Origin: a virus | Taxonomy: Duplodnaviria; Heunggongvirae; Uroviricota; Caudoviricetes | Virus record (IMG/VR): IMGVR_UViG_2645727991_000019 | Span: 1-31,402 of that record | Reading direction: 5' to 3' (one strand) | DNA: 31,402 nucleotides | Shown: positions 1-31,402 of the stretch, in pieces | Position numbering within the stretch: the stretch's first letter is position 1 | How the letters are laid out: each line of letters opens with the position of its first letter | The notes under the pieces: generated by a model | Seen by the model: the letters and a program-made list of their open reading frames with translations, nothing else | What the model was told of the DNA's origin: nothing | Databases searched by the model: none | Program-made: the position numbers and the translations under genes

Positions 1-219
1 TTACATCCACATAATTTGCTGCCCTGACGGCAACGGGTGCGGCCTTACTGCGTGGACTTCTCCCGGCTTCACGATGTATCTCTGTACCGACTCATAAGTG
101 ATGAACGTGGCGCTGCAATTCACGTTCTGGCACTGGTGATAACGCTCTTTTGTCGTGTCAGTGATATAGCGACTTGTACGCGCATGTGCGGCATGCTGGC
201 ATAAAGGACAATGAAACAT
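1..219 (-). CDS. ogr: Late gene transcriptional activator Ogr (zinc-finger, 72 aa)
   Basis: Translation from the Met at 219 reads MFHCPLCQHAAHARTSRYITDTTKERYHQCQNVNCSATF..., matching P2 Ogr as I recall it, with a CxxC...CxxC zinc-finger pattern. The six-frame ORF extends to 294, but the Met at 219 fits the known N-terminus. Confidence 0.92.
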   Translation of the reverse strand: MFHCPLCQHAAHARTSRYITDTTKERYHQCQNVNCSATFITYESVQRYIVKPGEVHAVRPHPLPSGQQIMWM

Positions 220-300
220 CGCGAGCACCTCTTCCGGTTTTGTTGATGGTGCCATTTTAGTTAATTTATCCTTATAAAACAAACAGATAAACAAAATACA

Positions 301-1464
301 TCACTCATAATCTTCTGTTTCGTACTCCACATCAGAAAGCCTGACCTCAAGCTCTAAGGACGTCGTGAAGCCGCTATTATTCAGAAAGTGTGTCACCTTA
401 GTGATTGTCCAGTCCTGCTCGTCTATGACGCGCTTAAAACCTGACACTTTGACCGGCGTTTCCGTGTAAATATCTGCCCGGCCGGTAGCCAGGCTGATGG
501 AGAACTCTGCTACACCCCGTTGCAGTTTATCCCACTTCGCCTGAGCGGCACGCATGGCCTGTGCTTTCGTGGCATATACCGTGGTCAGGGCAAAAACGTT
601 GTCAGCCTCACCGGCCATGTATTCACCTTCGCGCGCTTCCGGTGCTTTTGGCGCTTTCTTCTGCCTGACCGGTTTCGCTTTCGGGTGCTCCAGTGCGCGC
701 AGGTGTTTCTCTTTCTTTTTGCGTTTCAGTTTTACCTTCTGCTTTTGCGGCTTCGGGTCTTTGGTGTGTAACCACTTTGCCGTTACGCCGGTGTAGGCTC
801 CACGGTCAGCAATCGCAAAATGATGACGGTCGCCGTCGCTGCGGGTGATGGTGACCTGCGGGATTTTTTTACCGCTGGCCGTCACCCCCTGCCCCGCTTT
901 GAGAAACAACAATTTTCCCATTTTTACCGACACCTCACCGCCGTTGCGTTCAGCAAGGCGGGTCAGGAATTTTGCATCAGACTCCTGCGACTGGTCGATG
1001 TGCGGGATTTTAATTCCGGCCAGTGACGGCGCGACACTGGCTTCCAGCCTGTTACGGGAGGCTATTGCCTCAACAATCGCACCGAGCGTGGTGTCATGCC
1101 AGGAGCCTTCACGGCGGGAATTGAGCGTCCCGCGAAAATCTGCACTCCGGGCACGGATGGTGACCACATCCGGCGCGCCCCGGTGTTCAACCTCATCAAC
1201 GGTAAATTTCCCTTTGCATACCAGGGCAAAACCTTTCCAGCCGATATACACCGTCAGGACAGCGCCACGAACCGGCAGCCCGACCTGCCCGTCGGCATCG
1301 TTCAGTTCAATATCAAGCTGGTCAGCCTCAAAGCCCCGGTTATCCGTCAGGGTCATGCTCATCAGACGGTCGCTGATATTGCCGGTAATATCCCTGCTGT
1401 CGAGCATCAGCATGTAATCCGGCGTCAGCGTACTGCCTGCATCAAATGTCAGCGTATCCAGCAT
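301..1464 (-). CDS. D: Tail protein D (late control gene D family)
   Basis: 387-aa ORF at the position of P2 gpD, downstream of U and upstream of ogr, with a lysine-rich central linker (KPQKQKVKLKRKKKEKH). Confidence 0.9.
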   Translation of the reverse strand: MLDTLTFDAGSTLTPDYMLMLDSRDITGNISDRLMSMTLTDNRGFEADQLDIELNDADGQVGLPVRGAVLTVYIGWKGFALVCKGKFTVDEVEHRGAPDVVTIRARSADFRGTLNSRREGSWHDTTLGAIVEAIASRNRLEASVAPSLAGIKIPHIDQSQESDAKFLTRLAERNGGEVSVKMGKLLFLKAGQGVTASGKKIPQVTITRSDGDRHHFAIADRGAYTGVTAKWLHTKDPKPQKQKVKLKRKKKEKHLRALEHPKAKPVRQKKAPKAPEAREGEYMAGEADNVFALTTVYATKAQAMRAAQAKWDKLQRGVAEFSISLATGRADIYTETPVKVSGFKRVIDEQDWTITKVTHFLNNSGFTTSLELEVRLSDVEYETEDYE

Positions 1465-1943
1465 TATCCCGCCCCCGTCATACCCGTGAATTTAGTTGCC
1501 ATACTGCCCGCCTTACCGATGAGCGATTCCGCCTGTTTACCGATATCGCCATAAAGCGCGGCCAGTGATTCATCAACGCGGGTAAGTGACAGCGTAAAAT
1601 CAATTTTCCGGGGTGTGCCGTCTGCAAAGAAAATACTCCCTGTTTCACTCACCCTGCTGATGACATACATGCCGTAAATCATGCCAGTGCCATCCAGCAA
1701 CGGCCACGCCCGGCCTTCATCTGCCATCAGCCTGAGCGTGGTCATCGTCAGCTTTCCGCCGGTCAGTTCGGGATAAAGCACACCGGCAAGCGTCATGTTT
1801 TCCTCACCCACACCGAGAAACTGGTAGGCATCCCGTTTACCGATACGGGAATTTGACGGCCAGCGATAATCCGATTCACGCTGCATGGTCTGGTGTGGCA
1901 GCGTCTGGCGCATAAAAACAAACATACCTAACGCGAGCATCAT
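1464..1943 (-). CDS. U: Tail protein U
   Basis: 159-aa ORF between T and D; its stop is immediately adjacent to the D start, and size and position match P2 gpU. Confidence 0.88.
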   Translation of the reverse strand: MMLALGMFVFMRQTLPHQTMQRESDYRWPSNSRIGKRDAYQFLGVGEENMTLAGVLYPELTGGKLTMTTLRLMADEGRAWPLLDGTGMIYGMYVISRVSETGSIFFADGTPRKIDFTLSLTRVDESLAALYGDIGKQAESLIGKAGSMATKFTGMTGAG

Positions 1944-1957
1944 TTTTCGTCACCTCC

Positions 1958-4405
1958 TTAACCGTCATGCATCATGCTGGCACGGGCGCGCGCACGTTTA
2001 TCCCGCTCGTATTTTTCGAGCGCATCCTGTAACTGGCGGTCAAGCTGTGTCCCCGGCGCAGTACCGCCCGTCAGGTTGATGTGATATTCGTTTTTACTCT
2101 GGTCCACATAAGAGCGACCAGCCGGTGCCGTGACCGGCTGATAAGCCTGATAGCCTGCATAAGAGCTGGTCGCCGGAATATAACCGCCGGTGCCATACGT
2201 GGCGGCATGAGTCCTTGCGGCGGTCTGGTCAAGTGTGTCTGGCTCTTTGTTGATAACACCGAGTTTTTCCAGTACCCAGTCAATACCGCTGCGCAGTTTG
2301 TTGAACGCATTAAGCGGCAGCATCAGCGCGTCAGCCAGTGCCTGCCCGAACATGACGCCCGTGTCACGGCAACGGTTCAGGGTGTCCTGGGTGGCTTTGA
2401 CCGGGGCAATCAGGTTTTTAAACCACTGCCACGCGGCCTGTAACTTTTCACCCAGCCAGTCAAACACCGGCTTCAGTGGCGTGAACAGTTCTCCCACCGG
2501 CGCAAATGCCACTTTCAGCCCTTCAACCACACCGCCAAAGAATGCGCTGACAGGCTCCCAGTATTTACGGATAAGCAACGCCCCGGCGACAATTGCGGCC
2601 ACCACGGCCACAACCGGCCAGCTAATAGCCCCGATGGCGGTCATAACAGCACTGCCAACCGTCGTGAAGACTGCCCCCATTGCGCCTGCTGCCGCAATGA
2701 TGGCATTGATGCCGGTGATAACCGGCCAGGCTACAAGACCAATGGCACCGATGATGCCAGTCAGCGCCAGCGCGCCACCGGCAATGATGCCGATGGTTGA
2801 CGCCAGTGATTTGTTTTTCTGGATCCAGCCGTCGAGTTTTAACACATACTTTGTGGCCGTCTGCGTGAGCTTACGCAGCGCGCCTTCCTGCTGGTCAAAC
2901 AGGTCAGTCCCCACCGCCTCATAAGCGGACTGAAACTCTTTAAAGTCACCGCCTAGGTTGTCCTGCATGATATTTACCAGCTCGGCGGTCTTCCCGTCTG
3001 AGGCTTTAAACGCAGCGGTCAGTTTGTCCAGCTTTCCGGTTGAGGCGGCAGTCATCAGCACGGCGGCGGCTGAGCTGGCCTCCTCCCCGAAAATAGTTTT
3101 CATGTATTCAGCCTGCTGGGCAGTACCGAGCCGGTTTTTCTCAAAACTGGCCTGCATTTCTTTCAGAATGGTAAATATTGGCCGGGTGTTTCCCTTGCTG
3201 TCTGAGGTTTTCACTCCAAGCTCTTTGAGTGCATCCCATGCTTTTCCCGTCGGTGCCTGCAGGCGGCTTAACACGGTACGGCTTCCCGTCCCCGCCATTG
3301 AGCCTGTGATTTTTGCATCATGCAGCGCCCCGACCATTGCGGCGGTTTCTTCAATGCTGACACCGGCATTTTTTGCCACAGGTGCGGCATAGGTCAGCGC
3401 ATCGCTCATGCCGTCAAAATCGGCGGCGGTTTTGTTCATCGTCATGGAGAGAACATCCCCGATATGAGCGACCTTATCGTTTGAAAGCTGAAAGGCGGAT
3501 TTCATCCCCATCAGCAGGGCGGCGTTTTCTTCCATCGTGCGGCGGTTCGCCAGCGCCATATTCAGCGTGACCGGCGTTGCCGCCTGAATGGCATCAACAT
3601 CCCCACCCGCTTTCGCGATGATTATCTGTGCACCGGCCGCATCATCCGCCGAGGCGGCGGTATTGTCGCCGAGCTGGCGCGCCTGTTTGCGTAGTGCGGT
3701 CATTTCGGCGGAGTCTTTTGCCACTCCGAGCACGGCCTGCAATTCTGAGTTTTTCTGAGCAAACTCATAACCGGGCATCAGCAACTTAACTCCGGCCATC
3801 GTTCCCGCCGCCGCAATCCCCACACCGGCAGCGCCCACTGAGGCCATATTTCCTGCCAGTTCCTTTCCGGCCTGATAACGCTGTTTTACTGCGTTAAGTT
3901 TTGCCTGTTGTGCACTGACACGCGCCAGTGCGTCACGCTGACGGTTAAGCTGTGCGGTGGTTTCACTGATACGGTTTTTCAGTCCCTGCTCATCATGTGC
4001 AAGATTGCGGGTATTAATTCCCACAACGGCCAGTTCCCGCTGCTGGCGTTTAACGGAATCCGTCAGGCGGTTATATTTCGCCTGTAAGTCCTCCGCCGCA
4101 CGCTTTGCGGATTCCAGCACTTTCGCCTGAGCACGGGTCGGACGTTCGGTGTTTTTAAACTGTGTGGCAAGGGCTTCGGCCTCCTGCCGAGCCTTTTCAA
4201 GTGCATGACCAGTCACGGCGAGCTGTGCACTGGTCTTGCGAAATCCCTCAATACGGGATGCCTGACCGTTCAGCTCGCGCAGTGATTTTTGTGTTTCCCG
4301 GATATCCCCCGACAGCGATTTGCTCGCTGTGCGGATGGATTTAAACGGGCGGGATGCCTGGTCAACAGCCCTGAGCAATACCTGTAATTTTACATTGTTA
4401 CTCAT
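1958..4405 (-). CDS. T: Tail tape measure protein T
   Basis: 815-aa ORF with a coiled-coil-rich N-terminal part and Ala/Gly-rich hydrophobic segments, located downstream of E/E'. Length matches P2 gpT as I recall it. Confidence 0.92.
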   Translation of the reverse strand: MSNNVKLQVLLRAVDQASRPFKSIRTASKSLSGDIRETQKSLRELNGQASRIEGFRKTSAQLAVTGHALEKARQEAEALATQFKNTERPTRAQAKVLESAKRAAEDLQAKYNRLTDSVKRQQRELAVVGINTRNLAHDEQGLKNRISETTAQLNRQRDALARVSAQQAKLNAVKQRYQAGKELAGNMASVGAAGVGIAAAGTMAGVKLLMPGYEFAQKNSELQAVLGVAKDSAEMTALRKQARQLGDNTAASADDAAGAQIIIAKAGGDVDAIQAATPVTLNMALANRRTMEENAALLMGMKSAFQLSNDKVAHIGDVLSMTMNKTAADFDGMSDALTYAAPVAKNAGVSIEETAAMVGALHDAKITGSMAGTGSRTVLSRLQAPTGKAWDALKELGVKTSDSKGNTRPIFTILKEMQASFEKNRLGTAQQAEYMKTIFGEEASSAAAVLMTAASTGKLDKLTAAFKASDGKTAELVNIMQDNLGGDFKEFQSAYEAVGTDLFDQQEGALRKLTQTATKYVLKLDGWIQKNKSLASTIGIIAGGALALTGIIGAIGLVAWPVITGINAIIAAAGAMGAVFTTVGSAVMTAIGAISWPVVAVVAAIVAGALLIRKYWEPVSAFFGGVVEGLKVAFAPVGELFTPLKPVFDWLGEKLQAAWQWFKNLIAPVKATQDTLNRCRDTGVMFGQALADALMLPLNAFNKLRSGIDWVLEKLGVINKEPDTLDQTAARTHAATYGTGGYIPATSSYAGYQAYQPVTAPAGRSYVDQSKNEYHINLTGGTAPGTQLDRQLQDALEKYERDKRARARASMMHDG

Positions 4406-4825
4406 TCGTGTTTCCGCTTCGCCGGAGCGCCTTTTCGCGCCATGTGATGAGTTCGGTCAGGCTCATGGGATATAGTTCTGATGGCGGCCAGTGAAATATC
4501 ACTGCCACATCCGCCATCAGGTCATCGACCGAGAGATTTTTCGGAAACGTCACTGCACCGAGTTCGGCGACAAAAAACCGACCACCTTACCGGCCAGCGC
4601 CACAAGGTCAGGCAGCTCCAGCGCGGCGACTTCCTGCTCGGTCAGCATCGGTGCCGTCATGCGCGGCAGCACCTTAATCAGTGCATCGACTTCAGAGTTC
4701 GCGACCGCAGCCAGACTGACACCGCGCAGCGTCCCGGCATTGGGTTTCATCAGCGTGACCTGTTCGATAACCTGCTCACCACGCTTGACCGGATTGTCCA
4801 GGGTAATCACATTTTCTTTGTTCAT
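4398..4825 (-). CDS. E+E': Tail assembly chaperone E+E' (programmed -1 ribosomal frameshift product, about 142 aa)
   Basis: A -1 shift at the heptamer T_TTT_TTG (4577..4571 on the minus strand) opens a 57-codon extension (VAELGAVTFPKNLSVDDLMADVAVIFHWPPSELYPMSLTELITWREKALRRSGNTNE) that ends at a TAA at 4400..4398, overlapping the T start codon (4405). The arrangement parallels P2 E/E+E' and the lambda G/GT paradigm. Confidence 0.8.
4550..4825 (-). CDS. E: Tail assembly chaperone E (zero-frame product)
   Basis: 91-aa ORF starting MNKENVITLDNPVKRGEQ..., between FII and T. It ends 21 nt after a TTTTTTG slippery heptamer. Confidence 0.88.
   Translation of the reverse strand: MNKENVITLDNPVKRGEQVIEQVTLMKPNAGTLRGVSLAAVANSEVDALIKVLPRMTAPMLTEQEVAALELPDLVALAGKVVGFLSPNSVQ
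4571..4577 (-). other. Slippery heptanucleotide TTTTTTG for the E/E' -1 frameshift
   Basis: The plus strand reads caaaaaa at 4571..4577, so the minus strand reads T TTT TTG in the E zero frame (codons GGT TTT TTG). Confidence 0.8.
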
Positions 4826-4882
4826 GGTTTTCTCACTTCTGAATCGGGGGTTAACCGGTCAGCCTGGCTGACCGGATGAAAA

Positions 4883-5401
4883 TCACAGGCCGATATTGCG
4901 GCGGTGTTGCTCCAGCCGGTCGACGCCGTTCACCTTCTCAATCATGTTGATGGTGTCAATTTCGACCAGCTCCTTACCGTCCATCGTCAGCCGGAAATAG
5001 GTGCAGACCACGGAGATTTTCGACTCGGTGTCTTCTCCCTGTTTACCCTCACCGGTGTCGATTTCTTTCTGACGGCCACGCATGACCACTTCGACGGCCA
5101 CCGTTTCGCCGGTATCGTCGCGCTGGTAAGAGCCTGCAAAACGAATCGGCACGGCATCCACGCCGGTTGCGGCGTAAAGCTCCCAGATAACCGAATCCGG
5201 GAAGCCCCCGAGCGACCACTCCATTGACAGCGCATCGTCATCAAGGCCGAGGTCTACCGGTGCGCTGCCGTTCATCCCCGCACCGCGATAGTTTTCGAGC
5301 TTACGGGTCAGTTTTGGCAGCGTGACGGACTTTGCAACGCCCTGATAGCTGTAGCCGTTCAGAAAGACGTTCATTAACTTGAGTTTGCGCGGCATTGCCA
5401 T
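4883..5401 (-). CDS. FII: Tail tube protein FII
   Basis: 172-aa ORF immediately downstream of FI; position and length match P2 gpFII. Confidence 0.9.
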   Translation of the reverse strand: MAMPRKLKLMNVFLNGYSYQGVAKSVTLPKLTRKLENYRGAGMNGSAPVDLGLDDDALSMEWSLGGFPDSVIWELYAATGVDAVPIRFAGSYQRDDTGETVAVEVVMRGRQKEIDTGEGKQGEDTESKISVVCTYFRLTMDGKELVEIDTINMIEKVNGVDRLEQHRRNIGL

Positions 5402-5413
5402 CGGTCAGGCTCC

Positions 5414-6604
5414 TTAATTGCTGTTAACCGAAGTGACCAGATTTGCCAGGTATTTATCGGTAATACGCTGGCGCAGGGTCAGGTTTTCGAGAGGAGGCAC
5501 CGGGGTATAGTCGTAGTCGATATACAGTTTTCCGGCCTTGAGGGTTTCCGCATCGTTGGATTCTTCGCTGAACCAGCAGGTCGCATCCACGATATAGCCG
5601 TTTGTTTTCAGCTCACGGAATTTGGCATTGATGCCGTCAACGATGTCGCGAATCAGCGTTGCGGTGATGGGCTTGTCCACCGCCCACATGTGCGCCTCAG
5701 CCATCGTGTCGGCCAGCACCTGCGCGGTGCGGGTGTAGTTTTCAAAGAGGAACAGCGGGTCATCCGAGCAGGTACGGTTACCCCAGAAGCGGAAACCGTC
5801 ACGGCGAATCAGCGTTGTGACACCTGACTCATTAAGCAGGTCAGCATCGGTGCCGGACTCCTGCAAATCCCAGAATACAGAGGCACTGATGCCGGTAACA
5901 CCGTTTACCCCGACATTGGACAGCGTTTTATGCCATCCCTGCTCCTGGTCGATTCTGGCACGCAACCCCAGCGCACGGGCGGTGGCATACGCGGTGGCGG
6001 TGGTACTGGTGACCGTATCCCATGCGAGGAAATCCGGCCAGATGACCATCAGCTCACGCTGGCTGAAATTCTGGCGGTAGGCTTTCACCTCGGAAATGGT
6101 CTTACAGCCCCATGCGCTGATATATCCGAAAGCACGCAGCTTCTGACAGACGGATGCCAGTGCAACAGCCACCTCTTTGGTATCCAGTCCCGGCACACCG
6201 AGAATACGCGGTTTAACACCGGTTACCGACTCCGCCGCCAGCAGGGCTTTCAGTCCGGTGTACTGACCGTTTTCGTCGGTGGTGCCGATGATATTGGAAA
6301 CGGTCTGCGCGAGTTTCGTTTCTTCGTCGTCGCCGGTGCCGTCTTCCACGCGCACGACAACGGTGACCGGTTTTGACTGGTCAGCGATGGCCTGCAACGA
6401 TGCCGCCAGCGTGCCTTTTTTACCGGCCTTTGCAATTGCGCTCTGCACATTGGTAATCAGCACCGGTTTATTGAGGGGGAAGGTTTCCGCATCCGCATCG
6501 CTGGCCGTGCAGACCATGCCGACAATGGCAGTGGATACGGTGGAAATGACGCGGGTGCCGTCGTTAATCTCCAGCACCTGCACGCCGTGATGATAGTCAC
6601 TCAT
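5414..6604 (-). CDS. FI: Contractile tail sheath protein FI
   Basis: 396-aa ORF starting MSDYHHGVQVLEINDGTRVISTVSTAIVGMV..., upstream of FII; position and length match P2 gpFI. Confidence 0.92.
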   Translation of the reverse strand: MSDYHHGVQVLEINDGTRVISTVSTAIVGMVCTASDADAETFPLNKPVLITNVQSAIAKAGKKGTLAASLQAIADQSKPVTVVVRVEDGTGDDEETKLAQTVSNIIGTTDENGQYTGLKALLAAESVTGVKPRILGVPGLDTKEVAVALASVCQKLRAFGYISAWGCKTISEVKAYRQNFSQRELMVIWPDFLAWDTVTSTTATAYATARALGLRARIDQEQGWHKTLSNVGVNGVTGISASVFWDLQESGTDADLLNESGVTTLIRRDGFRFWGNRTCSDDPLFLFENYTRTAQVLADTMAEAHMWAVDKPITATLIRDIVDGINAKFRELKTNGYIVDATCWFSEESNDAETLKAGKLYIDYDYTPVPPLENLTLRQRITDKYLANLVTSVNSN

Positions 6605-6663
6605 CCGTTTAACTCCGTGGTTAATGGGTGAGTGATATTTTCAGTTGTGCCGGAGATGTCAGG

Positions 6664-7257
6664 CTATTTGTCCCGGTTGGCTAAGGGATGACACAATTTA
6701 TTCTTTGTCGCTGATGAGGGGAATTTTTTATAGAGCGTGGACAGGCCAATATCAAAAATCAGCGCCACGCGTTGACGTGATTCACCCGCAGCCAGCAACC
6801 GTCCTGCCTGTTCCCACTCACTCGCGGTGAGCTTCGGACGTCTGCCACCAATACGACCTTTAGCTCTGGCCGCTTCCAGTCCGGCGCGTGTCCGCTCGAC
6901 AATGAGTTCTCGTTCCATTTCAGCCAGGGCACCCATCACATGAAAGAAAAAACGCCCCATCGGCGTGCTGGTATCAATAGCATCCGTCAGGCTGCGAAAA
7001 TTAACGCCGCGTTCGCGCAGTTCCTCAACCAGAATGACCAGATGCCGCATACTACGCCCCAGCCTGTCCAGCTTCCAGACCACCAGTGTATCCCCCTCCG
7101 ATAATGTCCTGAGCAGTTTTTTCAGTCCCGGTCGGTCGGACTTAGTGCCGCTGATTTTATCCTCAAAAATCAGCTCACATCCTGCGCACTCCAGCGCGTT
7201 ACGCTGCAATTCCGTGTTCTGGTCATTTGTTGACACGCGTACATAGCCAATAAGCAT
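6664..7257 (-). CDS. Serine site-specific DNA invertase (Hin/Gin/Cin/Pin family)
   Basis: From the Met at 7257 the protein starts MLIGYVRVSTNDQNTELQRNAL..., the canonical resolvase/invertase N-terminus with the catalytic Ser in the VRVST motif. A strong AGGGGGA Shine-Dalgarno sits 5 nt upstream of this ATG. It lies immediately outside the left crossover site of the invertible segment. Confidence 0.9.
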   Translation of the reverse strand: MLIGYVRVSTNDQNTELQRNALECAGCELIFEDKISGTKSDRPGLKKLLRTLSEGDTLVVWKLDRLGRSMRHLVILVEELRERGVNFRSLTDAIDTSTPMGRFFFHVMGALAEMERELIVERTRAGLEAARAKGRIGGRRPKLTASEWEQAGRLLAAGESRQRVALIFDIGLSTLYKKFPSSATKNKLCHPLANRDK

Positions 7258-7312
7258 GAGCATCCCCCTGAATAAAAACCGGAGATGATGCCAGTTGCCC
7301 GTTATCTCTGCA

Positions 7313-7338
7313 TTTTCATAAACGTTGGTTTAGGAGAA
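7313..7338. repeat. Left 26-bp inversion crossover site (hix/gix-like)
   Basis: TTTTCATAAACG-TT-GGTTTAGGAGAA is an imperfect palindrome with a central TT dinucleotide. Its right half-site matches 11 of 12 positions of the half-site at 9189..9214 in inverted orientation. Confidence 0.8.
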
Positions 7339-7836
7339 GGCTCAGCATTGCCTGTTGGCGTACCTGTTCCGTGGCCCTCAGCCACTCCGCCAACAGGCTG
7401 GCTGAAATGCAACGGAGCAGCTTTTTCTGCTGAAGAATACCCGGAACTGGCAAAGGCTTACCCGACAAATAAATTGCCTGATTTACGCGGTGAATTTATT
7501 CGTGGCTGGGATGACGGACGTGGTATGGATACGGGGAGGGCAATATTATCCGCTCAGGGCGATGCCATACGTAATATCTATGGTGAGTTCAAGACTGTAA
7601 ACACCGAAAATTATTCAATATGGGAATCAGTAGGCTCTTTTAAGGGGGCAGTGGTGCCTTTGAACCCCTCAACGAACAATAGTTATTTCTCCTTAATCAG
7701 AAGTATGGTGACAGAAAGAACAGATGGCGCTGTTTACCCAAAAGTGATTGGCCTTGATGCTTCAAGAATTGTTCCAACTGCAAACGAAAACCGTCCACGT
7801 AACATCGCCTTTAATTATATTGTGAGGGCTGCATAA
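7313..7836 (+). CDS. Silent alternative tail-fibre C-terminal cassette (Sv'-like, tail-collar motif); promoterless in this orientation
   Basis: The open frame continues in phase from the GLGE codons of the crossover site and encodes ...VPVPWPSATPPTGWLKCNGAAFSAEEYPELAKAYPTNKLPDLRGEFIRGWDDGRGMD..., the classic phage tail-collar motif of Mu S and P1 S variable fibre parts. The ORF-track start at 7285 precedes the crossover site and is probably not a real start. Confidence 0.8.
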
Positions 7837-8429
7837 TGAAACCTGTTTTTGATGAAAATGGGCTGGCTACAGTGCCGGGTGATATGCGTTGTTTTTATTA
7901 TGATGCAGTAACGTCTGAATATACGGGCTGGTCTGATGAATATATTAATACTGGCGTAAGTATGCCCGCCTGTTCCACTGGTATTGACCCGGGCGAATAC
8001 ATTCCGGGGAAAGTGGCAGTATTTACGGGTAAGGGATGGAGCCATGAAGAAGACCACCGCAATGAGACTGTTTACTCAATCGAAAATGGCGCAGCTGTTA
8101 CAGTGGATTATATCGGTGCCATCAAAGACGGTTATGTCACGCTTTCACCGTTAACGCCATACGATAAATGGGATGGTGAGAAATGGGTGACAGATACTGA
8201 GGCACAGCATAGTGCCGCACTAGACGCGGCAGAAGCACAGCGCCAGTCGCTGATTGATGCTGCAATGGCTTCCATCAGTCTGATTCAACTGAAATTACAG
8301 GCCGGGCGGAAGCTGACGCAGGCAGAAACAACCCGACTTAACGCCGTGCTGGATTATATTGACGCGGTGACGGTAACAGATACCAGCACTGCGCCGGATG
8401 TCATCTGGCCTGAACTGCCGGAGGCGTAG
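7836..8429 (+). CDS. Tail fibre assembly protein (chaperone for the silent cassette, U'-like)
   Basis: 197-aa ORF directly following the silent fibre cassette (the ATG overlaps its stop). Its C-terminal region (LDYIDAVTVTDTSTAPDVIWPELPEA) resembles the C-terminus of the opposite-strand tfa (LDYLDTLELVDTSGAPDIEWPTPP). Confidence 0.82.
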   Translation: MKPVFDENGLATVPGDMRCFYYDAVTSEYTGWSDEYINTGVSMPACSTGIDPGEYIPGKVAVFTGKGWSHEEDHRNETVYSIENGAAVTVDYIGAIKDGYVTLSPLTPYDKWDGEKWVTDTEAQHSAALDAAEAQRQSLIDAAMASISLIQLKLQAGRKLTQAETTRLNAVLDYIDAVTVTDTSTAPDVIWPELPEA

Positions 8430-8841
8430 GCCATTCAATATCTGGCGCACCGGAAGTATCGACCAGTTCCAGTGTGTCCAGATAATCCAGCCACAAATTA
8501 TATTGCGCCAGTTCCTCACCTTTCAGGCGACCAATCGCCGCTTTACCAGGCCATTGCTTACTGTTTATGTATTCGTTGACCTGATTAATCAATTGCTGCT
8601 TTTCCAGTTCGGCTGCGGCAATTTGTTCCTCATGAGTTGGCGGTGGAATATCAATCCATGCAGGCATTCCGTCGATGACACCTCTGTATTTTCCTTCTGG
8701 TGCTTCCTTCATAAATTCGGCGGCAACAGTGTCGTCAATTTCGATTCCATCATCGGGCCATTCGCCGGATTCCTGATAAGCGATTTTAAGCTCCACAGGG
8801 AAAAACGCATTTTTATCGGCACTGAAAATATATTTCTGCAT
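8401..8841 (-). CDS. Tail fibre assembly protein (chaperone for the currently expressed fibre, G/U-like)
   Basis: 146-aa ORF immediately downstream of H, converging on and overlapping the 3' end of the plus-strand tfa; it carries the conserved tfa C-terminal motif. Confidence 0.85.
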   Translation of the reverse strand: MQKYIFSADKNAFFPVELKIAYQESGEWPDDGIEIDDTVAAEFMKEAPEGKYRGVIDGMPAWIDIPPPTHEEQIAAAELEKQQLINQVNEYINSKQWPGKAAIGRLKGEELAQYNLWLDYLDTLELVDTSGAPDIEWPTPPAVQAR

Positions 8842-8843
8842 TT

Positions 8844-10028
8844 CTACCGTCCTATCGAAATATAACTGAATCTGTATTGCTGTGAGATATCACTGGTTGC
8901 CACACGCCACGCTGAATTACTGATATGTTCAAAATTTACAGACAAAACCTGCAGGGCAGGATTCGACGGGTCTGACTGAACGGCATCAGACATAACACTG
9001 ACTGAAACCATCGGCTGATTAGGGAATGGTATAGGGAAGTGTCCACTGATAAAGCGGGTCGTGTTTCCTGAAAAAGTGCCAAACTGAACAATATATCCAC
9101 CTGGTAGCCTGAACCATCCCGAACCAGAAGCGAATGCTCCCATATCCGGTATCTGATTATCTCCTGTGCCCACATCCCTTTTCGCCGCTTCTCCCAAACC
9201 AAGGTATGCGAGAAGACCAGCTACATCCTTTCCACTCAAATGAGTCAGCGTCTCATCCAGTGGCTGCTTACCTGACAGCGCATTGTTAATGGTGGCGCTG
9301 AATTTCGGGTCATTGTTGATAGCTGCGGCAATTTCTTTCAGTGTGTCCAGCGTGTCAGGGGCACCGTTAATCAGAGCGGTAATAGCGGCCTGTACAAACG
9401 CAGTGGTCGCAATCCGCGTGGTGTTATTTCCTGCGGCAGGCGTCGGCGCTTTTGGTTCTCCGGTAAATGTCGGATTATGTTTCTGTGCATACTGGGTATG
9501 AGGGTCCTGTGCGGCAATGTGGTTTCTCATCTGGTCATCCACATACAGCTTTAATTCCAGGACTTCATCATCCACGTATTTACGGGTCGCCAGTACCACC
9601 GACGGGTCGATTTTCAGCGTGATGGCTTCGGTATTCGTGACAACCAGAATCATGCGGATAGTCTGGGTACGACCGCTGCCTTCCTGCAACTGCGGTTTGT
9701 ACGTTTCCGGGCAGTTCGCCACCGCAATGAGTACGCCTTCATCATCATAAAGCCCAATCTCACGGATCCAGAATCCGCCCTCGTTCTCAGGGATGATTTG
9801 CTCCGCAATAATCTGGCTCTGGTTGTTCGGGTCAACACTCAGAAGATTCAGCGGCGCGATGCGTTTCTGGTTAATCAGTTTTGTCTGTGCCGGGTCTGGT
9901 GTCGGCAAGACACCATTCGCATCACCAACGGCCATTTGCGTCAGATTCAGCTTACTGCCGAGCATCGTCGCGTTAGCCAGCCGTGCTGCGCCCTGATTAG
10001 TCAGAATGGCGTAGTATTTCACTGTCAT
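8844..10028 (-). CDS. H: Tail fibre protein H (constant N-terminal part fused to the currently expressed variable C-terminal cassette)
   Basis: The N-terminus MTVKYYAILTNQGAARLANATMLGSKLNLTQMAVGDANGVLP... is the conserved P2-family fibre N-terminal domain. The reading frame passes through the crossover site at 9189..9214, where it encodes AYLGLGE, and continues into the variable part. Confidence 0.88.
   Translation of the reverse strand: MTVKYYAILTNQGAARLANATMLGSKLNLTQMAVGDANGVLPTPDPAQTKLINQKRIAPLNLLSVDPNNQSQIIAEQIIPENEGGFWIREIGLYDDEGVLIAVANCPETYKPQLQEGSGRTQTIRMILVVTNTEAITLKIDPSVVLATRKYVDDEVLELKLYVDDQMRNHIAAQDPHTQYAQKHNPTFTGEPKAPTPAAGNNTTRIATTAFVQAAITALINGAPDTLDTLKEIAAAINNDPKFSATINNALSGKQPLDETLTHLSGKDVAGLLAYLGLGEAAKRDVGTGDNQIPDMGAFASGSGWFRLPGGYIVQFGTFSGNTTRFISGHFPIPFPNQPMVSVSVMSDAVQSDPSNPALQVLSVNFEHISNSAWRVATSDISQQYRFSYISIGR
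9189..9214. repeat. Right 26-bp inversion crossover site (hix/gix-like) inside H
   Basis: TTCTCCCAAACC-AA-GGTATGCGAGAA; its left half-site resembles the gix/hix half-site consensus and is the inverted copy of the half-site at 7327..7338. Confidence 0.8.
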
Positions 10029-10636
10029 GCGTTTACTCTCAGGTTATCAATTAAATGAATGGCCGAGGCCGGGAAATAATCCCCTCCGACAATAATGGCC
10101 TCCGGGGTGTAGGGATAAACCGTCAGGGCGTCGCCGTGATAGCATCCCGCACCGGCAAAAATGTTGCCGGTTGTACTTAAACTGATAGCCAGTCCCGTCA
10201 GATGGCGGCTTGCCGGTTTTGCATCAGCAACGAGGCGCTCCAGCTCCTGATACATTTCCTCGGTAATACCCTGCTCAAGCACGCCGACAACGATACGGAA
10301 CGTCCCCGGCTCCTCGTTGAGCTGCCACCACTCCCTCACCTCAATCAGATAGCCGAGTGGCTCCACCACACGGCGAATCGCACCAATAGTGCCCTTATGG
10401 CAGTGAATGAAATACGCATCGCGGATAACAGCGCGTTTTGTCGCTTCCGGCCACTTATCATCCCAGCGGTCAACCGAAAATGACCACGCCAGCCACGGCA
10501 GCAGATTTGCCGGACAGGTATCCGGGTTCCACAGCTCACGAATACTGACCGGCGTTTTTTCAATTTCCGCACAGGCTTTTGCGGCGGCAACTTCAAGCAG
10601 TGATGAGCCGGTCGGCAGCAGTCGCGAATCACTCAT
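10025..10636 (-). CDS. I: Baseplate/tail protein I
   Basis: 203-aa ORF between J and H; its stop overlaps the H start (ATGA) and its position matches P2 gpI. Confidence 0.88.
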   Translation of the reverse strand: MSDSRLLPTGSSLLEVAAAKACAEIEKTPVSIRELWNPDTCPANLLPWLAWSFSVDRWDDKWPEATKRAVIRDAYFIHCHKGTIGAIRRVVEPLGYLIEVREWWQLNEEPGTFRIVVGVLEQGITEEMYQELERLVADAKPASRHLTGLAISLSTTGNIFAGAGCYHGDALTVYPYTPEAIIVGGDYFPASAIHLIDNLRVNA

Positions 10637-11537
10637 CCGAGCCTCCGGTCACGACGCGGTATTCGGTACAGAAAGACGCCTGCGTACTGTTGAGCACGAT
10701 GTCGGCCAGTGGTGCAGCCAGTTCGACACGCTGCACACCTTCCACATGCAAAGCGGCATAAATGGCAGACAGACGGATGTCACGCCCCAGCCGGTGCTGT
10801 GCCGTGATATACGCTTCCAGTTTTTTCACGGCGGCAGCGCGGATGGGTTCGCTTTCGGGACCAGGGTAAAGGTAAAGCGTGGCGTTTATCTGGTATTCAA
10901 CGATGGCGGCAGACTGCACGGTCACGCGGTCGGCCACCGGCCTGACGTCCTCGCCATTAAGGGCGTTACGCACCACAGCCAGCAGGTCTTCGGATGCGAC
11001 ACCGTTATTTTCACGTGACAGTACGGAGATGGTGACGCAGGCCGGAGACGGACTGGTGACAGAGATATCCGCGACACGCCCGTCGGCACTGCGACCATGA
11101 TACTGATAGGCTCCCACCGACCCGGCGACGCTTAAGCCCTCAAACGCCTGCTGAATACGCAGACGATAATCGGTGTCAGATTCCATCACTGCCGGTGTCG
11201 GCGGGATAGTCGAATCATCTGCCGGAGTGATAATCAGGCGCGTGGTGTTGTAATTGGCACCAATCACATCAAGGTCATTACCGGCGGCACAGGCCAGCAT
11301 TACCGCCCGTGCGGCCTCATTCACACGCTGACGCCAGATAAGCTCACGATAAGCATTTTCCTCCAGCAGTTTGACGAGAGGCTCGGATTCCAGCGTCAGG
11401 GTACGGGCGACCGCCTCCTGCTGGTCTTCCGGGTAAAGGGAAATCAGTGTCGCCTTGCGTTCGGCAAGAATGGTTTCAAAGTCCAGCTCCTCGACCACAT
11501 CCGGTGCGGGTAGCTGGTTCAGGTCGATAATCGGCAT
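10629..11537 (-). CDS. J: Baseplate assembly protein J
   Basis: 302-aa ORF between W and I; position and size match P2 gpJ. Confidence 0.9.
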   Translation of the reverse strand: MPIIDLNQLPAPDVVEELDFETILAERKATLISLYPEDQQEAVARTLTLESEPLVKLLEENAYRELIWRQRVNEAARAVMLACAAGNDLDVIGANYNTTRLIITPADDSTIPPTPAVMESDTDYRLRIQQAFEGLSVAGSVGAYQYHGRSADGRVADISVTSPSPACVTISVLSRENNGVASEDLLAVVRNALNGEDVRPVADRVTVQSAAIVEYQINATLYLYPGPESEPIRAAAVKKLEAYITAQHRLGRDIRLSAIYAALHVEGVQRVELAAPLADIVLNSTQASFCTEYRVVTGGSDE

Positions 11538-11541
11538 GGTT

Positions 11542-11889
11542 TCAACTCACAGGGATGGTTAACGAAAGTGGCTGGCCGGTGTCGTTGTGCTGACCGGTTA
11601 ACGTGACCGTCATTCGCCCGTCAAAACTGCGCGCCGTGGTGACGGATGACAGGGTGACGCGGGGTTCCCATTTCAGCACCGCCATGTAACAGGCGACCTT
11701 AATCTGCAACTCAAGCGCCGGGGTCTGCGGCTGGTCAATCATTGATGCCAGCAACGAGCCGTAATCACGACGCATCACCCGTGAGCCGACCGGTGTGCGC
11801 AGGATATCGCCGATACTCTGGCTGATATGCTCAAGGTCAGTGACCGTCAGGCCATCACTGCGATTCATTCCGAGATAACGCGCAGTCAT
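11542..11889 (-). CDS. W: Baseplate protein W (gp25-like)
   Basis: 115-aa ORF between V and J; position and size match P2 gpW. Confidence 0.88.
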   Translation of the reverse strand: MTARYLGMNRSDGLTVTDLEHISQSIGDILRTPVGSRVMRRDYGSLLASMIDQPQTPALELQIKVACYMAVLKWEPRVTLSSVTTARSFDGRMTVTLTGQHNDTGQPLSLTIPVS

Positions 11890-12521
11890 AGAGGTCCCCC
11901 TGTTGTGCCGCCACTGTCGCCGGGGTGTTTATGGGTATGCAGTACCTTACCGTTTGATGAGAGTTCACCGCCGGTGTGTTCAATGTTGCCGCGCATCGTC
12001 CCGCCCTTCTGTACTTCCAGCGTGCCGGTAATCAGCCTGTTGGTGCAGACCACCTCCGGTGTGTCCAGGGTGACGCGGGTTGACGCTTTCACCATGACCA
12101 CCGGCACCGTGGCGGTAACAGAATCAGAAGCCGTCACGCTGGCCGTTTTAATTCCGCTTACCGTCAGTGCACTGGTTTCGGGTTCATACTCAATCACCGC
12201 CCCGTCAGGGAAACGGATATGCAGGGCATCAGCCGACGCAGACGGCGCAGGGTTATCGCCGGAATAAATCCCCGGCAGAACAAACGCCGTGTCGAGTTCG
12301 CCGCCCACGGACAGAATCAGCACCTGTTCCCCCACGGAAGGTGCCCACCATGTGCGCGAACGCCCGGCGCGATGGGTCAGCCACTGAAGCCAGTCGGTGC
12401 ACATGCCGCCGGTCTGCACACGGCAGCGACCGGCGTTAAGGTCGGTTTCGACGACAAGGCCGGTACGAATCATGTTGCGCAGTGCGCGCGCGAGTTCCTG
12501 AATATTTGCGAGAGTGTTCAT
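11886..12521 (-). CDS. V: Baseplate spike/assembly protein V
   Basis: From the Met at 12521 the protein starts MNTLANIQELARALRNMIRTG... (211 aa), matching the P2 gpV N-terminus as I recall it. The longer ORF-track start at 12557 is probably not used. Confidence 0.88.
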   Translation of the reverse strand: MNTLANIQELARALRNMIRTGLVVETDLNAGRCRVQTGGMCTDWLQWLTHRAGRSRTWWAPSVGEQVLILSVGGELDTAFVLPGIYSGDNPAPSASADALHIRFPDGAVIEYEPETSALTVSGIKTASVTASDSVTATVPVVMVKASTRVTLDTPEVVCTNRLITGTLEVQKGGTMRGNIEHTGGELSSNGKVLHTHKHPGDSGGTTGGPL

Positions 12522-12598
12522 AACGGGAAGGATGCCGCTGGATGATACCAGCAGCAATCATGGAGGATTCTGTCAGCTGTGATACAACATAATAAATA

Positions 12599-13354
12599 TT
12601 AGTTGTAGCACTTCTCTATAATCTTCATACACTCCTCATGAGCTAAATCATGGCTGTCAAATTCTTTATTAAAAAAGAAGAAAAACGCCTTCTTAACCTG
12701 AGGCATTTCAATAAAAATAAATTCATCAACCTTATGAAAGAAATGAAAACTCTTGTTTGATGTTTCAAAAACCATCAAAGAATTATGTTTTTTATCCTTC
12801 CATTTCGACATCAGATTGCGTCGCGATTTTCTTATAATCCTGAAGACATCCTCCGGTGTCGTATCGACATTCCCCCAAAACATTGCAACCGGGAAGTTTG
12901 CAAGGAAAGGGATATAATCCCCCCCTTTATACCTGAGAAAGCGGGTCCGTAAATCCATTAATTGCAACTTAAAGCCCATGTATTGCAACCACCATATGAT
13001 GCAGTCATATTCATAATCTGTTAACTCATCGCCCCTCTTTTCCGTAAGAAATTTCTTCAGGTTATACTCAAACGCTCCCAGCAAATCAGAATTGCACACT
13101 CTGCATGCTGGTACAGTAGCTTTAATGTAATGAGTTGACTGATTATTCTTTTTATTAATTAAAGATTTTTCAGCATTTGACTCAAAGGCCCACTGAGGAA
13201 TAATGTGCTCACGAGTAATATCGTCAGAACTCCCGCATAACACACATATATCAGCATTATGGTCAGCAATAATACAATCCATAACTTTCTTTTGAGAATG
13301 CTTTACTCTTTTTCTCAAAATGGAAAACTTTTTATCCACAAACACCCGTCTCAT
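12599..13354 (-). CDS. AT-rich accessory gene encoding an HNH-motif nuclease-like protein, at the S-V junction (P2 orf30 position)
   Basis: The protein contains CVLCGSSDDITREHIIPQWAF ... CRVCNSDL, i.e. CxxC, (D/E)HIxPQ and CxxCN, the HNH beta-beta-alpha-metal signature (compare Cas9 HNH DHIVPQSF). GC content is markedly lower than in flanking genes. Its start ATG overlaps the S stop codon (ATGA). An alternative start at the internal Met (MDCIIADH..., 13282) is possible. Confidence 0.7.
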   Translation of the reverse strand: MRRVFVDKKFSILRKRVKHSQKKVMDCIIADHNADICVLCGSSDDITREHIIPQWAFESNAEKSLINKKNNQSTHYIKATVPACRVCNSDLLGAFEYNLKKFLTEKRGDELTDYEYDCIIWWLQYMGFKLQLMDLRTRFLRYKGGDYIPFLANFPVAMFWGNVDTTPEDVFRIIRKSRRNLMSKWKDKKHNSLMVFETSNKSFHFFHKVDEFIFIEMPQVKKAFFFFFNKEFDSHDLAHEECMKIIEKCYN

Positions 13355-13809
13355 ATAACATCTTTCGATAGAATCACTAATAACTCCCTTTCTATCAATT
13401 GTATAGATTCCTTGTCAAAACCAAATAACTCACGAACAGGATATTCCACCACAGCACTATTACGCCCCGGCTTATCCCTAAGCCCTAATTGATGTACTCG
13501 CGCAATTCGTTGTACTCCGCTGGCAAACGCCACCACCGCCGCACTCTCGCTACCTGTTGCTTTCATAAACCGGTTAGTGCGTAATTTCACAAACATTTCC
13601 CGCTTTATCCGGCCTTTCTTATTTCGTACTGGTTGGTTTTTTCTCGGTACATACGGCGTACCATCCGGGGCTTTTTGTAATTTAATTCGCTGCTGCTGGC
13701 GCTGGCGCAGCTTCTTCGCAATATCTACCGCCAGTCGCCGACGCCCTGACGGTGACAGCGACTCAATCAGTCCGGTCAGCCGGTCTTCAAAACGCTTAAA
13801 CTCATTCAT
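13351..13809 (-). CDS. S: Tail completion protein S
   Basis: The protein starts MNEFKRFEDRLTGLIESLSPSGRRRL..., and its position between R and V matches P2 gpS. The last 30-40 codons lie in AT-rich sequence continuous with the downstream accessory gene. Confidence 0.88.
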   Translation of the reverse strand: MNEFKRFEDRLTGLIESLSPSGRRRLAVDIAKKLRQRQQQRIKLQKAPDGTPYVPRKNQPVRNKKGRIKREMFVKLRTNRFMKATGSESAAVVAFASGVQRIARVHQLGLRDKPGRNSAVVEYPVRELFGFDKESIQLIERELLVILSKDVI

Positions 13810-14269
13810 CCCACTTGCTCACCAGTTCGCCATTGATATAAAGCTCCATCGGGCGGGTGACCGGCTCCGGCGGCGGGGGTTCCGGGATATTCTTCACATG
13901 CAGCGCGCCGTCCACCTCACTGACCAGCGTGCGCTCGGTCAGCATCAGGCTGATGCTGATATCAAAGCTGCTGTCATTGTTGATGTCTGCATAAAACGTG
14001 AAGCCCTTTTTCTGGCCTGCGTCGGTGGTCATGATGTCGGGCTGATTTTCCCGCAGCCACGCCAGCACCGGCACAATGAGCAGGTCAAAATCACCGGTAA
14101 AGTCGGTCACAATCACATTGAGCGTGTAACGCTTTTCGAATGACAACGACGTCGCCAGTGTGGAGGCAATACTCCCGTTATCCACGAATATCCGCAGCAT
14201 CTCGGGGCTGGTTTTCAGCACCGTGACGGCATCAGTCAGCGCCCTGCGCAGGCTGTCGGGTTTGAGCAT
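13802..14269 (-). CDS. R: Tail completion protein R
   Basis: 155-aa ORF between the lysis genes and S; position and size match P2 gpR. Confidence 0.88.
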   Translation of the reverse strand: MLKPDSLRRALTDAVTVLKTSPEMLRIFVDNGSIASTLATSLSFEKRYTLNVIVTDFTGDFDLLIVPVLAWLRENQPDIMTTDAGQKKGFTFYADINNDSSFDISISLMLTERTLVSEVDGALHVKNIPEPPPPEPVTRPMELYINGELVSKWDE

Positions 14270-14522
14270 CGTTTTCGTCCTGACAGTGTTTAATCATTTT
14301 TACCTGGCTGGCACAGCGTGCCAGCGCGTTCTCAAGCTGCCGGATATCGGCACTTAAATCGCCGTTCGTCTGCGGGTCAATGCCCGGCATCGGGCAAAGA
14401 CTCACTTTCGGGCAGGCGTTGTGGACAATCACTGGCGTCGGTGCAGGCCGGGCGCTGGTGCAACCGGCGCACAGCATCAGGCAGGCCAGCGCCGTACCAG
14501 CGGCGAAAATCTTCGTTTTCAT
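14232..14522 (-). CDS. lysC: Outer-membrane lipoprotein spanin LysC (Rz1-like)
   Basis: 96-aa ORF with an N-terminal signal-like segment and a lipobox-like Cys cluster (LACLMLCAGCTS), followed by a Pro-rich region. It starts inside lysB in another frame and extends into the start of R, as in P2. Confidence 0.8.
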   Translation of the reverse strand: MKTKIFAAGTALACLMLCAGCTSARPAPTPVIVHNACPKVSLCPMPGIDPQTNGDLSADIRQLENALARCASQVKMIKHCQDENDAQTRQPAQGAD

Positions 14523-14802
14523 TCAGTAACCCCGTGATGGTTTTCTCGCGCTGTGCTTCACGCTTCGCCGCGTTCTCCAGTTCCTGACGCAGTGCCACCT
14601 GCGCCAGCTCGTTTTTGTCTGCTCTGGCGAGGGCAACATGAAGCTGATTTTTCAGCATGGTGATGGTCGTCTGCTGCCCGCTGGCGACGTTGTTCGCCCT
14701 GTCCAGCGAGGTGCGCAGGCTGGCGTTTTCATGCTTCGCCAGAAACAGACCGGCCACCGCCAGTGATAACAACACAACCAGCACAATCATCAGCTTTGAC
14801 AT
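14377..14802 (-). CDS. lysB: Inner-membrane spanin LysB (Rz-like)
   Basis: 141-aa ORF with an N-terminal transmembrane segment (LMIVLVVLLSLAVAGLFLA) and a coiled-coil-like periplasmic part; lysC is embedded in its 3' region. Confidence 0.85.
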   Translation of the reverse strand: MSKLMIVLVVLLSLAVAGLFLAKHENASLRTSLDRANNVASGQQTTITMLKNQLHVALARADKNELAQVALRQELENAAKREAQREKTITGLLNENEDFRRWYGAGLPDAVRRLHQRPACTDASDCPQRLPESESLPDAGH

Positions 14803-15215
14803 GGTTCCCGCCCCTCAAAACGCTGACGACAGGCCGTGCATATCAACCGGAAGAACACCGACGCCACGAGGTAAATCAGCGCGGTAAAAATCCACCCGGC
14901 AGCGACCAGCGAGATAAACGTCGCCACCATCACCACCAGAGCCGCCGCCCGTCTGCGCCACGGCACCGGCTGCAAAAACAGCGACGCGACAATCTTCACG
15001 GCCAGCGATTCCGGCGGCAGCTCCCGCCCGTAGCGTTCCAGCACATACTCAGTGGCATACACGCCGACACCACCGGCAACCACACAGATAACCGTCGCCA
15101 GAATCGCCCAGGCGGCGACAAAATTGACGGCCACGCTCTGCGGGTAAATCAGGGACAGTGCCAGCATCAGCGCCAGCGACACGTTCAGCATCAGTGAAAG
15201 GGATAATTTCTTCAT
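14790..15215 (-). CDS. lysA: Lysis timing membrane protein LysA
   Basis: 141-aa ORF with multiple predicted transmembrane segments, downstream of the endolysin gene K; position matches P2 lysA. Confidence 0.82.
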   Translation of the reverse strand: MKKLSLSLMLNVSLALMLALSLIYPQSVAVNFVAAWAILATVICVVAGGVGVYATEYVLERYGRELPPESLAVKIVASLFLQPVPWRRRAAALVVMVATFISLVAAGWIFTALIYLVASVFFRLICTACRQRFEGREPCQS

Positions 15216-15229
15216 GGTGTTTACTCCGT

Positions 15230-15727
15230 TTAAGCCGGTACGCCGCCAGCGGTACGCCAGACGGTGACCAGTTTTTCCAGTGAATGCTCACGCTGACCGT
15301 AACCGGCACCCGGCAGGGACGCCCAGATATTGCGACAGCGTGAAATGGCGCGCTCAATGCGTCCCGCCCGGATGTCATCCAGTGCACCGCGTTCGCGGAT
15401 CAACTGAATGGCGAGCCTGTCCTGTGACAACGGACTGAAATCAGGCAGGGCAAGCTGTTTGCGGTAATGCGGCCAGAACAGGTAAAGCTGCTGATAGCGA
15501 CCGGAGGCCGTGGATTTTTCACCGCGACGGTTAAACACCTTCGCCGGTCGGCCATGCGCGAACGGGTGGTCACTGTAGTCGGTGAAAATTTCCGGCTTCC
15601 CGTCCAGTCCGGTGACTATCACGTCATAGCCCCGGTTTTTCGTCAGCGGATGGTTCGCCGTCCCTTCGGACACGGCCAGCATGTCGAGAAAGGCGGCGAT
15701 ATTCTGATGCGTGTTAATTACCGGCAT
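15230..15727 (-). CDS. K: Endolysin K (phage lysozyme)
   Basis: 165-aa ORF directly downstream of holin Y, starting MPVINTHQNIAAFLDMLAVSEGTANHP...; position and size match P2 gpK. Confidence 0.9.
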   Translation of the reverse strand: MPVINTHQNIAAFLDMLAVSEGTANHPLTKNRGYDVIVTGLDGKPEIFTDYSDHPFAHGRPAKVFNRRGEKSTASGRYQQLYLFWPHYRKQLALPDFSPLSQDRLAIQLIRERGALDDIRAGRIERAISRCRNIWASLPGAGYGQREHSLEKLVTVWRTAGGVPA

Positions 15728-16008
15728 TACGGTTTCCCCCTGCCCTTAAAGCGGCGCTGAATGGCAATCTCAATCACCTGATAACCGGCGATACCCAGCA
15801 TGGAGCCGATGCCGCACACCGCAGGCAGTGACAGGTCAGGAAACTGCACCAGAACAACACCGGCAACCATCGAGACAAAACCACCGAGCAACATGCGCCC
15901 GATAAACAGACGCGGGGTGATGGGTTCACCACCGGCAAGCACCTTGCCGACAACAATCAGCACCCCAATCATGAAAAGCGACAGGACGCTTTTTTCTTCT
16001 GCTGTCAT
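15727..16008 (-). CDS. Y: Holin Y
   Basis: 93-aa ORF with hydrophobic transmembrane segments and a basic C-terminal tail (RRFKGRGKP), between X and K. Confidence 0.88.
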   Translation of the reverse strand: MTAEEKSVLSLFMIGVLIVVGKVLAGGEPITPRLFIGRMLLGGFVSMVAGVVLVQFPDLSLPAVCGIGSMLGIAGYQVIEIAIQRRFKGRGKP

Positions 16009-16011
16009 GCG

Positions 16012-16215
16012 TTACTCCCACAGATTGACAGTTTCAGCCACGGGCGCGGTCTGAACGTCGGGCAGTTCGACGGCGGTGCCGTGTGGCAGCACCGCACCCA
16101 GTTCAGCCAGTCCCGGATTTGCGGCGAGCACGGTCTCAACCACGCCCTCAGTGCGCCCGTAATACCGGACACAGATGGCGTCGAGCGTGTCGCCCTGTAG
16201 CGCAAAGGTCTTCAT
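16012..16215 (-). CDS. X: Tail protein X (LysM-like, 67 aa)
   Basis: From the Met at 16215 the protein starts MKTFALQGDTLDAICVRYYGRTEGVVETVLAANPGL..., and this start overlaps the L stop codon (TGATG). The longer ORF-track start at 16284 is unlikely. Confidence 0.85.
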   Translation of the reverse strand: MKTFALQGDTLDAICVRYYGRTEGVVETVLAANPGLAELGAVLPHGTAVELPDVQTAPVAETVNLWE

Positions 16216-16724
16216 CAGATTTGACTCACGATGCAGCGCGGCTTGTCCTGGATACGCGCCACCGCCCAGCGCATATCCCGCCACAGTTCATCAATGGTGC
16301 TGTCAATGCTGTCGGCCTTCTTGTCGCCTTTCGCACTGGCATCCACGCCGCGATAACGCTCATAAAGCGACGCGGTCGCCATCGCACACACGGCGCGCTC
16401 GTAGTAAAAAACCTTGATGCTTTCACCGTCGATATCGTCTGCCGGAACGTCCGCCAGACGCGTAAAACCGGCGGCAATTTTCTGTTCGCGGTACTCGTAC
16501 AGCTCCGCATTTGTTTCCGCCATGCCTGACTTGATGGCCTCACGCAGACGGGCGGGGGCGACGGTCTGCTCAAGGCGCATACGTTCCCGGACGCGCTTCG
16601 GGTCGATATCGGGAAAAAAGAACGTGTTTTTAATCACCGGCTCGTCGCCTGCCGGTTGCGGGATGACCACCGTACCCTCACCGGATACAGGAGCCTCCTT
16701 TCGCGGAATAATCAGCGTCATCAT
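16215..16724 (-). CDS. L: Head completion/stabilisation protein L
   Basis: From the MM start at 16724 the protein reads MMTLIIPRKEAPVSGEGTVVIP... (169 aa), matching the P2 gpL N-terminus as I recall it. Confidence 0.85.
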   Translation of the reverse strand: MMTLIIPRKEAPVSGEGTVVIPQPAGDEPVIKNTFFFPDIDPKRVRERMRLEQTVAPARLREAIKSGMAETNAELYEYREQKIAAGFTRLADVPADDIDGESIKVFYYERAVCAMATASLYERYRGVDASAKGDKKADSIDSTIDELWRDMRWAVARIQDKPRCIVSQI

Positions 16725-16823
16725 GACTACCTCTGAAAAGTCGGGCGGTGGACGCCGGTGCAGTGTCAGGTGATTCACCCTTACTGACCGGCGTGCCGCC
16801 CTGGCGCGGGGCGCATTCGGTTG

Positions 16824-17567
16824 TTAACTGGCTTTCTTTTTCGGGCGTCCACGTTTTGCCGGTGTCACGCTCCGGGTCTTACGCGGGGTACGGGTGGCCG
16901 CTTTGGGCTGCGGCTCCGGCTTCGGTTTCAGCTCCCGCTCCAGTCGTTCAATCTCTTTTTTGACGCCTGCCTGACAGTCGAGCTGTGTCGCACGTTGCAG
17001 GTGAGCCAGCGCACCGGCGGCATCACCACCGTCACGCAGAAACAGACCGGTGATTTTGTGCAGCTTTGCGCGCACTTCATCAGGCATGTCAGCCGTGGCG
17101 GTCAGTTCAAGGGTCTCCGTCAGCAGGCGGGTATCCACAGACTCACCGGCAGCGTGAGCACGCATGGCCGCGAGCGCCACCTCCTCGGTGAACATGTACG
17201 GCGGGGTGCGGCGGTGTTTACCCGGCATGGTCAGACCGTATTTCAGGGCATAACGGGCAATCTCCAGCGCACCGGCAATATCGCCGGTATCCAGACGCCA
17301 CAGCATGACCGTCATCAGAATGTCATCCTGTGCACCTTTGCCCTGCTCCAGTACGCCGTTCACCCACGGCAACCAGAACGGCAGCAGTTCGCGTTTTTTC
17401 GCGGCCTTCAGCTCTTTTGAATAAATCGCTTTCAGTGTGCGCTGGTCTGCGGCGAGCTTAACCAGCATCTGCTCATAGACAGTTGCATGTCGCAGCGGGG
17501 CGGCTTCCCGCTGCGCGGTCATCGCTGCCGAGACCCGCATCATGTGGCGCTGTGCGGGACTCGTCAT
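16824..17567 (-). CDS. M: Terminase endonuclease (small) subunit M
   Basis: 247-aa ORF downstream of N with a basic C-terminal tail; position and size match P2 gpM. Confidence 0.88.
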   Translation of the reverse strand: MTSPAQRHMMRVSAAMTAQREAAPLRHATVYEQMLVKLAADQRTLKAIYSKELKAAKKRELLPFWLPWVNGVLEQGKGAQDDILMTVMLWRLDTGDIAGALEIARYALKYGLTMPGKHRRTPPYMFTEEVALAAMRAHAAGESVDTRLLTETLELTATADMPDEVRAKLHKITGLFLRDGGDAAGALAHLQRATQLDCQAGVKKEIERLERELKPKPEPQPKAATRTPRKTRSVTPAKRGRPKKKAS

Positions 17568-17570
17568 CGG

Positions 17571-18644
17571 TTACGCTCCCGGCTCTGCGGTCGCCTTAGC
17601 CGGTGTGGAGAAATCACCGACCTTAATTTTTTCCACCAGACAACCGGCGGCGTAGTCTTCCACCACGTAATCAATGTTCATTGACTCGTAGTTCTCCACG
17701 CGGTCGAGTTTCGGGTTTTCCACAATCACGCGGCGATGACTGTCATCCATGTAGTAGATGGACAGGTTTTCCAGCTTCGTGATGAGCATCGCATCCGCCG
17801 GGAAGTACGGGACGCGTACCGCCGGCAGGTTACCGATGCGTTTCTGGCTGATGATGACGTCAGCGGCCAGCATTTCGCTGTTGTCCTGCTCCCTGTTGAC
17901 GATGGGGAAATACTTGTCCGCCAGTAGCTGACGTCCCACAATCACCACAAGGTCAGGGTCTTCCTGATACCACGGTTCAATCAGGTTGTTGGTCGCATCC
18001 ATCACCAGTGCGTCAAGGCTGGCATAATCACCGCCCTTGCCCACGCGGATGACCTCAGAGGTGGTGTGCCCTTCCTCGTCAGTGACCTTGCTCATCACGC
18101 GCGCCGGGGCTTCATTGCGGTATTTCTGCAGCCAGCCGACCGCCACATCCTGCAGCATCGGATTACTGCTGCGGTCAGAGGTTTCGGCACGCTTCACGCC
18201 GTTAAAACCGGCCATGATGAAATCAAGGGACTGGCGTTTGATAATGGCGTTACGGATACGGAGCTGGAAATCCTGATAACGCGCCCACAGGTCAAGCGTT
18301 TTGTAGCGGATATAAAAATCGAAGTTAATCTGGTCGCATTCGTACTTGTTAGACGCCAGCTTCGAGAAGTCCTTCGGCTGACGCTCGGTGCCACCGGCGG
18401 TGTCGGTGGTGCTGGCGATGGAGCCGGTGACACCGATACCAATTTTTTCCCCTTTCATTTCGCTGACCGGCACAATGTTGATGCGGGTCAGAAAGTCAGA
18501 GGACTCCTGCATGGTGTTCATCAGGGTCTGGGTGACCGACGGTTCAACGGTGAATTTTTTCGACACATCACCGGCGTCGATGCCGTTCAGTTCGGCAACA
18601 CGGGACAGGTAAGCATTAAATTTAAAGCGGGTTTCCTGGCGCAT
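17571..18644 (-). CDS. N: Major capsid protein N
   Basis: 357-aa ORF between O and M; position and size match P2 gpN. Confidence 0.92.
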   Translation of the reverse strand: MRQETRFKFNAYLSRVAELNGIDAGDVSKKFTVEPSVTQTLMNTMQESSDFLTRINIVPVSEMKGEKIGIGVTGSIASTTDTAGGTERQPKDFSKLASNKYECDQINFDFYIRYKTLDLWARYQDFQLRIRNAIIKRQSLDFIMAGFNGVKRAETSDRSSNPMLQDVAVGWLQKYRNEAPARVMSKVTDEEGHTTSEVIRVGKGGDYASLDALVMDATNNLIEPWYQEDPDLVVIVGRQLLADKYFPIVNREQDNSEMLAADVIISQKRIGNLPAVRVPYFPADAMLITKLENLSIYYMDDSHRRVIVENPKLDRVENYESMNIDYVVEDYAAGCLVEKIKVGDFSTPAKATAEPGA

Positions 18645-18702
18645 AGTTTTTCCTGAAATTAAGGGTTAATCGTGAAGGTTTTCCCGGACTGACTGACGCC
18701 GG

Positions 18703-19557
18703 TCAGCAGTTCGTCAGCAGGGCATCACCGCCACCGCCGGTGGCTTTGCTGCGGCGCTGCTGGGTCAGACTTTCGGTGTGGTCGAGACTGTTTTTCAGGC
18801 GGGTGAATGCCTGACTGGTTTCATCCGCCCTGTCAGTCTCATCCTGCTTAAGTGCGGAAAAGGCGGTTTCCATCTCAGCAAGGCGCTGCTCAGTGGCGCT
18901 CAGTTTTTCCTGCACATGCTCAGCGACAGCGGTCACCGCTTCATGCACGTCATTCAGACGGGCGTCATCGCTGGCCTGTTTGCGGCCAAAAATGGATTTC
19001 ACCTTTTCGGTCAGGGCTGTGAACACGGTTTCAGGCAGGTCTTCAAATTCCAGCTCAACAGGCGTTGCCACTGAAATCAGGTTTTCAGGGCTTAATTTGA
19101 AGCGGTTCAGAGGGTTGTGTTTTGCCGTGCGGCAGAATTCCAGGTATTCCGTGCCGAGGCTTGCCGGGTCATCGGTGACGGCCAGACCCACCAGATAACA
19201 TTTGCCGGTATTGGCAAAGTTCGGCTGAATTTCCATTGAGGTGTAGACCTTCTGCGCGGCCTTGTTCATCGCGATAAGGTCATCGGTCGGGGTGATTTTC
19301 GCAAACAGCGCCCATTTGCCTTTCAGCGCCGAATCGTCATCAATCTTTTCGGCCTTCAGTTCGGCCACATCGCCATAACGCTTAAAAATACCGTCAGGCA
19401 GGATGCCGCGCAGATGTTCCAGGTTAATGCGGCAACCATAGACTCGCGGGTCAAAGGTTTCGGCCATTTCCTGAATATCCTGCGCACTGATGACACGCCC
19501 GTCACAGGTGTCACCCTCAACGCCGATACGAAAGAATTTTGAGACTTTTTTTGCCAT
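18703..19557 (-). CDS. O: Capsid scaffolding protein O
   Basis: From the Met at 19557 the protein starts MAKKVSKFFRIGVEGDTCDGRVISAQDIQ... (284 aa). The ORF-track start at 19623 adds 22 residues that do not fit the known N-terminus. Confidence 0.88.
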   Translation of the reverse strand: MAKKVSKFFRIGVEGDTCDGRVISAQDIQEMAETFDPRVYGCRINLEHLRGILPDGIFKRYGDVAELKAEKIDDDSALKGKWALFAKITPTDDLIAMNKAAQKVYTSMEIQPNFANTGKCYLVGLAVTDDPASLGTEYLEFCRTAKHNPLNRFKLSPENLISVATPVELEFEDLPETVFTALTEKVKSIFGRKQASDDARLNDVHEAVTAVAEHVQEKLSATEQRLAEMETAFSALKQDETDRADETSQAFTRLKNSLDHTESLTQQRRSKATGGGGDALLTNC

Positions 19558-19730
19558 TGTCAGGAGTCCTGAATAGTGATTAGAGGAGTCACATGTCGGC
19601 ATCAGTTTCCCGACGATGCGCATCCTCCGCCATCAGTCCCGGATGGCTTATCACTGACACAACAGCACCTTAGCGAATCGCGGGGCGCGACTCAGTAGCC
19701 TTGCCGTGTATTCATCACGGCGAGGTATTC
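19558..19730. promoter_or_regulatory. Divergent late promoter region between O and P (expected Ogr-dependent promoters)
   Basis: This is the intergenic region between the divergently transcribed O (minus) and P (plus) operons; in P2 it carries the Ogr-activated PO and PP promoters. I found no perfect TGT-N12-ACA element by eye, so exact sites are not mapped. Confidence 0.45.
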
Positions 19731-21503
19731 ATGACCATCACCACAGACACCACTCTTTTACACGACCCGCGTCGTCAGGCGGCGCTGCTGTACTGGCAGG
19801 GATTTTCCGTGCCGCAGATTGCCGCCATGTTGCAGATGAAACGCCCGACGGTGCAGAGCTGGAAACAGCGCGACGGCTGGGACAGTGTTGCCCCCATCAG
19901 CCGTGTCGAAATGAGTCTGGAAGCGCGGCTGACCCAGCTCATCATCAAACCGCAGAAAACCGGCAGTGACTTCAAGGAAATTGACCTGCTCGGACGCCAG
20001 ATTGAACGACTGGCACGGGTAAACCGCTACAGCCAGACCGGCAACGAGGCAGACCTTAATCCGAACATCGCTAACCGCAACAAAGGCGGGCGGCGCAAAC
20101 CGAAAAAGAATTTTTTCAGCGACGAGGCTATCGAAAAGCTGGAGCAGATTTTCTTTGAGCAGTCTTTCGAATATCAGTTGCACTGGTATCGCGCCGGGCT
20201 TGAGCACCGCATCCGCGATATCCTGAAATCCCGCCAGATTGGCGCGACATTTTATTTTTCCCGCGAGGCGCTGCTGCGCGCCCTGAAAACCGGCCATAAC
20301 CAGATTTTTCTGTCGGCCAGTAAAACGCAGGCGTATGTGTTCCGCGAATACATCATCGCCTTTGCCCGTCTGGTTGACGTTGACCTGACCGGTGACCCGA
20401 TTGTCCTGGGCAATAACGGCGCAAAACTGATTTTTCTCGGCACCAACTCCAACACCGCGCAGAGCCATAACGGCGACCTGTACGTCGATGAGATTTTCTG
20501 GATCCCGAATTTTCAGGTACTGCGTAAGGTGGCATCAGGTATGGCCTCACAGAGCCACCTGCGCTCGACCTATTTCTCCACCCCGTCCACGCTGGCGCAC
20601 GACGCCTACCCGTTCTGGTCGGGTGAACTGTTTAACCGGGGACGCGCCAGCGCCGCCGAACGCGTGGAAATCGACGTCAGTCATAACGCCCTTGCCGGTG
20701 GGCTTCTCTGTGCGGACGGCCAGTGGCGACAGATTGTCACCATTGAGGACGCCCTGAAAGGTGGCTGCACGCTGTTCGACATTGAGCAGCTTAAACGCGA
20801 AAACAGCGCCGACGATTTTAAAAACCTGTTCATGTGTGAATTTGTTGACGACAAGGCGTCGGTATTCCCGTTCGAGGAGCTGCAACGCTGCATGGTCGAC
20901 ACGCTGGAAGAATGGGAAGACTATGCGCCGTTTGCCGCCAATCCGTTCGGCTCACGCCCGGTATGGATTGGTTACGACCCGTCACACCGTGGCGACAGTG
21001 CCGGATGCGTGGTGCTGGCACCGCCGGTGGTGGCCGGTGGCAAATTCAGAATACTTGAGCGTCACCAGTGGAAAGGCATGGACTTTGCCACCCAGGCTGA
21101 ATCCATCCGCAAACTCACCGAAAAATATAACGTTGAATACATCGGTATTGATGCCACCGGCCTCGGTGTCGGCGTGTTCCAGCTCGTGCGCTCGTTCTAT
21201 CCCGCCGCGCGCGACATCCGCTACACGCCGGAAATGAAAACCGCAATGGTGCTCAAGGCAAAAGACGTTATCCGCCGTGGCTGTCTGGAATATGACGTCA
21301 GCGCCACCGACATCACCAGCTCGTTTATGGCTATCCGCAAGACCATGACCAGCAGCGGACGCAGCGCCACCTATGAGGCCAGCCGCAGCGAGGAAGCCAG
21401 CCACGCCGACCTCGCCTGGGCGACCATGCACGCCCTGTTAAATGAGCCACTCACCGCCGGTATCAGCACCCCGCTGACATCCACCATTCTGGAGTTTTAC
21501 TGA
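19731..21503 (+). CDS. P: Terminase ATPase (large) subunit P
   Basis: From the ATG at 19731 the protein starts MTITTDTTLLHDPRRQAALLYWQGFSVPQIA... (590 aa), with a GAGGT Shine-Dalgarno upstream. The ORF-track start at 19701 is a TTG. Confidence 0.9.
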   Translation: MTITTDTTLLHDPRRQAALLYWQGFSVPQIAAMLQMKRPTVQSWKQRDGWDSVAPISRVEMSLEARLTQLIIKPQKTGSDFKEIDLLGRQIERLARVNRYSQTGNEADLNPNIANRNKGGRRKPKKNFFSDEAIEKLEQIFFEQSFEYQLHWYRAGLEHRIRDILKSRQIGATFYFSREALLRALKTGHNQIFLSASKTQAYVFREYIIAFARLVDVDLTGDPIVLGNNGAKLIFLGTNSNTAQSHNGDLYVDEIFWIPNFQVLRKVASGMASQSHLRSTYFSTPSTLAHDAYPFWSGELFNRGRASAAERVEIDVSHNALAGGLLCADGQWRQIVTIEDALKGGCTLFDIEQLKRENSADDFKNLFMCEFVDDKASVFPFEELQRCMVDTLEEWEDYAPFAANPFGSRPVWIGYDPSHRGDSAGCVVLAPPVVAGGKFRILERHQWKGMDFATQAESIRKLTEKYNVEYIGIDATGLGVGVFQLVRSFYPAARDIRYTPEMKTAMVLKAKDVIRRGCLEYDVSATDITSSFMAIRKTMTSSGRSATYEASRSEEASHADLAWATMHALLNEPLTAGISTPLTSTILEFY

Positions 21504-22537
21504 TGAGCAAGAAAAAAGGGAAAACACCGCAACCTGCGGCAAAAAAAATGACCGCCAGCGCCCCGAAAATGGAGGCATTCACCTTTGGTGAGCCGGTGCC
21601 GGTACTCGACCGCCGTGACATTCTGGATTACGTCGAGTGCATCAGTAACGGCAGATGGTATGAGCCGCCGGTCAGTTTTACCGGTCTGGCAAAAAGCCTG
21701 CGTGCTGCCGTGCATCACAGCTCACCGATTTACGTCAAACGCAATATTCTGGCTTCAACGTTTATTCCGCATCCGTGGCTTTCCCAGCAGGATTTCAGCC
21801 GCTTTGTGCTGGATTTTCTGGTGTTCGGTAATGCGTTTCTGGAAAAGCGTTACAGCACCACTGGTAAGGTTATCAGGCTGGAAACCTCTCCGGCAAAATA
21901 TACCCGCCGTGGTGTGGAAGAGGATGTGTACTGGTGGGTGCCGTCCTTCAACGAGCCGACAGCCTTCACGCCCGGCTCCGTGTTTCACCTGCTGGAGCCG
22001 GATATTAATCAGGAGCTGTACGGTCTGCCGGAATATCTCAGCGCCCTTAATTCTGCCTGGCTGAATGAGTCGGCCACGCTGTTCCGCCGCAAGTATTACG
22101 AAAACGGCGCTCATGCCGGATATATCATGTACGTCACCGATGCCGTGCAGGATCGCAACGATATCGAAATGCTTCGCGAAAACATGGTCAAGTCGAAAGG
22201 CCGCAACAACTTTAAAAACCTGTTTCTCTATGCCCCACAGGGGAAAGCCGACGGCATTAAAATTATCCCCCTCAGTGAAGTGGCGACGAAGGACGATTTT
22301 TTTAATATCAAAAAAGCCAGCGCCGCTGACCTGCTGGACGCGCACCGCATCCCCTTTCAGTTGATGGGCGGCAAGCCGGAGAACGTCGGGTCGCTGGGTG
22401 ATATTGAGAAAGTGGCAAAGGTCTTTGTCCGCAATGAACTTATCCCGTTACAGGACAGAATTCGGGAAATAAACGGCTGGCTCGGTCAGGAGGTCATCCG
22501 CTTTAAAAACTACTCACTGGACACTGACAACGGCTGA
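21503..22537 (+). CDS. Q: Portal (capsid vertex) protein Q
   Basis: 344-aa ORF immediately downstream of P (ATGA overlap), followed by a terminator and the cos site. Confidence 0.9.
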   Translation: MSKKKGKTPQPAAKKMTASAPKMEAFTFGEPVPVLDRRDILDYVECISNGRWYEPPVSFTGLAKSLRAAVHHSSPIYVKRNILASTFIPHPWLSQQDFSRFVLDFLVFGNAFLEKRYSTTGKVIRLETSPAKYTRRGVEEDVYWWVPSFNEPTAFTPGSVFHLLEPDINQELYGLPEYLSALNSAWLNESATLFRRKYYENGAHAGYIMYVTDAVQDRNDIEMLRENMVKSKGRNNFKNLFLYAPQGKADGIKIIPLSEVATKDDFFNIKKASAADLLDAHRIPFQLMGGKPENVGSLGDIEKVAKVFVRNELIPLQDRIREINGWLGQEVIRFKNYSLDTDNG

Positions 22538-22542
22538 ACATC

Positions 22543-22564
22543 GCCGCCTGCGGGCGGCTTTTTT
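22543..22564 (+). terminator. Rho-independent terminator after Q
   Basis: GC-rich hairpin GCCGCC-TGCG-GGCGGC followed by six T residues, 6 nt after the Q stop codon. Confidence 0.8.
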
Positions 22565-22706
22565 ACACCCCGTCATCACGCCCTCACACGCTCACCACCG
22601 CACAAAACACCCCGCAGACACACCAACGCCTCAACGGGCAGACTAAGCGCCTTCACGACGCGCTCAGACGCTGAAAAAATAAAATCAGCACCACCGCCAG
22701 CGCGCA

Positions 22707-22725
22707 GTGCTTTCCCCGCCTCGCC
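22707..22725. other. cos site (19-nt cohesive-end sequence of P2-type phages)
   Basis: The plus strand reads GTGCTTTCCCCGCCTCGCC, the reverse complement of GGCGAGGCGGGGAAAGCAC, which I recall as the P2 cohesive end. It sits where expected, next to Q. Confidence 0.75.
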
Positions 22726-23055
22726 CGCCCGCTTCATGGGGCGGTTTTGATGCAATACATGAGCATCGTAATGCCATATCGTGACAGGATTATAGAACAT
22801 GAAGGTATACTAACTTACACATGCAAAAAAACGCACACTCAGGCATTCTCTTTGGAATACAATATGGTAAAAATATGATCATTTGAAGCTGCATATCCGC
22901 GCAGATTGAAATCAATGATGCTGCCCCTTCGTTAAGACAGCCAGGCCGCAATCTCTTGAGCTCAAGTGGACATCTAAGACAGAAAAACAATTTAAAGGCA
23001 AAGTTTTCGTAATGGTATCTTTGTCACAGCACACGCTAAAAAGGAACTAAACCTC

Positions 23056-24120
23056 ATGAGCACTCAGCAAGTCCTCAACATCCCTACAGCCGTATCGCAA
23101 GCGACCATCGAAAAATGGTTGAAAGGACTGGAACAGACAACGGAATTAGCCTTTTTTCGCCGTGTTGGCGGGCGGCATGGCTTCAATGTTACGAGCCGCT
23201 GGGCAAGTACATTGGATAACTTGAATAAAACTCTGAATGACCCATCGAAGCAAGGTACGCCTGCAAACTTTTCAAATCTCCGTTTGATTACGTTAAAAAT
23301 AATCACTAGCGTAAACCATTATTATTCAATTGATAGTATTAAATCAGGAACCATTAATTTAATACCAAATATAATCAACTACCCTCACCTCGATAAAACA
23401 TTTAGCTCAGTATTTCCAATAAAACTTGATGATAATACAGGACTTCCTTCGACTCCTGGGCATTTCATTACTTCCATCGAAAAAATGGGGGATGGTATTG
23501 CTGTAATATATTCCTATATTATTTTAAGAAAAATCCAAGGAAGGAGTAAGCTACGTAGCAATCAATATCCAGAGCAGTACTTCAACACTGTTTTCATCCC
23601 TAATGATTTAAGCCGTATAGAATATCGGGTTGATAAATCACTAGGTAAAAGAGCGTCTGAAAAAGCGATGGCAGATTTGCGCGCAAAATTTAATGAATTA
23701 CTCGTGGAACTTAATATTAAGTTAGCTGTTGAAACTATAAATTTCTACAAAGCAATTTCCAATATTTACCTTGACAAACAATATGGAAGACTTGTTCAGG
23801 TTAATTTCCTTGATCCAAATGGAGATGAGGATGCTGTTCTTCGTTGTAGAACAGACCCCAATTATGATGCCCGTTATCGCGAGGTTGTATCTAAAACTCA
23901 GAACGGAACACCTCGCTCATTGACCCTTGAAGTTTCTGGCGTTGCAGTGCGATTAGATAGTAAAGTTGCAAACGAAACAATTTCAAATGAAATTGGTTTT
24001 GAACCCAGCAAAACTGATTGGTCTACAAACAAATTTTGTGGGGATTTTTATTTTACACAAACAGCAGATCATCAGGTGCATTATGGGGTGATAAATGATT
24101 TACTCACAAGAGCGAAATAA
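23056..24120 (+). CDS. Hypothetical protein, first gene of the low-GC cargo operon (354 aa); no family recognised
   Basis: ATG start with an AAGGA Shine-Dalgarno about 10 nt upstream. Composition is AT-rich, and I see no Walker or other recognisable motifs. Confidence 0.75.
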   Translation: MSTQQVLNIPTAVSQATIEKWLKGLEQTTELAFFRRVGGRHGFNVTSRWASTLDNLNKTLNDPSKQGTPANFSNLRLITLKIITSVNHYYSIDSIKSGTINLIPNIINYPHLDKTFSSVFPIKLDDNTGLPSTPGHFITSIEKMGDGIAVIYSYIILRKIQGRSKLRSNQYPEQYFNTVFIPNDLSRIEYRVDKSLGKRASEKAMADLRAKFNELLVELNIKLAVETINFYKAISNIYLDKQYGRLVQVNFLDPNGDEDAVLRCRTDPNYDARYREVVSKTQNGTPRSLTLEVSGVAVRLDSKVANETISNEIGFEPSKTDWSTNKFCGDFYFTQTADHQVHYGVINDLLTRAK

Positions 24121-24529
24121 AAAAATGCGCTCATTAGTGTATAAACAAAGAGTACTCCTGGAGAATGCCGGAAGCTCTTCTGTTTTCATAAATAATGATT
24201 CTCACATATATTATACAAATTTACTAGAATATGTAGAGGGTGATCTTGATCGTAATATTTATACAATCCCAGTATTACGAAAAGCCATAAAAACTGACAA
24301 TTATGAACATTTGCTACGAGTTGTTCAATTTTTTAGTAGCAATACCTCTTGTTTATTTAACGTTAAATATTGCTACGAACTAGAAAACATGGAGTTTGAG
24401 GACATACAAGCTGATGAATATACCAACTATATATTAAACGGAGTTGAACCTGTAACTGCCAATGGTTCTGAAATTGAAGACTTCAATCCAAAATATCTTT
24501 CATTTTATTGCATAATAAACCTGGATTGA
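24095..24529 (+). CDS. Hypothetical small protein, second gene of the cargo operon (144 aa, or 134 aa from the Met at 24125)
   Basis: ORF overlapping the end of gene 1 by 26 nt if it starts at 24095 (GGGGTG Shine-Dalgarno-like sequence upstream), or starting 4 nt after the gene 1 stop if it starts at 24125. It ends 5 nt before the gene 3 ATG. Confidence 0.65.
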   Translation: MIYSQERNKKMRSLVYKQRVLLENAGSSSVFINNDSHIYYTNLLEYVEGDLDRNIYTIPVLRKAIKTDNYEHLLRVVQFFSSNTSCLFNVKYCYELENMEFEDIQADEYTNYILNGVEPVTANGSEIEDFNPKYLSFYCIINLD

Positions 24530-24534
24530 CTGTC

Positions 24535-25389
24535 ATGAACAAACAACAAATCACATGTGAGTTAGGCAAAAGGGTTCATTTTGAAGATGAAGCGAGTTTT
24601 ATTGAAACATTATACTCGGATATAGAAGTCATAATAAAACTAATGGAGCAATCTAGTGACAAGTATTATTGTGATGATGAAGATAAACTAAGCCATACAA
24701 TTGTAGCCTCTCTTGTACACCTAGGTTACGATGCAACCGAACAAACAAAAAAAAATGGAAGTGTGGACATAACCGTTCGTCCGAAAAATGGAGGATATAC
24801 ATGGATTGCTGAAGCAAAAATCGGATACGGGAACCAAAAAATATTCGAGGGGCTACTTCAGTTGCTTACTCGCTATGTTAAAAGAGATAATCATGCAGGC
24901 ATGGTTATCTATTATCAAAAATCAAAGTCATCTTATCATTTCAAACAATGGCTGAAATACATATACAACCATGAGTGGAAGGATTATTGTACAAAGAAAG
25001 GGTCATTAAAAAAAGCGACTCCGCTACTTTCTCATTTAAAAAGTACGGTTTGTCCGAAAGTCAAACAAGGCTGTTGTTATGCTGACATTGATGTCATCCA
25101 ACCTTCGACTGATGGTCTAAAACTTCGCTGCTTCTATATTGACGTGCATCATGACCCAATTGACAGTAGTGGTTTAAAGAATAAGTCAATCGCCTTTGGT
25201 CAAGCCCAAAATAGAATTAGAGATTTATATCACTTATGGAAGACAGGACAGTTCGACGGCAGTATGATAGATGAATTATTTGAAGAAATAAAAATATATC
25301 ATAGCAATGAACTTGACGAAGAATATGAAGATGAAGATGAAGATGAAGATGAAGATGAAGATGAAGACTCGAATATAAACTCGAAATGA
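24535..25389 (+). CDS. Hypothetical protein with a PD-(D/E)xK-like nuclease core motif and an acidic (ED)n C-terminal tail, third gene of the cargo operon (284 aa)
   Basis: ATG at 24535 (the ORF-track start at 24508 is a TTG). The motif GSVDITV followed 12 residues later by WIAEAKIG fits a hydrophobic-D ... E-x-K restriction-endonuclease-fold signature. The C-terminus reads EEYEDEDEDEDEDEDEDSNINSK. Confidence 0.75.
   Translation: MNKQQITCELGKRVHFEDEASFIETLYSDIEVIIKLMEQSSDKYYCDDEDKLSHTIVASLVHLGYDATEQTKKNGSVDITVRPKNGGYTWIAEAKIGYGNQKIFEGLLQLLTRYVKRDNHAGMVIYYQKSKSSYHFKQWLKYIYNHEWKDYCTKKGSLKKATPLLSHLKSTVCPKVKQGCCYADIDVIQPSTDGLKLRCFYIDVHHDPIDSSGLKNKSIAFGQAQNRIRDLYHLWKTGQFDGSMIDELFEEIKIYHSNELDEEYEDEDEDEDEDEDEDSNINSK
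25327..25368 (+). repeat. Tandem hexanucleotide repeat (GAAGAT)6 plus GAAGAC, encoding the (ED)n tail
   Basis: Perfect tandem GAAGAT units are seen directly in the sequence at the 3' end of cargo gene 3. Confidence 0.9.
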
Positions 25390-25402
25390 ACACCAAGAAT
25401 CA

Positions 25403-25436
25403 CCCCATTAAGTTTAGACATCCTAACTTGATGGGG
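25403..25436. terminator. Putative bidirectional terminator hairpin between the convergent cargo operon and gene A
   Basis: CCCCATTAAGTT - 10-nt loop - AACTTGATGGGG forms a 12-bp stem with one mismatch, followed on the plus strand by AATTGACTTTT. Confidence 0.5.
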
Positions 25437-25524
25437 AATTGACTTTTAAGTCTGTAACCCTAGCCATCAAAAATAGATTCATTTTAAATAAAAATATATC
25501 CGTTACGCCCCAAAAAAAATTGAA

Positions 25525-27795
25525 TTAATTAGGAAAAACACTCCCAGTTGGAATTTTTTTAAATTTATATTTCCTCCCATCGAAACATACTGTCGCACCG
25601 CGTGCTAATACCTGTGGTTCCCATTGATTCGGCGTAATACCCTCCTGAGCCAACTCGAATCTTATACGTGGCGTCTGTTCCCGTTCAGCTTTTGTCATTC
25701 GTCCTGAGGGCGCTATCTGATAAGGTTTTAATGGCTCACAGCTCTTTTGCTGGCGATTTGGTCGTGGCGCATCGTGTTTTAGTGCGCATCTGAGCACCGT
25801 CACGACTTCAGGGTCATCCCAGCCGATAACCCCGCGCTCAATCAGATTCAACACCGCTGCTGCTTGCTCAGAAGGTATGGATGTCATAGCAGGATCGCCA
25901 CCGCTAGTTAGCTTTCCACAGTTATTGACAGGACTCCGAGGCGCGGCGATGCCGCTTTTTAAAGTCAAAGGCTCAACGACCGGAACTTTCGGCACAATGC
26001 GCCAGTCCGTCGTTCTGGTGATATGAATATGACGCGCGCCGAGATGCGGCGCGTAAATGCCGACCACTCTCTCGACTTCTTCCTCGTACTCGTTAACTTC
26101 ATCCGACGGACTACGGGCAACCCTGACAGTCTGACAATCGCGCGGAACATTTGCCCCACCCTGCGCGCTGATATACAACGCAAAATCACCACTGTCTGCG
26201 GCAGCGCGTGCAGCCTCGACGCGTTCGTCAAACTCATCAGCAATGCTGACGCCGCGAGGCAATTTGCGTAGTTCACGGTAAGCCCCCATTGTCGGCAGGC
26301 CAACCGTTTTAAATTGCGGAATGCGCCACGTTGATGCCCATGCGGTAACAGCCGCGGCAGTGTCTTTCAGCGGCCTGCCGGTATCGTTATCGAGCTGACC
26401 ATCCAGTGCATAGCCATCGATGTTTTTTGAGATGTATTTCGCGATATACCCCGCAGCACCGCCCCGGTTAAGGTGTTTTGCCTGAAAACGGTTTCGCGCA
26501 GCTCCTCTTTCGTCGCCATCCTCTTTGAGCGCGTAGCGACGCATGATTTCAATAATCTGGTTACGCTGGCGTGGATTACAAAAAAGCATCATATGCCAGT
26601 GCGGCGTTCCGTCGTGGTGTGGCTCGACGACACGCAAACCGTAGACCTGTAAATCATTATCCTTGAATGCCGTTCGCATCAGGCTCCAGATATGGCAGAG
26701 ATAACGCTGCGCATCCTTTGGATTAAATGCCTCATCGTTCCAGCCGTGATTTAGCTGGACGGTTTTACTTTCGCCTTTTCCGACCTGACGTGTCGGGTGA
26801 TACTTTGACGGCGCGGTCAGCGTGATAAACATCCCCACATCACCCTCTGCTGCGGCGTAACGCTCAATACCGGCAATGGTGTTCATCAGCTCCATCCGGC
26901 GAATTTCAGGATTAGAAATACTGCCCATCACCTTACTGATAAGGTCGATGCGCTCGCCGGTTTCCCTGTTTTCGAGATCACACGATTTAAGAAATTCCAG
27001 ATTTGCCTGGCGGCGTGCACGCACATCACGAATGGCATGTTTACTGGCATAAGGAGAACGGTCTTTATTGACCTCCCCGACAGCAATCAGTAACGCCTCA
27101 TGCCAGCGCATACGCTGGCCTTTGAGCTGATGAGTCCACCACTCATCGTTAAACAGACGGGCAATGGCAGAATATGCCTGCCTCGTGGTCATCTGTCCTT
27201 TACGGTATTTTTTCCAGTAAAGCGGGGAAATATTGAAAGCACGTGCAGCGCCAGCAACATGACCATAGAGGTGAGCCTGCGCCTCATCCGTAAACAGCGA
27301 TTCTTTTTCGCCATGTGCATCCACCCAGGCATCGCTGAGTTCCTCATACATCATGAAAAGCTGCGATGAGATACGGGCGGCAAACTTTTTCAGCTCCTTG
27401 TCATTCATTCCCGGCAGGCGCGCATAGTGGTCACGCTCTGCCAGAAACAGCAACGACGCGTCGGTGTTCATTTCATGGCGCTGATTCACACGCTCAATGC
27501 GCGGCCATAAACGACGCTGAAAAGTGGATGTGAGGAAATAAAACCCGTGCACCGGGCTTTTATTGCGCCGGATGTAGTCATAGCGTGAAGTAAACAGCGA
27601 GCGCAAAAAGTAAGGCAGGCGGTTAATCGTGGATAAAACACCTTGCACCTGACGCATCTCGTCACGTGTAAGGGGTCTTTCGCGCCCGACGGCCTCGCGT
27701 GGCGCGTTCCATGCATAAGCACCGGTAAACGTCTTACCGGTGCCTGCGGCAAATGCTGACGGAGGGACAAAACGCCCGGAGGCTTTAACGGCCAT
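25525..27795 (-). CDS. A: Replication initiation protein A (rolling-circle nickase)
   Basis: Large ORF; from the Met at 27795 the protein starts MAVKASGRFVPPSAFAAGTGK..., matching the P2 gpA N-terminus as I recall it. The ORF-track start at 27837 adds 14 residues and would overlap the upstream gene by 53 nt. Confidence 0.88.
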   Translation of the reverse strand: MAVKASGRFVPPSAFAAGTGKTFTGAYAWNAPREAVGRERPLTRDEMRQVQGVLSTINRLPYFLRSLFTSRYDYIRRNKSPVHGFYFLTSTFQRRLWPRIERVNQRHEMNTDASLLFLAERDHYARLPGMNDKELKKFAARISSQLFMMYEELSDAWVDAHGEKESLFTDEAQAHLYGHVAGAARAFNISPLYWKKYRKGQMTTRQAYSAIARLFNDEWWTHQLKGQRMRWHEALLIAVGEVNKDRSPYASKHAIRDVRARRQANLEFLKSCDLENRETGERIDLISKVMGSISNPEIRRMELMNTIAGIERYAAAEGDVGMFITLTAPSKYHPTRQVGKGESKTVQLNHGWNDEAFNPKDAQRYLCHIWSLMRTAFKDNDLQVYGLRVVEPHHDGTPHWHMMLFCNPRQRNQIIEIMRRYALKEDGDERGAARNRFQAKHLNRGGAAGYIAKYISKNIDGYALDGQLDNDTGRPLKDTAAAVTAWASTWRIPQFKTVGLPTMGAYRELRKLPRGVSIADEFDERVEAARAAADSGDFALYISAQGGANVPRDCQTVRVARSPSDEVNEYEEEVERVVGIYAPHLGARHIHITRTTDWRIVPKVPVVEPLTLKSGIAAPRSPVNNCGKLTSGGDPAMTSIPSEQAAAVLNLIERGVIGWDDPEVVTVLRCALKHDAPRPNRQQKSCEPLKPYQIAPSGRMTKAEREQTPRIRFELAQEGITPNQWEPQVLARGATVCFDGRKYKFKKIPTGSVFPN

Positions 27796-28060
27796 ATGAG
27801 CTAAAAGCCTCTGAACAACGCTTGCTGAGTTGCTCAACCTGCGCGTTTAAATCAGCAAAAGACTTTGCGCTTCCGGTAAGAATATCGTGATGCATCAGGC
27901 CGGAAACGAGCTGGCTTAATTTCGGGTAATAACCAACCACCGCCAGCCATTCCTGGCCGGCGTTTTTACCGCTTTCCGCTCTCTTTTTCTCGTGGAGAAT
28001 AAACTGAAAGCTGTCACTGGTAACGACATAACGTTCGCCAATTTCGATACGAATACTCAT
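27785..28060 (-). CDS. Early-operon hypothetical protein (position of P2 orf83)
   Basis: 91-aa ORF immediately upstream of A in the early operon. Confidence 0.6.
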   Translation of the reverse strand: MSIRIEIGERYVVTSDSFQFILHEKKRAESGKNAGQEWLAVVGYYPKLSQLVSGLMHHDILTGSAKSFADLNAQVEQLSKRCSEAFSSYGR

Positions 28061-28281
28061 GCCATTCTCCGGTAATGCTTGTTTTTTGCTTCAAAGACTG
28101 ACTGGCAGGAAACACAACGCGTGGCTGACGGATAAGCCGCACGACGGGCAGCAGGTATTGGCGCATCACACTCTTCGCAAACCAGCGCAGAAGCACCGCA
28201 ATGTTTTCCCCTTGCCGCGTTAATCTGGCGCTCCAGTAATTCAGCCTGTTGTTCCTGAATGAAATCTACGTTGTCCGGCAT
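28057..28281 (-). CDS. TraR/DksA-family C4 zinc-finger protein (position of P2 orf82)
   Basis: 74-aa ORF containing CxxC (CEEC) and a second Cys pair (CVSC); the size and four-Cys pattern are typical of phage TraR/DksA-like proteins. Confidence 0.7.
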   Translation of the reverse strand: MPDNVDFIQEQQAELLERQINAARGKHCGASALVCEECDAPIPAARRAAYPSATRCVSCQSVFEAKNKHYRRMA

Positions 28282-28586
28282 TACCAGCTCCTTTTGTCGT
28301 TCAGTTTCTTAAATTCATCAGCGCAATAGCTGGCGAGTTCTGTCGTTAATTTTGTCAGTTCATCCACTGAGGAAATTTGCTTGTGAAATACAGCGCGTTT
28401 TACAAGTAAATTGATCACATCAGACAGGAGGTTTAATTCGCTCTGATAAATCGCGATAACAGATTCAGTTATGTCGCGCTTTTCTTTATCAAGACCAAGT
28501 TGAATAAGAGACAAATCGCCATTTTCCATAACGGCGATTTTTAAGGCGTTATTCAGTAATACAATTGAACGAGAACAGGACATCAA
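28281..28586 (-). CDS. Early-operon hypothetical protein (position of P2 orf81)
   Basis: 101-aa ORF with ATGA-type overlaps to both neighbours. Confidence 0.6.
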
Positions 28587-28840
28587 AGCACCTCCCCACG
28601 AGACAATCCGATATTGTGAAATTTTTCCGACTCCTGACTGAGCAGCTCGACTATCTCCACGCGGGATAACTCCGCCTTTGTGATGTGGCGAATCATGGCG
28701 TCAAGATGAGAAGAAAAGCGCGTCGCAGCGTCGGCCTGTGCTTCAGTTCTGGCCTGTTGCAGCAGTAATGCGTATATACCGCACTGATTTTCAGAAACTG
28801 TATGCATGACTTTCTCCAGGCAAAAAGAAGCCCCGCACAA
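28583..28840 (-). CDS. Early-operon hypothetical protein (position of P2 orf80)
   Basis: 85-aa ORF downstream of B. Confidence 0.55.
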
Positions 28841-28870
28841 TTAAGTGCGTTGAAAACTCTGTTTAATTAC

Positions 28871-29371
28871 TTAATGCAGATATTGCTCTGGTTTTACCGA
28901 CGTCAGAATTGTCGGTGCATACTCAAACAGACTGAATAATTCACGTAATGCACGGAATAAAGCATCACGCCAGTAACATGATTCTTCATTAATTCGCCAG
29001 TATGGCTGGTTAAATTCTTTTTCTGTCAGTCGTGCGTGCATAAATAAAGTGCGACGCTGACTGACTGTTAAAAAACTAATATATGCATACTCACTTGCGC
29101 CAACCTGACGGCGTTTTGAGAATGCCCCACGCAATTCATCAATTGCACAAACCAGTCGTTCACGTTCGACGTCGTTCATTTCTTCAAAACGCATCGTTGC
29201 GTGACGCTGTTTTAACTGCGCATGGAAGCAAACCGTTAGCCGTTCACGTTCCATCATCTGATTATAATAATCGCATGTCTCCTGCCAGCGAGGGACGGCA
29301 AGATGCTTGCCAATTATCCGGCGCATAGCTGCTGGCTGTTTTTCAACGAGATTGAGCGTCATCACTGTCAT
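28871..29371 (-). CDS. B: Replication protein B (helicase-loader-like)
   Basis: 166-aa ORF starting MTVMTLNLVEKQPAAMRRIIGKHLAVPRWQ..., matching P2 gpB as I recall it. Confidence 0.88.
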   Translation of the reverse strand: MTVMTLNLVEKQPAAMRRIIGKHLAVPRWQETCDYYNQMMERERLTVCFHAQLKQRHATMRFEEMNDVERERLVCAIDELRGAFSKRRQVGASEYAYISFLTVSQRRTLFMHARLTEKEFNQPYWRINEESCYWRDALFRALRELFSLFEYAPTILTSVKPEQYLH

Positions 29372-29538
29372 TTCCAGACCCTCCGGCTTTTCAGAAAGGT
29401 CAGAGCCTTTTTTAACGGACTCTGTTTTTTGGTGCGGATAATGATTCCCTTGCGTCCCTTCCCGTGGGTGATGGTAAAGTCAATCGCCCTGGGGCTTTCG
29501 TTACGCAATAACTGAGCAATACAACGAGGCTCGTTCAT
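29368..29538 (-). CDS. Small early-operon hypothetical protein (position of P2 orf78)
   Basis: This is the 56-codon ORF from the internal Met that begins after the cox stop; its stop overlaps the B start (ATGA). The start assignment is uncertain. Confidence 0.45.
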   Translation of the reverse strand: MNEPRCIAQLLRNESPRAIDFTITHGKGRKGIIIRTKKQSPLKKALTFLKSRRVWK

Positions 29539-29548
29539 CCTTTCCACC

Positions 29549-29920
29549 TTAAGCCGCACGGCCATGTCTTGATTTGCTGTAACTAATGCGATTTTTCCAG
29601 TCATGCCATTCTGTCGGAGCTTCATCAACCAGTTGGGCTGCGTACTTGTCCCACTCACGGCGATTAATCCATAATTCAGCTTTCCCTCTTGGTTTTAATG
29701 GGTCTGTCATGTAGAAGGCTGGCAGCTTTCCTGCTTTAGCCATTTCAGCCACCGCGCGTGGTGTCTTACCGATGTAAAGAGCAAAACCTTCTTTCGACAG
29801 CAAATCAGATGGGCGCTCTGAAATCTGAATGCTTTTACGTTTGGCTTCATTTTCGAAACTTGCCTCATCGCTAGTTGGACAAGAAATTTCTACATTTGTC
29901 GTCACTTTGCTATCCTCCAT
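29549..29920 (-). CDS. cox: Cox-like regulator (excisionase / early repressor family)
   Basis: First gene of the early operon, divergent from C. The segment GFALYIGKTPRAVAEMAKAGKLPAFYMTDP resembles the P2 Cox helix region. The start is uncertain: a GTG at 29905 preceded by GGAGGA is an alternative. Confidence 0.7.
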   Translation of the reverse strand: MEDSKVTTNVEISCPTSDEASFENEAKRKSIQISERPSDLLSKEGFALYIGKTPRAVAEMAKAGKLPAFYMTDPLKPRGKAELWINRREWDKYAAQLVDEAPTEWHDWKNRISYSKSRHGRAA

Positions 29921-30013
29921 AAGATTTGCGATTCACCAACTGGAGCCATCTAGAGCCTTTTTGAGCGAATCACAAATTGCCAAGTAGCAATATAATTGGA
30001 GATTAGCAAAATT
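29921..30013. promoter_or_regulatory. Lysis-lysogeny switch region (divergent Pe/Pc promoters and operator) between cox and C
   Basis: Intergenic region between divergent cox and C. It contains a TATAAT hexamer at 29991..29996 and two imperfect direct repeats (GCGATTCACC at about 29928 and GCGAATCACA at about 29965). Confidence 0.5.
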
Positions 30014-30313
30014 ATGTCAAGTGAACAAAGTGAGAAACTAAAGCTCATCCGTGAATCTGAACGCCTTAAAACTAAGGAACTTGCTGAATTAATTGGAATT
30101 AATTACTACACATATCATGGATATGAATCAGGAAAATCAAAAATGCCTATGGAAGCAGGTATGAAGCTGTTTAAGCATCCACGCTTTCGCAAGTATCGTG
30201 ACTGGTTCATGTTTGATGAAACAGATCCAGCAGCTGGACAAATAGCCCCGGCTCTCGCACACATTGGGCAAGACTCAACAACCTTGCACCACTCAGACCA
30301 GAAGACTGGCTGA
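30014..30313 (+). CDS. C: Immunity repressor C (HTH, XRE-like)
   Basis: From the ATG at 30014 the protein is 99 aa; its C-terminus GQIAPALAHIGQDSTTLHHSDQKTG closely matches the P2 C C-terminus as I recall it. The ORF-track start at 29996 is a TTG. Confidence 0.85.
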   Translation: MSSEQSEKLKLIRESERLKTKELAELIGINYYTYHGYESGKSKMPMEAGMKLFKHPRFRKYRDWFMFDETDPAAGQIAPALAHIGQDSTTLHHSDQKTG

Positions 30314-30406
30314 CGATTTATTCAGCATATGTGTGTAGTAAATGTACGAAAGAAAATTGCATTAATTTTCAAGTAGTAGAAGTAAACAGCGTCATCGGAG
30401 GGCTTT

Positions 30407-31402
30407 ATGTCTATTAAAAAGCTCGATGATGGTCGTTATGAAGTGGACGTCAGACCGCAGGGTGCAGATGGAAAACGTATCAGGCGGAAATTTAAAACTA
30501 AAGGTGAAGCTCAGGCATTCGAACGTCATGTACTGGTTAACTACCACAACAAAGAGTGGTTGGAGAAACCAGCCGACCGCCGAACTCTTACAGAGTTGTT
30601 AGGTAGATGGTGGATATATCACGGAAAATCACATGAGCGTGGAGATATTGAACGGGGGCGTTTAACGACAATAATCGCCAAATTTGCAGAAATGGGAGTG
30701 TCCAGAGCTGACCAGCTAACAAAGAAAACGATAACTGATTATCGCGTTGTAATGATGAACGATGGTCTAAAACCAGCCAGCGTAAATCGACATCTGGCAA
30801 TAATGAGCGGGATGTTCACCAAGTTAATTGACGCCGGTGAATACCACTCCCACAACCCGTTCCGTGAGATTAAACGGTTACGTGAAGCTGTTACGGAAAT
30901 GGCTTTTTTGTCCAGTGAAGAGATTACGCGGCTGTTATCCATGCTTGATGGTGATGAATTAAATGCAACTCTGGTCTGCCTTTCTACTGGTGGACGCTGG
31001 AGTGAAGTGTCTAATTTAAAAGCTGAACACATCATTAACCAGATGGTTACGTTTATGAAAACTAAAAACGGAAAACGCAGGACAATTCCCGTTTCGCAGG
31101 ACCTGATTAAACGGATCAAGACCAAAAATTCAGGCAGGCTTTTTAATGCCAGTTACTACAAAGTGCGTAACGCTCTCAGGGAAGTAAAACCCGATTTACC
31201 TGACGGACAAGCAGTACATGTTTTGAGGCATACATTTGCCACACATTTTATAATGAATGGAGGTAACATAATCACATTGCAGCGCATCCTGGGTCATTCT
31301 AACATTCAGCAAACTATGACCTACGCACACTTTGCACCGGATTTCTTACAAGATGCTGTGACTCTTAACCCGGTGTCAGGAATGTCCATAATGCGTCCAT
31401 AA
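30407..31402 (+). CDS. int: Tyrosine integrase (P2 Int family)
   Basis: The protein starts MSIKKLDDGRYEVDVRPQGADGKRIRRKF... and carries the conserved catalytic region HVLRHTFATHFIMNGGNIITLQRILGHSNIQQTMTYAHF (R, H-x-x-R, Y). Its stop codon is the last triplet of the window. Confidence 0.92.
   Translation: MSIKKLDDGRYEVDVRPQGADGKRIRRKFKTKGEAQAFERHVLVNYHNKEWLEKPADRRTLTELLGRWWIYHGKSHERGDIERGRLTTIIAKFAEMGVSRADQLTKKTITDYRVVMMNDGLKPASVNRHLAIMSGMFTKLIDAGEYHSHNPFREIKRLREAVTEMAFLSSEEITRLLSMLDGDELNATLVCLSTGGRWSEVSNLKAEHIINQMVTFMKTKNGKRRTIPVSQDLIKRIKTKNSGRLFNASYYKVRNALREVKPDLPDGQAVHVLRHTFATHFIMNGGNIITLQRILGHSNIQQTMTYAHFAPDFLQDAVTLNPVSGMSIMRP

Follow-up and report, generated by a model that had tools for sequence, protein, structure and literature searches.

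Organization of the locus

The window (the whole stretch of 31,402 nucleotides that was analysed) aligns to phage P2 over positions 1-6684, 10200-12521, 13585-22725 and 25569-29552, in P2 order and at 94.7-97.2% identity. In a blastn comparison with the P2 genome (NC_001895), homology was found over positions 1-6684 (97.2%) and 10200-12521 (94.7%), and none was found in between. Since the alignment to P2 breaks off at 6684 and starts again only at 10200, the stretch that stands for the last part of I and for H, G and Z/fun is foreign to P2. This agrees with an earlier note on this DNA, in which the locus was described as a graft onto a P2 backbone: outside the module both the gene order and the sequence are those of P2. 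The same note gave the G and Z/fun region as the part replaced. These genes are indeed gone, but the replacement is larger and also takes in the last ~95 nt of I, the whole of H and the sequence as far as the pF activator site. The GC content is 0.46-0.50 over positions 7201-9600, versus ~0.53-0.58 in the neighbouring tail genes. The module is located in a complete late operon, and the phage is apparently intact. The features of the locus are listed in Table 1.

Table 1. Features of the tail-fibre module, with positions in the window.
Feature	Position	Strand	Description
Module foreign to P2	6685-10199		Stands for P2 12630-17571 (end of I, H, G, Z/fun)
DNA invertase gene	6664-7257	minus	Pin/Gin-type serine recombinase; 197 aa from ATG at 7257
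Candidate Fis-dependent recombinational enhancer	7173-7236		Putative; 64 bp in the 5' part of the invertase gene
Invertase-proximal (left) crossover site	7313-7338	plus	26 bp, TTTTCATAAACGTTGGTTTAGGAGAA; outer and inner halves TTTTCATAAACG-TT-GGTTTAGGAGAA
Alternative H C-terminus, unexpressed	7327-7836 (incl. stop)	plus	169 aa from GLGE; tail-collar type; Pfam Collar, 8e-16
Chaperone (tail fibre assembly protein) of the silent cassette	7836-8429	plus	197 aa; Pfam Caudo_TAP, 3e-26
Chaperone of the expressed cassette	8401-8841	minus	146 aa; Pfam Caudo_TAP, 2e-34
H variable C-terminus, currently expressed	8844-9200 (incl. stop)	minus	118 aa from GLGE; gp53-like
H-internal (right) crossover site	9189-9214	minus	26 bp, minus-strand reading TTCTCGCATACCTTGGTTTGGGAGAA; halves TTCTCGCATACC-TT-GGTTTGGGAGAA
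H constant N-terminal part	9215-10028	minus	271 aa; Pfam Phage_tail_fib N-terminal (PF12571), 1e-62

Two convergent cassettes, each composed of a fibre C-terminus and a chaperone, occupy the region between the two crossover sites. The two chaperone genes overlap by 29 bp at their 3' ends, an arrangement that is the same in the e14 element and in Escherichia phage pro483. The constant part of H shares 98.5% identity with its counterpart in pro483 and only about 41-44% with P2 H; it remains joined to the late V-W-J-I-H operon. The variable end that it carries at present matches Pfam Gp53-like_C (4e-08) at H residues 307-394. The alternative C-terminus forms part of the plus-strand ORF 7285-7836. 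A scan of positions 6500-9400 gave promoter-like sites at chance level, and eight terminator-like hairpins were found in the same interval, versus 2.7 expected. PADLOC and Pfam searches with the low-GC cargo ORFs returned essentially nothing, and a search of NCBIfam with five proteins gave no family above the cut-off.

The two crossover sites and the predicted inversion product

The earlier note had proposed that two 26-bp imperfect palindromes lie in inverted orientation at the positions given in Table 1, and both repeat and pattern searches confirmed these coordinates. The pair constitutes the longest inverted repeat of region 6600-9400 (I1, 27 nt, 78% complementary). The other inverted repeats in the segment (I2-I25) are short, 70-88% complementary and devoid of site architecture, and were treated as chance. 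Both sites have the architecture of the invertase class, that is, 26 bp made up of 12-bp half-sites and a 2-bp core, inverted with respect to each other and with identical cores. The central dinucleotide is TT at both when each site is oriented with GGTTT to the right. As read from the sequence, the outer half matches the reverse complement of the inner half at 9/12 positions in the left site and at 10/12 in the right site, and the inner halves of the two sites are one base apart (A versus G). Within the window, the inner half-site GGTTTRGGAGAA is present at the two crossover sites only. The two-site pattern has no further match in the 31.4-kb window and matched none of 100 shuffles. A third crossover site was sought in the window, and just the same two matches were obtained even when three mismatches were allowed in the full pattern or one in the half-site. 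A multi-inversion system like the three-repeat locus of enteropathogenic E. coli (EPEC; see below) was considered and ruled out, since two sites alone are present in the window.

Relatives of the sites are found both in close prophages and in e14. The H-side site has identical copies in four relatives (L001-L004) and in pro483. The invertase-proximal site is the same at 25 of 26 positions as the e14 site beside pinE. The e14 repeat TTGGTTTGGGAGAAGG, which is an experimentally documented inversion site for PinE, PinQ and PinR (PMC12529663), is contained in the left site with one G-to-A change; it agrees with the left site at 15/16 and with the right site at 15/15 overlapping positions.

It had also been claimed that both sites encode G-L-G-E in frame. 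This holds at both inner half-sites, in the frames of H (8844-10028, minus strand) and of ORF 7285-7836 (plus strand). In agreement with the exchange of the H C-terminus that the earlier note had predicted, inversion in silico joined the alternative end in frame to the constant part and gave a stop-free H' of 445 aa, the current H being 394 aa long. The accompanying switch of the cognate chaperone is likewise to be expected from the gene order, in that a Caudo_TAP gene follows each variable end. One C-terminus falls into the Pfam family Collar and the other into Gp53-like_C, which makes it likely that receptor or host specificity differs between the two states.

The invertase and a candidate Fis enhancer

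As proposed, an invertase gene lies just outside the segment, 55 bp from the left site, and its product contains Resolvase (Pfam, 2e-52) and HTH_7 (1e-12) domains. The start at 7257 is the RefSeq choice in identical relatives; an upstream in-frame ATG at 7263 (ORF 6664-7263) would make the protein 199 aa. Residues 1-182 match the Gin structures in PDB (3uj3/4m6f) with an E value of 1e-94. The catalytic Ser9 in YVRVSTNDQ and the LDRLGRS motif are both kept; the defect of the catalytic serine that the earlier note had named as evidence against an active switch is thus absent from this full-length protein. For Hin, contacts with Fis and the enhancer are made by Q151, R154 and L155 and by the basic residues 47, 48 and 51 (PMC3798978). 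The Salmonella Hin/hix/Fis system, which serves as the mechanistic model, employs an invertase of the same serine family, and its Fis-contact and basic helix-B residues are kept in the window invertase, which has EWEQAGRLL (the same as Gin) and the basic residues K46, K47 and R50. The last ~11 codons of the gene lie in the P2 pF activator-binding region. The protein is apparently intact, and Gin-like, in every feature examined.

Inversion would presumably need Fis together with an enhancer inside the invertase gene, near its 5' end. 15-mers of the form G-N13-C are present at nucleotides 22-36 of the coding sequence (in 17/21 family genes) and 71-85 (19/21), Mu gin included, and a third such motif is found at nucleotides 94-108. 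Measured from the crossover centre, the first two motifs are centred at ~96 and ~145 bp. The recombinational enhancer has been described as 65 bp long and located ~100 bp from hix (PMC3798978). In view of the distances of the motifs from the crossover centre, the 64-bp candidate region fits this description, and its distance from the crossover site is the same as in the Hin/hix system. Synonymous-codon identity was 0.55 over codons 1-37 versus 0.38 elsewhere; of 141 blocks of equal size, just 2 scored as high. Other causes can also lead to an excess of synonymous conservation at the start of a gene, and the candidate Fis sites are G-N13-C motifs and nothing more elaborate.

The leader ORF beside the invertase gene

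ORF 7285-7836 consists of a 14-aa leader, MMPVARYLCIFINV, followed by whichever variable domain adjoins the invertase gene. The cassette on this side may not be silent: in the lysogen, the ORF starting at 7285 could be expressed alone, yielding a free receptor-binding protein that masks surface receptors against other phages, host defence being then the main role of the module. In favour of this, an in-frame ATG at 7285 lies upstream of the crossover site; the same leader exists in e14 (and another form of it in Mu), and in genomes with the inverted state the corresponding gp53-like ORF, of 133 aa, is annotated in RefSeq. In e14, the inversion product StfE2 blocks adsorption of T2 (PMC12529663), and the free protein would act like it. 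Against this, 4 of 12 close family members have stop codons within the leader ORF although they retain the ATGCCA motif, and the module belongs to a late operon that is complete, in a phage that is apparently intact. Because the leader is broken while the motif persists, ATGCCA is, from this pattern of conservation, more likely to be a cis-acting element belonging to the invertase gene. The stop codons in these four relatives also rule out the TGGCAT motif as the start of a generally conserved leader ORF. Overall, we regard defence as the main role as very unlikely, and the same applies to expression of the ORF as a free, receptor-masking protein. If it were true, the switch of a complete P2-like prophage would be at once a host-range device of the phage and a defence toggle of the host.

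Both orientations are present in public genomes

Complete E. coli genomes were examined for the two arrangements, each of which had to extend over at least 80% of a 3.4-kb query. The arrangement of the window was present in 19 genomes and the one obtained by inversion in silico in 22. E. coli F163 harbours two copies that match at 100% over 6356 bp, the sole difference being that the 1803 bp between the sites are exactly inverted in one relative to the other. In E. coli 2018-02-2CC the predicted recombinant sites are found, the A-variant inner half-site being joined to the H-side outer half-site, and its H' is identical to the predicted product at 444 of 445 positions. The alternative allele is fused to the same constant part of H in at least 24 complete E. 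coli genomes, where it was recovered as a single 874-nt BLAST piece with at most 98.2% identity. Draft assemblies give a consistent picture. In 11 assemblies of family members, a contig ends at most ~200 bp upstream of the invertase gene; in eight of these the end lies inside the crossover site or within ~25 nt of it. Contig ends at a crossover site are expected when reads include both orientations. Judged from these genomes, the switch works in near-identical prophages, and the present copy probably still inverts.

One may ask whether the copy in the window is instead a locked relic that inherited the sites and the invertase and no longer inverts, through asymmetry of the half-sites or a silent regulatory defect, so that only the gp53-like fibre is made. 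The single mismatch between the inner half-sites is compatible with this, and some relatives are clearly damaged. An example is the T22 'P2' record, whose invertase gene is shortened to 495 nt and whose invertase-proximal site has an H-type outer half. However, the invertase of the window is of full length with the examined catalytic and Fis-contact residues kept, the core dinucleotides are identical, and the ORFs of the silent cassette and of its chaperone are intact. Moreover, the A-variant half-site is present on the H side in E. coli 2018-02-2CC, and Mu gixL also has A at this position. A half-site found on the opposite side of the switch in a natural genome has therefore passed through recombination. 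A locked relic is consequently considered improbable.

The two orientations might also have arisen without the invertase, by RecA-dependent homologous recombination at short inverted repeats, since the repeats are near-identical over 14-15 bp. Fifteen base pairs are, however, very short for efficient homologous recombination, and the breakpoints lie precisely within a 26-bp site that has the Gin/Pin architecture and adjoins a dedicated invertase. In addition, the orientation of e14 is fixed in pinE and pinQ mutants (PMC12529663). Recombination of this kind is extremely improbable as the source of the inverted forms.

Comparison with known inversion systems

The earlier note had likened the locus to the Mu G and P1 C segments. 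The likeness to Mu G holds in principle: there too, a constant N-terminus is combined with one of two variable C-termini and their chaperones, the sites are 26 bp long and the invertase gene, gin, lies just outside. The G segment differs in its length (~3 kb), in its much longer variable parts and in the phage backbone, and although the site architecture is alike, the gix half-sites and core (TC/GA) differ from those of the window with its TT core. As to the nearest relative, the comparison has to be amended: by sequence similarity, and in a comparison that covered e14 and Mu, the closest relative is the P segment of e14 with PinE, to which the window invertase is 85.3% identical, versus 77.5% for Mu Gin. 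The P segment (stfP-tfaP/tfaE-stfE), carried by a cryptic prophage of E. coli K-12, has the same four-gene layout. Its variable parts and chaperones are 55-63% identical to those of the window (58% for StfE and the alternative C-terminus, 63% for TfaE and the silent-cassette chaperone, 55% for TfaP and the expressed-cassette chaperone), and the segment between cores is 1797 bp as reported, versus 1876 bp in the window. The surroundings are different. Whereas e14 is a defective lambdoid element with StfP as the constant part, the window has a P2-type H N-terminus in a complete P2-like late operon, and its invertase, unlike PinE, is extended at the C-terminus by 13 aa that the pF promoter region encodes. 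Hin differs from all of these coding switches in that it inverts a promoter, whereas the segment in the window contains coding cassettes.

The same module is present in the Peduovirus relatives pro483 (KR073661) and the O157:H43 T22 'P2' prophage (KC618326) and in many E. coli prophages in RefSeq. These have the order sheath, invertase, cassette pair, H and I as in the window, identical sites and flanks that are 95-98% identical, and a DNA invertase and tail fibre genes have already been annotated in them. They differ in their alleles of the variable cassettes; for example, positions 7578-7770 of the window are unmatched in relatives L001 and L002. Every piece of the cassette set of the window was found in other genomes. 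In P2-like prophages of EPEC E2348/69, inversion has been detected by sequencing, and fibre variants coexist in culture (Goldberg et al. 2014, PMC4272514). As in the window, an invertase and inverted repeats in a P2-like prophage lead there to alternative tail-fibre C-termini; one of the EPEC loci has three repeats and four variants, versus two sites in the window, and the likeness is one of architecture. The architecture has thus already been deposited (pro483) and inversion in a P2-like prophage has already been demonstrated experimentally, so that this is a known kind of device.

Proposed mechanism and significance

Together, these results make it highly probable that the locus is a Pin/Gin-type site-specific inversion switch for tail-fibre, and hence host-range, variation in a P2-like (Peduovirus) prophage of E. 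coli. In the proposed mechanism, the invertase would bind both 26-bp sites, cut at the central TT and exchange strands, so that the ~1.87-kb segment between the cores (7327-9200) flips. In the present state, the constant part of H (271 aa) would be made with the 118-aa gp53-like C-terminus, followed by the 146-aa chaperone. In the inverted state, it would be joined in frame to the 169-aa tail-collar C-terminus to give a 445-aa fibre, followed by the 197-aa chaperone. A population of lysogens would then release two kinds of particles with different receptor specificity, and the host range would presumably differ between the two states.

As a discovery the switch carries little weight: it is textbook phase variation, annotated in P2-like phages and demonstrated in the EPEC prophages and in e14. 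It does have practical consequences. Regions 7285-7836 and 7836-8429 are to be annotated as an alternative fibre end and its chaperone, and not as separate tail proteins, and when such prophages are assembled from short reads, the assemblies tend to break at the crossover sites. For this prophage, two fibres, and not one, would have to be weighed when its host range is predicted.

Gene order and crossover sites

Positions 6000-11000 were read and their ORFs listed, which gave a minus-strand order of tail sheath gene FI, an ORF of 197/199 aa, a 2-kb stretch, the tail fibre gene H, and genes I, J, W and V. The 2-kb stretch consists of two convergent pairs: the tail-collar cassette ORF and its chaperone gene on the plus strand face, on the minus strand, a second chaperone gene and the 3' end of H.

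Features of the switch region and of two other segments of the window
Feature	Position	Strand	Basis or remark
Tail sheath FI	5414-6604	minus	ORF listing
Invertase ORF, 197/199 aa	6664-7257/7263	minus	Pfam Resolvase + HTH_7
Candidate enhancer, 64 bp	7236-7173		spanned by first two G-N13-C 15-mers
Tail-collar cassette ORF	7285-7836	plus	Pfam tail-collar domain
Invertase-side site	7313-7338	plus	TTTTCATAAACG-TT-GGTTTAGGAGAA, oriented with GGTTT to the right
Chaperone of collar cassette, 197 aa	7836-8429	plus	Pfam Caudo_TAP (tail fibre assembly chaperone)
Chaperone of present-state cassette, 146 aa	8401-8841	minus	Pfam Caudo_TAP
H, 394 aa	8844-10028	minus	Pfam P2-type fibre N-terminal domain + gp53-like C-terminal domain
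H-side site	9189-9214	minus	TTCTCGCATACC-TT-GGTTTGGGAGAA, oriented with GGTTT to the right
I	10025-10636	minus	ORF listing
Three overlapping ORFs of the 22755-25568 island	23056-24120, 24095-24529, 24508-25389	plus	
Cox-domain ORF	29549-29920		
Integrase ORF	30407-31402		

A repeat search identified 7313-7339 and 9188-9214 as the longest inverted repeat within 6600-9400. A degenerate pattern spanning both sites had only two matches in the window and none among 100 shuffles, and the inner half-site by itself likewise occurred only at those two positions. In each inner half-site, the frame of the neighbouring coding sequence reads G-L-G-E. Serine invertases of the Hin/Gin mechanism require an identical central dinucleotide to religate after the 180-degree rotation; a central TT is common to both sites. 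Repeat search, pattern search and translation thus bore out every detail that the earlier note had given of the sites: their pairing, inverted orientation, shared half-site and in-frame G-L-G-E. With the invertase described below, the observation of sites, frames and invertase is confirmed.

The invertase and a candidate enhancer

The proposed Hin/Gin-type invertase gene does lie just outside the segment: besides its Resolvase and HTH_7 domains, the product matches the Mu Gin structures 3uj3 and 4m6f (E 1e-94) across residues 1-182. A catalytic-serine defect, named beforehand as an argument against the switch, was looked for; S9 is intact within YVRVSTNDQ, and the LDRLGRS motif is also kept. 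At H106 and M114, which we take to be positions where changes render Gin or Hin Fis-independent, alignment to Gin showed wild-type residues. The protein also has an EWEQAGRLL stretch and basic K46, K47 and R50, the counterparts of Hin Q151, R154, L155 and positions 47, 48 and 51, which are conserved uniquely among Fis/enhancer-dependent invertases (PMC3798978, which also mentions Hin H107Y, one of the changes to Fis independence).

Alignment of 21 distinct family invertase genes (66-100% protein identity, Mu gin included) gave a synonymous-codon identity of 0.55 for codons 1-37 versus 0.38 for the remaining gene, and of 141 contiguous blocks of equal length only 2 reached that score. The minimal signature of a Fis site is a G-N13-C 15-mer. 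Three such 15-mers are conserved, at CDS nt 22-36 (17/21 genes), 71-85 (19/21) and 94-108 (18/21), the first two being centred ~96 and ~145 bp from the crossover centre. The Hin/Gin-type inversion reaction is described in PMC3798978, where the enhancer is 65 bp long, has a Fis site at each end and lies ~100 bp from hix. As judged from its sequence, the candidate enhancer in the 5' end of the invertase gene is consistent with this description, short of proof.

Upstream of the invertase gene, a TGGCAT(C/G)(A/C)T motif is present at 7285-7293 (minus strand TGGCATCAT). Its spacing is fixed: in 12 members of the family, Mu among them, it precedes the start of the invertase by ~30-40 nt, and it may serve the invertase promoter as an extended -10 element. 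The motif is overlapped by a weak hairpin with a T run behind it, and its opposite strand provides the ATG of ORF 7285-7836. Conceivably this invertase-proximal ORF is expressed alone in lysogens and acts like StfE2, the inversion product of the e14 prophage; we give this a low probability because not all of the family conserves the leader ORF: it is broken in 4 of the 12.

At ~40 loci (L044-L090) in many Beta- and Gammaproteobacteria there is a 185-aa serine recombinase that hardly varies and shares 64% identity with the invertase of the window. The DNA upstream is identical among these loci and lacks a gix-like site. The protein is probably a transposon or plasmid resolvase that has spread widely and has no connection with tail-fibre switching.

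Both orientations occur in related genomes

Exchange in silico at the central dinucleotide produced one open frame in which the tail-collar cassette follows the 271 constant residues of H. The resulting inverted-state fibre has 445 aa and is directly followed by the 197-aa chaperone; present-state H has 394 aa, with the gp53-like domain at its end and the 146-aa chaperone after it. This uninterrupted product, each end having its own Caudo_TAP gene, supports the proposal that inversion swaps the H C-terminus together with its cognate chaperone.

Positions 6400-9800 (3.4 kb), as they are and inverted in silico, were compared with 5,426 complete E. coli genomes. The native arrangement was found in 19 genomes, covering at least 80% of the query, and the inverted one in 22 (96-98% identity). 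E. coli F163 (NZ_OY754349.1) holds both, at 4.64 Mb (L003) and 1.77 Mb (L004); these 6356-bp loci are base-for-base identical except for an exact reverse-complement of the 1803 bp between the 26-bp sites. Since the window's collar-cassette allele is unlike that of the top matches, the predicted junction of cassette and constant H was itself searched, and it aligned without interruption in at least 24 genomes (up to 98.2% identity). E. coli 2018-02-2CC has TTCTCGCATACC-TT-GGTTTAGGAGAA at the H side and TTTTCATAAACG-TT-GGTTTGGGAGAA at the invertase side. Recombination between the two sites of the window is predicted to give exactly these sequences, in which the A/G polymorphism has changed places, and the fibre is identical to the in-silico product at 444 of 445 positions. 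The recombinant sites confine the exchange to the interval from the outer half-site to position 6 of the inner one, consistent with the central dinucleotide.

Among 11 family members in draft assemblies with a contig end within ~200 bp upstream of the invertase gene, eight (L012, L015, L019, L023, L024, L025, L028 and L040, from Citrobacter, Yokenella, Mangrovibacter, Kluyvera, Trabulsiella and Mixta) have that end inside the crossover site or at most ~25 nt from it. Such breaks would be the usual mark of reads holding both orientations.

In the T22 'P2' prophage (L007, KC618326; locus 1860-2451) the invertase gene is annotated at just 495 nt and the invertase-proximal site has an H-type outer half (TTCTCGCATACC), which makes its two sites perfect inverted repeats of one another. 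The pattern points to decay of the switch or to a secondary rearrangement.

Nearest relatives and extent of the graft

The earlier note likened the switch to Mu G or P1 C. The working principle is indeed that of Mu G with Gin, but the nearest relative is the e14 P segment, the invertase being 85.3% identical to PinE and 77.5% to Mu Gin. The e14 segment has the same four-gene layout, its chaperone genes overlap convergently by 29 bp as in the window, its invertase-proximal site matches at 25 of 26 positions, and it shares 55-63% identity with the window in the variable parts and the chaperones. The e14 repeats TTGGTTTGGGAGAAGG and CCTTCTCCCAAACCAA are inversion sites mapped by experiment and used by PinE, PinQ and PinR (PMC12529663). 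In GenBank, the same module is present in a P2-like backbone in phage pro483, with a 'DNA invertase' already annotated, and in the T22 'P2' prophage; in EPEC P2-like prophages, phase variation by inversion was shown by sequencing (PMC4272514).

Blastn against P2 (NC_001895) substantiated the graft onto a P2 backbone, which is 94.7-97.2% identical outside the module and interrupted at four places. G and Z/fun are replaced as claimed, but the graft is larger: 6685-10199 stands for P2 12630-17571, comprising the final ~95 nt of I followed by H, G and Z/fun. Constant H has only 41-44% protein identity to P2 H, which indicates that the whole fibre gene arrived with the module. GC content is 0.46-0.50 across 7201-9600 versus ~0.53-0.58 for the adjoining tail genes. 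The sheath-side junction is tight: the invertase ORF enters the pF (Ogr/activator) binding region, placing the junction within a control site of a late promoter. P2-type promoter DNA supplies the last ~11 codons of the ORF (KLCHPLANRDK), which accounts for the 13 aa by which the protein exceeds PinE at its C-terminus. In the sheath-operon pF region (6664-6701), TTGTG and GCCAACC are unchanged from P2 and the spacer that separates them is different.

Other segments also depart from P2. Between S and V, a low-GC island (12522-13584; 0.37) carries a 251-aa ORF (12599-13354, minus) replacing P2 orf30, for which Pfam gave only a sub-threshold HNH_5 match (E 0.008) and PADLOC none; the spot is known to vary in P2, and the island may represent accessory cargo. 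A 2.8-kb island (22755-25568; GC 0.33-0.40) stands in place of tin and old. Its ORFs had no Pfam match above the cut-off, the third had a weak PADLOC match to PDC-S54 (1.6e-7), and the island may be uncharacterised anti-phage cargo. The immunity/integration end (29553-31402) has only patches of 66-70% identity to P2; it is of another immunity and integration type on the same backbone.

Together, these results support an invertase-driven tail-fibre switch, corrected as to nearest relative and graft extent. Judged by sequence, the switch appears intact in every test made here, and the comparative evidence indicates that it was recently active in this lineage. For the window's own copy we infer activity, Fis dependence and an effect on host range. 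Elements of this kind are already known, and short-read assemblies of such switches break systematically in or beside the invertase-side crossover site.

Follow-up and report, generated by a model that had tools for sequence, protein, structure and literature searches.

A predicted HNH nuclease gene in the variable slot between tail genes S and V of a P2-like phage, apparently carried with a diverged 3' end of S

Gene order, composition and expression signals

The window analysed here, the whole stretch of 31,402 nucleotides of IMG/VR record IMGVR_UViG_2645727991_000019, carries on its minus strand the tail gene S (13351..13809; Pfam Phage_tail_S, E 2.5e-29) and the baseplate spike gene V (11886..12521, minus strand; Pfam Phage_base_V and Phage_spike). 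Between them, and in the same orientation as both, lies an accessory gene for a predicted HNH nuclease (12599..13354, minus strand), delimited by its open reading frame, a full-length match to phrog_10503, a conserved family alignment, dN/dS and an AlphaFold model. An earlier note, made from the sequence alone, had described a 251-codon AT-rich gene at this place, and the composition agrees: GC is 0.36 in the nuclease gene compared to 0.47 in S, 0.60 in V, 0.56 in R and 0.517 in the whole window. Between 12500 and 13500 the GC content falls to 0.29-0.44, against 0.55-0.65 on either side. It declines stepwise toward the 3' end of S, from 0.53 (13600-13799) over 0.47 (13400-13599) to 0.375 (13300-13499), so that the drop begins inside S, as had been noted.

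The gene is not a chance reading frame, because dN/dS against close relatives is 0.12-0.17, which indicates purifying selection, and because full-length homologues down to 37-41% identity are found across many bacterial genera. Intact copies dominate, with clusters of 547 and 104 full-length members versus 23 and 5 truncated ones. The ATG of the 251-residue frame (13354-13352) overlaps the TGA stop of S (13353-13351) in an ATGA at 13354-13351, as the earlier note had seen, though it is probably not the conserved start. In 15 of the 19 aligned homologues the protein begins at the motif M(D/E)KKF, five codons downstream of that ATG; this position corresponds to a GTG at 13339 in the window, from which NCBI annotates close relatives with a length of 246 residues. 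Both candidate starts are at most 15 nt from the S stop codon, and translational coupling to S is plausible.

Upstream of the nuclease gene no recognisable sigma-70 promoter was found, and no terminator on either side, including any terminator-like site after S in the window. A candidate promoter of its own was rejected, since the upstream matches are weak and non-conserved (TTGACA-18-TAGAAA, in this lineage only), and do not exceed what AT-rich DNA would be expected to yield. Ten nucleotides past the nuclease stop codon begins a GTTGT...GACA element (12570..12588, minus strand), recognised by alignment with Wphi, KC618326 and the annotated activator site of P2, and its spacing to the V start equals that in Wphi. 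By analogy with the P2 annotation we predict that it serves as the activator-binding site of the late promoter of the V operon. Lacking its own promoter or terminator, the nuclease gene appears to be wired into the late operon, and it would be expressed through transcription that reads on from the late O operon, with translation coupled to that of S.

The mosaic S gene and the cargo of the S-V slot

Three segments of different affinity are distinguished in S by DNA and protein alignments. Codons 1-26 (13732..13809, minus strand) encode the same amino acids as in P2 and Wphi, and identity to P2 S ends abruptly right after codon 26, the left recombination joint. Codons 27-106 (13492..13731, minus strand) represent an alternative allele that is only about 50% identical to P2 S, but 89-98% identical to that of E. 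coli prophages whose slot holds other cargo, and it is common to prophages in which a Pycsar or a PDC-S59 gene lies between S and V. The AT-rich, cargo-linked 3' end, codons 107-152 and the stop codon (13351..13491, minus strand), shares 33-39% amino-acid identity with S of P2, Wphi and the Pycsar- and PDC-S59-carrying prophages, compared to 46-63% with S of those phages of Klebsiella, Enterobacter and Yersinia that carry the nuclease. When other E. coli prophages are aligned to this S allele as DNA, the match breaks off at codons ~95-114. On the opposite side, near-identity to other P2-like phages resumes toward V at about 12558, the right boundary, where the megablast matches of 73 phage records end (query position 259).

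We interpret the import as a cassette that consists of the last ~46 codons of S (~107-152) and the nuclease gene. The idea that the acquisition replaced the 3' end of S is borne out by the resemblance of codons 107-152 to S of nuclease-carrying phages. Comparison of S C-termini and S-V junctions, which the earlier note had recommended, places the joints at S codon 26, at S codon ~107 and at ~12558; the alignments reveal a two-layered mosaic, larger than first noted, with the second joint at codon 26.

A nucleotide block in the 3' end of S (13375-13419, TCTATACAATTGATAGAAAGGGAGTTATTA) reaches a mean pairwise identity of 0.82-0.83 across genera. As a candidate promoter, operator or recognition site it was rejected. 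At the codon level its synonymous conservation is 0.63-0.67; other parts of S reach such values too, and within the nuclease gene there are higher ones, so the block is not evidence of an embedded element.

In sibling phages the S-V slot contains nothing, orf30, Pycsar or PDC-S59. Some P2-type prophages of E. coli that have the alternative allele at S codons 27-106 possess a complete Pycsar system (PycC E 1.5e-128, PycTM E 8.5e-29), which is encoded on the same strand and begins 15 nt past S; others possess the PADLOC candidate PDC-S59 (E 5.8e-31). The nuclease gene is likewise a non-core gene of foreign composition between S and the V late promoter, at a site where siblings bear unrelated genes. 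Among P2-like phages the old/tin and Z/fun hotspots have, to our knowledge, been studied more than this slot, which houses Pycsar, a PADLOC candidate and an orphan nuclease; each of these cargoes brings along a 3' end of its own for the essential gene S. The authors of the R18C genome count the S-V site among three moron regions and give ORF16 as a hypothetical protein (PMC6823313).

HNH assignment and distribution of the family

The earlier note had read a complete HNH signature in the translated gene. The residues C37-x2-C40, E49-H50-IIPQ and C84-x2-C87-N88 are present and invariant among ~70 aligned relatives. In particular, C37, C40, E49, H50, W55, C84, C87 and N88 do not vary in 20 family members or in 49 sequences that include relatives of ~20% identity. 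The HNH core from C37 to N88 (13091..13246, minus strand) is delimited by these residues, by HNH_5 matches among relatives and by the modelled secondary structure. It comprises a CxxC, a beta strand ending in E49-H50, a ~25-residue insertion of low confidence, a second strand, and a CxxC-N88 that opens a long helix. The AlphaFold model of the protein (pLDDT 79, pTM 0.82) has strands at residues 46-50 and 80-84 and a helix at 85-105, in beta-beta-alpha topology. Residues 61-73, within the motif, are modelled at low confidence, and a model of the domain only (residues 26-112) reaches a pLDDT of 60. Sequence conservation points to the features of a His-Me finger, with the predicted catalytic His at the end of the first strand, a putative metal-binding Asn in the following helix and the flanking CxxC...CxxC.

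A search against HNH families, suggested earlier as a check, upheld the assignment for the relatives, 35 of 49 distant ones matching Pfam HNH_5 (PF14279; best E 2.8e-7), but not for the query itself, which scores 16.6 bits (E 0.0078, model positions 1-21 of 56) where the curated gathering threshold is 27.5 bits. The family (group 1 or 8 of Jablonska et al. 2017, PMC5714182) has in common with the nuclease the pattern CxxC ... EH(I/V)xP ... CxxCN, the putative four-cysteine zinc site and, as far as the model goes, the beta-beta-alpha arrangement; it differs in that the nuclease has the ~25-residue insertion, which splits the halves of the motif, and a C-terminal domain outside the family. These ~150 C-terminal residues display no recognisable fold and no likeness to known proteins. 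phrog_10503, which matches over the full length (E 3.2e-181), is annotated as function unknown. Foldseek searches of PDB and BFVD with the model gave no match at E < 0.1, nor did PDB sequence searches with the protein and with the family profile, and the DNA-binding modules that usually accompany HNH homing enzymes, such as NUMOD and IENR1, are not detected by Pfam. Support for the assignment as an HNH-type nuclease comes from remote homology and predicted topology.

The distribution of the gene is patchy. It occurs in one phage (two records) among 50,697 phage records, the same single phage count as among the 75 P2-like phage records matched, and in 77 of 5426 E. coli genomes, versus 1574 with a P2-type V. 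Counted by places in E. coli the ratio is 79 to 1795, so that ~4.4% of the P2-type prophages in complete E. coli genomes carry the gene and ~96% do not. Together with its low GC, these counts match the reading as a sporadic foreign acquisition and not as a universal component of the late operon. In P2-like phages of Escherichia, Klebsiella, Enterobacter, Yersinia and Kluyvera it occupies the same S-V site, with a GC content of 0.33-0.37 in every P2-like host, and its divergence from the copies in P2-like phages of other genera (66-70%) is about that of the structural genes (52-82%).

Beyond phages, a 62%-identical copy is found in a conjugative element (ICE) of Erwinia, adjoining an integrase and a KAP NTPase, and ~40%-identical full-length copies are present in chromosomal islands of Vibrio, Shewanella, Halomonas, Bacteroidota and others; no copy on a plasmid was found. 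Among 124 neighbouring ORFs of the non-phage homologues Phage_integrase is the commonest family with five, defence genes are few, and neither a conserved partner gene nor a convincing enrichment in defence islands is seen. A sister family of ~330 residues with the same nuclease domain adjoins Shedu SduA_C and SLFN_AlbA_2 genes or else T5orf172, integrase and D5_N primase genes; all its members are named "hypothetical" or, automatically, "HNH endonuclease". The gene is mobile cargo and is not bound to phage tails.

Possible roles and comparison with known systems

The reading we favour, tentatively and at somewhat less than an even chance, is that of a single-gene accessory nuclease directed against competing genetic elements, an intact moron that is cassette-borne in the variable slot between S and V. 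The cassette would have arrived by homologous recombination from another P2-like lineage. Its product would be a solitary metal-dependent nuclease with an N-terminal HNH_5-type His-Me finger held by the four-cysteine zinc site, in which H50 may act as general base and N88 as metal ligand, while the conserved C-terminal domain presumably sets target choice or activation. Such a protein might cut the DNA of heterologous phages or other mobile DNA, to the benefit of phage or lysogen, and would operate as a single gene that needs neither a methylase nor an immunity protein nor an ATPase partner. Activity, target and role are all projected from sequence features. The presence of defence cargo (Pycsar, PDC-S59) in the same slot, mobility beyond phages, the invariant motif, purifying selection and the viability of R18C are consistent with this reading.

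Search of defence databases, also recommended in the earlier note, gave no support: the best PADLOC-DB 2.0.0 hit of the query is not significant (E 0.022), ten relatives have no match, NCBIfam models do not match the nuclease, and the protein is consequently without homology to a tested defence protein. This lack of matches and the few defence genes beside the non-phage homologues speak against the reading as a conflict nuclease. It also counts against it that the protein appears to be made with the late lytic genes rather than in the lysogen; old, tin and fun of P2 are wired otherwise. Furthermore, a divergence similar to that of structural genes is easier to reconcile with long residence than with the rapid turnover that has been reported for defence cargo of P2 (PMC13586616).

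A defence that is switched on in trans is conceivable, but we consider it quite improbable. Placed inside the Ogr/delta-activated late operon and devoid of its own promoter, the gene would be expressed from a resident prophage only once an incoming P4-type satellite or heteroimmune P2-like phage supplies a late-gene activator. The late promoter would then be the sensor, and the nuclease, with target choice given by the C-terminal domain, would cut the intruder or abort the cell; Pycsar, wired alike in the same slot, might follow the same logic.

The main rival to the conflict-nuclease reading, although itself rather unlikely, is a free-standing homing endonuclease, of which the mob and seg genes of T4 are examples as intronless homing. 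In a mixed infection, or on encounter of the prophage with a related phage, late synthesis of the enzyme would lead to cleavage of the S-V region in P2-like genomes without the gene. Repair templated by the nuclease-carrying genome would then transfer the gene and, along with it, the diverged 3' end of S, by which a carrier would in addition be protected from being cut. A solitary, co-oriented and tightly packed HNH frame between two conserved essential genes, devoid of its own promoter and terminator, is what such an element looks like, and its sporadic occurrence among close relatives, its constant site in five host genera and the strong divergence of the gene-linked S 3' end from nuclease-free alleles agree with it; His-Me finger classification moreover places HNH_5 in a group that includes T4 MobA-E (PMC5714182). 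However, cargo-linked S 3' ends also accompany Pycsar and PDC-S59, which need no endonuclease, and the S breakpoints vary (codons ~95, 107 and 114), so that ordinary recombination suffices. Homologues in an ICE and in chromosomal islands lie far from any S or V gene, the family not being confined to phage or intron contexts, typical DNA-binding modules are missing by Pfam, and strong purifying selection with mostly intact copies clashes with the decay cycle expected of homing genes.

Late-operon wiring and the likely coupling to S translation could suggest a helper nuclease of the lytic cycle, expressed with the tail genes for damage to host DNA, for processing replication or recombination intermediates or for help with packaging, and retention of the position in divergent P2-like phages at a divergence like that of structural genes, as well as presence in the viable, efficiently lytic R18C (PMC6823313), would suit it. 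We hold this to be improbable, as the gene is dispensable, being absent from ~96% of P2-type prophages and from almost every P2-like phage sequenced, and its persistently foreign GC and non-phage carriage point to cargo. A packaging role is unsupported: P2 encodes its own terminase with an endonuclease subunit, and the nuclease gene is far from the packaging genes. Very improbable is a protein inactive as a nuclease, whose CxxC...CxxC zinc module binds nucleic acid or protein, e.g., as a regulator or anti-defence factor. The sub-threshold HNH_5 match over 21 of 56 positions, the missing structural neighbour in PDB and BFVD and the low confidence of residues 61-73 would allow for this, but E49-H50 and N88, not just the cysteines, are invariant down to ~20% identity, and most distant relatives do match HNH_5.

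If the gene is a single-gene anti-phage or anti-satellite system, it adds a family missed by current defence-finding tools, and one that brings a C-terminal domain without structural relative; if it is a homing enzyme, it shows that temperate P2-like phages, too, can harbour intronless homing. Since nucleases are common phage cargo the result will hardly surprise a specialist. With R18C a viable carrier phage exists, so that experiments on the gene would cost little.

Among known systems, T4 MobA-E resemble the nuclease as solitary, co-oriented HNH frames between conserved phage genes with patchy occurrence and a diverged flank. They differ in that the nuclease is without recognisable DNA-binding modules, has homologues in an ICE and chromosomal islands, and shares its flank mosaicism with non-nuclease cargo. 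McrA-type enzymes are prophage-borne HNH proteins with a reader domain. As type IV modification-dependent restriction by a single polypeptide without a methylase they offer an analogy, in which the second domain of the nuclease could read the target (PMC5714182). In Septu, PtuB, likewise an HNH-type nuclease used in phage defence, is paired with the ATPase PtuA. No ATPase gene adjoins the nuclease gene at the P2-like or other loci examined, and PADLOC finds no Septu match; PF14279 has been used to annotate HNH partners of AAA15/21 ATPases (PMC11464382).

Orf30 of P2 (NP_046770.1), to which the earlier note had tentatively linked the gene, lies in the same slot and is AT-rich, non-essential and regarded as horizontally acquired (PMC6823313). 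Identity of the two does not hold: the best BLASTP match has E=0.51 over 36 residues, and orf30, which has no Pfam or PADLOC match, is antisense, between the annotated O-operon terminator and the V promoter, in contrast to the nuclease gene with its orientation along S and V. ORF16 of R18C (QDP43509.1; MN016939 9380-10120), by contrast, is the same gene, with 97% protein identity, the same S-V position and the same diverged S allele. The publication describes it as a "hypothetical protein" and no more, PSI-BLAST having returned no match (PMC6823313); the predicted HNH nature, the cassette structure and the wider family are new compared to that description.

A low-GC gene for a putative nuclease behind S

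The region of the finding in this P2-like phage genome holds a single long ORF, a minus-strand gene of 251 aa at 12599..13354. On one side it borders S, a tail-completion gene (13351..13809; Pfam Phage_tail_S, E 2.5e-29), and on the other V, which codes for the baseplate spike (11886..12521; Pfam Phage_base_V and Phage_spike). GC content is 0.29-0.44 across 12500-13500 against 0.55-0.65 on either side; gene by gene it is 0.36 in the nuclease gene, 0.47 in S, 0.60 in V and 0.56 in R. The S stop codon and the ATG at 13354 overlap as ATGA, and the earlier note's description of a low-GC, 251-codon ORF between S and V, with its ATG overlapping the S stop, is accurate. Fifteen of 19 aligned homologues start five codons downstream with M(D/E)KKF, which corresponds to a GTG at 13339 in the window; the NCBI annotation of close relatives begins at the same position. 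Since neither start is more than 15 nt from the S stop and the ribosome-binding sequences of both are weak, it is plausible that translation of the nuclease gene depends on that of S.

The ORF is a real gene. Its dN/dS is 0.12-0.17 against the copies in the P2-like phage R18C and in E. coli ECC-1470, and between genera synonymous sites are saturated, with pN about 0.2. Homologues form 45 clusters among the 5.8 billion proteins searched, derived from Escherichia, Klebsiella, Enterobacter, Yersinia, Kosakonia, Citrobacter and Erwinia, plus a single protein from Bacteroidota that is 41% identical. When 1.84 billion representatives were searched with a profile, 34 proteins scored below E 1e-30, mostly full-length (about 250 aa), and 883 below 1e-3, mostly from a sister family of about 330 aa, whose overlap with the nuclease is limited to residues ~25-130.

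The evidence that the product is an HNH nuclease is good but indirect. When the query is aligned with 48 members of the sister family (identity 16-23%), C37, C40, E49, H50, W55, C84, C87, N88 and W122 are invariant throughout, and 35 of these 49 proteins individually match HNH_5 (best E 2.8e-7). The AlphaFold model built on the family alignment is confident (pLDDT 79, pTM 0.82), except for an inserted loop at 61-73 of low confidence; it contains a strand at 46-50 with E49-H50 at its end, a strand at 80-84 and a long helix at 85-105, at the start of which C84, C87 and N88 are placed. We interpret these modelled elements as the beta-beta-alpha arrangement of His-Me finger nucleases. The HNH reading of the earlier note is in this respect supported by motif and topology, but the query itself scores 16.6 bits against HNH_5 (model positions 1-21), below the curated cut-off of 27.5 bits. 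The suggested comparison with defence databases yielded nothing significant from PADLOC, nor did NCBIfam models match the protein significantly, and PDB sequence searches retrieved no HNH protein. Foldseek searches against PDB and BFVD yielded no match with E below 0.1. Residues ~100-251 form helices and a four-stranded sheet without likeness to anything known.

The mosaic S gene and the cargo of the S-V slot

S shares just 55% identity with P2, against 97-100% for the window's R, V, W and J, and its alignment displays two joints. Up to codon 26 it does not differ from P2 or from the comparison phage Wphi. Codons 27-106 represent an alternative allele with about 50% identity to P2 and 89-98% to other E. 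coli prophages. The last stretch, codons 107-152, is peculiar to carriers, i.e., phages and prophages with the nuclease gene in this place: it is 33-39% identical to all others and 46-63% to carrier phages of Klebsiella, Enterobacter and Yersinia, which share the motif SIQLIE(K/R)ELL with the window. At the DNA level, non-carrier prophages match this S allele only as far as codons ~95, 107 or 114, and other P2-like phages become near-identical again from about 12558. The S joints, the match ends and this resumption bear out the suggestion that the 3' end of S was exchanged when the gene was acquired; the mosaic is larger than was supposed, and a like replacement goes with other cargo.

The boundary at codon 26/27 (window 13732) is an abrupt recombination joint within an essential gene, and the alternative allele is common to E. 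coli prophages with differing S-V cargo. A block of 30-45 nt in the S 3' end (13375-13419, TCTATACAATTGATAGAAAGGGAGTTATTA), with the near-palindrome CTATACAATTGATAG inside, has 0.82-0.83 identity among carrier phages of four genera. We claim no embedded element here, because synonymous conservation was unexceptional in a codon-level check.

Ten nt past the nuclease stop codon lies a GTTGT...GACA element that can be aligned with the sequence annotated in P2 as the V-promoter activator site; its spacing from the V start equals that in Wphi. No sigma-70-like promoter was found upstream of the nuclease gene on its strand, a lenient scan giving weak, non-conserved matches only, and the sole terminator-like hairpin is weak, inside the ORF and within chance expectation. 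As far as can be judged from sequence, the gene would be read within the late O operon, with reading continuing into the V promoter region.

The interval between S and V, the S-V slot, is empty in Wphi and KC618326 (66-nt spacer) and holds orf30 in P2. In E. coli ST2747 (NZ_CP007394; L016 441-2343) it contains a complete Pycsar system that is co-oriented with S and begins 15 nt after the S stop, with the PycTM effector (E 8.5e-29) followed by the PycC cyclase (E 1.5e-128), and behind a distinct S 3' end of its own. Tight co-oriented packing behind S is therefore not unique to the nuclease gene. Two further E. coli loci, CFSAN061770 (L015 1047-2291) and S6aCHROMc (L017 991-2235), carry on the opposite strand a gene for an AAA-type "ATP-binding protein" of 414 aa that matches the PADLOC candidate PDC-S59 (E 5.8e-31), likewise with a cargo-specific S 3' end. 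Some carriers have a second gene between the nuclease gene and V, namely, in Klebsiella, an oppositely oriented ORF of 216 aa (L007 5926-6576) and, in L021, a co-oriented one of 347 aa (7785-8828), both without Pfam or PADLOC match. Given Pycsar, the PDC-S59 match, orf30 and the nuclease with its second gene, the S-V slot is a cargo and defence hotspot.

Elsewhere in the window, a second AT-rich island (22800-25800, GC 0.33-0.40) occupies the old/tin ("TO") position between the portal gene Q and the replication gene A. Its three co-oriented ORFs (23056-24120, 24095-24529, 24508-25389) have no Pfam match, the last weakly matches the PADLOC candidate PDC-S54 (E 1.6e-7), and the island is likely uncharacterised defence cargo. 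The region 6664-8865 resembles invertible host-range segments such as those of Mu (Gin) or P1 (Cin): a minus-strand serine DNA invertase (6664-7263; Resolvase and HTH_7) adjoins two plus-strand ORFs, for a tail-collar fragment (7285-7836) and for a protein of tail-fibre assembly (7836-8429), which face minus-strand tail-fibre genes.

Distribution and genomic contexts

Among 50,697 phage records the nuclease gene occurs in R18C only (two records). It is present in 77 of 5426 complete E. coli genomes (79 places, all chromosomal, 95-99% identity), and in both loci examined it lies between S and V of a P2-like prophage; a plasmid search found none. As P2-type V occurs in 1795 places in 1574 E. coli genomes, about 4.4% of P2-type prophages have the gene, which with its GC of 0.36 is not a universal, normal-GC component of the late operon.

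In Klebsiella, Enterobacter, Yersinia and Kluyvera the gene has the same place, 13-15 nt after S. These copies are 66-70% identical to the window nuclease, similar to the neighbouring structural proteins (52-82%), and their GC is 0.33-0.37; in other bacteria it is 0.22-0.38, even where the surrounding locus is at 0.63. Two enterobacterial-type P2-like loci (nuclease 67-68% identical) in records titled "Sporobacter termitidis" MAG and "Chryseobacterium sp. 18061" probably reflect contamination or mis-binning rather than true hosts.

In Erwinia sp. S59 (L010 5001-10744) a 62%-identical copy follows TraG at the end of the transfer operon (TraU, TraG_N) of a conjugative element; beyond it come an integrase and a large NTPase of the KAP family, an arrangement often seen where ICEs carry cargo or defence genes. 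Full-length copies of ~40% identity occur in Vibrio, Photobacterium, Shewanella, Psychromonas, Halomonas, Paraglaciecola, Aquimarina, Desulfobacter, Dechloromonas and a Gracilibacteria genome. Among 124 ORFs neighbouring non-phage homologues, Phage_integrase is the commonest family (5), no partner gene recurs, and few match defence models (PDC-S31, PDC-S02, type IV restriction enzyme, MkoC). The sister family, uniformly annotated as "hypothetical", adjoins Shedu SduA_C and SLFN_AlbA_2 genes in Paenibacillus and T5orf172, integrase and D5_N primase in a metagenomic element; a third case is located amid housekeeping genes.

Possible function and relation to P2

The best-supported reading, albeit a tentative one, is a single-gene accessory nuclease, exchangeable cargo that would act most likely against the DNA of competing elements. 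In its favour are the defence cargo in the slot, the gene's mobility between phages, ICE and islands, the fact that no partner gene accompanies it, and purifying selection; its late-operon wiring, and the finding that it resembles no tested defence protein, speak against this reading. A free-standing homing endonuclease would agree well with the architecture and with the diverged flank linked to the gene; we nevertheless consider this main rival rather unlikely, as non-nuclease cargo shows the same flank pattern, breakpoints are variable, homologues occur at a distance from any S gene and most copies are intact.

A helper function in the lytic cycle is quite unlikely because about 96% of relatives are without the gene, and the invariance of E-H and N makes a non-catalytic zinc module highly improbable. 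A further, speculative and improbable reading is that the nuclease, like Pycsar in the same slot, is a defence triggered in trans through its late-operon wiring, once a P4 satellite or a P2-like phage enters and supplies its late-gene activator.

The earlier note's observation is confirmed, and its interpretation in part: replacement of the S 3' end holds, while the suggested match to P2 orf30 fails. The two genes share the S-V interval, but orf30 lies on the opposite strand, between the annotated O-operon terminator and the V-promoter activator site, and has no protein similarity (E=0.51). In R18C the nuclease gene is the 741-bp ORF16, listed as a hypothetical protein replacing orf30 at one of three moron regions of P2-like phages, for which PSI-BLAST was uninformative (PMC6823313). 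Hence the gene as a hypothetical ORF and the variable slot are known already; newly described is its cargo as a putative, uncharacterised HNH-type nuclease, a cheap, testable candidate whose C-terminal domain lacks a recognised fold. The old, tin and fun genes of P2 are expressed in the lysogen, unlike the nuclease gene with its apparent late-operon wiring.

Follow-up and report, generated by a model that had tools for sequence, protein, structure and literature searches.

In the window, by which we mean the whole 31,402-nt stretch of phage DNA analysed here, the interval from the P2 cos site to the 3' end of gene A is occupied by three tightly packed plus-strand genes, g1, g2 and g3. They encode proteins of 354, 144 and 284 residues, in agreement with the first-pass annotation. 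The features of the locus are listed below.

22707..22725, no strand assigned: P2-type cos sequence, exact string GTGCTTTCCCCGCCTCGCC, the conserved left edge of the hotspot
22754..22769, no strand assigned: left recombination boundary of the cargo, where similarity to P2-like prophages carrying different cargo stops (blastn, L013 and L014)
22852..22879, plus strand: best sigma-70-like promoter candidate for the operon, TTGGAA-16-TATGAT, 9/12 matches (consensus scan only)
23056-24120, plus strand: g1, ORF of 354 aa with ATG start; basic product, pI 9.1
24095-24529, plus strand: g2, ORF of 144 aa with ATG start; acidic product, pI 4.7
24535-25389, plus strand: g3, ORF of 284 aa with ATG start
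25325..25366, plus strand: (GAAGAT)n repeat (direct repeats D1 and D2), coding for the C-terminal poly-Glu/Asp tail of g3
25403..25436, plus strand: stable hairpin downstream of g3, in convergent orientation to gene A and possibly a terminator
25525..25569, minus strand: right boundary, formed by the 3' end of the replication gene A, which is exchanged along with the cargo (blastn, L013 and L014)

We take the string at 22707-22725 to be the reverse complement of the P2 cos sequence. On the opposite side, the gene A ORF spans 25525-27837, and homology to the other-cargo prophages resumes at 25569 for L013 and only at 25793 for L014 (blastn).

The starts of g1, g2 and g3 are identical in the RefSeq annotation of near-identical loci, and alternative starts are present at 24125 (ATG, yielding a g2 of 134 aa) and at 24508 (TTG, yielding a g3 of 293 aa). 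With its annotated start g2 overlaps g1 by 26 nt, while the start at 24125 would leave a 4-nt gap; the stop of g2 and the start of g3 are separated by 5 nt. The earlier description of both junctions as falling within a few nucleotides is thus accurate for g2/g3 and only loosely so for g1/g2. Overlapping or abutting ORFs are seen in all examined loci, suggesting that translation is coupled and that the three products are made in a fixed stoichiometry. Homologues with identities as low as 24-33% occur in the same order in many genomes and, judging from this sequence conservation, g1, g2 and g3 are real genes.

The AT-richness that had been noticed for the operon is clear, with a GC content of 0.359 (g1 0.378, g2 0.313, g3 0.354) as compared to 0.52-0.57 for the flanks (P 0.571, Q 0.527, A 0.524) and 0.517 for the whole window. 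The promoter candidate is located ~175 nt upstream of g1 and provides weak evidence for transcription from this point. Downstream of g3, the hairpin displays a stem of 12-14 bp, a loop of 10 nt and a folding energy of -20.5 kcal/mol (z = -3.4 versus shuffles). It had been proposed as the terminator that closes the unit against gene A; its stability is borne out, but it carries no canonical T-run and the terminator scan made no call there, since the loop exceeds 8 nt and the T-run is absent. It is plausible as a terminator, though not a textbook one. No Rfam families were identified in or around the operon.

None of the three proteins carries a Walker A motif, and no methyltransferase domain was found in them in Pfam and NCBIfam searches. 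The 19-residue Kyte-Doolittle maximum remains below 1.0 in g1, g2 and g3, indicating that they have no transmembrane segment.

Comparison across P2-like prophages showed that cargo is exchanged at the cos-to-A site, as anticipated: at the same place, other E. coli P2-like prophages harbor Panacea with DUF2975, or SIR2 with an ATPase. Of 5426 complete E. coli genomes, 1538 possess the flank formed by the end of Q and cos, but just 2 carry the cassette, or about 0.1% of the genomes with this flank. The g1 family is also sparse, counting only 27 representatives among 1.84 billion. In strain ZH177, a prophage in advanced decay still carries the intact trio.

The old and tin genes, as well as other cargoes from the P2 hotspot, have been shown to be anti-phage, and in the same work five of eight further cloned hotspot loci besides old-tin gave no defence against an eight-phage panel (Rousset 2022, PMC9122126). 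As an argument for defence, location at this hotspot is suggestive and not sufficient alone. The exact accessions of the cassette appear in Table S5 of Rousset et al. 2022 as a 'hypothetical + hypothetical + hypothetical' P2-hotspot locus that was not assayed there, and it is not among the other P2/P4 loci tested in that study. The locus has thus not gone wholly unnoticed, and its rarity may explain why it was listed but passed over in large screens. Profile searches against Pfam, NCBIfam and PADLOC placed the cassette in no named family, in keeping with the earlier suggestion of an undescribed system. In the literature searched, we found neither a mention of the cassette accessions nor protection or toxicity data for the cassette.

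Gene order and homology of the trio are preserved in every examined locus (more than 20), in Enterobacterales, Aeromonas, Pseudoalteromonas and Photobacterium. Across 20 fetched loci, the genes occur in P2-like phages of Enterobacter and Rahnella, in a P4-like satellite of Rouxiella, at the int ends of lambdoid prophages in Citrobacter and E. coli, in an Aeromonas integrase island and, in Pseudoalteromonas, in a plain chromosomal setting. Integrase islands carrying the trio adjoin type I, type II and type IV restriction systems; examples of such neighborhoods are a Citrobacter island next to EcoRII R-M, an island next to an AspBHI-like type IV enzyme, and a Photobacterium locus next to type I R-M. 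Among IMG/VR viral contigs, the trio is present in 11 of 11, and lies between Q and A in 10 of these. The cassette thus recurs in hotspots and islands on diverse mobile elements, a generic mark of defence systems, and moves as a single unit among unrelated mobile-element hotspots.

The presence of the same trio at many kinds of locus, together with a predicted nuclease gene, is also what one would expect of a selfish cassette that spreads by nuclease-driven homing rather than through a benefit to its host. We regard this as very improbable. The cargo shows no target duplication and is not flanked by direct or inverted repeats of the sort that would point to a transposon or an integron-like cassette. 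Like those of other hotspot cargo, its boundaries fall on the recombination flanks that are conserved in each host element, and three strictly co-conserved genes exceed the needs of a homing endonuclease.

The monomer structure predicted for g1 adopts the RdgC/RexA/Iml3-Chl4 fold, with the two-domain arrangement of the RdgC/Iml3/Chl4 type. At the sequence level, g1 belongs to neither the RdgC nor the Rex family: the Pfam RdgC model (PF04381) matches 0 of 23 g1 family members at E<=1, hhalign returns a probability of 0.2% against E. coli RdgC and likewise 0.2% for g1 (A1) against lambda RexA, and PADLOC gives no Rex match. Profile searches of Pfam, NCBIfam, PADLOC and PHROGs assign g1 to no family. 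A sequence-profile search of the g1 alignment against the PDB gave nothing meaningful, and the weak matches in BFVD are to phage proteins labelled 'exonuclease' or 'recombination-associated protein'. DNA binding by known RdgC-fold proteins is non-specific, and RdgC of E. coli acts as a modulator of RecA and of replication restart (PMC11077077). We predict that g1 is a DNA-binding sensor or clamp.

The activities of E. coli RdgC, and the labels of the BFVD matches, would also suit an accessory module in which an RdgC-like modulator of RecA or replication restart works with a structure-specific nuclease in the life cycle of the element itself. This appears unlikely to us: the cassette is dispensable cargo, given its scarcity among E. 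coli genomes with the Q-cos flank, it is AT-rich and exchanged against defence genes, and it is also found in non-replicative islands adjoining R-M systems and on plain chromosome, which is unexpected for element-specific replication.

For g3, the predicted fold is that of a restriction endonuclease of the BamHI/BglII type, with HamA and SduA among the fold matches. The model displays the alpha-beta-beta-beta-alpha-beta core of PD-(D/E)xK enzymes with D...(D/E)xK on strands 2 and 3, and the E-D-ExK-Q pattern is invariant in g3 homologues. The protein also carries a conserved C-terminal domain, in which P208, D210 and S212 are invariant. The acidic tail that follows is variable: its repeat length differs between strains, giving a g3 of 284 aa here, 286 aa in ZH177 and 280 aa in A23, and in distant homologues the tail is missing or different. 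By sequence profile, g3 matches only phrog_9664 (of unknown function), part of PDC-S54 and, weakly, PDDEXK_9/Mrr_cat; DUF4263, the mark of Shedu, is absent from it, and its alignment gave nothing meaningful against the PDB. The PDC-S54 match, the only PADLOC match of the cassette, aligns g3 residues 13-147 with profile positions 230-369 of 410 (E 2.8e-7), pointing to a nuclease domain common to the two. We predict that g3 is a metal-dependent PD-(D/E)xK nuclease and the effector of the cassette. What had been recorded as an operon of unknown function can hence be sharpened to a predicted RdgC-fold DNA binder (g1) accompanied by a predicted PD-(D/E)xK nuclease (g3).

Such a pair could act in direct restriction, possibly modification-dependent as in type IV systems, with g1 recognizing modified or foreign DNA and recruiting g3 as a first-line activity that is neither licensed nor abortive. 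We consider this rather unlikely, in view of the lack of an McrB-like NTPase, of the fact that no SRA/YTH-type reader of modified bases is recognizable in g1 or g2, and of the non-specific DNA binding of known RdgC-fold members. Direct restriction would still be defence, by another mechanism.

The product of g2 is homologous in all contexts (24-49% identity), is always encoded between g1 and g3, and has a pI of 4.4-5.1 in 8 of 8 computed loci. Profile searches of Pfam, PADLOC, NCBIfam and PHROGs yielded no match. We predict that it serves as an adaptor or an inhibitor, which is a guess since g2 has no detectable named homologue or fold assignment.

An acidic g2 could also be the antitoxin to a toxic g3 in an addiction module, with g1 as DNA-binding regulator or chaperone; stabilization of the element would then come first, and defence second. 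We give this limited credence. With 354 aa, g1 is the largest and best conserved of the three proteins and is lost in none of the more than 20 loci, which is unusual for a mere regulator, and neither g2 nor g1 shows a detectable HTH or known antitoxin domain. The two readings overlap, however, since many toxin-antitoxin systems are defence systems.

On balance, we consider it somewhat probable that the cassette is a self-contained three-gene anti-phage (superinfection-exclusion) system, carried as lysogenic-conversion cargo in the tin/old hotspot of P2. In this superinfection-exclusion system, g1 would be the sensor or targeting subunit, forming a dimeric ring or horseshoe with sequence-independent binding to DNA, and g3 would be a Mg-dependent DNA nuclease of restriction-endonuclease fold that acts as effector. 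The co-translated g2 may couple g1 to g3 as an adaptor, or inhibit the nuclease so that it stays silent as long as the lysogen is uninfected. As the cassette encodes no methyltransferase, NTPase or membrane protein, self and non-self are probably distinguished by the state of the DNA and not by its sequence. Candidate signals would be free ends, intermediates of replication or recombination, or a complex of phage protein and DNA like the one suggested for lambda RexA. After licensing, g3 would cleave the incoming DNA and, if non-discriminating, that of the host as well, leading to abortive infection.

A more specific proposal, which we hold only tentatively, is that the cassette represents a previously unnamed class of immunity, in which an RdgC-type DNA ring or clamp is the infection sensor and reads the physical state of incoming or replicating phage DNA, the acidic adaptor then licensing a restriction-fold nuclease with neither a methylation mark nor NTP hydrolysis. 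If so, it would be a soluble, nuclease-armed counterpart of lambda Rex, and the RdgC/RexA fold might be a recurrent immune DNA sensor; besides RexA, we found no RdgC-fold defence proteins in the literature searched. Should the cassette defend, it would be a compact (~2.3 kb), NTPase-free addition to the anti-phage repertoire and a second, independent tie between the RdgC/RexA fold and phage exclusion, and would bear on the long-standing question of what is sensed by RexA-type proteins. The cassette also illustrates how a single module passes among P2-like phages, a P4-like satellite, lambdoid prophages and chromosomal islands in four orders of Gammaproteobacteria. It is in addition a well-delimited, clonable candidate with clear catalytic residues.

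Several known systems were compared to the cassette and set aside. Rst_3HP of E. coli E1114 was the first suspicion, since Rousset 2022 validated it as a three-gene cassette with no clear domains from the same hotspot, protective against P1. Both consist of three hypothetical-protein genes, but the Rst_3HP proteins are unrelated, with no significant blastp or profile match for any pair, and differ in size (333, 359 and 227 aa). P2 Old and Tin sit at this very locus, share the orientation of the cassette with respect to gene A and are AT-rich as well. Old, however, is an ATPase-Toprim nuclease, and was rejected on the lack of a Walker A motif, as in the first-pass annotation, and on the lack of any PADLOC or Pfam match to OLD, AAA_15/21 or Toprim; Tin, from Rousset Table S2A, gave only chance-level matches in blastp and hmmsearch. 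Crouga, Bandua, Aernus, Toga, Reve and Hailong (2026 P2/P4 preprint) have different compositions. R-M systems of types I-III were discarded because the three-gene cassette includes no methyltransferase.

The type IIP group of BamHI, BglII, BstYI and OkrAI is about 10-12% identical to g3, which differs in having no cognate methyltransferase, an extra C-terminal domain and two obligate partner genes. PDC-S54, for which no describing paper was found in the literature searched, is a single protein of 410 positions and has no counterpart of g1 or g2; its C-terminal third alone matches g3, and full-length membership was rejected. The KELA/KELB pair of KELShedu (10.1101/2025.09.13.674623; KELA is a 12.6 kDa WYL-like protein), HamA/HamB of Hachiman, and Shedu follow the logic proposed for the cassette, in that a non-specific DNA-binding or DNA-sensing partner controls a PD-(D/E)xK effector. 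In contrast to these, the cassette comprises three genes, has no DUF4263 in g3, no helicase, other partners and no matches to them in PADLOC; KELShedu itself was rejected since its proteins and domains differ.

E. coli RdgC, a nucleoid- and recombination-associated ring protein with 9% identity to g1 and no profile-level similarity, is encoded by a stand-alone housekeeping gene, whereas g1 is part of a nuclease operon on mobile elements. The likeness to lambda Rex lies in a sensor with the predicted RdgC/Iml3/Chl4-type two-domain fold. Rex employs the membrane effector RexB, for which the cassette, devoid of hydrophobic segments, has no equivalent; its effector is instead a predicted soluble PD-(D/E)xK nuclease, accompanied by an additional small acidic protein.

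The interval between the P2-type cos sequence, which we take to lie at 22707-22725, and the stop codon of the replication gene A holds three plus-strand ORFs, g1 (encoding a predicted RdgC/RexA-fold DNA-binding sensor), g2 (a small acidic protein) and g3 (a PD-(D/E)xK nuclease, the predicted effector):

23056-24120, plus strand: g1, ORF of 354 aa
24095-24529, plus strand: g2, ORF of 144 aa
24535-25389, plus strand: g3, ORF of 284 aa
25403-25436, 3' of g3: stable hairpin (-20.5 kcal/mol, z -3.4)
25525-27837, minus strand: ORF of gene A, whose stop codon is the right limit of the interval

The starts of g1, g2 and g3 are identical to those in the RefSeq annotation of two near-identical E. coli loci, and the GC content of the operon is 0.359, versus 0.571 for the terminase gene P, 0.527 for the portal gene Q, 0.524 for A and 0.517 for the whole window. 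The low-GC, three-gene operon proposed in the first-pass annotation is thus confirmed. Its tight packing holds for g2 and g3, which lie 5 nt apart, with the small correction of a 26-nt overlap between g1 and g2; the hairpin terminator that had been placed after g3 is indeed a stable hairpin, but it has no T-run and escaped the terminator scan. The claim that the proteins lack a Walker A motif was borne out for all three, and no hydrophobic segment was found in any of them.

The g2 protein, which had no family match in profile searches of Pfam, NCBIfam, PADLOC and PHROGs, is acidic in all eight loci for which a pI was computed (4.4-5.1) and ends in a C-terminal region with the conserved motif G-x-E-I-x-D-F...L-S-F-Y-C. 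At 25325-25366, a (GAAGAT)n repeat codes for the acidic tail of g3; its copy number varies among otherwise 99% identical loci, so that the product measures 280, 284 or 286 aa. This length variation looks slippage-driven, and the tail is possibly regulatory.

Two other regions of the phage were noted, 6664-10028 (GC 0.44-0.47) and a second low-GC island at 12400-13800 (0.38-0.44):

6664-7263, minus strand: serine recombinase (Resolvase and HTH_7, E 2e-52)
7285-7836, plus strand: phage tail Collar domain ORF, adjoining the recombinase
7836-8429, plus strand: tail-fibre assembly domain ORF
8401-8841, minus strand: tail-fibre assembly gene
8844-10028, minus strand: tail fibre gene
12599-13354, minus strand: 251-aa ORF between baseplate V-like and S-like genes (P2 orf30 position)

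In the first region, the two minus-strand tail-fibre genes face the plus-strand Collar and assembly ORFs, and the whole resembles an invertible host-range switch of the Cin/Gin type, here in a P2-like phage. The 251-aa ORF, with a weak HNH_5 match (E 0.008) as its sole hit and no PADLOC match, may be another small cargo gene.

The g1 family is small: a word-indexed search gave 24 clusters, and an exhaustive profile search gave only 27 representatives among 1.84 billion. The g3 family is broader; of the three, g2 is the fastest-diverging. In every context that was looked up, chosen from diverse family members, proteins of approximately 350, 140 and 270 aa occur in the same order, encoded by overlapping or abutting ORFs and all homologous to those of the window (26-66% identity for g1, 24-49% for g2, 32-60% for g3). 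These contexts are the Q-to-A interval of Enterobacter and Rahnella P2-like prophages, lambdoid prophages of Citrobacter and E. coli (at the integrase end), a P4-like satellite of Rouxiella with primase and Ogr/Delta, integrase islands of Aeromonas and of Citrobacter, the latter adjoining EcoRII restriction-modification, a chromosomal site in Pseudoalteromonas, an island with an AspBHI-like type IV enzyme downstream of the trio, and, in Photobacterium, a locus immediately preceded by a type I R-M system and a GmrSD fragment. In IMG/VR, the trio is present on 11 viral contigs, intact in all 11 and located between the portal and A genes in 10, with identity to the window's genes as low as 45% (portal) and 33% (A). 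Such a combination, in which strictly linked genes hop among mobile-element hotspots that are unrelated and lie next to restriction systems, is the genomic signature that defence systems usually show. The cautious defence-cargo interpretation made initially is supported and sharpened, and stays a candidate.

The cos-to-A hotspot was defined by Rousset et al. 2022, who demonstrated that old-tin and three further cargoes confer defence (PMC9122126). That it is a variable cargo site, as had been proposed, is confirmed by other P2-like prophages, which hold Panacea and DUF2975 or SIR2 and ATP-binding genes at this position. Homology with prophages carrying other cargo stops at 22754-22769 and restarts only at 25569 or 25793, indicating that the last codons of A are swapped along with the cargo; the right recombination boundary therefore lies inside A (25525-25793), 45 to 270 nt upstream of its stop depending on the comparator, and the C-terminus of the A replication endonuclease is exchanged. 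Additional genes accompany the trio in Enterobacter P2-like phages (two small ORFs of 102 and 119 aa on its 3' side; L002/L003, 10472-11143) and in Rahnella (DUF8093, DUF4926 and an FRG-domain gene; L005, 5754-7486 and 10431-11204), so the hotspot is able to stack several cargo units. One trio-bearing Enterobacter P2-like prophage also carries two DNA methyltransferases (DNA_methylase and MethyltransfD12; L003, 13681-15741) in the early region adjoining A, which may be anti-restriction or epigenetic cargo.

A stretch of 496 nt spanning the end of Q and cos is present, at a coverage of at least 80%, in 1538 of 5426 complete E. coli genomes, and the cargo in only two, ZH177 and A23, at the yegR attachment site in both. 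The ZH177 prophage (NZ_CM125652.1, 1824350-1839152) is decayed, with truncated V, P, A and transcriptional-regulator genes; its trio is intact (99.5% identity), consistent with the cargo having been kept under selection after the prophage died. A recombination accessory serving the carrying element itself, or a self-mobilising nuclease cassette, fits poorly with a cargo that is rare and dispensable, that also occurs in non-phage islands adjoining R-M systems, and that is not flanked by repeats.

None of the three proteins is a methyltransferase, an NTPase or a membrane protein, which favours nuclease-effector immunity and argues for discrimination by DNA state or by a phage protein-DNA complex, and not by a methylation mark. 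We also considered a type IV-like restriction complex, and a toxin-antitoxin or addiction module in which g3 would be the toxin and g2 the antitoxin. In nuclease-effector immunity, g2, and perhaps also the acidic tail of g3, would occupy the nuclease, or the surface through which g1 would bind DNA, until infection occurs, and the outcome would be direct restriction or abortive infection.

Old, Tin, Rst_3HP, Rex, Shedu and R-M systems were each rejected by their own membership test, and the cassette is not a full match to the candidate PDC-S54. The searchable literature mentions neither the cassette accessions nor PDC-S54, and no RdgC-fold defence protein apart from RexA; systems newly named in P4 and P2 hotspots (2026 preprint) differ in composition. 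The initial description of the system as undescribed stands in that it is unnamed, but the same accessions (WP_004016844, WP_024166900, WP_004016846) are catalogued as 'hypothetical + hypothetical + hypothetical' loci in Table S5 of Rousset et al. 2022, and are absent from the loci cloned in that work (PMC9122126). We thus regard the cassette as a candidate unnamed but catalogued three-gene system, for which very recent naming is possible. Hotspot candidates of this kind are numerous; this one is clean and clonable, and its sensor fold is of interest. By analogy, lambda RexA would be the nearest functional counterpart of g1, and the closest parallels in overall logic would be systems such as KELShedu or Hachiman, which pair a DNA-binding partner with a PD-(D/E)xK nuclease. 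We class the cassette as a candidate nuclease-effector defence of a prophage hotspot, its sensor having a fold of the Rex type.

What the first reader, a model, noticed from the sequence alone, without database searches (positions are those of the whole stretch)
23056..24529. Cargo genes 1 and 2: proteins with no recognisable motifs, with overlapping or abutting coding regions
The 354-aa and roughly 140-aa proteins have no motif I can assign (no P-loop, no HTH, no obvious transmembrane segments). Gene 2 either overlaps gene 1 by 26 nt (start at 24095 with a GGGGTG Shine-Dalgarno-like sequence) or begins 4 nt after its stop (24125), which suggests coupled expression and a fixed stoichiometry. 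They could be the sensor or regulator partners of the putative nuclease in gene 3.
Basis: seen in the sequence. Interest (0 to 1): 0.5.

Follow-up and report, generated by a model that had tools for sequence, protein, structure and literature searches.

The report
Rex-like three-gene prophage defence candidate
Genes 1 and 2 are real, conserved proteins that always travel with the gene 3 nuclease as one rare, untested cassette in the defence hotspot of P2-type prophages; gene 1 is predicted to fold like the DNA-ring protein RdgC and phage lambda's RexA sensor, which suggests a DNA-sensing anti-phage system with a nuclease as its weapon.

Summary
ORFs 23056-24120 (354 aa) and 24095-24529 (144 aa; alternative start 24125) exist, overlap by 26 nt, and match no Pfam, NCBIfam, PADLOC or PHROG family.

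- **Location:** with gene 3 (24535-25389) they form a low-GC island between the portal gene/cos site and replication gene A of a P2-like prophage. This is the published P2 anti-phage hotspot.
- **One unit:** all 31 distinct relatives examined, from four orders of Gammaproteobacteria, keep the order g1-g2-g3. The g1 stop and g2 start stay within about 28 nt, dN/dS is far below 1, and the three genes diverge together (r 0.95-0.98).
- **Gene 2:** acidic, with a weak winged-helix-like core.
- **Gene 3:** carries an invariant PD-(D/E)xK nuclease motif.
- **Prior record:** Rousset et al. 2022 list the cassette as untested P2 system #145.

Best reading: a prophage exclusion system with a DNA-binding sensor (g1), an adaptor or inhibitor (g2) and a nuclease effector (g3). 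The mechanism is inferred, not shown.

The parts
22707..22725 (-). P2/P4 cohesive-end (cos) 19-mer GGCGAGGCGGGGAAAGCAC. It marks the island as the cos-proximal hotspot.
   Evidence: Exact match, with 0 expected by chance. The same 19-mer occurs in the P4 sequences of Rousset Table S2. The hotspot is described as lying between gpQ and gpA, next to cos.
22852..22879 (+). Promoter-like site (TTGGAA-16-TATGAT) about 175 nt upstream of gene 1; a possible cassette promoter.
   Evidence: Consensus scan only, 9 of 12 matches. It is not conserved in the upstream alignment of relatives, so this is weak.
23056..24120 (+). Gene 1: 354 aa, basic (pI 9.1). It has an N-terminal four-helix region (about residues 1-87, pI 10.5) followed by two alpha+beta domains with an RdgC/RexA/Iml3/Chl4-type fold. 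Proposed role: DNA-binding sensor.
24095..24120 (+). 26-nt overlap of gene 1's 3' end with the gene 2 start (ATG 24095, with GGGGTG at 24085-24090).
   Evidence: Sequence. An in-frame upstream ATG is conserved in 26 of 27 modules, at a constant 17-18 residues before the conserved Q-R motif, although gene 1's C-terminus differs between subfamilies. PGAP uses this start.
24095..24529 (+). Gene 2: 144 aa (134 aa if it starts at 24125), acidic (pI 4.7). It has an N-terminal long helix and a winged-helix-like core. Proposed role: adaptor or inhibitor between gene 1 and gene 3.
24535..25389 (+). Gene 3: 284 aa PD-(D/E)xK-type nuclease candidate (effector). The ATG lies 5 nt after the gene 2 stop; an alternative TTG start is at 24508.
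   Evidence: ORF; PGAP start; 53 homologue clusters; PADLOC PDC-S54 E 1.6e-7 and phrog_9664 E 2.6e-74; sub-threshold PDDEXK_9 in 7 and Mrr_cat in 4 of 27 members.
24766..24819 (+). Catalytic-type motif D78-(x14)-E93-A-K95 of gene 3 (VDITV...WIAEAK). Invariant E49 lies upstream and invariant Q109 downstream.
   Evidence: Invariant columns in a 27-sequence alignment reaching down to 24% identity.
25306..25386 (+). Acidic (E/D)n C-terminal tail of gene 3. Its length varies between strains and it is absent from distant relatives.
   Evidence: Translation; CDS of 855 nt in the window against 861 and 843 nt in two E. coli strains; alignment.

Best explanation
Genes 1, 2 and 3 form one prophage-carried anti-phage (superinfection-exclusion) cassette in the cos-proximal hotspot of a P2-like prophage.

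- **Gene 1** is a basic protein with the RdgC/RexA fold. It probably forms a dimer that binds DNA without sequence specificity and senses DNA ends or replication and recombination intermediates made by an infecting phage.
- **Gene 3** is a PD-(D/E)xK nuclease that acts as the effector.
- **Gene 2** is a small acidic protein with a winged-helix-like core, made in step with gene 1 through a start that overlaps or abuts gene 1's stop. It links the sensor to the nuclease or holds the nuclease inactive until the sensor fires.

**Shown here:** gene reality, strict three-gene linkage, the mobile and hotspot context, the fold prediction for gene 1, and the nuclease motif in gene 3. **Inferred:** DNA binding by gene 1, any protein-protein contact, the trigger, and the defence phenotype.
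For: **Location**
- The island lies between portal gene Q with cos (22707-22725) and replication gene A. This is the P2 hotspot that carries old/tin and other validated defence systems.
- Rousset et al. Table S5B lists this exact triplet as P2 system #145, with 14 occurrences.
- Six of 8 randomly chosen unknown-function P4 hotspot loci protected against phages in PMC13586616.

**Linkage**
- All 31 distinct modules keep the order g1-g2-g3.
- The module recurs in three P2 sublineages, at the att-int end of lambdoid prophages, in an integrase island beside EcoRII/Dcm, and beside a type I HsdR gene.
- The three genes diverge together (r 0.945-0.975) with dN/dS far below 1.

**Gene 1 fold**
- These belong to the class that the lambda RexA structure paper defines as a shared non-specific DNA-binding fold.
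- Gene 1 is basic, pI 9.1.

**Gene 3**
- The D...ExK motif is invariant.
- It hits the PADLOC defence candidate PDC-S54 at E 1.6e-7.
- It gives weak PDDEXK_9 and Mrr_cat hits.

**Coupling**
- The junctions are conserved and tight.
Against: - No experiment exists. The triplet is not among the systems tested by Rousset et al., and no paper names these proteins.
- The RdgC link rests on one method applied to a predicted structure. Foldseek against PDB found nothing at E <= 0.001. hhalign found no similarity to RdgC or RexA, and no Pfam RdgC or RexA hit appeared in any of 24 family members.
- TBP-like alpha+beta folds are common and are not always DNA-binding.
- Gene 3 reaches no curated Pfam threshold.
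- No operator-like repeats or conserved promoter were found upstream.
Confidence: 0.45

Rival explanations
1. The cassette is a tripartite toxin-antitoxin or addiction module. Gene 3 is a nuclease toxin, acidic gene 2 is its cognate antitoxin encoded just upstream, and gene 1 is a DNA-binding regulator or third component. The module stabilises the prophage or island. Any anti-phage effect would be secondary, through abortive infection.
For: - Gene 2 is a small acidic protein (pI 4.7) placed immediately before a basic nuclease core (pI 8.8), with overlapping or abutting stop and start codons.
- The cassette always sits on mobile elements.
- The three genes diverge together.
Against: - No hit to any known TA family in Pfam, NCBIfam or PADLOC.
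- No operator palindrome upstream that would allow autoregulation.
- The strictly conserved 354-aa gene 1 is not explained by a simple two-part TA module.
- This reading is not exclusive of the defence reading.
Confidence: 0.2
2. The cassette is a restriction-like nuclease complex that attacks foreign DNA directly, for example a split Mrr/type IV-like or DpnII-like enzyme. Gene 2's winged helix and gene 1's ring provide DNA recognition and loading, and no abortive or sensor logic is involved.
For: - Rousset et al. labelled the system 'DUF5939 | DpnII-MboI'.
- Mrr_cat and PDDEXK_9 give sub-threshold hits.
- One homologue is named 'Restriction endonuclease' in UniRef.
- Restriction-modification genes are neighbours in L003 and L044.
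- Mrr combines a winged-helix N-terminal domain with a PD-(D/E)xK domain (my own knowledge).
Against: - No methyltransferase is present in any of the 31 modules.
- Gene 2 is acidic, which is unusual for a DNA-reading domain.
- No Mrr_N or other winged-helix Pfam hit appears in gene 2 relatives.
Confidence: 0.15
3. The cassette serves the phage's own biology rather than immunity. An RdgC-like modulator of RecA or recombination, together with a nuclease, would tune lysogeny, induction or recombination. This resembles the RexB-independent effect of RexA on the lambda switch.
For: - RdgC inhibits RecA functions, and RexA biases the lambda switch independently of RexB.
Against: - The cassette is a rare, low-GC cargo found in only 2 of 5,426 complete E. 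coli genomes and 14 of 18,150 P2 hotspot loci.
- It recurs in unrelated phage types and in a non-phage island, so it is not part of any one phage's regulatory circuit.
Confidence: 0.08
4. The RdgC resemblance is a generic match to a TBP-like or helix-grip fold with no functional meaning. Genes 1 and 2 would then be accessory subunits of unknown type, for example ligand-binding or scaffolding subunits of the nuclease.
For: - Foldseek finds no significant PDB match.
- The Rousset label DUF5939 for one protein could not be reproduced with HMMER.
Against: - The next hits (CENP-L/Iml3, Chl4, CENP-N) are the members of the published RdgC/RexA fold class.
- Gene 1 is basic.
Confidence: 0.12

Closest known systems
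Phage lambda RexA/RexB exclusion system
   Same: - Both are carried by a prophage and sit in an accessory position.
- The first gene product has the RdgC/Iml3/Chl4-type two-domain DNA-binding fold.
- It is followed by a protein of about 144 aa.
- The proposed logic is the same: a DNA-sensing component controls a toxic effector.
   Different: - There is no sequence similarity to RexA and no Pfam RexA hit.
- The 144-aa partner is soluble and acidic, not a four-TM membrane protein like RexB.
- A third gene encodes a PD-(D/E)xK nuclease as the likely effector.
- Gene 1 is longer (354 against 279 aa), with an extra N-terminal helical region.
E. coli RdgC (PDB 2OWL), a ring-shaped DNA-binding dimer that restrains RecA
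   Same: - Both proteins are basic.
   Different: - Identity is 10%, with no profile similarity.
- Foldseek does not find it.
- RdgC is a stand-alone chromosomal gene, whereas gene 1 is always followed by genes 2 and 3.
- Ring dimerisation and the finger element were not assessed.
Rousset et al. 2022 P2-hotspot systems (old/tin, DUF4238, 'hp+hp+hp' = 3HP, DprA+PRTase)
   Same: - It occupies the same genomic slot between gpQ/cos and gpA.
- The triplet is listed there as system #145.
- Like 3HP, it consists of three proteins with no clear domain.
   Different: - It is not among the tested systems.
- It has no sequence similarity to the three 3HP proteins.
- No phenotype is known.
PADLOC candidate PDC-S54 and PD-(D/E)xK nucleases (Mrr_cat, PDDEXK_9)
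   Same: - Gene 3 residues 13-156 match the C-terminal part of the PDC-S54 profile (E 1.6e-7).
- The D...ExK motif is invariant.
   Different: - PDC-S54 is a single-gene candidate of about 410 positions.
- Genes 1 and 2 have no PADLOC match.
- The Pfam hits fall below the curated thresholds.

Membership tests
RdgC family (Pfam RdgC) | Sequence match to the family profile | tested here: not met
   No RdgC hit at E <= 10 in any of 24 gene 1 relatives. hhalign of the gene 1 profile against E. coli RdgC gave probability 0.2%.
RdgC/RexA/Iml3/Chl4 fold class | Two tandem alpha+beta domains that superpose on the RdgC centre and base domains | tested here: met
   [not shown]
RdgC/RexA/Iml3/Chl4 fold class | Dimer with a basic DNA-binding pore or surface; non-specific DNA binding | not testable with these tools
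   No multimer prediction or electrostatics was available. Only the bulk pI of 9.1 is known.
Lambda Rex system (RexA + RexB) | Sequence membership in the RexA family | tested here: not met
   hhalign against lambda RexA gave probability 0.2%. There is no Pfam RexA hit and no match to the P4 RexA-like protein.
Lambda Rex system (RexA + RexB) | Partner is a polytopic membrane protein (RexB, 4 TM) acting as effector | tested here: not met
   Genes 2 and 3 have no hydrophobic segment; the maximum 19-residue Kyte-Doolittle mean is 0.72-0.78.
PD-(D/E)xK nuclease superfamily (gene 3) | Conserved D ... (D/E)-x-K catalytic motif on a beta-hairpin core | tested here: met
   D78, E93, K95 (plus E49 and Q109) are invariant in 27 sequences down to 24% identity.
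PD-(D/E)xK nuclease superfamily (gene 3) | Profile match above the curated threshold, or a fold match | tested here: inconclusive
   PDDEXK_9 hits 7 and Mrr_cat hits 4 of 27 members, but only at E 0.01-0.04, below the gathering score. There is no PDB sequence match.
Winged-helix (wHTH) domains (gene 2) | H1-H2-H3 plus beta-hairpin wing topology with a significant fold match | tested here: inconclusive
   [not shown]
P2 cos-proximal defence hotspot cargo (Rousset et al. 2022) | Located between gpQ/cos and gpA of a P2-like prophage, and variable between relatives | tested here: met
   Portal at 21503-22537, cos at 22707-22725, gpA at 25525-27837. GC drops to 34-38%. The triplet is listed as system #145.
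Rst_3HP (validated 'hp+hp+hp' P2 system) | Homology to the three pFR109 proteins | tested here: not met
   hmmsearch with the three profiles against the pFR109 proteins gave bit scores <= 3. The sequences came from Table S2A.
Anti-phage defence system (functional class) | Measured protection against phage infection | not testable with these tools
   The cassette is not in the tested sets of Rousset et al., and no paper names the proteins.

The most novel reading that the evidence does not exclude
The cassette is a new type of Rex-like immune system. An RdgC/RexA-fold protein encircles or binds phage DNA, or replication and recombination intermediates. Through a small acidic winged-helix partner, it then licenses a PD-(D/E)xK nuclease instead of a membrane channel. 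This would establish the RdgC fold as a recurrent, modular DNA sensor in bacterial immunity that can be wired to different effectors.
Probability: 0.3. Interest if true: 0.7.

Novelty: new variant of a known kind. Interest (0 to 1): 0.55.

Why it matters
P2 and P4 hotspots are a proven source of new anti-phage systems, but this triplet has only been catalogued as three hypothetical proteins.

- A fold-level link between gene 1 and RdgC/RexA gives the cassette a testable mechanism: a DNA-sensing subunit, an adaptor and a nuclease effector.
- The trigger and mechanism of the lambda Rex system have been debated for decades. A soluble, nuclease-coupled relative could be far easier to reconstitute in vitro than the membrane-bound RexAB pair.
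- The system is rare: 27 clusters among 1.84 billion representative proteins and 2 of 185,579 species-representative genomes. Its function would therefore be missed by abundance-based discovery.

Tried and rejected
- **Family libraries for genes 1 and 2.** Pfam, NCBIfam, PADLOC and PHROGs gave nothing.
- **PDB sequence searches with profiles.** Nothing for gene 1, and only noise for genes 2 and 3.
- **Exhaustive HMMER with the gene 1 profile.** It returned only the family's own 27 clusters, with no bridge to a known family.
- **hhalign of the gene 1 profile** against E. coli RdgC and lambda RexA. No similarity.
- **Foldseek against PDB for gene 1.** No significant match. The afdb50 library was unavailable.
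- **Identity with the validated three-hypothetical-protein system (Rst_3HP)** or with the P4 RexAB-like pair. Rejected.
- **Phage collection megablast.** No match.
- **Operator-like inverted repeats or a conserved promoter upstream of gene 1.** None found.
- **The three RTGCA repeats at about 22821-22846.** I first suspected a cassette regulatory element. They are absent from non-P2 contexts, and similar TGCA repeats flank cos in P4. They probably belong to the packaging signal; my pattern search for them failed.
- **Literature searches** for PDC-S54, DUF5939 and the WP accessions. No papers.
- **Deciding the gene 2 start by comparison.** This is not fully resolved, because some lineages overlap and others abut.

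Full report
**1. Observation**

The two ORFs are as described. Gene 1 runs 23056-24120 (+, ATG, 354 aa) and gene 2 runs 24095-24529 (+, ATG, 144 aa). They overlap by 26 nt. GGGGTG sits at 24085-24090. A second in-frame ATG at 24125 lies 4 nt after the gene 1 stop. RefSeq annotates the same CDSs, with the overlapping start, as 'hypothetical protein' in E. coli ZH177 and A23.

Neither protein matches any model in Pfam, PADLOC, NCBIfam or PHROGs. Scanning every member of each family alignment changes nothing. There is no Walker A motif and no transmembrane-like segment. The 'no recognisable motif' statement is therefore correct at sequence level.

**2. Context**

The window is a P2-type prophage.
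- Terminase is at 19701-21503 and portal at 21503-22537.
- The exact 19-nt P2/P4 cohesive end is at 22707-22725.
- Replication endonuclease A is at 25525-27837 on the minus strand.
- Cox and integrase lie further right.

Between cos and A, GC falls from about 55% to 34-38%. This low-GC island holds three plus-strand genes: gene 1, gene 2 and gene 3 (24535-25389). The position is the cos-proximal P2 hotspot that carries old/tin in P2 itself and many validated anti-phage systems (Rousset et al. 2022, PMC9122126).

That paper's Table S5 contains this very triplet. Table S5A lists it as 'hypothetical + hypothetical + hypothetical'. Table S5B lists it as system #145, 'DUF5939 | DpnII-MboI', with 14 occurrences. 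It is not among the systems they cloned and tested. Their validated 'hp + hp + hp' system, which protects against P1, is unrelated in sequence.

**3. Real genes, one unit**

- *Family sizes.* Gene 1 has 24 homologue clusters (45-100% identity) among 5.8 billion proteins, gene 2 has 12 and gene 3 has 53.
- *Rarity.* An exhaustive HMMER search with the gene 1 profile found only 27 representative clusters in 1.84 billion proteins. Only 2 of 185,579 species-representative genomes carry it, and 2 of 5,426 complete E. coli genomes.
- *Synteny.* I collected loci from genomes, IMG/VR and assemblies and searched all ORFs with HMMs of the three families. All 27 distinct modules in L001-L039, plus four distant ones from Pseudoalteromonas, Aeromonas, Photobacterium and a Citrobacter lineage, have g1, g2 and g3 in that order on one strand. 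That is 31 of 31.
- *Selection.* Synonymous sites are saturated between lineages while the proteins stay 42-77% identical (dN/dS about 0.05-0.25). Identities to the window copy correlate at r = 0.945 (g1-g2), 0.968 (g1-g3) and 0.975 (g2-g3).
- *Mobility.* The module occurs in the Q-A hotspot of three P2 sublineages (portal identity 99%, 68-80% and 45-49%). It also occurs between the tRNA attachment site and the integrase of lambdoid prophages, in an integrase island beside EcoRII/Dcm, and beside a type I HsdR gene.

This is the signature of a self-contained, horizontally mobile cassette of the kind found in defence islands.

**4. The gene 1/gene 2 junction**

- In the window's subfamily both ATGs are conserved, at -25 and +5 relative to the last base of the gene 1 stop.
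- In more distant subfamilies an in-frame ATG is kept at -22 or -19 (L006, the L037 group, L038, L042). It stays a constant 17-18 residues before the conserved Q-R motif of gene 2, although gene 1's C-terminus differs there (GVINDIL.RAK against NGLIENVISRK). The downstream Met shifts position in these lineages.
- In four of the most distant lineages (L039, L043, L044, L045) gene 2 instead starts 2-4 nt after the gene 1 stop.

The conserved property is proximity of stop and start (-28 to +5), which means translational coupling. For the window I favour ATG 24095 at roughly 0.7, but the comparison does not settle it. Genes 2 and 3 are equally tight, from a 5-nt gap here to overlaps of 4-23 nt elsewhere.

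**5. What the proteins are**

*Gene 2.* The model has pLDDT 88.8, but two of five models were poor. It is acidic (pI 4.7). It has a long N-terminal helix and a core whose best matches are winged-helix domains: the Fic C-terminal domain at 7.2, Fur at 7.0, PerR and TFE at 6.5. These scores are in the grey zone. Given its charge, I read the core as a protein-interaction module or a DNA mimic rather than a DNA reader.

*Gene 3.* Residues E49, D78, E93, K95 and Q109 are invariant in 27 sequences down to 24% identity. This is a classic PD-(D/E)xK pattern. Supporting hits are as follows:
- PADLOC candidate PDC-S54 at E 1.6e-7
- sub-threshold PDDEXK_9 and Mrr_cat hits
- the name 'Restriction endonuclease' for one homologue

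The nuclease core is basic (pI 8.8). It ends in an (E/D)n tail whose length varies between strains.

**6. Mechanism proposed**

The cassette is a prophage-encoded exclusion system built like Rex but with a different weapon. Gene 1, probably as a dimer, binds DNA structures that appear on infection, such as free ends or replication and recombination intermediates. Gene 2 is made in fixed proportion to gene 1. It bridges to gene 3 or restrains it. Gene 3 cuts DNA. Whether this degrades phage DNA directly or kills the cell (abortive infection) cannot be told.

Shown here: linkage, context, selection, the fold prediction and the nuclease motif. Inferred: DNA binding, protein interactions, the trigger and the phenotype.

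A useful prior comes from PMC13586616, where 6 of 8 randomly picked unknown-function P4 hotspot loci protected against phages. I put the specific model at 0.45, and 'some anti-phage or exclusion function' at about 0.65.

**7. Rivals**

- A tripartite toxin-antitoxin or addiction module, with acidic gene 2 as antitoxin of gene 3 (0.2; compatible with abortive defence).
- A restriction-like complex, such as a split Mrr/type IV or DpnII-like enzyme (0.15).
- A phage-serving recombination or lysogeny modulator (0.08).
- A functionally meaningless generic TBP-like fold match (0.12).

**8. Novelty**

The cassette is already catalogued as an untested P2 hotspot cargo, so its existence is not new. The new points, as far as the searchable literature shows, are these:
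- the fold-level assignment of gene 1 to the RdgC/RexA class
- the demonstration that the three genes form a strict unit across Gammaproteobacteria and across mobile-element types
- the resulting Rex-like sensor plus nuclease model

It fails the sequence membership tests for RdgC, RexA and 3HP. I therefore file it as a new variant of a known kind (prophage hotspot defence candidates with a Rex-type sensor logic), not as a member of any named family.

Noticed in passing
window 12599-13354 (-): A second low-GC (about 37%) cargo ORF of 251 aa sits among the baseplate and tail genes, in the position of P2 orf30. It has only a sub-threshold HNH_5 hit (E 0.0078) and no PADLOC hit. It may be another accessory or defence gene.
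   Followed up: partly
window 6664-8865: A serine DNA invertase (Resolvase + HTH_7, 6664-7263, minus strand) lies next to plus-strand tail-fibre tip and assembly ORFs (Collar, Caudo_TAP) in a region of lower GC. This is probably an invertible host-range segment like Mu Gin or P1 Cin.
   Followed up: partly
window 22821-22846: Three RTGCA-type direct repeats at about 11-nt spacing lie roughly 100 nt from the cos 19-mer. They are conserved upstream of the cassette in several P2 sublineages but absent in non-P2 contexts. Similar TGCA repeats flank cos in P4. They are probably part of the packaging signal, not the cassette.
   Followed up: partly
window 25306-25386: Gene 3 ends in an (E/D)n acidic tail encoded by a GAA/GAT repeat. 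The CDS length differs between strains (855 nt here; 861 and 843 nt in E. coli ZH177 and A23), and distant homologues lack the tail. It could be an auto-inhibitory or DNA-mimic tail, or simply repeat slippage.
   Followed up: partly
L004 9472-10143 and L005 9473-10144: In Enterobacter P2-like prophages the same hotspot carries two further small genes (102 and 119 aa, no Pfam hit) after gene 3. They are possibly a second mini-system.
   Followed up: no
L042 1-4295 and L043 1-3878: In Pseudoalteromonas and Aeromonas the cassette is preceded by a conserved trio of large unknown genes (about 550, 660-700 and 150 aa; one has DUF6892). This may be another co-travelling candidate system.
   Followed up: no
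L001 4062-4646 and 8629-9826: In E. coli ZH177 the P2-like prophage is badly decayed: baseplate V, terminase, gpA and the repressor are truncated. The three-gene cassette is nevertheless intact, which is consistent with selection keeping the cargo after the phage died.
   Followed up: no

Follow-up and report, generated by a model that had tools for sequence, protein, structure and literature searches.

The window analyzed here is the whole 31,402-nucleotide stretch of a Caudoviricetes virus record (IMGVR_UViG_2645727991_000019). It is a P2-like prophage and carries a low-GC cargo island of about 2.8 kb (22755–25520, plus strand) in the P2 gpQ (portal)–cos/gpA hotspot. The GC content of the island is 32–38%, versus 51–59% in the flanks. 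The portal gene ends at position 22537 and the gpA open reading frame (ORF) at 25525, and the backbone up to about position 22750 resembles, by eye, the P2 sequence upstream of old-tin that was cloned by Rousset et al. The gpA–gpQ region is a validated defense hotspot (Rousset et al., 2022; PMC9122126), and the island is present in 2 of 5426 complete E. coli genomes.

The island consists of three genes only, none of which has a methyltransferase or NTPase domain in Pfam searches. All three lie on the plus strand and are tightly packed, either overlapping or separated by 5 nt, with gene 3 as the last of the three. Gene 1 (23056–24120) encodes a 354 amino acid protein with an RdgC/RexA/CENP-L fold, which is a putative DNA-binding sensor or scaffold. 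Gene 2 (24095–24529) encodes a small acidic protein of 144 amino acids; its first 26 nt overlap gene 1, and 5 nt separate its end from gene 3. Gene 3 (24535–25389) encodes a 284 amino acid protein predicted to be a nuclease of the PD-(D/E)xK (restriction-endonuclease-fold) type. Its ORF runs from the ATG at 24535 to the TGA at 25387–25389, and this start is also the RefSeq start in two E. coli genomes; the TTG start at 24508 in the ORF list overlaps gene 2 and is not backed by homologues, and was rejected. The ORF and the two protein sequences quoted in the initial annotation were all recovered in the window.

Transcription signals in the island were sought by consensus scanning. Promoter-like sites occur only modestly above the level in shuffled sequences, with one candidate at 22852–22879, and no canonical terminator was found after gene 3 in the scan. 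A 12-nt inverted repeat located 3′ of the gene 3 stop codon (25403–25436) possibly marks the end of the operon, and it is not called a terminator because no T-run follows it.

Predicted nuclease core of gene 3

Residues 74–99 of gene 3 (NGSVDITVRPKNGGYTWIAEAKIGYG) contain the motif V77-D78-x14-E93-A94-K95. The initial annotation had recognized this PD-(D/E)xK-like arrangement with a spacer of 12 residues, which is corrected here to 14 residues between Asp78 and Glu93, and had warned that so short a pattern could be coincidental. As far as the pattern itself is concerned, the warning is justified: [hydrophobic]-D-x(10–20)-[DE]-x-K is found at least once in 55% of shuffled versions of the gene 3 protein, and thus the motif by itself is no evidence for a nuclease. 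The conservation of the motif residues, however, exceeds chance.

In an alignment of 199 gene 3 sequences, including 145 representatives clustered at ≤50% identity, Asp78 is Asp in all 198 sequences that cover the position, and Glu93 and Lys95 are likewise Glu and Lys in 198 of 198. Glu49 is retained in 197 of 197 aligned sequences, Gln109 in 198 of 198, and Arg113 and Tyr114 each in 197 of 198. Gly75 is also invariant among the aligned relatives. A second motif, P-x-D-x-S-G/A (P208-I-D210-S-S212-G213; 25156–25173), is located in the loop after the β-hairpin of residues 182–203 and is invariant in alignment A1; its Pro, Asp, and Ser are kept wherever the segment aligns (about 140–155 of the 199 sequences, the others having gaps).

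The AlphaFold2 model of gene 3 (pLDDT 84.7, pTM 0.78) contains a core at residues ~45–128 (24667–24918) that holds all of the invariant motif residues. According to DSSP, this core consists of an α helix (residues 49–62), three strands (66–68, 79–82, and 90–96), a second helix (100–114), and a final strand (120–127), which is the canonical α-β-β-β-α-β order, with the motif residues at canonical positions. The invariant acidic residue Glu49 (24679–24681) begins the first helix of the model. Asp78 (24766–24768), the Asp of the PD element, directly precedes strand 2, at the start of that strand, and E93-A94-K95 (24811–24819), the (D/E)xK element, lies within strand 3. The Gln, Arg, and Tyr of the Q109-L-L-T-R113-Y114 segment (24859–24876) are located on the helix that follows the ExK strand. 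The predicted catalytic constellation is therefore Glu49/Asp78/Glu93-x-Lys95, backed by Gln109, Arg113, and Tyr114. The restriction-endonuclease core that had been proposed from the short pattern is thus supported, both by the invariance of the motif residues in relatives and by their placement in a confident model.

No nuclease family was found for gene 3 or its profile in Pfam, NCBIfam, or PDB sequence searches. Foldseek comparison of the model with the PDB yields no significant match; the best restriction-enzyme match is HindIII (E 0.03–0.06, probability 0.63–0.75), and BamHI is matched with E 0.58. Residues 1–213 of gene 3 match phrog_9664, a family of unknown function, with E 7.5e-74. Positions 230–369 of the PADLOC candidate PDC-S54 match gene 3 residues 13–147 (E 2.8e-7). 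PDC-S54 is a single-gene candidate of 410 positions, and its N-terminal 229 positions have no counterpart in gene 3, which indicates a shared domain rather than membership in PDC-S54. Neither PDC-S54 nor phrog_9664 has a described function. At E ≤1e-3, the gene 3 nuclease family comprises 709 clusters (roughly 700 clusters at 50% identity).

Among known enzymes, the closest to gene 3 are the BamHI-like type II restriction endonucleases of the PD-(D/E)xK superfamily. BamHI, OkrAI, BstYI, and BglII share the α-β-β-β-α-β core with the gene 3 model, and in all of them, as in gene 3, an acidic residue lies on the first helix, Asp precedes strand 2, and an acidic-x-(Lys/Glu/Gln) element lies in strand 3. 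The active site of BamHI is formed by Glu77, Asp94, Glu111, and Glu113, to which Glu49, Asp78, Glu93, and Lys95 correspond in gene 3. The two nonetheless differ: sequence identity is only 9–12%, with a Foldseek match that is not significant, and gene 3 has the additional conserved P-x-D-x-S-G motif and, in its close clade, C-terminal helices and a tail. Unlike the BamHI-like enzymes, gene 3 is without a partner methyltransferase, and two other genes invariably accompany it; no methyltransferase was found beside the three genes in the island or in the 15 other loci examined.

Gene 3 therefore very probably encodes a restriction-enzyme-type nuclease, which is predicted to be metal dependent. The assignment of the restriction-endonuclease fold from the model is made with high confidence, and an active nuclease as the gene product is considered likely. 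Coincidence of the D...ExK pattern in a protein that is not a nuclease would agree with the frequency of the pattern in shuffled sequences and with the lack of a significant Foldseek match or a sequence-family match. This reading is largely refuted by the invariance of the motif residues in 198 relatives and by their canonical positions in the confident AlphaFold2 model, and also by the separate, HHpred-based 'DpnII-MboI' label that appears in Table S5B of Rousset et al. (2022; PMC9122126), and its probability is judged to be minimal. The Pfam DpnII-MboI family itself (PF18742) gives no match to gene 3 in hmmscan at E ≤1.

Acidic tail and hexanucleotide repeat

The C-terminal region of gene 3 reads ...ELDEEYEDEDEDEDEDEDEDSNINSK, and its tail (residues 256–284, HSNELDEEYEDEDEDEDEDEDEDSNINSK; 25300–25386) has a net charge of –17 and is predicted to be disordered, with pLDDT below 50 for residues 264–284 in the AlphaFold2 model. 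The tail had been described as an uninterrupted acidic run forming the C-terminus. The acidic run is in fact interrupted by one Tyr and is followed by six non-acidic residues, so that it does not lie at the extreme C-terminus. The Glu-Asp run is encoded by a hexanucleotide tandem repeat, (GAAGAT)7.8, at 25321–25367 (TRF score 87). The number of Glu-Asp units differs between E. coli alleles, with six in the window, seven in ZH177, and four in A23, and the flanks of the run are identical. A further allele, in Table S5B of Rousset et al., has five units (PMC9122126). Slippage of the GAAGAT repeat would generate the poly-(Glu-Asp) tail and change its size.

The tail varies widely in the gene 3 family, with lengths of 3 to 35 amino acids and net charges of –17 to +7. 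The long acidic run is found only in the nearest Enterobacterales clade, throughout which tails of 7–29 amino acids are net acidic. In most relatives an acidic tail is either absent or replaced by a lysine-rich one: the tail is missing from relatives of 200–237 amino acids, and it is lysine-rich (up to +7) in two clades. A short net-acidic C-terminal motif, (D/E)PDD, is frequent in more distant relatives, and its recurrence makes selection for some C-terminal negative charge possible. No conserved residues were found inside the tail in the gene 3 alignment.

The initial annotation considered such a polyanionic tail as a nucleic-acid mimic, an autoinhibitor of the nuclease, or a site for partner binding. 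A regulatory tail of this kind would either autoinhibit the DNA-binding surface by mimicking nucleic acid or provide a dock for a basic partner such as the gene 1 protein. The isoelectric points are in line with this idea, as the tailless core and the gene 1 protein are both basic, with a pI of 8.0 and 9.1, respectively, and the tail lowers the pI of gene 3 to 5.2; the net-acidic tails across the nearest clade and the more distant (D/E)PDD motif agree with it as well. The absence of the tail from the short relatives, its lysine-rich form in two clades, the change of length by slippage between otherwise identical alleles, and a predicted disorder with no conserved residue all argue against it, and a regulatory tail is regarded as unlikely. 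The poly-(Glu-Asp) tail appears instead to be a recent, lineage-specific appendage, predicted to be disordered and situated outside the conserved mechanism, for which it probably has no importance; it may have a modulatory role in the allele of the window.

Partner genes, distribution, and related systems

The gene 1 model, built on an alignment to which five distant homologues were added by profile search, matches RdgC, CENP-L, Iml3, CENP-N, and Chl4 in fold comparison. The gene 1 profile gives no sequence signal with lambda RexA or E. coli RdgC (hhalign probability 0.1 for RexA), and the relationship is therefore one of fold only. It is this similarity between predicted and known folds that suggests DNA binding by gene 1. 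The basic character of gene 1 (pI 9.1) is confined to the close clade, and distant orthologues are acidic. The assignment of gene 1 as a DNA-sensing component is accordingly put forward only tentatively. A P4-hotspot protein labeled 'DUF5939/Mrr_cat', of which the first 399 amino acids were compared, has no Pfam match and no profile similarity to gene 1.

The gene 2 protein is hydrophilic (GRAVY –0.36) and has a pI of 4.7 (4.7–6.1 in orthologues). Neither it nor its orthologues match any entry in Pfam, PADLOC, PHROG, NCBIfam, or PDB. A weak match to CARF (E 6e-4) in one orthologue is not repeated in three others and is treated as chance.

The three genes occur in the same order and on the same strand in all 15 distinct loci for which upstream sequence is available. 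They are found in lambdoid prophages, Mu-like prophages, primase-bearing elements, and chromosomal islands, and also in Stx1a-converting phages, where they sit between Q and stx1AB, and in a Vibrio Vinavirales element. In E. coli ZH177 the trio is intact within a decayed prophage, and elsewhere it forms isolated chromosomal islets between housekeeping genes. Its neighbors at other loci include HsdR and ApeA-HEPN genes, ParE/Phd, and integrases. The trio is thereby located as defense systems generically are, at a validated defense hotspot and in islands, on diverse mobile elements.

The domain of gene 3 is also found outside the trio. STAND proteins with NACHT/NB-ARC and HEAT-repeat regions carry homologues of it (E 1e-27 to 1e-36) as their C-terminal module. 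The initial annotation had named gene 3 as the likely effector of the operon, and the position of the domain at the C-terminus of these NACHT/HEAT STAND NTPases fits this role. In STAND/NLR-like (Avs-type) NTPases of this kind, the nuclease effector domain is directly homologous to gene 3, and the fused proteins are themselves uncharacterized. Such fusions imply that, in conflict systems, the nuclease is an effector under regulation. The trio differs from Avs-type STAND systems in having no NTPase or repeat sensor, and sensing would fall to genes 1 and 2.

The trio is catalogued as system #145, 'DUF5939 | DpnII-MboI', with 14 of 18,150 hotspot occurrences, found in E. coli P2 hotspots, and it is absent from the systems that were cloned in the same study (Rousset et al., 2022; PMC9122126). 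Over the sequence compared, the three catalogued proteins are essentially those of the window, with a single substitution in gene 1 and a difference of one repeat unit in gene 3. The 'DpnII-MboI' part of the label was obtained by HHpred (Table S5B; PMC9122126). No paper covering the trio was found in literature searches.

Lambda RexAB is comparable with the trio in being prophage encoded and in joining an effector to a protein from the RdgC/RexA/Iml3/Chl4 fold class. The DNA binding of RexA is non-specific, and RexA has a sensor role (PMC11077077). The likeness is limited to the RdgC-class fold of gene 1: the trio lacks both a RexA-family sequence, being dissimilar in sequence to RexA and RdgC alike, and a multi-pass membrane RexB. 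The effector of the trio is predicted to be a soluble nuclease, whereas RexB is a four-helix membrane protein, and the trio adds a third component.

Several other systems were compared with the trio and rejected. The three hypothetical proteins named 3HP, which protect against P1 (Rousset et al., 2022; PMC9122126), gave only non-significant results against the trio when proteins 1–3 of pFR109 were used in BLASTP, HMM, and hhalign comparisons. Tin and the P4 RexA-like protein resemble none of the three genes, and Hachiman (HamA) differs in that the trio has no helicase partner. The PADLOC models of 3HP, P2 Tin/Old, and Hachiman do not match the trio.

Proposed function and alternative explanations

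The trio is most likely an uncharacterized nuclease-effector defense cassette, a function that we infer, together with its mechanism. Taken as a whole, it is probable that gene 3 is a PD-(D/E)xK nuclease acting as the effector of a co-conserved three-gene anti-phage or inter-element defense module in an accessory hotspot; the defense role of the cassette, considered as a separate question, is favored with somewhat less assurance. In the proposed mechanism, the cassette would act as an anti-phage or inter-element defense module in which the nuclease is kept inactive until infection. Like RdgC and RexA, gene 1 would bind either DNA itself or an intermediate of replication or recombination, and, with gene 2 as an adaptor or inhibitor, would release or assemble the nuclease. 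The active nuclease would then cut the DNA of the invader, alone or together with that of the host. Oligomerization is suggested as the means of activation, because the BamHI-type enzymes that best match the nuclease in structure are dimers and because the domain serves as a STAND NTPase effector.

A cassette that functions mainly as a toxin–antitoxin or addiction module, with the nuclease as a toxin and gene 2 (or gene 1) as its antitoxin, would stabilize the prophage or island. Gene 2 has the expected appearance, as its product is short and consistently acidic and its translation is coupled to that of the nuclease, and persistence of the intact trio in a decayed prophage and as lone islets between housekeeping genes can be read in the same way. 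Three strictly co-conserved genes nevertheless exceed the needs of a two-part pair, and neither PADLOC nor Pfam places any of them in a toxin–antitoxin family. That STAND NTPases use the gene 3 domain as their effector and that the cassette lies in validated defense hotspots also weigh against addiction as its main role, which is considered improbable; the two roles are in any case compatible with each other. It is far less probable still that gene 3 works alone as a BamHI/BglII-type restriction endonuclease of the type II class, cleaving unmodified incoming DNA constitutively and with sequence specificity. The structural resemblance to those enzymes comes with an identity of only 9–12%, no methyltransferase accompanies gene 3 in the island or in the homologous loci examined, the linkage to genes 1 and 2 is constant, and fusion to STAND proteins points to a regulated rather than a constitutive activity.

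A role in the phage's own cycle, such as recombination, junction resolution, or degradation of host DNA during lytic growth, has some basis in the protein families concerned: the PD-(D/E)xK superfamily has resolvases and recombination nucleases among its members (with Hjc and RecU-like matches), RdgC is a recombination-associated protein, and many temperate phages carry the cassette. Against such a role, only a minority of P2-like prophages have it (the 2 of 5426 complete E. coli genomes and 14 of 18,150 Rousset hotspot occurrences given above), it is found at accessory loci of unrelated phage types and also at non-phage chromosomal sites, and a dead prophage still contains it intact. This role is judged to be very unlikely, ahead of the solitary restriction enzyme by little.

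Within the preferred reading of a defense cassette, a more specific proposal is possible, to which we give less than even weight. The trio would be a new and widespread phage-borne immune system in which an RdgC/RexA-fold protein senses phage DNA that is invading or replicating and, by way of a small acidic adaptor, licenses a BamHI-like nuclease, making it a soluble, nuclease-armed counterpart of Rex whose nuclease module has been recruited separately by STAND sensors.

The assignment of a nuclease is by itself unremarkable, and the system is already catalogued; the partner proteins encoded by genes 1 and 2 match no described system. Should the cassette prove protective against phages, the defense repertoire would gain a compact, three-gene system of about 2.4 kb. 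It ties the RdgC/RexA fold to a predicted nuclease effector, which bears on how Rex-like sensors recognize infection. The nuclease family, with its approximately 700 clusters, lies outside Pfam coverage, and its occurrence both as a free-standing protein and fused to NACHT/HEAT STAND proteins indicates that the effector is reused across immune architectures. In addition, with carriers among Stx1a-converting, P2-like, lambdoid, Mu-like, and Vinavirales elements, the cassette could influence superinfection exclusion in prophages of clinical relevance. If it is an immune system, its position between Q and stx1AB would make it an accessory armament of the medically important Stx1a phages.

The Island and Its Three-Gene Cassette

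By backbone gene content, the window is a P2-like prophage, with genes for terminase (19701–21503), portal protein gpQ (21503–22537), the replication endonuclease gpA (25525–27837, minus strand), Cox, a C-type repressor, and an integrase (from 30407 onward). An island of about 2.8 kb (GC content 32–38%, vs. 51–59% in the flanks) lies between the portal/cos region and gpA, an interval that in P2-like phages is a hotspot of anti-phage systems (Rousset et al., 2022; PMC9122126). Up to about position 22750, the backbone resembles, by eye, the P2 sequence preceding old-tin in the construct cloned by Rousset et al. The island contains three closely packed genes on the plus strand: gene 1 (23056–24120; 354 aa), gene 2 (24095–24529; 144 aa), which overlaps gene 1 by 26 nt, and gene 3 (24535–25389; 284 aa), which starts 5 nt past gene 2. 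A candidate cassette promoter (TTGGAA-16-TATGAT, 22852–22879) is the sole plus-strand promoter-like site in the 300 bp from the P2 backbone to gene 1. An inverted repeat of 12 nt (CCCCATTAAGTT / AACTTGATGGGG, 92% complementary; 25403–25436) is located 3′ of the gene 3 stop codon and has no T-run, so that no terminator was called in a consensus scan.

Elsewhere in the window, a serine recombinase gene (Resolvase + HTH_7; 6664–7263, minus strand) is accompanied at 7285–8429 (plus strand) by copies of a tail-collar fragment and a tail-fibre assembly gene, inverted relative to the adjoining active tail-fibre genes (8401–10028, minus strand). Situated between the tail fibre and sheath genes, the region 6664–8429 is a Cin/Gin-type invertible segment for host range.

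The island is rare: of 5426 complete E. coli genomes, 2 contain it, with each of its genes annotated as hypothetical. At all 15 distinct loci with enough upstream sequence, gene 3 follows homologues of genes 1 and 2, always in this order and all on one strand, and the arrangement is kept in distant members (<30% identity) and in one alphaproteobacterium (Methylobacterium). The trio occupies P2-like hotspots in E. coli, Serratia, and Rahnella, a lambdoid prophage adjoining int/xis in Citrobacter, a Mu-like neighbourhood in Enterovibrio, an element with a Toprim/DUF927 primase in Rouxiella, an integrase and Macro-domain island in Photobacterium, and islets between housekeeping genes in Shewanella and Methylobacterium; on metagenomic contigs it adjoins HsdR and ApeA-HEPN, or ParE/Phd. 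In seven Stx1a-converting phages, all with the trio annotated as hypothetical, it lies between antiterminator Q and stx1AB; in Stx1_499 (LC567825.1, 13614–15721; locus L025, 1993–4100) the genes encode 350, 130, and 221 aa and are on the opposite strand, between the Q gene and stx1A/stx1B. In Vibrio, the trio adjoins the integrase of phage 10N.247.311.62_PE001 (PQ189315.1; locus L026, 1351–3626), a 14.8-kb Vinavirales (tailless, PM2-like) element, which indicates that the cassette crosses unrelated virus realms. E. coli ZH177 carries the same island in a decayed P2-like prophage (NZ_CM125652.1, 1824355–1838977; locus L001). The annotation there marks the terminase, gpV (baseplate V), gpA, and a regulator gene as incomplete; all three cargo genes have stayed intact, suggesting that selection retains them. 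In the Rahnella and Serratia hotspots, the trio is separated from the portal gene by an additional ORF (L018, 4264–5328, 355 aa, with no Pfam match; and L017, 5485–5997, 171 aa, respectively), which may be further cargo.

Rousset et al. (2022) catalogue the trio as P2-hotspot system #145, with 14 occurrences, outside the set that they cloned (PMC9122126). No published description of the trio was found in the literature searched, and its identification with the validated "3HP", Tin/Old, Hachiman, or RexAB systems was rejected in comparisons. The more valuable result is at the system level, a candidate three-gene cassette that is widely mobile and combines a protein of predicted RdgC/RexA fold with a BamHI-like putative nuclease; the nuclease reading itself is of modest interest.

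The Putative Nuclease Domain of Gene 3

The ORF and the two peptides quoted in the initial annotation, which proposed a PD-(D/E)xK core, are present as described, except that the spacer between Asp78 and Glu93 has 14 residues, not 12. The D...ExK pattern is matched in 55% of shuffles of the gene 3 protein and by itself has no statistical weight. A word-indexed search gave 53 homologous clusters, and a profile run exhaustively with HMMER against 1.84 billion representatives gave 709 family representatives at E ≤ 1e-3 (494 at E ≤ 1e-10). In an alignment of 199 relatives, Glu49, Gly75, Asp78, Glu93, Lys95, Gln109, Arg113, and Tyr114 are invariant wherever covered, and Trp90, Ala94, and Gly106 are nearly so. 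The AlphaFold2 model (input alignment of 34 sequences; pLDDT 84.7, pTM 0.78) has a core of helix 49–62, strands 66–68, 79–82, and 90–96, helix 100–114, and strand 120–127. Glu49 begins the first helix, Asp78 directly precedes strand 2, strand 3 holds Glu93-Ala-Lys95, and the next helix carries Gln109, Arg113, and Tyr114. Such placement is canonical for the PD-(D/E)xK superfamily. Structure prediction and family invariance support the proposed core, and a coincidental pattern is hardly credible.

Foldseek with this model returned nothing significant (HindIII, probability 0.63–0.75, E 0.03–0.06; BamHI, E 0.58), and Pfam, NCBIfam, and PDB sequence searches matched no nuclease family. In a separate fold comparison, the matches ranked below the best ones were AF1548, DUF820, VRR_NUC, McrC, BpuSI, CdiA-CT, NucS, Hjc, Cas4, FAN1, and HamA, nearly all of which have the restriction-endonuclease fold. 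One orthologue is named "Restriction endonuclease" in UniRef, and the HHpred-derived label of Rousset et al. (2022) for the trio combines "DUF5939" and "DpnII-MboI" (PMC9122126). A restriction-endonuclease fold is well supported and very probable, and the catalytic assignment, also well supported, is probable; the nuclease reading is very probably right. Gene 3 is a new sequence family inside the superfamily and corresponds to phrog_9664; the PADLOC candidate PDC-S54 has only a domain in common with it.

A second motif, Pro208-x-Asp210-x-Ser212-Gly213 (P-x-D-x-S-G/A; 25156–25173), follows a β-hairpin (strands 182–188 and 194–203) and is kept family-wide wherever the segment aligns (about 150 of the 199 sequences). 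It could provide an additional metal ligand or an interface, and its conservation sets the conserved domain at about residues 15–215; helices 217–255 are restricted to a subfamily of about 270 aa.

Among the 150 best profile matches, eight are C-terminal domains of proteins of 712–1226 aa (P0102, P0110, P0118, P0130, P0140, P0143, P0168, and P0199). In seven, the N-terminus carries a NACHT or NB-ARC NTPase domain (P0143 has only a weak AAA_16 match), and seven have central HEAT repeats (P0199 has none). Some match PADLOC HEAT-type defence models, and one matches PDC-S54. This architecture is that of bacterial NLR-like immune proteins, which implies a regulated output role for the gene 3 domain. 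In these fusions the nuclease is C-terminal, behind the repeats, whereas Avs proteins are known in which the effector is at the N-terminus.

Partner Genes and Proposed Mode of Action

The gene 1 model is confident (pLDDT 88.7, pTM 0.87) and predicts with high confidence an RdgC/RexA/CENP-L (Iml3/Chl4) fold; at the sequence level, gene 1 resembles neither RdgC nor RexA. Its structural relatives coincide with those published for RexA of lambda, which binds DNA as the sensor in Rex exclusion (PMC11077077). Gene 1 is basic in the close clade (pI 9.1) and acidic in distant orthologues, and DNA binding is thus suggested by the fold only. Gene 2 is acidic throughout (pI 4.7–6.1) and has no matches in Pfam, PADLOC, PHROG, NCBIfam, or PDB searches. 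PADLOC CARF models weakly match one distant orthologue (E 6e-4; L009, 1406–1825), probably by chance, as the match is absent for gene 2 of the window and two other orthologues.

Computation shows a conserved PD-(D/E)xK core, obligate linkage to two partner genes, presence in defence hotspots across many mobile elements, and reuse of the domain by STAND NTPases. We propose that the trio serves for defence against phages or between mobile elements, and that the nuclease would stay inactive until DNA, or an intermediate of replication or recombination, is sensed by gene 1. Gene 2 would be an adaptor or inhibitor, activation would probably proceed via oligomerisation, and the activated nuclease would cut nucleic acid, most likely DNA. 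A toxin–antitoxin or addiction module is an improbable alternative. A function in the life cycle of the phage itself is less probable still, with the trio found on such varied elements. BamHI-type enzymes are structurally nearest to gene 3, but gene 3 has no methyltransferase partner and travels with genes 1 and 2; a solitary restriction enzyme is very unlikely.

The C-Terminal Acidic Tail

The acidic run was initially taken to be uninterrupted; the protein in fact ends ...DEEY-EDEDEDEDEDED-SNINSK, with Tyr inside the run and six residues after it. The underlying DNA is a (GAAGAT)7.8 tandem repeat (25321–25367). E. coli alleles with no other difference in the region have four (strain A23), six (window), or seven (strain ZH177) Glu-Asp units, and the allele in Table S5B of Rousset et al. 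(2022) has five (PMC9122126). The poly-(Glu-Asp) run looks like a slippage product rather than a conserved functional element. In the 69 full-length relatives compared, the stretch beyond the last helix comprises 3–35 aa and has a net charge from −17 (in the window, the most extreme value) to +7. Only the nearest Enterobacterales clade has long acidic tails, lysine-rich tails characterise two clades, and relatives of 200–237 aa lack the region wholly. As copy number varies, the tail is predicted to be disordered (pLDDT < 50), and the long acidic form is limited to one clade, the proposed functional polyanionic tail is probably wrong, and a function for it is doubtful. A short (D/E)PDD-like motif is frequent in the tails of relatives, and mild selection for C-terminal negative charge is therefore possible.
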